Shown here: positions 1-32,966 of the stretch, one piece after another
Layout: the number at the start of each line of letters is the position of its first letter
Position numbering within the stretch: position 1 is the stretch's first letter
Assembly (NCBI GenBank): GCA_965215885.1
Contig: CBDCEW010000063.1
Span: 1 to 32,966 of the forward strand
DNA: 32,966 nt
From: Candidatus Moanibacter sp.
GTDB taxonomy: Bacteria > Verrucomicrobiota > Verrucomicrobiia > Opitutales > UBA2987
Direction: 5' to 3'
Notes under the pieces: model-generated
Seen by the model: only the letters and a program-made list of their open reading frames with translations
What the model was told of the DNA's origin: nothing
The model's database searches: none
Translations under genes and position numbers: made by a program

Positions 1-1458
1 CTGGATGAAGTTGAAGAATTGGCCGGGTTCGCGCCGCAAATCATCGAGGCGATCGAGAAGGATCTGGACGCCCATGCGCGTGAGAAGAAGAAACTTCGAT
101 TGGAAGATCGAAGGTTCTTTGAAGGGCGCACAGCGGAGCTGCCGGAGCTGGACATCGAGGAGGAGAATATTCTGGCTGCTGAATTGAATCTTGCGGTAGG
201 CCGGCCGCGGATGCCGGCTTATGCGGTATACGTGTTCGTGATGATTCGTGGGTTTCTCGGTTCGTTGACCACGAAACCGGCACGGCGGTTTCTGCGCGAG
301 TCGATGAGCTTGTACGGATTTCTTCAGAGGCGGGGACTGAGGATGCCGGCGGTGACGACGATTCTGGAGAACGTGAACCTGGTCAGCCATAGGACCCGCG
401 AGCTGATCTTTGATAAACAGATTGGGTTTATCCTCCAGGAGCAATGGGACGATTTCGGGAAGCTGACGATCGACAGCACCTCGGTGAAAGCAAACAGCTG
501 CTGGCCCACCGATGGGAGGATTCTGAGCGGTCTTTTGATGCGGGCCAATCGTTTGGGTCAGAAGTTGCATATATTCGGGCTGGAGGATTTTCGCAAAGGA
601 TGGGTTGGGCGTTGGCTGCAGGAGATGGACAAGCTGGAGTTTCAGATTTGTCTGGCCGCGGGCAAACCGAAGTCGAAGGGCAAGCTGAAGAAACACTACC
701 GGCGGTTGCTCAAGCGGGGCCGCAAGGCGGCCGACTCACTAACGGGGGAACTGAGCCATCTTGAAGAGGGCCTGTCGATGGATTCACTGCCTCCCACTCG
801 CCGGGAGCTTCTGGAGCGGGCATTGAGCCAGATCAGGGGCGATATTGCCGACGCCAAGCGGGTTGTTGAGTATGCTCATGATCGGGTGTTTCACGAAAAG
901 AAGCTACCGTCCACACAGAAGGTCCTGAGCCTCTCGGACGGATCGGCGGCCTACATCAAGAAGGGCAGCCGCAATCCAGTGATCGGGTACAAGCCACAAC
1001 TGGTTCGCAGCGAAAACGGTTTTGTCACCAGCCTGATCGTACCGCAAGGCAACGCGGCAGACTCCATTGAGCTGGCGCCGGCCATCGGCGATTCGATCAA
1101 GCGCACCGGTGTCATTGCTGAACTGGTCAGCACCGATGACGGATATGCTTCGGCGAAGGGACGCAAGGAGGTGCTGAGCATGGGGGTAAAGCAGATCAGT
1201 ATCAGTGGGGCGAAGGGCAAGAAGTTGACCACCCCCGAGGACTGGGAGAGCGAGGCGTATCGCGAGGCACGCCGCGATCGCTCCGCAGTGGAGTCGCTGA
1301 TGTTCACGATTAAAGATGGATTTGCCTTTGGCGAACTCGGCCGCCGCGGCATCGATGCGGTAGGCGATGAACTGCTCGAGAAGGTTCTGGCCTACAACTT
1401 CTGCCGCATCATACTGATGAAGAAACGCCGAGGGGAGGAACTGGAACAGGCAGCCTGA
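1..1458 (+). CDS. DDE transposase, ISNCY/IS5-like (5' end runs off the window)
   Basis: Frame open from base 1; DDE-type motifs TIDSTSVKAN, STDDGY, RSAVESLM; GYKPQL segment typical of IS5/IS1182/ISNCY-like enzymes. Confidence 0.85.
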   Translation: MDEVEELAGFAPQIIEAIEKDLDAHAREKKKLRLEDRRFFEGRTAELPELDIEEENILAAELNLAVGRPRMPAYAVYVFVMIRGFLGSLTTKPARRFLRESMSLYGFLQRRGLRMPAVTTILENVNLVSHRTRELIFDKQIGFILQEQWDDFGKLTIDSTSVKANSCWPTDGRILSGLLMRANRLGQKLHIFGLEDFRKGWVGRWLQEMDKLEFQICLAAGKPKSKGKLKKHYRRLLKRGRKAADSLTGELSHLEEGLSMDSLPPTRRELLERALSQIRGDIADAKRVVEYAHDRVFHEKKLPSTQKVLSLSDGSAAYIKKGSRNPVIGYKPQLVRSENGFVTSLIVPQGNAADSIELAPAIGDSIKRTGVIAELVSTDDGYASAKGRKEVLSMGVKQISISGAKGKKLTTPEDWESEAYREARRDRSAVESLMFTIKDGFAFGELGRRGIDAVGDELLEKVLAYNFCRIILMKKRRGEELEQAA

Positions 1459-1683
1459 ATCTGACCGCTTTGAAGCTCAGAGAAAAAAGCACCACGGGAT
1501 GAGTATGCCTCCAGACAGCGGCAAATATACGTATTGTGCAGCAAGCCACGCCGATGGCCGCTCAATACCTGCTCATCGGCAGCGCCGGCAGCCTAAAACC
1601 CGAAACCTGCCAGCCATAGGCTGGTCCGCCCGTGGCGGAGAACCTTAAACCGCCCGCTCGAAAGGCTTTTCGAATGGGGTCTA
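1..1683 (+). mobile_element. Insertion sequence, right part; right end near GGCTTTTCGAATGGGGTCTA (1664-1683)
   Basis: Transposase plus about 220 bp non-coding tail ending where the PIN-domain reading frame abruptly begins; left IR is outside the window so the end is approximate. Confidence 0.6.
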
Positions 1684-2152
1684 TATAGAGACCACAGTTC
1701 CCAGCTACTATGTGGCGAGGCCATCCAATAGCCTCATCCAGGCAGCCCGACAGGCGATGACACGTCAGTGGTGGGACGGAGGATGTTCGAGTTTCGACCT
1801 TTACACTGCTCTTGAGACAATCGATGAAGCGGGTAAGGGCGACAGCGAGATGGCGTCTGCCAGGAAGGCACTGCTCGATTCGATCCCGTTGCTTGCAATG
1901 ACCGACGAAGCGATCGCACTCGCCGGCAAGCTGGTCTCGGCAGATATTGTGCCGGCGAAGGCGGCATCAGATTCCCTTCATATTGCGGTTGCTTCAGTCC
2001 ACGGAGTCGATTATCTTGTCACATGGAACTTTAAACACATCGCCAACCCATTCTTGCGTGATCGGATGCGGATCGCTGTGGCAGACGCTGGATTCGAGTT
2101 GCCAGTGATGTGCAGCCCCGAAGAACTATTACAGAATGATGAAGACGATTGA
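1679..2152 (+). pseudogene. PIN-domain (VapC-like) toxin, N-terminus cut off by the IS
   Basis: In-frame VYIETTVPSYYVARPS from 1679 upstream of the called GTG; DSLHIAVA, YLVTWNFKHIAN and CSPEEL PIN motifs; no in-frame ATG just before 1679. Confidence 0.75.
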
Positions 2153-2363
2153 TACACCGATCGCCGTTACAGATCCGGTGATTTCTGAGGTTCGTCGGCA
2201 CAAGCGTGCCATAGCGGAGGAATTTGGATTCGATGTCATAGCTTTGGCTCGTTCGCTCCAACAGCGTCAGGTGGGAGATCCACGCTTCGTGACGCTCACC
2301 GAAAACGAAGGCGAACAAGCGGGTGCTGACCAACAGACTGCCCGCCCCGTGTCGAAAGCGTGA
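2136..2363 (+). CDS. Small partner protein of the PIN toxin (putative antitoxin); C-terminus runs into attC
   Basis: Overlaps the toxin 3' end; DPVISEVRRHK motif typical of small proteins following this PIN subfamily. Confidence 0.6.
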   Translation: MMKTIDTPIAVTDPVISEVRRHKRAIAEEFGFDVIALARSLQQRQVGDPRFVTLTENEGEQAGADQQTARPVSKA

Positions 2364-2435
2364 CGGTAATTTCAACCTCAACCTTGCAGACGAGGCGCGC
2401 CGCCGGCAGCCTGTGGCAGACCCCTGACGTTCTGT
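2310..2435 (+). other. attC site 1 (integron cassette recombination site)
   Basis: GGCGAAC(2310)...GTTCTGT(2429) with imperfect internal palindrome; translates as GEQAGADQQTARPVSK, the pattern seen at verrucomicrobial cassette ends. Confidence 0.75.
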
Positions 2436-2988
2436 CGTGAAACACAAAGGACGTGCATTCTTGCCTGACCCGATTTCCCCACAGATAGAGCTGCGCGGGA
2501 GGCGCCGTTGTCGATCATTGTTGCATGATCCCCTTACTTGCAACTAAATGGGGTTCAAAATGGCTTTCACACCAAGCAAAGACTACAAGCGCCGGGAGCG
2601 TGAGCGGAAGAAGACCGAGAAGCGCATGGCTCGCAAGGCCGCGAAAGCCGAAAAGAAGGCTGCCGAGCGGGACGCATCCCGTCGACGAGCACATTGCTCT
2701 GGAAATTGATCGGCACCGAATGGGGCTGCTGTCGAAGGAGGGGCTGGGACGGTAAATCTTCGCTCTGAGCGCAAGTATCTCGTAAACCCGAAACAAACTT
2801 GGCGAGTATGAGTAGAGTCCACGAAGATCGCTTAAGATCTGCCATACGACATATTCCGAAACAGACAGAACAATAGGATGCAGTCCGACATGCCACCGCC
2901 GGAATGTTTTCAATAGGTTTTAGAAGTTGGGGAGTCGTTTGAGCAGCGAAGCGGCGTTGTCGCGGTGCCATGCGGCTGATCCTGGACG
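2430..2988 (+). mobile_element. Integron gene cassette A, copy 1
   Basis: Begins G/TTCTGT (2429); its attC begins with the exact complement ACAGAAC (2865); near-identical copy at 8547-9105. Confidence 0.85.
2560..2709 (+). CDS. 49-aa highly basic peptide MAFTPSKDYKRRERERKKTEKRMARKAAKAEKKAAERDASRRRAHCSGN
   Basis: Read manually (below ORF-track cutoff); most plausible sense ORF in cassette A; open in both copies. Confidence 0.5.
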   Translation: MAFTPSKDYKRRERERKKTEKRMARKAAKAEKKAAERDASRRRAHCSGN

Positions 2989-2994
2989 TTATCC
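2865..2994 (+). other. attC site 2
   Basis: ACAGAACAATAGGATGCAG...GCGGCTGATCCTGGACGTTATCC; AAC/GTT cores and AGGAT/ATCCT, CAG/CTG pairing. Confidence 0.85.
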
Positions 2995-3018
2995 GCCGAA
3001 ATTTACTCTCGCTTCAGG

Positions 3019-3270
3019 TTGACTATCGCCACCTCATTCTCAAAACATCTCGCAGATTTAGAGGCATGGCTACGGCGTCGCAGGGACGCCCCGCCTTGGA
3101 CTAATGTGGTCGTGGTGCGCGACACAGACATTATGCACGGCCCTGGCGCAATAGTATCGGCGGACGCATTGTCTTCGCCAACGGAATTTTCACCGACTTT
3201 CGCCCAGCTTATCGGGGAAGGCTACGCTTGGATTAATCTGATTGGAAACGGCTTGTTGTATGTTTTATAA
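3019..3270 (+). CDS. Hypothetical cassette protein, probably 3'-truncated
   Basis: ORF starts 30 bp after attC2 GTT; ends in an AT-richer stretch beginning GTTGTATG at 3255. Confidence 0.45.
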   Translation: MTIATSFSKHLADLEAWLRRRRDAPPWTNVVVVRDTDIMHGPGAIVSADALSSPTEFSPTFAQLIGEGYAWINLIGNGLLYVL

Positions 3271-3551
3271 AGAACTCACGAATTATGGAGCATCAAAAAA
3301 GAAAAGAAGCCACTATAGCCCCAAGCATTTACCACTTCGATACGGGACCATTCAACTGGTACATCATTGAGGACGAAGGAAGACTAACCCTGGTAGATGC
3401 CGGTTTTCCGGGAAACTACAGCGTTTTACCAAAGGCATAGCCTCACTTGGTTTTGATATCAAAGATTTGGAGGCAATCATTCTGACCCACGCCCATGCTG
3501 ATCACATTGGTTTTGCCGAAAAGCTGAGAACGCAAACCAAAGTCCCAGTTT

Positions 3552-5926
3552 CAGACCTCACTATATTGCCCCTCTAAAGGCACTATGCAATCGCAAGTTT
3601 AAATCCCGATTTTTTGCCCAGTCGGAAGATGATTCTTCGGCCTGAACCGTCGGGCATCAGTAAGGGCTTCTCATTGAGAGTTTGCAGATACTCAAGCACC
3701 ACCGCCTGCACCCGAGGGGGATAAGTTGCGGTGGGGAATAAATGCGCTTCGACCGCACAGCCCCTCTCTATAAGAACGCCGTCACTGTGAGTCAAATTGC
3801 GAAACAGATCGTGGTCGTCACGATAGTTGTTGTAGCGAGCTTTAAAGGGTTCGAGCTGCTTGTAGAAGCTGTTACGGGCGAAGATTTTCAAGGCATCCAT
3901 GAGGGACTTGTTAGCGGTGTCCAGGCGGACATAGTTTTCATCAATGAGGCGCTGCAGCCTCGAGCATTCGGTGTCGATTTGCTCCAGTTCGAGTTGGAGG
4001 GCTTTGAGGGCCTGATCGAGTCGACGGATCTTTTCGCCCCTTGAGGCGCTTTTGCCCGGGTGGGCATGCTCGGCCAGGAGCAGTCTTTTCAATTCTTCGG
4101 TGCATTGCTGTTTTTGCTTCAGGAGGGCTTTGGCGGCACCGCTTTTCTCCTGCTTGTCCTCAAGGTGTTGGGCTAATCGCTTGTAGTGGACGGTGCGATA
4201 AGAGGTGATCTGATTAATCCCAAAGTGCTTATCGAGGTATTTGAAGTCATTCTCCTGAATCCAGCGACTGAACATCCCTTTGATTACCTCTTCATTTCGG
4301 GCCTGCTGATCGGTCGCCAGGATGCTCACGGTAATGGTTCGATTTTTTGGATTGGTCGCCTCCACGATCCACTGCACCAGTTGAGGATTTTTCTTCCAGG
4401 GGCCCCGCTGATAGCGAAGATGATACTCCTGGAGATCTTCGGCATGGTTGCGCGCGCGCTGCAGGCGCAACTGCCCGTCGATCCGTTGGAGGGGCTGGGC
4501 GCTGGCCTTGTAACCTTTTTCCCAGGTAATGATTTCGAGTTGAGGATGCTCCACGATGGCTTCGTAAAACCACTCCGCGGCGATCGCCCGGTCCACGTAA
4601 ATGCTCACCTTCTTATCAGCCGGCAACTGCACCAGCTCGAGCATCGCTTCGCAGTTGGGGATAAACCGTTCCCTTATATCCTCATAGTTGTCGGTACTCG
4701 CAAAATAGATCGGATAGCCCTTGAGGGTATGAATAAAATCGCTGTGGAGCGCTTTGTCGGCCAGACGGATACCCGGACACCATCCCGCCAGCACCTTGCT
4801 CATTCCGGTGTAATGTTTGGTGTGCGGATCATAATAAAAGCTCTCTTCATCCGAAGCATTCAGGCCCCTCGCGTTCACTCTGAGGATCTCTCTTAAAAGC
4901 CCTTCATCGGCCAGGGCGCTAAGGCTTTGGCGTTGCAGATAGGGGGTATACAGGACTCGCCCGATGAGTTTTTGCAGGTCTTCGAGATCGAGCAGTTTGC
5001 TCTGCTCGATATTGACCGCGGCCAACAACCCGCAAGCCACCCATTGTTTCAAAAGCCAGCCCTCTTCGCGATCAATCTGAGCGACTTCTCTGAGCGCGGC
5101 ACTGAACAGAAGTACTCCCAGGTGCCGATACCATTGCACCGCTTCGGAGCTCTCCCTCGAAAAATCGGGAGACTCCTTGCGATTGTCCCCTTCGCTTTCG
5201 GGGCTATTTTCTGCTTCTTGCTCCTGTTCGTCCCTCCCCGAGTCCTCCGGGCAATCCCAGGGAGTCTCCCGATTTTGCGCCCTCTCGGCTTCGGCCTCCT
5301 TTGCCCGGGCCTCTTTAAGCTCCTTAAAGACAGGGCGCAAAGTTTCCCCACTGAGGTTAACTCCGAACACCTCCTCGATCTCCCCCCGTATCTTCTTGCT
5401 GTAGCCATACCGACTCTCCCCATAGATCTGCCCGAAGCGCACCCGCCCAAAACTCCGGATTTCCCTCGTCAATTTGCGATGAGCGCTGCGTCCCGCCAGC
5501 ACTCGCGCTAAGGTCTCGGCATCTCCGCTTTGAAGCGCCTCCCCCCACCGCTTCATCGTTTTGGGGTCAACCTCAAATTGCTTCTCTAAGCGCCCTTTCT
5601 TCAACCCCGCATTGTAGAGGCGCCCCACCAATAGCTTGAATTCAACTTGCTCCCGATCGTCCTCTACGACTTCAAAAAGCTCATGCCCGTAATAGACGTG
5701 CAGTTTGCCTTCGCTCAGATCCCGATAGACCGTGATCGAGGGATGACCCTTGTCCACTCCAAGGATGCACTGTAAGAAGGTCTCTTCTTTGACGGTAGGT
5801 TTCTCCATTTTTCTTCGAATTTGATGGTTCGAAGATGAAGCCTACCGTTTTCTTTAGCTCTTAAAAGCCGGGAATTGTATCTGCGATTGCCCCTCTGCCC
5901 ACCAACCCGCATGATAGCGAGTTCTG
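3552..5926 (-). mobile_element. 2375-bp IS with large transposase, family unassigned
   Basis: Imperfect 18-bp TIRs CAGACCTCACTATATTGC / CAGAACTCGCTATCATGC (14/18); 5-bp target duplication AGTTT at 3547-3551 and 5927-5931. Confidence 0.9.
3583..5808 (-). CDS. 741-aa putative DDE transposase with N-terminal HTH and C-terminal coiled coil
   Basis: Fills the TIR-bounded element; candidate catalytic motifs YYDPHTKHY, YVDRAI, RWIQENDFKYL; HTH-like QFEVDPKTMKRW. Confidence 0.8.
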   Translation of the reverse strand: MEKPTVKEETFLQCILGVDKGHPSITVYRDLSEGKLHVYYGHELFEVVEDDREQVEFKLLVGRLYNAGLKKGRLEKQFEVDPKTMKRWGEALQSGDAETLARVLAGRSAHRKLTREIRSFGRVRFGQIYGESRYGYSKKIRGEIEEVFGVNLSGETLRPVFKELKEARAKEAEAERAQNRETPWDCPEDSGRDEQEQEAENSPESEGDNRKESPDFSRESSEAVQWYRHLGVLLFSAALREVAQIDREEGWLLKQWVACGLLAAVNIEQSKLLDLEDLQKLIGRVLYTPYLQRQSLSALADEGLLREILRVNARGLNASDEESFYYDPHTKHYTGMSKVLAGWCPGIRLADKALHSDFIHTLKGYPIYFASTDNYEDIRERFIPNCEAMLELVQLPADKKVSIYVDRAIAAEWFYEAIVEHPQLEIITWEKGYKASAQPLQRIDGQLRLQRARNHAEDLQEYHLRYQRGPWKKNPQLVQWIVEATNPKNRTITVSILATDQQARNEEVIKGMFSRWIQENDFKYLDKHFGINQITSYRTVHYKRLAQHLEDKQEKSGAAKALLKQKQQCTEELKRLLLAEHAHPGKSASRGEKIRRLDQALKALQLELEQIDTECSRLQRLIDENYVRLDTANKSLMDALKIFARNSFYKQLEPFKARYNNYRDDHDLFRNLTHSDGVLIERGCAVEAHLFPTATYPPRVQAVVLEYLQTLNEKPLLMPDGSGRRIIFRLGKKSGFKLAIA

Positions 5927-6506
5927 AGTTTATATCCATAAAGAAGATGCGGCAATGGCTGGCACTGCATTGCAATTGCCCTGGTACGGATTATTGTCCA
6001 ATGCCTGGCGACCTTATATTGCTACAATGCTGGGCACGGCGTTGGTTAATGGGGTGTTTAGCCTACCCAAAATTAGAAAAGTAAAAACCTTTGTGGATGG
6101 TGAAACTCTTGATGTACCCGGAAAACCTCTCGTAATTCACACGCCGGGGCATACCGCAGGCGAGGTAGTTTTTTATCTGCCCAAGCGCAATGTGTTGTTT
6201 AGCGGAGATACTTTGGTTACCCGAAATCTGATGACCGGAAAACATGGCGACCCACAAGTGACTCATCCCCTGCTGAACAAGGATTTTACACAAGCCCATC
6301 AGTCGCTTGGCTTACTCAACGAAATTGGAAAAGTAACTATGCTATCAGGGCACGGCAAGCCTTGGGTTGGCGAAATAAAAGAAGCTATTGAACTGGCATC
6401 ATCAAGTGATCCTTTTTTGCCGAAGGTGTAGCGTGTCGCCTTATGGGGTTTGAGCTATAAATCAGCCGTTTCGTGGCTTAGCGTATAATCCTGTCCCATT
6501 ACTAGT

Positions 6507-8351
6507 CCTAAAATAAGCGCGTTTAAAGGTTGAACAGGAAACTTCGTTATGCCTAACGTTATTTGCCATGCTGGCGGTAGTTTTGCCGCCGCCACCCTTG
6601 GGCTGGTTTCATGTTTTGCTTTTTTTGAGTCATATCCGTTCTGTTTTAACGTTAGTTCTGTCCCCTTTTTGGGATACGCCGACAGTCCTTCCGTTGTGGC
6701 TGTGCGTTCGCGGTTACTTGATCTGCTACCCAGGCGACATAGATCGGAATCGCTCCCAGGTGCTGATAAAATCTCCCATCCACTCGTTCCAGCTTAAAAG
6801 CCGATAAACAATTCGGCGCCCGCTTCGGATGATTTGCGCGGGGAGCAAGATGATGGCGTGAAGGAAGCGCCGAAACTCCATCTTCACGATCTCCAACCCC
6901 CGCTGGCGGTTGGGCATGAGTAATCCATACCACGCCTTCAGGTTCCAGGCCAATGCTGTCATTACCATATAGGCCCAATTGCTCAAAAGATCATCCACGG
7001 GCATACGCATCGCATTAACCCCGTTTTTGAGTTGCTCAATAACGTTCTCCTGATCGCAGCGTTGATTCGCAAAGGCGACCACCTGCTCCTTAGTCAGGTC
7101 CCTACGATTTGTGATATAAAAAAAGTAGCGGATCTCATCAAAGAGCACTACTTCGCCCTTTTGCACACTGATGTTCTTACGCACCACCACCATCCGATAG
7201 GTCTTTTTGCACTTGTTGGGCCGATAGTCCAACTCGGCCACACTTTCTGCCTCCAGCACCTTGTTTTCAAAACCCTTCTGGTGCACGATCCCTTCCTTCA
7301 CTCGCGGCGCTTTAGCTCTCGATTCGGTCGCTATTTCATGCTTGGGCAACCGCTCCAGTTCGCTCCAGGCCGTCTCTCTGAACTCCTCGGCCAGTCCCAC
7401 CACTTTGGGATGCGCATCCATTCCGAAGATAAATCCCGTTCCTTCTTCATCCCACCGATCGAAGTTTTCTGTCAACGAAAAGTCCGTATCCCCTCGCAAG
7501 CAGATTTTCCCCGCATGCGCACGCACAAGTTCCACCGCCCGATCAATCCACTTTACGCATCCCTCATGGCTAGTCTCATTGCCCGGTCGATTCACCATGT
7601 AGAGCACTTCCCTGGTATTTGCCAAACTCACGATCAGCGGTGCATAGCCCCAGATCCCCTTATAGCTTATTCCCATACCCCCTTTGCACTTCCCTCTCGT
7701 CTGCGCTATCGTCCCGTCCACATCGATGAACGCCTCCTCCATGAATCCTTTTGCCTGCTTGTTCCACACCCCTTGCCGTATCCGGTTGATCCCTTCCATC
7801 AATTTTTCGATCGCGCCTTCATCAAAGCGTCGGGTGAAGTCTCCACTGGTCGTCGGATCCGGTATCCTCTGCGCTCCTAAGGCATTCAGAAAAACCTCGT
7901 CCTTGCGGCGCAATTCGATGTCTTCGAGCCGGATCCCTCCCAATAATGCGTTGTCGGCTATGTTGAGCACATGATCACTCTCATGATACGGCAGGTGGCG
8001 CTTGAGCAACTGCACGCTCTGGTCGAGCTCTTCCACCAACCCCAGTCTCTTCACCATCAGGTGAATCGCTCCTATCCCTCCACAACTCACCCCTTTGCCT
8101 CGTTCGGCCGTCTCGTAGTGGATGTTGCTCGCTTTGAACATCGGTTTGGCCTGTTCAGGCCAGCCCCGATTTCTAAGCCGATGCTTTATTCTTCTCTTGC
8201 TATTGTGGAGGTTCTTGCGGTATCTTCTTTTCACTCGAAACGTCCTTTTTTTCTGGGTGGTTTTTTTGGTCGATTAACAGTTTTCCCAGTATCTAAGCGC
8301 GTTTCGAGCTTTTTATTGCGTTAGGTATATTCCAATCACACTTGTTCGAGG
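6507..8351 (-). mobile_element. IS1380-family element
   Basis: Imperfect TIRs CCTAAAATAAGCGCG / CCTCGAACAAGTGTG; flanked on both sides by ACTAGT (6501-6506, 8352-8357). Confidence 0.85.
6726..8234 (-). CDS. IS1380-family transposase
   Basis: IPDPTTSGDFTRRF, IDVDGT, LRGDTDF, RCDQENVIEQLK, NWAYMV motifs. Confidence 0.9.
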   Translation of the reverse strand: MKRRYRKNLHNSKRRIKHRLRNRGWPEQAKPMFKASNIHYETAERGKGVSCGGIGAIHLMVKRLGLVEELDQSVQLLKRHLPYHESDHVLNIADNALLGGIRLEDIELRRKDEVFLNALGAQRIPDPTTSGDFTRRFDEGAIEKLMEGINRIRQGVWNKQAKGFMEEAFIDVDGTIAQTRGKCKGGMGISYKGIWGYAPLIVSLANTREVLYMVNRPGNETSHEGCVKWIDRAVELVRAHAGKICLRGDTDFSLTENFDRWDEEGTGFIFGMDAHPKVVGLAEEFRETAWSELERLPKHEIATESRAKAPRVKEGIVHQKGFENKVLEAESVAELDYRPNKCKKTYRMVVVRKNISVQKGEVVLFDEIRYFFYITNRRDLTKEQVVAFANQRCDQENVIEQLKNGVNAMRMPVDDLLSNWAYMVMTALAWNLKAWYGLLMPNRQRGLEIVKMEFRRFLHAIILLPAQIIRSGRRIVYRLLSWNEWMGDFISTWERFRSMSPG

Positions 8352-8457
8352 ACTAGTCGAACCCCAACGAGCGGCAGAAACAATGAATCGGATAGATCAA
8401 TCTGACATCTATCGGTTTGAATTTGAACGTACAACGGACTTTAACTCCAACGCTGGC

Positions 8458-8552
8458 GGATAACAAAGAATTGCAGCGGAGCCGTGTTTGCCGTGCCGGT
8501 TCGCTTCGCTCATCAACGACCAATCACGGCCCGCCGAATTCAGACGTTCTGT
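8458..8552 (+). other. attC site 3
   Basis: GGATAACAAAGAATTGCAGCGGAGCCGTG...CACGGCCCGCCGAATTCAGACGTTCTGT; GGCGGATAAC (8455-8464) is the exact complement of GTTATCCGCC (2988-2997). Confidence 0.85.
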
Positions 8553-9105
8553 CGTGAAACACAAAGGACGTGCATTCTTGCCTGACCCGATTTCCCCACA
8601 GATAGAGCTGCGTGGGAGGCGCCGTTGTCGATCATTGTTGCATGATCCCCTTATTTGCAACTAAATGGGGTTCAAAATGGCTTTCACACCAAGCAAAGAC
8701 TACAAGCGCCGGGAGCGTGAGCGGAAGAAGACCGAGAAGCGCATGGCTCGCGAGGCCGCGAAAGCCGAAAAGAAGGCTGCCGAGCGGGACGCATCCCGTC
8801 GACGAGCACATTGCTCTGGAAATTGATCGGCACCGAATGGGGCTGCTGTCGAAGGAGGGGCTGGGACGGTAAATCTTCGCTCTGAGCGCAAGTATCTCGT
8901 AAACCCGAAACAAACTTGGCGAGTATGAGTAGAGTCCACGAAGATCGCTTAAGATCTGCCATACGACATATTCCGAAACAGACAGAACAATAGGATGCAG
9001 TCCGACATGCCACCGCCGGAATGTTTTCAATAGGTTTTAGAAGTTGGGGAGTCGTTTGAGCAGCGAAGTGGCGTTGTCGCGGTGGCATGCGGCTGATCCT
9101 GGAAG
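8547..9105 (+). mobile_element. Integron gene cassette A, copy 2 (basic peptide ORF 8677-8826)
   Basis: Direct repeat of 2430-2988 at offset 6117 with about 6 substitutions seen; repeat limits coincide with the GTT crossover points. Confidence 0.85.
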
Positions 9106-9111
9106 TTCTGC
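8982..9111 (+). other. attC site 4 (copy of attC2)
   Basis: ACAGAAC...GCGGCTGATCCTGGAAGTTCTGC. Confidence 0.85.
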
Positions 9112-9133
9112 CTGACAAGATCAAAGGCACATC

Positions 9134-9517
9134 ATGGGAATAATGGCAGATTCGATGGTGGCATACGCGCAGCTGTTGCTCGACGAGACTGATGGATCGA
9201 TGGACCAGATGAACAATGCGTTTGCGATTGCCCAGATGTGCTGGAACTTGGCGTTGTTGCCGGAGGAGGATCGAGAAGAGAGCCTCGCCGAGATGCGACC
9301 GGGACTCCAGATGGATGACGCCGAGTTCGCAGAATTCCGACAGTTGGTCATCGTGCCAATGATTCGGCGGCACCATGAAATGTTTCCCAGGATGCCGCGG
9401 CTAGAATCGCAGGCCGCACCGCCGCTCCCGCGCGAGAAGAAGTTTCCGGGGACGGGACGCAACGCCCCGTGTCCGTGCAATAGCGGAAAGAAGTACAAAC
9501 GGTGTTGTGGGCGATGA
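9134..9517 (+). CDS. SEC-C metal-binding motif protein (cassette gene, own attC missing)
   Basis: C-terminal GRNAPCPCNSGKKYKRCCG; starts 29 bp after attC4 GTT. Confidence 0.85.
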   Translation: MGIMADSMVAYAQLLLDETDGSMDQMNNAFAIAQMCWNLALLPEEDREESLAEMRPGLQMDDAEFAEFRQLVIVPMIRRHHEMFPRMPRLESQAAPPLPREKKFPGTGRNAPCPCNSGKKYKRCCGR

Positions 9518-9841
9518 CCACCCCCCGAGAATATAAAGATTCCCGAAATGGTGCGGGCGGAATTACTCTACGGTGCGGCCAAGAGCCGGCGGGTCGAGGA
9601 AAACCAGAAGATTGTAAAAGCATTTCTGGCCCCTTATGAACTCCTGCCTTTTGCGGGCGAGGCGGTTGAACATTTCGCCGAGATCCGTGCCGACCTCGAT
9701 CAGAAAGGGGAAGTCATTGGGCCTTACGCTCTGATCATTTCCGCGACAGTTCGCGCCTACGGTGCCACGTTGGTGACCAACAATCCGCGGGAGTTTTCAA
9801 GGGTGAAGGGTCTTCGCGTGGAAGACTGGTCGGTTGATTGA
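9518..9841 (+). pseudogene. VapC PIN toxin fragment lacking the N-terminal LLDT strand
   Basis: In-frame PENIKIPEMVRAELLYGA...IGPYALII...LVTNNPREFSRVKGLRVEDW; upstream bounded by the SEC-C stop codon. Confidence 0.75.
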
Positions 9842-9853
9842 GTTGGTCTTCGA

Positions 9854-10014
9854 GGGGCGCCATCTCACTGGGTTATTGGAGCGAACCGCGCGGAACCGTT
9901 GACGTTGACCTCACACTCTTTCTCCCTCCCGAGAAACCGTCACAGTGCGTTTGGTGTCTGCGAGATATTGGCTGTGACCTCGATTCGGCTACGGCGCTCG
10001 AATCACTTAGGAAA
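9854..10014 (+). pseudogene. Diverged internal fragment of the downstream nucleotidyltransferase gene (matches 10402-10562)
   Basis: Direct repeat at offset 548; GAISLGYWSEPRGTVDVDLTLF identical, later differences mostly at third codon positions. Confidence 0.8.
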
Positions 10015-10084
10015 GGGCGCGCGGGAAGCAGGAAAAGTAGAACCAGCGTTGACAAGGCGCGAAGCGCCGGCAATTAGTACCGGT

Positions 10085-10345
10085 ATGTCAACACAAGGAG
10101 AAAAATTGCGATTTCCAGGGCCAGCTGTTGTCGAGGCTGAACGTGATTTGTCCTATCTGCAATCGCTGAGCGTCGGTCAGCGCGGAGAGTTGCTAATTGC
10201 CGCCTGTCGGGCAGCCGCAGCAATCGAGCAGGGGCGGCGGCAAAGCGGGTTGTCGCCGTCGTTTCCCGCCCCTTGGCCGCATTCGACTCAGCAGTTCCAA
10301 AGAAAATGGGCCGCCCATGTCCGAGCAACCGCTGAGCGCGACTGA
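10085..10345 (+). CDS. 86-aa hypothetical protein, putative antitoxin partner of the nucleotidyltransferase
   Basis: ATG at 10085 (MSTQGEKLRFP); overlaps start of the next gene; TTGACA at 10049 upstream. Confidence 0.55.
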   Translation: MSTQGEKLRFPGPAVVEAERDLSYLQSLSVGQRGELLIAACRAAAAIEQGRRQSGLSPSFPAPWPHSTQQFQRKWAAHVRATAERD

Positions 10346-10886
10346 CGCGGCGGAGCAGCTCGTCGCCGCCCTGGACTCGCTAGGCCAAGAGTACGCCCTG
10401 GGGGGCGCCATCTCACTGGGTTATTGGAGCGAACCGCGCGGAACCGTTGACGTTGACCTCACACTCTTTCTGCCTCCTGAGAAACCGTCGCAGTGCATCA
10501 GGTGCCTGCAAGATATTGGCTGTGACCTCGATTCGGCTGCGGCGCTGGAGTCACTACGGGAACACGGCTTTTGCCGGGCCACCTACCAGGGCGTTCGCGT
10601 CGATGTATTTTTGCCCATCACGCCGTTTTACGAAACGGCCCGTAAGAAACGGCAGATGGTGCGGTTGGGCAACCAGACCATTTCGATTTGGGACGCCGCG
10701 TGTTTGGCTGTCTTCAAGATGATGTTCTTCCGGCGAAAGGATGTAGCCGATGTGGAACAGATGCTCCGTACCCAATTGGCGATGCTCGACCACGCATGGG
10801 TGCGTCAACAGCTTGTGGAGATTTTGGGCCAGCGCGACCCGCGGGTTACACAATGGGATGAGCTGGTAGCGGAAATGGAACAGTGA
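10317..10886 (+). CDS. Pol-beta superfamily nucleotidyltransferase (AbiEii/MenT-like), 189 aa
   Basis: YALGGAISLGYWSEPRGTVDVD (GG...R.T.D.D), RVDVF, FKMMFFRRKDVADV. Confidence 0.75.
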   Translation: MSEQPLSATDAAEQLVAALDSLGQEYALGGAISLGYWSEPRGTVDVDLTLFLPPEKPSQCIRCLQDIGCDLDSAAALESLREHGFCRATYQGVRVDVFLPITPFYETARKKRQMVRLGNQTISIWDAACLAVFKMMFFRRKDVADVEQMLRTQLAMLDHAWVRQQLVEILGQRDPRVTQWDELVAEMEQ

Positions 10887-11121
10887 AAGTTGGGAGCGGA
10901 AGTGTTATGGGTCGAAGATACGCTTCGAAAGAGCTGCCAATCGCGCCCGGGGCCGGCAATCCTTAACGTAGCTGAAAAGCCAAGCTCGATTGTATCGAAA
11001 CTCTCACTGCGGCACAGCTACTACTCAATACCGACGCCTGTTCACAAGCTAACGGGGAGAGCGTGATAGGGATTGCGCCGGACGATTAATCGGTGCTTCC
11101 GTCGTTTGCCTCCTGGCCGCA

Positions 11122-11144
11122 AACCCGCATAATAGCGAGTTCTG
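11122..11144 (-). repeat. Orphan terminal inverted repeat of the 741-aa-transposase IS
   Basis: AACCCGCATAATAGCGAGTTCTG is 22/23 identical to 5904-5926. Confidence 0.8.
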
Positions 11145-11360
11145 AACCTATATCAACCTCGCCAAGTGGTGGAGGTGCAACGATACCCGATGAAAAATGG
11201 AGAAGGGTGATCCAAGAGGGGGGTAAAGTGCCAGTAGTAGCAGCACAGCGGTGCCGGGTGAGCTATTTCACGGATGGAGCGGTGCTCGGCTCAGAGGAGT
11301 TTGTCCAGGGTATCTTTGAGGAGTTCAGGAGTCGGTTTGGAGCAAAGCGACGTTCTGTGA
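11145..11360 (+). pseudogene. C-terminal remnant of a RAYT/Y1-type (REP-associated) transposase
   Basis: RCRVSYFTDGAVLGSEEFVQGIFEEFRSRFGAKR resembles the C-terminal motif of PVC-group Y1 transposases; N-terminus missing at the orphan IR. Confidence 0.55.
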
Positions 11361-11482
11361 AGAGAGAGGAATCGAGGACGAGAACGAGGACGAGGACGAG
11401 GTCTCGGGTGGCGGGAGACACGGCCGAAAGTTTCACCCTCCGTTTGATCCGGCGGCATGCCGGCAGCCCGACTGATTTGCAA

Positions 11483-12739
11483 CTACCCCTGCGCAAGGAG
11501 GCTGAGGTGCTTTGTAAAATGTGTATCGAGGACCTCTTTATGAAGGTCCTCGTTTCCCTTCAAAATCTCGAGGATTGCCTCCTTGAAAGATTGTCCGTTT
11601 GATCGTTCGCCGATGGTTAGGACCGAACCGAAGGTCACGTGTAGGAGTTGACGTCCCACGTTCTGATTGAGGTAAGTGTCCTCCAAATCGACAATCGGGG
11701 CATGCCCAAGATTGGCAATATCCTCCTGGGAGGTGGAGATGTGGTAGCTGGCGATGTCGGTCGCGAATCGGCCGGCCGAGTAACAGGCGATCTCCTTAAA
11801 CAGATCGGTATCGATGCGGCAGACGACGCGAAGCGCCTCGAGATAGCTTGTGCCGGCGGTCTTTACATGCAACAGTTCTCCGCAGACTCGACCGAAGACC
11901 GGATAAACTGAAAACTTATCAGAACCACTGTGCATACTGAGTTTGTAGGGGCCGTATCGCTGAGCGATGTTGGCATGCTCACGAAGGGAATTCTCGAACG
12001 CCTGGACTTCACCTCTGTAATCGATTCCCTTTTCGAAATCACCCACAAAACGTGGCGCGAGGCTCACAACTTCGACGTTTCTCCGCTTCAGCTCGAGCGC
12101 GAAAAAAAGATGCTCGAGAGTCGAGGTCGGAGAATCGGTTTCATCGACCGACACTTCGATTTCATAGGGCCGTTCCGCACTCTCTTCGGCAATGTAACCC
12201 GCCATTTTCTCCACGTCGGCAATGGCTCTCCCGTACTTTACGACGGCCCGGTTAAGTCTCTCCTTATCAAAGGTGATCGCTGAGTTCTCGGCTACTTCGA
12301 AAGTACGGTTCAGATAGAGAGAGTCCAGCGATTCTTCGCCGAAAATACCTTCGGTTACCTGTGCAGTGACCTCGGCCAAAAGATCGCATTCTCCCATGCC
12401 ATCCGCCAGGTTGTTGACGAAGGAAGAGGGATCGATGGTGAAGAAACAATAGCCGGCTACGGCAGTTCGGTGAACATCTTCACGAGTCTTGAGGTGATCC
12501 GCATCCGCTCCCCACGGTTCATTGTAGCCGGCATCGGCGACTGCCGCCTGAGCGGCTTCCATTACCTCTTCCGCGGTTCGATTTGTGCGGTCGAGTTCTC
12601 GAATCGACTGCTGCGCAAAAATTGAGGCAAAGTCGAATTTCTCGGCCGCCGCGATATGACCCGGACCAGCGAGACCCAATCGATCTCCAAATCCGAAAGA
12701 TTTCTTTAGACCTAGGACGGTCGGAATTGAATTTTCCAT
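11483..12739 (-). CDS. uxaE: Tagaturonate/fructuronate epimerase
   Basis: GFGDRLG, AQQSIRE, GADADHLK, DFEKGIDY, HSGSDKF, HVKTAGTSYLEALR. Confidence 0.9.
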   Translation of the reverse strand: MENSIPTVLGLKKSFGFGDRLGLAGPGHIAAAEKFDFASIFAQQSIRELDRTNRTAEEVMEAAQAAVADAGYNEPWGADADHLKTREDVHRTAVAGYCFFTIDPSSFVNNLADGMGECDLLAEVTAQVTEGIFGEESLDSLYLNRTFEVAENSAITFDKERLNRAVVKYGRAIADVEKMAGYIAEESAERPYEIEVSVDETDSPTSTLEHLFFALELKRRNVEVVSLAPRFVGDFEKGIDYRGEVQAFENSLREHANIAQRYGPYKLSMHSGSDKFSVYPVFGRVCGELLHVKTAGTSYLEALRVVCRIDTDLFKEIACYSAGRFATDIASYHISTSQEDIANLGHAPIVDLEDTYLNQNVGRQLLHVTFGSVLTIGERSNGQSFKEAILEILKGNEDLHKEVLDTHFTKHLSLLAQG

Positions 12740-12889
12740 GTTTTCTCCCTCAAGATTGCTAGGATTTAAAAGGGAACGAGCGAGGACGGGTCAATCTGAA
12801 ACGATCGACGGGACCTCGGATGCGCAGCTGAATGCCAATCCCTTCGATTAATCGTGACAATCCTCAGGACATCCGATTGAACAGCAAAA

Positions 12890-13873
12890 ATGGGGCCGAT
12901 GACACGAATTCTAATTACGACCACTTCGTATCAGGATACGCCCGGAGAGCACCACGCCTTGCTGGAAGAGGCGAAGTATGAAATCGTACGCGGCCGGGGG
13001 CCACTGAATGAGGAGTCGACTCTCGATCTGGTCGGGGATGTTGACGGCATGATCTGTGGCGACGACGAGATCACTCGCAGAGTCATGGAAAAAGCGTTAC
13101 CCCGATTACGGGTAATCAGCAAATACGGAATCGGGGTGGACAAGATTGATGTGGAAGCGGCGACAGATCTGGGTATTCCGGTATTATACACCCCGGGCGT
13201 CAACCACACTACGGTTGCTGAACACACCTTTCTTCTCCTCCTTTGTCTCATGAAGCATCTCGTTGAAGAAGCGGGTTATACTTCGGCGGGTGAGTGGAAG
13301 CGCGTCACCGGCAACGAGATCATGGGTAAGAAGCTCGGCATAATCGGGTTAGGTAGAATCGGAAAAGAGGTTGCCACACGCGCACGGGCCTTCGGGATGG
13401 ATGTGATGGCCTACGATGTTTATTGGGACGATTCATTCGCTGCGCAGAACCATGTGGAGAGGGCGGAGAGCATGGATACTATTTTTCGGAACGCGGAGGT
13501 TGTTTCGCTTCATACGAACCTGACTGATGAAACACGCGGAATAGTCAATGCAGGCACAATCGAGAGCATGAAAGATGGTGTAGTGATCATCAATTGTTCC
13601 CGCGGCGAAGTCGTCGACAGCAACGCAATGGCGGAAGCATTGGAGACGGGTAAAGTAGGTGGGTATGGAGCCGACGTCCTGGATATTGAGCCGCCTCCGG
13701 CGGATCATCCGTTGCTAAAGGCAAAGAATTGTCTGGTTACTCCCCACATCGCGTCACGAACCTACGAGAGCGTGGAGCGACAGGCAACGATGTGCACGCG
13801 AAACCTGATTCTTGCCATGAATGGCGAGCAACCTCTTGCACAGGTGAATGATGTTCCTGTCAGGCCTGCGTGA
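12890..13873 (+). CDS. D-isomer-specific 2-hydroxyacid dehydrogenase (SerA-like, no ACT domain)
   Basis: GIIGLGRIG, INCSRG, DVLDIEPP, TPHIAS; start may be 12899. Confidence 0.9.
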   Translation: MGPMTRILITTTSYQDTPGEHHALLEEAKYEIVRGRGPLNEESTLDLVGDVDGMICGDDEITRRVMEKALPRLRVISKYGIGVDKIDVEAATDLGIPVLYTPGVNHTTVAEHTFLLLLCLMKHLVEEAGYTSAGEWKRVTGNEIMGKKLGIIGLGRIGKEVATRARAFGMDVMAYDVYWDDSFAAQNHVERAESMDTIFRNAEVVSLHTNLTDETRGIVNAGTIESMKDGVVIINCSRGEVVDSNAMAEALETGKVGGYGADVLDIEPPPADHPLLKAKNCLVTPHIASRTYESVERQATMCTRNLILAMNGEQPLAQVNDVPVRPA

Positions 13874-13906
13874 GAAGCGGTGCGATTAACCTGGCGCAGC
13901 GTAGCC

Positions 13907-13948
13907 GCCCTTCGACTTCGCTCAGGGCCCTGAGCCTGCCGAACGGGC
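13907..13948. repeat. REP-like hairpin
   Basis: GCCCTTCGACTTCGCTCAGGGCCCTGAGCCTGCCGAACGGGC with perfect central palindrome GCTCAGGGCCCTGAGC. Confidence 0.7.
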
Positions 13949-14383
13949 AACCAAATTGGAAGATCGACGCACGAAAGAGGGGCCACAGAGATCACCGAGA
14001 AGCACAGAGGACCACGGAGAGTTGAACAGAAGGAAACAGCGGAAGACGGAGAGAAAGAGGAAAGACTTCTCACGCAACGGTCTTCGACCCGCAAGCGGGA
14101 CTACGCCCTGTCAAGAAGCCGCAAAGACGCAAAGGGGGGGAGAGGAAGTGGCAACGGATGAAAGCACAGCAACGGATGGGGAGAGGACGTAGGTCGTACG
14201 GTCAATTTCCTGCTTTCCTTATTCAACTCTCAATCTGTGGGCTATTGAACTTTTCTAAACGAAACGTTCTTTTCTTAGGAACAGAACAATATTTCTTGAA
14301 CATCAACGGGTTATACTTGCGGTTAAGAAATTTCTTCTTAGGGAAATAGGCCTTTTCGAGTTTGTAGCACAGAGGAGGTATTT

Positions 14384-15490
14384 ATGGGAGAACAGTTTCG
14401 TGTCGTGCCCGAAGCGTTGCATAACGACCTCGTGGCAGCTGCCTTCCGGCATCGCGGCTATTCGGAAGAGGAATCAGATATCGCGGCGCGGTTTGCGGCA
14501 AGTGCGACCTGGCACGGGATCAGGACCCACAACGGCATCAAGGCGCTGGAACTCGACCGGTATCTCGGGAGCGGCTCAAAGGGCTGTGTTCCGGGCGCCG
14601 AGATTGAGAAGCTACCCTGCCGGTTTGAGGCTTGCGAAATTTGGAACGCAAACCGAAAGCTGGGACAGGCGGTTGCATCAATGGCAATGGAGAGGTGTAT
14701 CGAACTCGCCGATCAATATGGGGTCGGCATGGTCAACGTGGATAATGCCTTTCATTACCTCTGGGGTGGCGGACATGTCATGGAAGTGGCAAAGAGAGGG
14801 TATATCGGATACACAAACTGTCCGGCGTCCCTCGCAGAAGTGATTCCTTTTCAGGGCAGGAGCCCGACTTTAGGCACGAATCCGCATAGCTGGGGTTTCC
14901 CAACGACGGAAGCGATTGGGTTTCCCATCGTAATTGATTGGGCGACGTCTGTTGTCTCAATGGGGAGAATCGCGCAGTTTGCACGGGAAGGTCAGAGGTT
15001 GCCTCCAGATGCTGCCCTTGATGCAGAGGGCAGGGTTACGACGGATCCCAAAGAGGCTGTTCATGTTCTCCCTTTCGGGGGGCATAAGGGCTATAGCCTG
15101 TGTCTGCTGAATGAGATTGTCGCCGCCTTTATCGGCGGGTCGTTACCGACGATTCGAAATATCTGGGAGGACGACGGCGAAAAGCACACTTGTACTTTTC
15201 ATTTCCAGGTGATTCATCCGGAAGCGTTGAACGCCGGAGCGTTTGCCGCGGGAAGAGATCAGTCGGCAAACGTGCGTGCAGTGATAGAGGACATTCTCGG
15301 CCACGGGAACGAAAATTGCATGTTGCCGGGACAGCTTGAAGCCGAGGCCGCCCAGCGAAGTGAATTGAACGGCGGGTTGCTCTTCAGCGAGGTGGAGATC
15401 GAGACGTTTAACGCTGTCGCTGAGGAATGTGAACTGGCGGGATGGAAGTGGAGTGATTTTGAGGAGGAGAGAGACACGGAGTCACACTGA
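14384..15490 (+). CDS. Ldh_2 family (malate/L-lactate/ureidoglycolate-type) oxidoreductase
   Basis: GIRTHNG, LGTNPHSWGFP, IDWATS, LPFGGHKGYSL, LPGQLE; RBS GAGGAGG upstream. Confidence 0.85.
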   Translation: MGEQFRVVPEALHNDLVAAAFRHRGYSEEESDIAARFAASATWHGIRTHNGIKALELDRYLGSGSKGCVPGAEIEKLPCRFEACEIWNANRKLGQAVASMAMERCIELADQYGVGMVNVDNAFHYLWGGGHVMEVAKRGYIGYTNCPASLAEVIPFQGRSPTLGTNPHSWGFPTTEAIGFPIVIDWATSVVSMGRIAQFAREGQRLPPDAALDAEGRVTTDPKEAVHVLPFGGHKGYSLCLLNEIVAAFIGGSLPTIRNIWEDDGEKHTCTFHFQVIHPEALNAGAFAAGRDQSANVRAVIEDILGHGNENCMLPGQLEAEAAQRSELNGGLLFSEVEIETFNAVAEECELAGWKWSDFEEERDTESH

Positions 15491-15607
15491 GGGGGAACAC
15501 AGAGTTACACGGAGGAGGAACACTGACAAAAGAAGGCGCTAGCGCGGCGTAGCCGTAACCGAAGCATAGAGAGGGAGAAGCGGTGACGGGGAGAGGGGGA
15601 GACGCAA

Positions 15608-15800
15608 CCAAACTTTTGTCGTAAGCTTCGTCGTCAACTTAGTCGCCATTTTTTTGCTCTCTCGAGGAGGTTTACGATGAAGGATAGAGGGAGCTTTTCT
15701 CCCCGTCAGGGTTTCTTTGTCGCTAGTCCCGCTGAGCGGGATCGTGAGCTTTGTCGCGGAATTCGGTCGCTCTCTCGACGAAGCTTACGATGAAGTTTGG
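15608..15800. repeat. IR-bounded non-coding element with internal short repeats
   Basis: CCAAACTTTTGTCGTAAGCTTCGTCG (15608-15633) pairs with CGACGAAGCTTACGATGAAGTTTGG (15776-15800); 15-bp perfect core. Confidence 0.65.
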
Positions 15801-16166
15801 GAGGTAAGAATAAGGTTCATCCACAACTGAAGCTTCGATCGCAATTTTTTGAGCACCAGCATCTTCCGCGAAAAACTTGCTAAAAAAAAAAGAAGTTGCA
15901 CGATTGTAGTACGGAGGAGGAACCCTGACAGAAGAAGGCCACAGAGCACACTGAGCCGTCTGCGCTGCGTTGCGCCGTGCCAAGGGAAGCATGGAGAGCA
16001 CAGAGAGGGGATTTTTGATGGATTGATTTGTGAGTCGAGGCGCTGGATTTTGGTCTTACTTGAGGTTTGAACAGAAGGAAACGGAGGGAAACGTAGTTAA
16101 GTAAATGGGAGAGGCAGATCCTGAGGTAGCTAAACCCAGCGCACCCTGTATAAGGTAACGATAAAT

Positions 16167-17267
16167 ATGAGTGTTTTAGAGATAAAATCCGCGGAGAGTT
16201 GTCGCTATGACCTGGTGGCACTGGGAGAGATTATGCTACGGCTCGATCCCGGCGAAGGGAGGATACGAACGGCGCGGTCATTTCGAGCTTGGGAGGGCGG
16301 CGGCGAGTACAATGTGGCGCGTGCAATGCGAAAGTGCTTCGGGTTGCGGGCGGGGGTTGTGACCGCCTTTGCCGACAATGAGGTCGGGCACCTTATTGAG
16401 GATTTCATCCTCCAGGGAGGAGTGGACACCACATGGGTGAAGTGGGTGCCTTACGACGGGATCGGACGAGTGGTTCGCAACGGAATAAATCTTACGGAAC
16501 GCGGATTCGGAATACGCGGAGCAGTGGGTGTATCGGATCGAGGAAATACAGCAGCCTCTCAAATGAAGGTGGGCGATGTGGATTGGGATGAACTCTTCGG
16601 CAATCAGGGTGTGCGCTGGCTCCATACCGGCGGCATTTATGCGGCACTGTCGGATACGACACCGGATCTAGTGATTGAGGCTGTGAGCGCGGCAAAGAGA
16701 CATGGCACGATTGTTTCCTATGATCTCAATTACCGTCCGTCGCTATGGAAAGGGATCGGTGGAGTAGAGAAGGCGCAGGAGGTCAATCGGCGGATTGCCG
16801 AGCACGTCGATGTAATGCTCGGAAATGAAGAGGACTTTACGGCTTGTTTGGGGTTTGAAGTGGAGGGTCTGGATGAGAAGATCTCCGATATCAAAGTTGA
16901 GAGCTTCAAGCGCATGATTGAGAACGCGGTGGATGCATTTCCCAATTTCAAGGCAACAGCAACTACTCTCCGGACCGTAAAGACAGCGACGGTGAACGAT
17001 TGGGGGGCCATTTGCTGGCATGATGGATCATTTTATGAATCGCGCTCCTACGAGGGGTTGGAGATTCTGGATCGCGTGGGTGGTGGAGACAGCTTCGCAT
17101 CGGGACTCATCTACGGTTTTCTGGAGACGGGAGATCCGCAGGAGGCGGTGGAATACGGCGCGGCCCATGGGGCCCTGGCCATGACAACCCCAGGGGATAC
17201 GTCGATGGCGACGCTAAGCGAAGTCGAGAAAATTATGGGAGGCGGCGGTGCGCGGGTCGTGCGTTGA
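16167..17267 (+). CDS. kdgK: 2-keto-3-deoxygluconate kinase (PfkB family)
   Basis: GEIMLRL, GGGEYNVA, YDLNYRPSLW, GNEEDF, DRVGGGDSFASG, GGGARVVR end; hexuronate context. Confidence 0.85.
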   Translation: MSVLEIKSAESCRYDLVALGEIMLRLDPGEGRIRTARSFRAWEGGGEYNVARAMRKCFGLRAGVVTAFADNEVGHLIEDFILQGGVDTTWVKWVPYDGIGRVVRNGINLTERGFGIRGAVGVSDRGNTAASQMKVGDVDWDELFGNQGVRWLHTGGIYAALSDTTPDLVIEAVSAAKRHGTIVSYDLNYRPSLWKGIGGVEKAQEVNRRIAEHVDVMLGNEEDFTACLGFEVEGLDEKISDIKVESFKRMIENAVDAFPNFKATATTLRTVKTATVNDWGAICWHDGSFYESRSYEGLEILDRVGGGDSFASGLIYGFLETGDPQEAVEYGAAHGALAMTTPGDTSMATLSEVEKIMGGGGARVVR

Positions 17268-17268
17268 G

Positions 17269-17752
17269 GAGGAAGAGTGGGACACGGAGCTACACTGAGG
17301 GGGAACACAGAATTTCACGGAGGAGAGGGGGAGAACGAAGATGAGAGTGTTTCTTTCGGGTCTAGGATAAGTCAATGATGGCGCCCGCGTCGCGAATTGA
17401 GGAAGAGTGGGACACGGAGTTACACTGAGGGGGAACACAGAGTTTCACTGAGAAGAGGGGGAGAACGAAGATGAGAGTGTTTCTTTCGGGTCTAGAATAA
17501 GTCAATGATGGCGCCCGCGTCGCGAATTGAGGAAGAGTGGGACACGGAGCTACACTGAGGGGGAACACAGAGTTTCACTGAGAAGAGAGGGAGAACGAAG
17601 ATGAGAGTGTTTCTTTCGGGTATAGGATTAGTCAATGGTGGCGCCCGCGTCGCGAGTTGAGGAAGAGTGGGACACGGAGTCACACTGAGGGGGAACACAG
17701 AGTCACACGGATAAGAGAAAGGAGAATAAAGATGAAAATGTATCATTCGGAT
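17269..17752 (+). repeat. Tandem repeat, 130-bp period, about 3.7 copies
   Basis: GGAAGAGTGGGACACGGAG at 17271, 17401, 17531, 17661. Confidence 0.95.
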
Positions 17753-18109
17753 CTAACTGAGAAGATAATTGGAGCTGCGATAGAAGTGCACAATCTGATG
17801 GGGCCAGGTCTTTTGGAATCTGCTTATGAAAAGTGCCTGTGCAGAGAGTTGGAACTACTCGAATTGCCGTACGAAAGCCAATTAATATTGCCAGTTACTT
17901 ATAAAGGAGTCGAAATAGAATCAGGTTACCGCATTGATATTCTAGTCGATCAAAAGATCGTGTTAGAACTCAAAACAGTCGAAGAACTCATTGATGTGCA
18001 CGAAGCGCAACTCTTGACGTATCTCAAATTCTCAAGAGCGAAAGTGGGATTGTTGATTAACTTTCGTAGCAAGCTTCTGAAAGATGGGATCAGGCGTTTC
18101 GTTATGTGA
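17732..18109 (+). CDS. GxxExxY protein (PD-(D/E)XK nuclease fold), copy 1
   Basis: IIGAAIEVHNLMGPGLLESAYE, YRIDILVD, VLELKTV, QLLTYLK, GLLINF; GGAG RBS before ATG 17732. Confidence 0.92.
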   Translation: MKMYHSDLTEKIIGAAIEVHNLMGPGLLESAYEKCLCRELELLELPYESQLILPVTYKGVEIESGYRIDILVDQKIVLELKTVEELIDVHEAQLLTYLKFSRAKVGLLINFRSKLLKDGIRRFVM

Positions 18110-18147
18110 AGGGCTGAGATGGAGAAAAAAAGCCTTGAACTTTATTT

Positions 18148-18188
18148 CTCTGTGGTGCTCGGTGTGACCTCTGTGTAACTCCGTGACT
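18148..18188. repeat. Right inverted repeat of GxxExxY unit 1
   Basis: Reverse complement GTCACGGAGTTACACAGAGG matches upstream GACACGGAGTCACACTGAGG (17671-17690). Confidence 0.8.
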
Positions 18189-18203
18189 CAGAAATCTCTA
18201 ATT

Positions 18204-18989
18204 ATGTCTGATATTTATTTGAAAGAATTGTTTGGGTTGGAGGGGAAGAACGCGGTTGTGATCGGCGGGACCGGAGTCCTGTGCGGTACGATGGCCGAGG
18301 GCCTGGCTCAGGCGGGCGCGGAGGTCGTGCTCGTGGGGCGTAACGAGGAGAAGGCGAATGCCGTTCTGAATCGGATCGATTCCAAAGGCGGGACGGGCTA
18401 TTTTGAGCCGGCCGACGTGTCAAAGAAGGAGGAAGTCGAGAACCTGCTCACGAGAGTCCTGGAGCGCTCCGGCAACGTCGATATCGTGATTAACGGAGCC
18501 GGTATAAACTCGGCGACACCGTTTTTTGAAATTACGGAAGAGGAGTTTGATGGGATTCTGGATACAAACCTTCGCTCGGTCATGCTAAGCGCGCAGGTCT
18601 TCGGACGCTATATGGTGGAGCGGGGAGAGGGGGGAAACATCATTAATATAGGATCGATGTCAGGAGTCGTCCCGATATCACGGGTATTCACCTATTCAAT
18701 TACGAAGGCAGCAGTGCACAATCTCTCTAAGAATCTGGCTCGGGAGTGGGCGCAGACCGGGGTGCGCGTCAATACCCTGGTGCCGGGCTTCTTTCCCGCC
18801 GAGCAGAACCGCAAGATTCTGACGCCGGACCGGATAGCATCGATTATGGGCCACACCCCGATGAATCGTTTCGGGGATGCGGAGGAGCTGATCGGAGCGA
18901 CGTTGTTTCTGGCCAGCGATAAAGCCGCCAGCTTTGTAACGGGCTCTGAAATCGTGGTCGACGGTGGCTTCTCCTCGATGTTGATTTGA
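18204..18989 (+). CDS. SDR oxidoreductase, likely D-mannonate/fructuronate oxidoreductase (KduD/UxuB-like)
   Basis: GGTGVLC, NGAGIN, YSITK (YxxxK), [22 protein letters not shown]. Confidence 0.8.
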
Positions 18990-19020
18990 CATTCTGATCA
19001 GTCTGACTATAATTTTTGAT

Positions 19021-19257
19021 ATGAAAGCGGAGGAGATAGGAACATTGGAGGCAAAGACTCGTTTGTCGGCGCTGCTAGATGAAGTGCTCAATGGAAAGAG
19101 TTTCTACTTGACTCGCCATGGGAAACGGGTGGCCGAACTAAGGCCGATTGATGATGCGGCGAGGCGGCCTGAAGCGGGTTTTGCCAAAGGCACTTTTACC
19201 TATATCTCTCCTGATTTTGATGAACCATTGGACGAATTTAAGGCGTACATGGAATGA
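19021..19257 (+). CDS. Phd/YefM-family antitoxin
   Basis: EAKTRLSALLDEV...LTRHGKRVAEL, PDFDEPL; ATGA overlap with toxin. Confidence 0.88.
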   Translation: MKAEEIGTLEAKTRLSALLDEVLNGKSFYLTRHGKRVAELRPIDDAARRPEAGFAKGTFTYISPDFDEPLDEFKAYME

Positions 19258-19640
19258 TCCTCCTCCTTGATACGCACACCTTGATTTGGTTTGCGGAGGA
19301 CAGCGAGGCCTTGTCTTACAGGGCGAAAGAAGCGATCGAGGATAGCAACAATTCATCTCTCTATAGTATGGCCTCCATCTGGGAAATGGCGATCAAGCTG
19401 AGACTTGGGAAATTGAAAATGTCGAGGAAGCTTGATAAGAGTTTCAAGAATCTATTAGATTCGCATGGATTCAATGCTTTACCGATCGCCTTTAGCCATG
19501 CCAGCCGGGTTGCAAGGTTACCTCTACACCACCGGGATCCGTTTGATCGACTGCTTGCAGCCCAAGCTATGGAGGAGAAAATGACCGTGATCAGCCGTGA
19601 CACCTCGTTCGACGCATACGAAGTGAAGCGAATCTGGTGA
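19254..19640 (+). CDS. vapC: VapC PIN-domain toxin
   Basis: LLLDTHTLIW, SIWEMAIK, HHRDPFDRLLAAQA, ISRD. Confidence 0.9.
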   Translation: MILLLDTHTLIWFAEDSEALSYRAKEAIEDSNNSSLYSMASIWEMAIKLRLGKLKMSRKLDKSFKNLLDSHGFNALPIAFSHASRVARLPLHHRDPFDRLLAAQAMEEKMTVISRDTSFDAYEVKRIW

Positions 19641-19875
19641 GGGTGATAATTCGCCTTGCGGTTGAGCGAGTCTTGTAGCTGGACCCTGGCAAGCCGGGTT
19701 CAGATCCTTTCCATAATTGAACGTCCCGCCTGAAAATTATCCTCAGAGCAACGAATCTGAAATATTCGATTGAACGGAGGACTTAATCGGTTGAAACTCG
19801 ATGCCGTGTGAAATTCGAGTTTTGAAAAAAAACTCTCGACCAACGAACTTCCTGAGAAGGTTAGGTTAGCAAGCA

Positions 19876-21288
19876 ATGACATTCATCACTGATAATTTTC
19901 TATTACAGAGCGAAGTGGCGGAGGAACTCTACCACGGATACGCGAAGGATCATCCGATCTTCGACTACCACTGCCACATCCCGCCGGTGGATATCGCGGA
20001 GAACAGAACATTCAATGATCTCTTCGAGATTTGGTTGGAAGGGGATCACTATAAGTGGCGTGCAATGCGCGCAAATGGAGTCGATGAGCGCCTGTGCACG
20101 GGAGATGCGGATCCCTTTGACAAGTTTATGGCCTGGGCGCGCACCGTTCCGGATACCCTGCGCAACCCGCTCTATCACTGGAGTCATCTCGAGTTGAAGC
20201 GCTATTTCGGGATCGACAAGCTCGTAAACGAGGATACGGCCAGGGAGATTTGGGAGGAGGCAAACGAAAAGCTTCGATCGCCGGATCTATCCGTTCACGG
20301 AATTTTACGGAAGTTCAAAGTTGTGGTCGTTTGTACGACGGATGATCCTACAGATGGACTGGAGCATCATCAGGCGATCGCGGATTCGGGATTGAAGACG
20401 AGGGTGTATCCCGCTTTTCGGCCCGACAACGCCCTCAGGGTGAACGATCCAGAACTCCTCCGACCCTGGCTGGAGAAGCTCGAGGCGAGTAGCGGGATCG
20501 ATTGCGGCGGGTTCTCCGGTTTGCAGGACGCGATCAGGCAGCGGCACGATTTCTTCCACGAGATGGGCAGCCGGCTCTCGGATCACGGATTGGAGCGCTG
20601 CTACGCTGTTCCCTGTTCAGAGAGCGAGGCGTCTGCTATTTATGATCAAGCGCGATCGGGAACCGCGGCTACAGTTGAGCAGTTCGAAAGATTTGCTTCA
20701 TGGATGATGCTTTATTTTGGACGTCTCGACGCTGAGAAAGGTTGGACTAAGCAGCTCCACCTGGGGGCGTTGCGGAATGTTAACACCAAAATTTTCGAGA
20801 CGATTGGACCTGATGTGGGGGGCGATTCGATCGGTGATTTTCCGCAGGCGCAGACCCTGGGACGCTATCTGAGCCAACTGGAAGCGGAGGATGCGCTACC
20901 CAAGCTGATCGTCTACAATAACAATCCTAACGATAACTACATTCTCGCCACGATGATCGGAAATTTCCAGGGCGGAGGGATACCCGGGAAACTCCAGTTT
21001 GGCAGCGGCTGGTGGTATCTCGATCAGAGGGAGGCGATGGAGTGGCAGATGAATGCTCTGAGCAATGTGGGTTTGTTCAGTCGTTTTGTAGGCATGCTTA
21101 CCGATTCCCGCAGCTTCATGTCCTACCCGAGGCACGAATACTTTCGAAGGGTGCTCTGCAACCTGATCGGGCGCGATGTAGAGAACGGCGAGCTGCCAGG
21201 TGACATGCAGCTTCTGGGCAAGCTTGTGGAGAACATCTGCTTTTTCAATGCGAAGAACTACTTCGGAATGGAAGCCGGCGAGATATGA
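19876..21288 (+). CDS. uxaC: Glucuronate (uronate) isomerase
   Basis: DYHCH, GDHYKWRAMR, NPLYHWSHLEL, CTTDDP, FGSGWW, GMLTDSRSFMSYPRHEYFRR. Confidence 0.95.
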   Translation: MTFITDNFLLQSEVAEELYHGYAKDHPIFDYHCHIPPVDIAENRTFNDLFEIWLEGDHYKWRAMRANGVDERLCTGDADPFDKFMAWARTVPDTLRNPLYHWSHLELKRYFGIDKLVNEDTAREIWEEANEKLRSPDLSVHGILRKFKVVVVCTTDDPTDGLEHHQAIADSGLKTRVYPAFRPDNALRVNDPELLRPWLEKLEASSGIDCGGFSGLQDAIRQRHDFFHEMGSRLSDHGLERCYAVPCSESEASAIYDQARSGTAATVEQFERFASWMMLYFGRLDAEKGWTKQLHLGALRNVNTKIFETIGPDVGGDSIGDFPQAQTLGRYLSQLEAEDALPKLIVYNNNPNDNYILATMIGNFQGGGIPGKLQFGSGWWYLDQREAMEWQMNALSNVGLFSRFVGMLTDSRSFMSYPRHEYFRRVLCNLIGRDVENGELPGDMQLLGKLVENICFFNAKNYFGMEAGEI

Positions 21289-22367
21289 CCCAAAAGAGTG
21301 ATGGAATGACGTATGTGCCGGCCGGCAAGGCGGAACGCGTCGTCGAGGAGGGCGAGTTTCTGTTTGCAGCCGCTCACCTTGATCATGGGCACATCCAGGG
21401 TCAGTGCCGGGGGCTGATCGATGGCGGAGGTGTTCTGAAGTACGTTTACGATCCAGACCCCATGAAGGTGGCGGAGTTTCGCGAGAATTTTCCAGAGGCG
21501 CAATCAGTCGATTCTCTAGAACGTATATTGGATGACGACAGCATCCATCTCGTGGCCGCCGCTGCCGTGCCAAACCTGCGAGGTCCAGTTGGTTTACAGG
21601 TAATGGAAGCGGGAAAAGATTACTTTACCGACAAAGCGCCCTTTACTGAGCTTGGGCAACTTGAAGAGGCGCGGAAAGTGGTCGAGGCGACTGGGAAGAA
21701 GTATCTGGTCTACTACAGCGAGCGTCTGCACAACGAATGTGCCTGGTTGGCCGGTGAGATGATAGGGGAGGGGGCAATTGGCGATGTTCTACAGATTACG
21801 AACATTGCGCCGCATCGACTGAGTAGGGAGAGTCGGCCGGATTGGTTCTTCAAGAAAGAACAGTATGGCGGGATCATAACTGATATCGGATCCCATCAGT
21901 TCGAGCAGTTTCTTCATTATGCGGGGGCTGTGGACGGAGAGGTCGCCTTCGCGCGCGTAGCGAATTTTTCAAATCCTGATACTCCGGAGTTGGAAGATTT
22001 CGGAGAGGCGGTTTTGCAGCTCGACACGGGAGCTTCGGGATACGCGAGGGTCGATTGGTTTACTCCGGATGGACAGAGCGCCTGGGGGGATGGGCGGACG
22101 TTTGTTTTGGGAACGAAGGGTATGATCGAATTGCGCAAGTATATCGATGTCGCACGAGACTCTGGTGGCGATCTCATTTTCCTCACCGACGGCGATAGAG
22201 AACAGGAGATCCGCTGTTCAGGAAAGGTGGGATTTCCCGCATTCGGAAGGCTTATACTCGACATACTCAACCGAACCGAGAGTTACATGACGCAAGATCA
22301 TGCATTTAAGGCGGCCGAACTGTGCCTCAAAGCACAGGAGATCGCGGATCGTACGAGAGGTAGATAG
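21285..22367 (+). CDS. Gfo/Idh/MocA family oxidoreductase
   Basis: LDHGHI, DKAP, YYSERL, DIGSHQ, VDWFTPDG; ATGA overlap with uxaC. Confidence 0.85.
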   Translation: MTQKSDGMTYVPAGKAERVVEEGEFLFAAAHLDHGHIQGQCRGLIDGGGVLKYVYDPDPMKVAEFRENFPEAQSVDSLERILDDDSIHLVAAAAVPNLRGPVGLQVMEAGKDYFTDKAPFTELGQLEEARKVVEATGKKYLVYYSERLHNECAWLAGEMIGEGAIGDVLQITNIAPHRLSRESRPDWFFKKEQYGGIITDIGSHQFEQFLHYAGAVDGEVAFARVANFSNPDTPELEDFGEAVLQLDTGASGYARVDWFTPDGQSAWGDGRTFVLGTKGMIELRKYIDVARDSGGDLIFLTDGDREQEIRCSGKVGFPAFGRLILDILNRTESYMTQDHAFKAAELCLKAQEIADRTRGR

Positions 22368-22402
22368 AAATCGTTAGATGATTAGGATTCTTTTCGATCT
22401 AA

Positions 22403-22675
22403 GTACTCGAATTCGTAAATACGGTGACGTATGCCGAGGCGATTTTGGATGCTGGGGGAGGCGGTCGAGTCGTGCCAGGCCTGGCGGTCTTGGGCGACTC
22501 GACCAACGCTGCCCAGCGCCAAAAGCGCCCGGTCCCAAAGGGATGGGGCGGCATTGGGGGTATTGCGGCGTTGCGCCGACGAGGAGAGCTCGCCAGGGCT
22601 GTCCGTCGCCGGCGCGCCTTGCACTACCCCCAATGGCGCTCCCACATACGTCACCGTATTTACGAATTCGAGTAC
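22403..22675. mobile_element. 273-bp MITE
   Basis: Perfect 31-bp TIRs GTACTCGAATTCGTAAATACGGTGACGTATG; flanking TAA duplication (22400-22402, 22676-22678). Confidence 0.88.
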
Positions 22676-22706
22676 TAAGGGAACCGCAGGAGTTTTGGAA
22701 ACGAAA

Positions 22707-24533
22707 ATGAAAAAGAAAAGACGAGGCAGACGAGAGGCCGGAAAGCTCCGCATTGGGGATCAATGGAATGCGATTTCCATCATTGCCCTGTCGCAGACAA
22801 ATCCTCTCAAAGCGGTAGCGGAGTTTGTGGAGAACAGCATCGATGCTAGAGCCAGGGAGATCACGATTGTTCGCGGCAAGAAGCATGGAGACTACTATTT
22901 AAGGATTTGCGATGATGGAGAAGGGGTACCGCTCGATGCGGAGGGCAAGCCTGACTTTAAATTCGTGGCAACCCACATCTGCGATTCGATCAAGCGGCAG
23001 CTGAAGCAAGAAGGCGCAAAGGGCATTCAGGGAGAGTTTGGCATCGGGTTATTGAGCTTTTGGACACTTGGAGAGCGGTTGCAACTGATGTGTGCGGGAA
23101 GGGATGGGAAAAATTACGAAATGATAATGTCGAAGGGCTTGCCCGAATACAGAGTCTCCCAAAGGCGGCTTCTTTTGCCGATTAAGGGCACCGAACTGGT
23201 AGTCTACCCCCTCTTACCTGGAATCCGGCACCTGAATGGAGAGAAGATCCAGCGATACCTGGCCTCCGAACTCAGAGATCGAATAAGAAATTCGCCAGTC
23301 GAGGTTCGAGTAGTCGATCGGACGGGGAGGGCCGAGTACAAGGTCGAGCCTCGCGAATTTTCGGGACGACTCCTTCGCAATTTGAAAGTTCCAAGAAACG
23401 TCAAGGGTGAAGTCTACCTGGAAATCTACCTCAATGAGGCAAAGCCGGACAACGGTGTGGGATTGTACCGGAGGGGGACGCGGGTGCTTCCACGAATCGC
23501 CGATCTGGATGTCTTCGACACCGAACCCTGGACTTCGGGTTATCTGCAAGGCATCATCGATGCGCCGATGCTCAATCTGACACCGGGCACGAGAAGTGGA
23601 TTCGTGCGAGATGCTGCGTTTGAAGAGTTTCGAAAGGCGCTAGAGCCGCTGGAGGAACAGCTGAACAGGATTATCGAGGAGCAACGAAAAGCGGAAGAAG
23701 AGAAGGCCAGCCGCCAGATCCTGAAGAGCGTACAGCGCGCCTTGAAAGAGGCGATGCTCTCACTCCCACAGGAAGAGTACAATTGGTTCGACGTCTACTC
23801 CGGTTCGGGCACATTGAACAGAAAAACCAGGAGCCGTCCCTTGACGGTGGAGGAGGGAGGAGAAGAATATGAATCCGGCCGAGGTCTCGACTACGGCGGA
23901 GAAACGGAAGATGAAGAGAACCCTCAAAAGGAGTTCTTTCAATTCGCGGGACCACTCTACAATGTGTTGATCTCGCCAAAATCGAGTATGGTGCAAGTGG
24001 GTGAAAGGAAGCCCTTCCGGGCAATTTGTAGAGACCGCAGTCGGCGACAGGTTGAAGAGAATCTTCAATACCAATGGGAGATTAGCGAAGGCGCTGGCCG
24101 GTTTGATGACGCTCTCGGTGAAATAGTCGGGTTCGTGGCACCCGATGAACCCGGATTGACGATGCTGAAGCTCACTGTGGAGCAAGGTGATGTGACGTGC
24201 GGTGCCGAAGCTATTGTGACGGTAACGGATTCGATTATACCCGAAGAAAAGGATCGCAGCGGAAGAAACAAGGGGCTGCCGGGCTACACCTTTAAGCGGG
24301 CGCCGGGAGAGAATTGGCGTTCAAAATACGAAGTCGATAGAAATCTGATCGTCATCAACAACGGCCATCGTGACTTCGTCCACGCCTCGAAGAACCGTAT
24401 GCGCAAGTTGCGTTACATCTGTCGATTGTTTGGTAAGGAGCTCGTCCTGCACAATTTTCCGGGGATGTCGGCGGAGCAACTACTCGAGCGAATGATTGAG
24501 CTTTCGATGTACACGGAGGAAAATTTGAAGTAG
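22707..24533 (+). CDS. GHKL (Hsp90/MORC-like) ATPase, 608 aa
   Basis: EFVENSIDA (N box), ICDDGEG (G1), GEFGIG (G2), KGTEL; coiled coil and beta-rich C-terminal region; start placed at ATG 22707 after the MITE. Confidence 0.8.
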   Translation: MKKKRRGRREAGKLRIGDQWNAISIIALSQTNPLKAVAEFVENSIDARAREITIVRGKKHGDYYLRICDDGEGVPLDAEGKPDFKFVATHICDSIKRQLKQEGAKGIQGEFGIGLLSFWTLGERLQLMCAGRDGKNYEMIMSKGLPEYRVSQRRLLLPIKGTELVVYPLLPGIRHLNGEKIQRYLASELRDRIRNSPVEVRVVDRTGRAEYKVEPREFSGRLLRNLKVPRNVKGEVYLEIYLNEAKPDNGVGLYRRGTRVLPRIADLDVFDTEPWTSGYLQGIIDAPMLNLTPGTRSGFVRDAAFEEFRKALEPLEEQLNRIIEEQRKAEEEKASRQILKSVQRALKEAMLSLPQEEYNWFDVYSGSGTLNRKTRSRPLTVEEGGEEYESGRGLDYGGETEDEENPQKEFFQFAGPLYNVLISPKSSMVQVGERKPFRAICRDRSRRQVEENLQYQWEISEGAGRFDDALGEIVGFVAPDEPGLTMLKLTVEQGDVTCGAEAIVTVTDSIIPEEKDRSGRNKGLPGYTFKRAPGENWRSKYEVDRNLIVINNGHRDFVHASKNRMRKLRYICRLFGKELVLHNFPGMSAEQLLERMIELSMYTEENLK

Positions 24534-24596
24534 TTAGGAATCTGTCGGGACGAGGTAGGTGAATACTTGCCGCAAAAAACAAAGGAATTATCTATC

Positions 24597-25907
24597 ATGA
24601 GTGAATCCTTCCCAGAGATATCGCGTATCGAGCACGAAGGACCTGAATCGAAGAACCCTCTGGCGTTCAAGCACTACAATGCTGATGAGATGATCACGGG
24701 CAAATCGATGGCGGACCACTTGCGTTTTGCCTCGGCCTATTGGCATACCATGCGCAATCCACTGTCGGATCCTTTCGGAGTGGGGACGGCGCAGATGCCC
24801 TGGGAGGACGGCACGGATTCCGTGCAGAACGCGCAGAACAGAGTAAAGACTTTTTTCGAGTTTCTAGAAAAGTGTAATATCGGATTCTATTGTTTCCATG
24901 ATCGCGATGTTGCACCCGAGGGAGAGTCGCTGGGGGAGACGAACGCGAATCTCGATGCAGTGGTCGAAGTCCTGGAATCCGAGCAGGAGCGGTCGGGGAA
25001 AAAGCTACTTTGGGGAACCGCCAATCTCTTCACGAATCCGCGGTATGTCCATGGAGCGGCCACGAGTTGCAATGTCGAAGCATTCGCCTACGCCGCTGCG
25101 CAGGTAAAAAAGGCGATCGAGGTGACGCATCGTCTGGGCGGGGAAGGCTATGTTTTCTGGGGCGGCCGGGAGGGATATTCCAGTTTGCTGAATACGGATA
25201 TGAAACGCGAACTCGACCACCTCGGGCGCTTTCTACACATGGCGGTCGATTACAAAAAAGAGATCGGTTTCGAGGGACAGTTTTATATTGAGCCCAAGCC
25301 GAAAGAGCCGACCAAGCACCAATACGACTCGGATGCGGCCGCTTGTCTGAATTTCCTGCGTGAGTACGATCTGCTGGGAGACTTCAAACTCAATATTGAG
25401 ACCAACCACGCGACCCTGGCCGGGCATACGATGTGGCACGATCTTACGGTTGCGGCGGTTGCGGGAGCTTTGGGCTCGATTGATGCCAACACGGGCGATC
25501 TGCTTCTGGGGTGGGATACCGATCAGTTTCCGACGGATATCTATCTCGCGGCGCAAGTCATGCTGGTAGTGTTGGAGATGGGAGGATTCTCCACCGGAGG
25601 CTTGAATTTTGACGCCAAGAGGCGGCGCGAGTCATTTGAACCGATTGACCTTTTTCATGCCCACATCGGGGGAATGGATGCCTTCGCGCGCGGGTTGAAG
25701 ATCGCGGTAGCGATTCGTGAAGATGGACGTCTCACGGAGTTATTGCGGGAAAGATACGCTTCCTGGGACGAGGGTCTAGGGGCACGAGTGGAGGCGGGCG
25801 AGGCAGGGTTAACGGAACTCGAGACCTATACGATGGAGCACGGCGAACTGGAAAATGTATCCGGCAGACAGGAGATGCTAGAAAATATGATCAATGAATT
25901 CCTTTGA
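24597..25907 (+). CDS. xylA: Xylose isomerase
   Basis: [58 protein letters not shown]. Confidence 0.97.
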
Positions 25908-26398
25908 ACAGAAGGTAACGAAGAGAACAAAGAAGGCTTGTGCATCGACTCTACAGAAAGGCTGACCGGATTAGTAAGGAAGTAATCGGGGCGGCCATAG
26001 AAGTTCATAGGAATAAGGGTCCGGGTCTGATTGAATCCATCTACGAGTGGTGCCTCATCACAGAACTAACGATTCAAGGGCTTGGCACGAAGAGTCAGAA
26101 GCGAGTTTCTGTCACATATAAAGGCTTCAAGAGGGAAGAGCCGCTGAGATTTGATGTGCTGGTAGAAGATTGTCTTTTAGTTGAAGCAAAGGCGGTGGAG
26201 AAAATTCTGCCCATCCATAAGGCCAAGCTTCTCAGTTACATGAAGTTGCTGGACATTCCAATTGGTCTATTGATCAACTTTAACGAATTGCGTGTGGTCG
26301 ATGGAATAACAAGGCTGATATTGCCCCGAGCTAACAAGGAACATTGCTGAACTTGCTTAATTCTCCCTCTTCGTAACCTTCGTTACCTTCTGTTTAAA
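25903..26398 (+). mobile_element. IR-bounded GxxExxY unit 2 (putative small mobile element)
   Basis: TTTGAACAGAAGGTAACGAAG (25903-25923) versus CTTCGTTACCTTCTGTTTAAA (26378-26398): 20/21 inverted match; mobility is inferred. Confidence 0.65.
25940..26350 (+). CDS. GxxExxY protein (PD-(D/E)XK nuclease fold), copy 2
   Basis: VIGAAIEVHRNKGPGLIESIYE, LRFDVLVE, VEAKAV, LLSYMK, GLLINF. Confidence 0.92.
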   Translation: MHRLYRKADRISKEVIGAAIEVHRNKGPGLIESIYEWCLITELTIQGLGTKSQKRVSVTYKGFKREEPLRFDVLVEDCLLVEAKAVEKILPIHKAKLLSYMKLLDIPIGLLINFNELRVVDGITRLILPRANKEHC

Positions 26399-27937
26399 AT
26401 GGCTAACCTGATTGGGATTGATGTCGGGACTTCCTCGGCGAAGGCGGTGCTGATTGACCAGGAGGGTCGAGTGGTGGCGTCCCGGGCGCCTGAGTATGCG
26501 TTCAGGACACCTCGGCCTCTTTGGGCCGAGAGCGATCCGAGTGACTGGTGGGAAGCAACGGTGGCAGCTATTCAAGGTCTTCTCGGTGAGACGGGGCTCA
26601 GTGGAGGTGATGTTGCAGGGCTGGGATTGACAGGTCAGATGCACGGTCTCGTGATGCTCGACTCCGGCGGAAAAGTGTTGCGCCCATGCATCATGTGGAA
26701 CGACCAGAGGACCGAGTCGCAGTGCAGAGCGATCACGGATATCGTGGGAGCGGAGCGGGCAGTCGAGCTGACAGGCAACCCCATCCTTCCCGGTTTTACC
26801 GCCCCCAAGATTGTCTGGGTGCGCGAAAATGAACCCGAGATATATGCGAAGACAGCGAAAGTCCTTTTGCCTAAAGACTACGTTCGGTATCGCCTGTCCG
26901 GCGAATTCTTTACCGATGTTTCGGATGCATCCGGGATGTCTCTTCTGGATGTCGAGAAGCGCCAGTGGTCGCAGGAGATGCTTGATGCATGTGACGTTCC
27001 GCGGGAGTGGATGGGAGAGGTCACGGAGTCGCCCGTGGCATCGACAAAGCTGAGCGCGGAGGCGGCGCAGATCACGGGTCTGCTTGAAGGGACGCCGATA
27101 ATTGCGGGCGGGGGAGACCAGGCGGCACAGGCCGTGGGATGCGGCATTGTGAGGGAAGGTGTGGTGTCGGCTACCTTGGGAACCTCCGGCGTGGTCTTTG
27201 CACACAGCGACGAGTATCGGGTGGAGCCGGAGGGAAAACTGCATGCCTTTTGCCACGCGGTTCCGGGGAAATGGCATTTGATGGGGGTGATGTTGTCCGC
27301 TGCTGGTAGTTTCCAATGGTATCGTAATACTTTGGGTGGCGAGGAACTGGCTTTGGAAGAGGAAACGGGAATAGATGCCTACGATACGCTAACCGAAGGT
27401 GCTTCAGAGGTTCCGGAAGGTTCGGAGGGGCTCATCTTTCTGCCTTACCTGACCGGGGAGCGCACGCCCTATCCGGATCCCAATGCAAAAGGAGTATTCT
27501 TTGGGCTTTCTCTGCGGCATACCAAAGCGCACATGACCAGGTCGGTTTTGGAGGGAGTCACGTTTGGGCTGCGCGATTCTCTCGAGTTAATCCGTGGCCT
27601 TGGCACGAGAATCGATCATGTCGTTGCATCCGGCGGCGGAGCCAAGAGTCCTTTTTGGCGTCAGCTGCTTGCCGACATTTTTGGTTCAAGGATTGTCATC
27701 GTGAATTCGACGGAGGGGGCGGCCTACGGTGCGGCGATTCTGGCAGGTGTTGGAGCGGGTGTCTATGCAAGCGTCGAGAAAGCCTGTGATCAGCTCATTC
27801 GAGTCACCGAAGAGTCATCGACAAGCGAGCGAATGTCCGTCTACTCCGAATATTACGAGCGTTACAAGGCTCTCTATCCCGCCTTGAAGGACGAGTTCAA
27901 TGCGATTGCCGCTCTAGTCGAAAAGTACCAGGACTAG
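26399..27937 (+). CDS. xylB: Xylulokinase
   Basis: GIDVGTS, GQMHG, WNDQRT, GFTAPK, GGGDQAA, PYLTGERTP; follows xylA. Confidence 0.95.
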   Translation: MANLIGIDVGTSSAKAVLIDQEGRVVASRAPEYAFRTPRPLWAESDPSDWWEATVAAIQGLLGETGLSGGDVAGLGLTGQMHGLVMLDSGGKVLRPCIMWNDQRTESQCRAITDIVGAERAVELTGNPILPGFTAPKIVWVRENEPEIYAKTAKVLLPKDYVRYRLSGEFFTDVSDASGMSLLDVEKRQWSQEMLDACDVPREWMGEVTESPVASTKLSAEAAQITGLLEGTPIIAGGGDQAAQAVGCGIVREGVVSATLGTSGVVFAHSDEYRVEPEGKLHAFCHAVPGKWHLMGVMLSAAGSFQWYRNTLGGEELALEEETGIDAYDTLTEGASEVPEGSEGLIFLPYLTGERTPYPDPNAKGVFFGLSLRHTKAHMTRSVLEGVTFGLRDSLELIRGLGTRIDHVVASGGGAKSPFWRQLLADIFGSRIVIVNSTEGAAYGAAILAGVGAGVYASVEKACDQLIRVTEESSTSERMSVYSEYYERYKALYPALKDEFNAIAALVEKYQD

Positions 27938-28115
27938 CCCGGACATTTCACAAACCATCTGCTGCGACCACGGATGTCACTGCGCCTCAAGGCCTTCTCT
28001 TGTCCGGCGACCTCAGAGAGTTCCAACACACTGTCGCCCGCCGGACTGCGAAAAGACCTTGATCCGCAGCAACCTACGCCGTCTCGCTACGATGTGTGTG
28101 AAATGTCCGGGCTAG
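27934..28115. mobile_element. About 180-bp MITE/REP-like element in a CTAG site
   Basis: Perfect 19-bp IR CTAGCCCGGACATTTCACA (27934-27952) / TGTGAAATGTCCGGGCTAG (28097-28115). Confidence 0.8.
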
Positions 28116-28824
28116 GCGCCCACTTCCTGGCGTTTTGCAAAGTAGCTGAGCAGGACATTTTTCATCGACTCCGGAGTGATTGGCTTTGGGAGGAAGTCAT
28201 TCATGCCGGAATCTATGCACCGTTGACGGTCGGATGGGAGGGCGTATGCCGTGATCGCGATGATATGCGGCAGTTGGTGGCCCTGAAGACGTTTTCTAAT
28301 CTCTCGCGTTGCCTGGAGTCCATCCATCTCGGGCATTTCAACATCCATGAAGATCAAGTCGTATCGGTTGGTACCGACCGCCCTGACGGCTTCTCTCCCG
28401 TTCGCTACCGTGTCGATGCTATAGCCGAATTTTTTCAACATCTGAATCGCGAGGCACTGGTTCGCAGGATTGTCTTCAGCAAGCAGTATGCTGCAGGGGT
28501 TGCCCTCCGATAGATTCGTGAAGCGAACACCTGCTTCCGCAACTGTAGATGGTTGGTCTCTCTCCTGAGTAGTGTCGCTAATTCCCACGCGAACGGTAAA
28601 ATGAAAGACAGCGCCTTCGTCAGCTCTGCTCTCTGCCCACATCGTGCCTCCAAAAGCTTCCGCAATTCGTTTGCTTATAGCTAGTCCAAGGCCCGAGCCC
28701 CCGTATCGTCGAATCGTTGATGAGTCTCCCTGGCTGAAGGGTTCAAAGATGTCTTTCAGCGTAAACGACCGGTGAACTGCCCTATGGATCGCGGCATGCG
28801 CGAGGATCCTGGCAGTGTCCGGGT

Positions 28825-30327
28825 TCAAGAGGCTGCGAGCGGTTCGCCTGTTCGGGTCGGCTTCCAATTCGCCGGAGCGAGTTCGGCGATCTCGGTGATG
28901 TTCATGTCCGGCAATCTTTTGAGGACGTCAGTGAGGTAAGCGGATGGTTCAATTGCGTGCCGCCGGCAACTCTCAATGATCGAGTAGATTACGGCGCTTC
29001 TCCAACCGGCCTTGGGGTGGCCGATGAACATCCAGTTTTTCTTTCCCAAGGCGGTCGGCCGGATAGCATTCTCAATGAGGTTATTGTCGATTTCAACCTT
29101 GCCATGCTCGAGGTAGCGCTTGAGTGATTCCCACTGGTTCAGAGCATACTCAACGGCTTCACCCATTTTGCTCCGCGGCAAGGCCCGCCGTTTGAGTATA
29201 GGCAAGGCTTTGCCCAAGCGTTCCACGATCATCCGACCATGGCTTTTCCGGTAGGCTTCGCGCAAGGCGGGACCGGCCCGCTGTTCGCGCAGATGGCGCT
29301 CGTCTCTGTAGAGATTGTGGATCTGCCGCACCACCCAGCCGGCCAGCTTCGGATTCTCATCCATCGCCTCCACAAATTTGCGTCGCAGGTGTGCCCAGCA
29401 CCCAAACAGGGTAATCCCGTTATGCTCCCGGGCGAAACTGCCATAGGCTGCGTAACCGTCGGGTTGGAGCAACCCTTCGTATCCGTTGAGGAACTGCTCG
29501 AGACATTTTACCCCACGGCCTGTGTGCCAGTCGTAGAGCACCTCGCCGCCGGGTCGCCCGTAGACCCACAGGTATCCTTTCCTGCAGCCCTCTTTCTTGC
29601 CTGCGTCCGGATCCAGGTAGCGGATGGGCGTTTCGTCCGCCTGGATGTAACCGCCCTCGAACAATTGTAAGCACATGTAGTTGTAGATGGGTTTTAGCCA
29701 TTGCGCTACCTGGTGGATCCAATCGAGCATGCTCTGGCGCGCCACCCTTACTCCGTAGCGTTCCCGGAAAATCTTCTCCTGCCGATACAACGGCAGGTGA
29801 TCGACGTATTTGCTCAGTAATATGTGCACCAAAAGCCCCACTCCAGGGATCCCTTTTTCAATCAGCCGCGATGGTAATGGCGCCAGCACGGGAGGTTCCT
29901 GGGGCTTTTCGCGAGATACATATTTGCGCCGTATATAGCGCCGCCTGATAAATCGGGCCGGGAGCAAATCTAACTCTTCAGTGACTTCCTCACCGATCAA
30001 CCGCCACTTTTGCGGTTCAACCTTCACCGCTTCGGGTTCGATTACGATCTCTTCGACTTCCAGGTGCTCGGGCAGACGCTGTCGCCTCGCCCCAGCTCCT
30101 TTGCGCGCCTTCGGCTCGGGTGGTGGCTCTGCCGTTTGCTCAGCGGGTTTGTTTTCCTCGGCCTGCTCCAGCCCGGCCAGGAGCAATTCCAGCTGTCCCG
30201 GATCGATCCGCTCGCTTTGGTTGCCTCCAAAGTAGCGCTTAATGAGCCAGCCGATCTTCTGTCGTAAAAGCCGATTCTCCTCTCGGAGTTGCTCCAGCTC
30301 TGTTTGCAAAACCTCGACTTCAGGCAT
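28825..30327 (-). CDS. tnpC: IS66 transposase TnpC
   Basis: [43 protein letters not shown]. Confidence 0.93.
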
Positions 30328-30394
30328 GAAAACAATACTAAACTAACGGTAATAAGAAAAGCAATACTTTTTCAAAAAAATCACTTTTTTTGAC

Positions 30395-30745
30395 CTAACG
30401 CTGATACCAGGGCCGCATCTTCCCCTCCCTCAGGTCGATCCCGTTCAAGAGCATGCTCAACGCTTCAGGGCGCAATGGAAGCTTCTGATCTTTCAAGTCC
30501 ACTCCCTGCGGCCAGCTGAACCGACCCTTCTCTAATCGCTTTGCGAAAACCCATAACCCCGTGCCGTCCCAATACAGAATCTTGACCCGGTCCCGGCTGC
30601 GATTGCAGAAGACAAAGACCGCTCCGCTCAACGGGTCTTCCTTGAGCTGATTGGCCGCCAGGGCGTAGAGACCATTAAAGCTCTTTCGCAGATCCGTTAC
30701 TCCCACGGCCAGGAAAACCTTCATCGTTCCCGGTAAGCTCAGCAT
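30395..30745 (-). CDS. tnpB: IS66 accessory protein TnpB
   Basis: DLRKSFNGL, FVFCNRSRDRVKILYWDGTG, KRLEKGRF; start at ATG 30745. Confidence 0.92.
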   Translation of the reverse strand: MLSLPGTMKVFLAVGVTDLRKSFNGLYALAANQLKEDPLSGAVFVFCNRSRDRVKILYWDGTGLWVFAKRLEKGRFSWPQGVDLKDQKLPLRPEALSMLLNGIDLREGKMRPWYQR

Positions 30746-31104
30746 CCCGATTCCCTCAACGCCTTCACCAGACTCGCCACTTGTTCCACCGCAACACCGC
30801 AGTCCACCTCCACCCGTATCGGGTCCCCTAAGACGATCTCGATCCGATCCTCCGTGACCGCGCTGCTCTGCACCGTAACTTCGGCAAACCGCGCCCCCGC
30901 CGATTTTACCCCGCTGCTTCTGTGCCCGGCCCGGTCCTTGCGCAGCCATCCCATAAAGGTCATATACTTGATACCGTGCCGCTGGGCAAACGCCCTCTGC
31001 GTCTGATTGCTGCGACGGTATGCGCTTATCAGTCGCCTGCGCTCCTGCCGACTTCGTCGAACGATTCGCTTCGACCGTGTCCGCCCTCTCGTTTTTTCTC
31101 CCAT
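30739..31104 (-). CDS. tnpA: IS66 accessory protein TnpA (HTH)
   Basis: YRRSNQTQRAFAQRHGIKYMTFMGW, FAEV; overlaps tnpB start. Confidence 0.8.
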   Translation of the reverse strand: MGEKTRGRTRSKRIVRRSRQERRRLISAYRRSNQTQRAFAQRHGIKYMTFMGWLRKDRAGHRSSGVKSAGARFAEVTVQSSAVTEDRIEIVLGDPIRVEVDCGVAVEQVASLVKALRESGC

Positions 31105-32966
31105 CCCATAATCATATCACGGTCGGCATCTTTGCGCTACAAGGTCGTTGCCCGGTCGCTTACCTTTCAGCAGATCTCCACCAATTCCAATGCCGGTATC
31201 GGCGACCTGAAAATGCAGGACGGTCTGAACTTGATCGGCAGAAAGCGCACTATCGGGTTGATCGCTTTCAGCATCCGACTTTTCTCCTCGGTAGGTTGTC
31301 ACGCTCAGATTCACCTCTCCAGCCTCCGTGAATTTCACGGCGTTATCCATCAGGTTCACCAGGATCTGCCGAAGGCGCATACTGTCACTGATCAGATGGG
31401 TGGGTAGTAACGGATCGATCGAAGTGTGGAGAGAAAGTCCCTTCTGAGCGGCCTTGCTCCTGAAGAGCTCAATGACCTCCGAAACCATCTGTGGAAGGGC
31501 GAATTCCGAAAAATCAAAAGGAAGTTTTCCGGACTCGATTTTTGACATGTCGAGAATGTCATTGATCAGGCTGAGGAGCGAATCACCGGCATTCCGAATC
31601 GTCTCGAGACCCTCCCGGACGTCGTCTTCCAACGGTTCGTCGATTAAGACGCTCGTCATCCCGATGACGACGTTCATCGGAGTTCGAATTTCGTGACTCA
31701 TATTTGCGAGGAATTGGCTCTTTGCCGAATTGGCGGTCTCGGCTGCTACTTTGGCTTCCTCGAGGGCGTTCTCAGTTTGTTTGCGATCTGTAATATCGAG
31801 GAGGGTGCCCATTACGCGAATGGGTTTCCCTTCTGAATCCCTTGCCACTATCCGCCCACGGATGAGAAACCATATGGGATCTCCATTTTTTTTCCTTGCC
31901 AGATATTCACAATTAAAGAAGGGAATCTCGCCCTTGAGGTGTTTTTTTAAGAGACTGTTCACTCGACGATTTTCAGCTTCCGTAGTAACAGCTTTCCATA
32001 GGTCCTCACTCGGGGAGAACTCCCCCTCTTCGTAACCCAGCATTTGGTACCAGCGTCTGTCGCGATAGAATAGGTTGCTTGCTATATCCAGTTCCCAAAT
32101 CGAGAGGTTGGCGCCTTCCAAGGCGGATTGGAGTCTCGTTTCGATCGTCCGGAGCTTATCATCATGCACGATGACAGTGAGGACAGCGTATTCTTCGATG
32201 TCCTTGAGATAGATCGCCTTTCGACGGATAGAGCGAGAGAGGATGCTTCCATCTGTACCTGCAATATCATTGACATGTTGAATAACCGTACCGGGATTCT
32301 CAATGGCTTGAGCCTCATCCTTTCGACTCTTCTCAAGGTCTCTCTGAAAATTCTCATCGACTTTTTCAGGAGGTGTTCCCGCGTAGATATTGAGAAGCGA
32401 AGGTTCGAGGTCGAAGTCGTAGGTGCCGATAAGCGAGTCTGCGGTATGCCCTCGTCCCTCAGCAAACGCAGCGTTGGCTATGAGATATTTGCCATGGCTG
32501 TCCTTCACACCGATTTGCACGTCGGTATTGTCGATAACATCGCGGATCAGCTGTTGCTGACTGATCAGCAACTGTTGGGTCGAAGCGTGTTCCAGGCTGA
32601 GCGCCGCAAGAATGTGGGCGGTTCCGGCGACAAGCCCCATAAACGACCATAGGTTGATCAATTGGACGTTAATTGTGAAATCTCTGGCAATATCGAATTG
32701 AAGGAGAACTCCGACGAGGGCTATGGTGGATGTAAGGATAACAGCTAGAGAGGCGCCCGGTTGCCCAAAGCGCAGTGCGGCCCACATGAGCAAGGGAAAA
32801 GGTATGAATGCGAGCGGATAGAGGAGAATGCCCGTCTCCGTTATGTTTTGAACCATTAAGGTGATTCCGACTAAGAGAATGATAAACAAAAGGGCAGCCT
32901 CAAAAGTGCGTTTGCGTGTCCAGTCTTTGAAATACGAAATGTCGGAGCAGAGTATGATAGGAGCGA

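Follow-up and report, generated by a model that had tools for sequence, protein, structure and literature searches.

Between the xylA and xylB genes of Candidatus Moanibacter sp. (contig CBDCEW010000063.1; the 32,966-nucleotide stretch analysed here is termed the window) lies a small GxxExxY gene, enclosed by inverted repeats that reach from the stop codon of one neighbour to the start codon of the other. A preliminary description of this DNA saw in the arrangement a self-hiding element, whose repeats would pair in the mRNA and loop out the gene. Do these repeats (arms) serve the RNA in this way, or do they belong to an element that acts on DNA? We find that the xylA–xylB cassette (unit 2) belongs to a nuclease-plus-repeat family that is widespread and most likely acts on DNA.

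The xylA–xylB cassette

The flanking genes, both on the forward strand, are xylA, encoding xylose isomerase (24597–25907; TIGR02630, 697.7 bits, cut-off 533), and xylB, encoding xylulokinase (26399–27937; TIGR01312, 578.3 bits, cut-off 380). The left arm (25903–25936, forward strand) consists of a terminal TTTGA followed by three tandem AAC-purine words with a 9–10 nt period, and scores 38 bits with a matrix built from 177 homologue arms. Its outer end contains the xylA TGA (25905–25907), which is positioned as in relatives, whose protein ends N-E-F-I/L. The GxxExxY gene (25940–26350, forward strand; 136 aa, GTG start) is followed by the right arm (26365–26398, reverse strand), an inverted copy that ends directly before the xylB ATG (26399). 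The 21-nt arm cores (25903–25923 and 26378–26398) are identical at 20 of 21 positions; over an extended 34 positions, 28 agree. The exact fit of the inverted repeats to the gap, noted in the preliminary description, was thus confirmed, as were its AACGAAG-type internal repeats, found as three AAC-purine-rich words spaced 9–10 nt in each arm.

The GC content of the unit 2 gene is 46% versus 54–57% in the flanking genes. No Rfam family matched between 13500 and 28300, and terminators and promoters showed no excess, with none at the arms. No identical whole-cassette copies were dispersed in the genome assembly (90% complete), where the next GxxExxY protein is only 45% identical to that of unit 2.

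Occupied, empty and decayed junctions in relatives

Related xylA–kinase junctions were surveyed; 18 of 77 xylA ends were left out because no kinase gene lay downstream within the stretch examined, and in 23 of the 59 junctions retained, the kinase is only distantly related, an FGGY paralogue with ∼ 25% identity. The gap is at most 23 nt in 30/59, and such short gaps identify the cassette, by sequence comparison, as an insertion. Directly adjacent xylA and xylB, to which the preliminary description looked for an empty site, do therefore exist in relatives, though the nearest are in other genera; the one related strain compared is not a precise empty allele, since both arms remain and 305 bp, most of the GxxExxY gene, are gone. 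Nine related junctions hold arm pairs without a gene, and one other holds a 29%-identical GxxExxY cassette with a different arm word. Over evolutionary time cassettes thus come and go at such junctions, and they can decay through an internal deletion that spares the arms. The locus thus adds repeated independent occupation of one junction and, in the related strain, a decay intermediate.

The GxxExxY protein

The unit 2 ORF scores 128.6 bits with TIGR04256 (cut-off 35) and 120.7 bits with PF13366 (PDDEXK_3, cut-off 22). The latter is its sole Pfam match; neither a GIY-YIG (cd10448) nor an HUH Y1 domain was detected. The GxxExxY motif residues G29, E32 and Y35 are invariant among homologues. 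The model (pLDDT 92) has a predicted PD-(D/E)XK fold and its top structure matches are Cas4 SSO0001 and other PD-(D/E)XK enzymes, each of them modest (Foldseek E 1.4e-3; Z 7.3, rmsd 3.4, 99 aligned); a sequence search of solved structures gave no match. The catalytic residues are nearly universal in homologues (E32 200/200, D72 199/200, E82 195/200, K84 200/200) and unit 2 retains all four. At position 96, where 187/200 homologues have Q, unit 2 has K, as do 10/200. Profile matches and predicted fold together place the protein in the GxxExxY/PDDEXK_3 family and among the putative PD-(D/E)XK nucleases. The median dN/dS is 0.07 across 29 pairs of family genes, which together with the intact catalytic residues indicates that the gene family is under purifying selection.

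PF13366 is present in 63/121 genomes of the order, and the closest homologues of unit 2 are spread over several phyla. Phage sequences gave no match and plasmid records eight distant ones. The part of PMC3424549 available to us lists the function of TIGR04256/PF13366 as unknown and describes multiple transfers between lineages; it makes no mention of flanking repeats.

Each protein clade has its own arm word

Flanking inverted repeats scoring at least 12 were found at 56/80 close-homologue loci versus 1/76 shifted controls, and the arm matrix gave 67 matches in this genome versus none in a shuffle; the arms therefore exceed chance. An ACAG-R-AG arm accompanies 62 of the 64 homologues with at least 60% identity and 2 of the 63 below that value. 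Arm word and protein co-vary with a Mantel rho of 0.66 (shuffle maximum 0.12), in tests on the loci with an inverted-repeat score of at least 12 (146 of 200) or at least 14 (128 of 200). Each GxxExxY clade is thus accompanied by an arm word of its own, built as three 9–10-nt words behind a TT-G/T-A end. This co-variation could be simple co-inheritance.

Direct arm copies across the gene differ by 4.3–4.4 mismatches versus 6.1–6.4 for hairpin partners, which match no better than shuffled pairs. Doublet–gene–doublet arrangements occur among the homologue loci, where short arm doublets are common; the arms of unit 2 are ∼ 450 nt apart. The outer arms of single-arm cassettes are alike (4.0 mismatches versus 7.4 shuffled, n = 10), a similarity that selection for pairing would also produce. 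There is no target-site duplication: the six outer bases of 45 elements match inverted (0.71) rather than direct (0.39), with no exact case, so the terminal hexamer was rejected as one, and direct repeats at element ends are not in excess. The same arm layout surrounds four-helix-bundle genes, which have no nuclease fold, in 15/20 loci; the cargo need not, therefore, be the mobiliser.

Arms across the genome and the order

The unit 2 arm family has 63 distinct copies in this genome, mostly solo; an inverted partner lies within 1.5 kb of only 6/75 regex-defined arms, and most orphan arms differ in word spacing from unit 2's own. Two orphans lie in the window on the forward strand, one (14021–14051) within a stack of arms that point the same way and represent about four word families (13874–14190), the other (16066–16095) recognized by the matrix. 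Gene-less composite stacks of this kind are shared by different loci. A second GxxExxY cassette, unit 1 (17269–18190, forward strand), belongs to the CAC-R-GAG word family; its gene (17738–18109) encodes a protein 45% identical to that of unit 2, and it has four left-arm copies in a 130-bp tandem and one right arm (18168–18190). Its registration is inexact, ∼ 13 nt from stop and from ATG. Because gene calls were heuristic (hexamer model, longest-ORF rule), the registration distance of any individual locus, here or among the homologues, may be wrong.

With all families counted, by patterns picked after the data had been seen, the genome holds 415 distinct arms, 26 of them within called genes, which make up 68% of the genome. 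The C-word and L-word families have no identified cognate gene. Arms lie at most 300 nt from 7/9 GxxExxY loci, and from 1/27 Y1-transposase and 0/4 GIY-YIG loci in this genome; Y1 and GIY-YIG genes were accordingly rejected as arm partners. In a set of 120 genomes of the order, the strict arm pattern was present in 5 of the 8 that have a cognate-clade gene and in 6 of the 112 that lack one (Fisher P = 1e-4), or in 4/8 of the cognate-gene genomes when only arms away from the gene are counted (P = 1.5e-3); both tests treat related genomes as independent. The arms are thus spread between genes, whether or not a GxxExxY gene accompanies them.

These results support the family anticipated in the preliminary description, in which minimal cassettes combine a PD-(D/E)XK gene with inverted arms matched to its clade, lack a transposase and are accompanied by orphan arms and by empty junctions in relatives. 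Its supposed preference for operon junctions did not hold: arms occur at 53/661 convergent, 38/628 divergent and 145/2359 co-directional junctions, equally frequent within error (P = 0.2).

Does the mRNA stem matter?

Both the MFE and the centroid fold contain the 21-bp stem formed by the arms, its pairs having probabilities close to 1, and the sole mismatch in the core is a G-U on the sense strand. The entire 561-nt region folds no better than shuffles (z −1.11). As folded, the stem buries −20 to −1 of xylB; when a ribosome footprint is modelled over the xylA stop, −10 to −1 become free, with the AUG itself still predicted to be paired. Across 146 elements, arm mismatches are G-U in 107 and A-C in 127 cases, unlike a tRNA control (26 versus 7), so there is no G-U bias. 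The upstream stop falls inside the arm end at 7 of 65 scorable loci, and at most 25 nt away at 39/65, among the 80 homologue loci; at none of 40 scorable loci is a downstream ATG as near as that of xylB. The exact registration with stop and start is therefore special to the unit 2 copy. xylB does lack a purine-rich Shine–Dalgarno sequence, as had been reported, but this is no special feature, since such starts are normal here: an SD-like word precedes 177/634 operon-internal ATG genes of this genome, and is found at 4/41 related xylA–kinase junctions.

Sequencing data were examined as assembled contigs for 4 of the 23 runs listed, with one run (X12) of unrecorded library type and one (X6) without coverage of the cassette. 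No joint skipping the cassette, as removal at the RNA level would leave, was found in the contigs of two metatranscriptome runs. RNA-run contigs cross the left arm (X5, 25808–26313) and the right arm (X18, 25932–26548) intact, although DNA carry-over is possible; we drew no evidence from differences in RNA-run depth, from the break in the X18 contig at 25930/25932 or from stretches without coverage. Taken together, the absence of G-U bias, the loose registration, the arms at convergent junctions and the missing joint leave self-hiding by an mRNA stem unsupported; this locus thereby contributes statistical evidence against an RNA-pairing role.

Alternative explanations

Selection on the arms to pair in mRNA, bringing the xylA stop beside the xylB start for coupling, or for removal of the gene with re-joining, would account for the near-certain stem and its G-U, the exact registration of unit 2, the freeing of −10 to −1 by the footprint and the retention of both arms after gene loss in the related strain. 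We nevertheless consider it quite unlikely. Beside the points just given, the folded stem buries the xylB upstream region and leaves the AUG paired even with the footprint, SD-less starts are normal in this genome, and the arms are mostly unpaired. Very unlikely, in our judgement, is an element resembling intervening sequences (IVSs), in which RNase III would cut the terminal stem and free the cassette RNA, leaving xylA and xylB messages separate and unligated. RNase III is encoded in the genome, requires a stem of about 21 bp, and would leave no joint in contigs by cutting without ligation; four-helix-bundle genes, a family found in rRNA IVSs, share the arm layout. However, X5 and X18 contigs span the arms intact (with the same proviso on carry-over), G-U bias is lacking, and solo arms and arms in divergent junctions are left unexplained.

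Two further explanations are set at the level of DNA. The arms might be a MITE- or REP-like repeat moved by another enzyme or by recombination, with the GxxExxY gene as captured cargo that has another job (repair, defence). The unrelated four-helix-bundle cargo, the gene-less composite stacks and the dispensability of the gene in the related strain fit this idea, which is nonetheless unlikely in view of the tight clade-to-word match across phyla, the genome-wide co-occurrence of arms with the cognate gene and the near absence of such arms from Y1 and GIY-YIG genes. Integron cassette boundaries are called to mind by the left end, where a stop codon lies next to AAC, and by the right end, which contains GTT and directly precedes an ATG, and the genome encodes an integron integrase. 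An origin of the unit as a stray integron cassette, with attC-type sites for arms, is barely credible, however, and was rejected. The core sites of attC have the consensus RYYYAAC/GTTRRRY, which the arm ends of unit 2 do not fit; the gene lies inside the palindrome, not before it; and the integrase is on another contig, with attC-like sites of its own that differ from these arms.

A probable nuclease-repeat element acting on DNA

The cassette is probably a nuclease-repeat element that works at the level of DNA. It is comparable to Ssn/SRM and REPIN–RAYT, with a minimal PD-(D/E)XK protein at its core. The GxxExxY protein would bind the word array and nick near the arm end; host repair or recombination would then copy arms, doublets or entire cassettes to other places between genes, and insertions into genes would be purged. 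The unit 2 copy would have landed in a very short xylA–xylB gap, which is why its ends touch stop and start. The mRNA stem would be incidental and tolerated by xylB, perhaps because it is melted by ribosomes that terminate at the xylA stop within the left arm.

In Ssn/SRM (SsnA-NTS; Chenal et al., 2025; PMC11893778), a small single-domain nuclease gene has its own flanking repeats and no transposase, the repeats are dispersed in genomes with a homologue, and specificity differs by clade. GxxExxY genes are likewise flanked by cognate repeats dispersed in genomes carrying the gene. The enzyme is GIY-YIG there and PD-(D/E)XK (PF13366), recognized from sequence, here; the Ssn/SRM repeats are self-contained 20–50-nt hairpins, whereas ours are tandem 9–10-nt words, often unpaired or enclosing the gene, though short doublets are common at homologue loci. 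In REPIN–RAYT and TIRtrons (PMC3116915, PMC3733652), roughly one enzyme gene serves each repeat family, non-autonomous repeats are numerous outside genes, and clusters are mosaic. Flanking repeats or terminal inverted repeats around a gene, and a mainly extragenic position, are shared, but GxxExxY cassettes have no HUH/Y1 transposase and no GTAG/CGTC tag, and in this genome solos, not doublets, predominate. ORF-bearing IVSs of 23S rRNA have complementary ends around a small ORF (PMC4990558). Like them, the cassette is a 400–500-nt insert with complementary ends and a small ORF, and genes of the IVS protein family that lie between protein genes are flanked by arms in the same way; unlike them, it lies between xylA and xylB, carries nuclease-like cargo and gives no sign of RNase III processing in contigs, which do not resolve RNA ends. 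With IS elements and MITEs it shares inverted ends with several putative protein-binding words and gene-less derivatives by internal deletion; it differs in having no DDE transposase, target-site duplication or identical dispersed copies. A literature search, mostly outside subscription journals and confined to main texts, found no published description of repeat-flanked GxxExxY genes.

We tentatively propose, as a substantial possibility, that RAYT and Ssn have an unrelated third counterpart in the GxxExxY proteins, which would likewise be small sequence-specific nucleases; that each clade reads its own 9–10-nt word array and spreads such arrays through intergenic DNA across many phyla; and that, together with the four-helix-bundle cassettes, they make up a single large and hitherto undescribed class of elements built of tandem words and competing for the same junctions. 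If so, 130-aa enzymes would hold a natural collection of specificities. Were the clade-to-word match enzymatic, it would also provide site-specific nucleases of very small size, as was the case with the Ssn family, and explain hundreds of unannotated intergenic repeats per genome, such as the 415 arms found here. For PF13366, a very common family without a known function, the match names a candidate substrate for each protein, which makes that function directly testable.

Anatomy of the cassette and its protein

The genes xylA and xylB are separated by a gene for a TIGR04256/PF13366 (GxxExxY) protein (25940–26350) flanked by inverted arms at 25903–25923 and 26378–26398, which are identical at 20 of 21 positions (28 of 34 when lengthened). 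In each arm, three AAC-purine words with a spacing of 9–10 nt follow a TT-G/T-A end. With the xylA TGA at 25905–25907 and the xylB ATG at 26399, the preliminary description was correct that the unit fills the stop-to-start gap exactly. The GC content of the gene is 46%, that of the neighbouring genes 54–57%. Inverted repeats flank 56 of 80 close-homologue loci versus one of 76 controls. This segment (unit 2) is an inserted GxxExxY cassette of a widespread nuclease-plus-repeat class, which most likely acts on DNA.

The structure model of the protein (pLDDT 92) matches Cas4, lambda-exonuclease and Hjc-type PD-(D/E)XK folds with modest scores. E32, D72, E82 and K84, near-invariant across 200 sequences, are all kept. 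Position 96 is K, as in 10 of the 200 homologues, instead of the Q96 of the QxxxY motif. The family is under purifying selection (median dN/dS 0.07 for 29 pairs, selected as intact hits), and the unit 2 protein is probably nuclease-active. PMC3424549 gives the function of PF13366 as unknown. A fused double GxxExxY-domain gene elsewhere in the genome (contig C105, 17712–18461) has no tandem-word arms and is flanked by another repeated sequence.

Occupancy of the junction in relatives

An empty xylA–xylB site in relatives, which the preliminary description had proposed to look for, does exist: in six of eight same-family genomes xylA lies beside xylB, with spacers of 42–154 nt and no cassette. 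Across the order short gaps are common, with ≤ 23 nt at 30 of 59 xylA–kinase junctions and ≤ 5 nt at 16; among close relatives, no exactly empty allele was found. Only one other junction among the 59 (genome G009, locus L023) holds a GxxExxY gene, whose protein is 29% identical and whose arm word differs. Judged from the spacer sequences by eye, arm pairs with no gene between them, in about six word types, occupy nine of the 59 (L162, L160, L161, L145, L181, L172, L176, L158 and L180). A related strain (run X12, one 9651-nt contig, 95–97% identical) retains both unit 2 arms, the right one shorter by one word, and has a 305-bp deletion in the gene, bounded by 3-nt microhomologies. The cassette therefore predates the strain split, the gene is dispensable, and internal deletion is one route to gene-less arm pairs. 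Unit 2 is an insertion, and the xylA–kinase junction is reused by such elements.

Arm words follow the protein and are dispersed

Arm similarity tracks protein identity: across 128 elements Mantel rho is 0.66, and no shuffle exceeds 0.12. The unit 2 word accompanies 62 of 64 homologues of at least 60% identity, from hosts in several phyla, versus 2 of 63 below. The nine GxxExxY loci of the present genome have differing arm words; arms lie near seven of them, 1 of 27 Y1 loci and none of four GIY-YIG loci. In 120 other genomes, whose kin are not independent, the strict unit 2 pattern occurs in five of eight with a cognate-clade gene (≥ 57% identity) versus 6 of 112 without. Each arm word belongs to its GxxExxY protein clade.

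The unit 2 arm occurs 67 times in the genome (63 distinct; shuffling gives 0), mostly without an inverted partner, and within 60 nt the nearest gene faces the outer end of such arms in 24 cases versus one. Pooling all word families gives 415 distinct arms, often stacked, with 26 inside called genes.

More than one family is present in 80 intergenic regions, and gene-less composites at different loci have sequence in common. Same-direction stacks of several families follow stop codons at 13874–14190 and 15472–16095. At five loci (L068, L047, L067, L046 and L048) the GxxExxY gene is flanked by two direct copies of one doublet, with similar spacers and outer flanks; this is the arrangement expected had a gene with its doublet inserted into a doublet already present, or duplicated it.

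Possible pairing of the arms in RNA

The preliminary description had the arms pair in mRNA, looping out the nuclease gene, hiding the cassette and bringing the xylA stop beside the xylB start. The one observation in favour is that a stem is possible, its pairs being predicted in RNA folds at probabilities near 1, and we consider such looping quite unlikely. The proposed exact registration with stop and start is loose elsewhere: the upstream stop lies inside the arm end at 7 of 65 homologue loci (≤ 25 nt away at 39), and the downstream ATG 7–26 nt past the arm core at 19 of 40, never as near as the 5 nt of unit 2. Such distances may simply result from insertion into ordinary short gaps. In the three other stop-in-arm-end cases of this genome the reading frame enters the purine-rich leader of the repeat, so an arm can supply the stop codon. 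A Shine–Dalgarno sequence is present in 177 of 634 operon-internal genes and at 4 of 41 related xylA–kinase junctions.

Arm mismatches are G-U in 107 cases versus A-C in 127 (56 versus 75 in outer arms of the unit 2 family; tRNA stems, for comparison, 26 versus 7). Arms that partner in a local hairpin resemble each other no more closely than shuffled pairs, whereas direct arm copies across the gene do; against a DNA-level reading, so do the outer arms of single-arm cassettes (n = 10). Arms are as frequent at convergent as at co-directional junctions, and both neighbours are co-stranded for 56 of 108 GxxExxY genes, versus 42% of all genes in this genome. Nor was the predicted processed RNA product detected: no joint skipping the cassette appears in metatranscriptome runs X5 and X18, examined as contigs, in which rare forms drop out and unligated cuts are invisible; these contigs traverse the left and right arms unchanged. 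The cassette has anatomy in common with rRNA IVSs; IVS-like processing of its RNA by RNase III is very unlikely. The predicted stem buries xylB –20 to –1; when a ribosome-sized block is modelled on the xylA stop, –10 to –1 become free, with the AUG still paired elsewhere. Terminating ribosomes may melt the stem and make this copy tolerable.

Probable mechanism and relation to known systems

We favour, as the probable explanation, a DNA-level mechanism. The GxxExxY protein would recognize its own word array and nick close to the end of the arm, and arms, doublets and whole cassettes would then be dispersed through repair or recombination, insertions inside genes being purged by selection. Local copies would decay, the gene itself surviving through horizontal transfer. 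What the sequences show directly is the match between arm word and protein clade, the dispersal of arms, the presence or absence of cassettes at junctions, their decay, and purifying selection on the gene; binding, cleavage and movement are inferred. No target-site duplication was found at these elements. That the gene is instead cargo within a repeat mobilized by something else is unlikely, even though four-helix-bundle genes have the same arm layout at 15 of 20 loci, and the xylA-junction word of L176 is the arm word of such a gene (L346) in the same genome. It is highly improbable that the arms are attC sites.

In their way of working the cassettes come closest to Ssn/SRM (PMC11893778) and also resemble REPIN-RAYT and TIRtrons. 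They are members of neither, because the enzyme is neither GIY-YIG (Ssn/SRM) nor HUH (REPIN-RAYT, TIRtrons). GxxExxY proteins could, tentatively, form a third class of word-specific mini-nucleases. The literature searched yielded no description of repeats flanking GxxExxY genes.

Neighbouring repeats

A 182-bp CTAG-bounded inverted-repeat element (27934–28115) overlaps the xylB stop. In the genome BLAST finds 148 matches to it of at least 150 nt, with both orientations included. The element is missing in the X12 strain, and a near-identical copy disrupts the GxxExxY gene of contig C96. Before unit 1, a second GxxExxY cassette (17269–18190) with another arm word family, each 130-bp tandem unit of 17269–17717 contains ∼ 21 nt resembling the 3′ end of a PfkB kinase gene, then a stop and a left arm. 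These segments differ from the upstream PfkB gene mostly at third codon positions and are possibly a relic of another allele. A different repeat type, with 65-nt inverted arms, lies between an oxidoreductase and a HATPase-domain gene (22399–22679). Contig C100 (112000–129216) carries an integron integrase that scores above the TIGR02249 cut-off; close to it are attC-like sites and genes resembling cassettes, the whole fragmented by insertion sequences. ORFs resembling transposases are dense at 1–11200 and 28825–31104, as are small PIN/antitoxin-like genes; both were named from their translations only.
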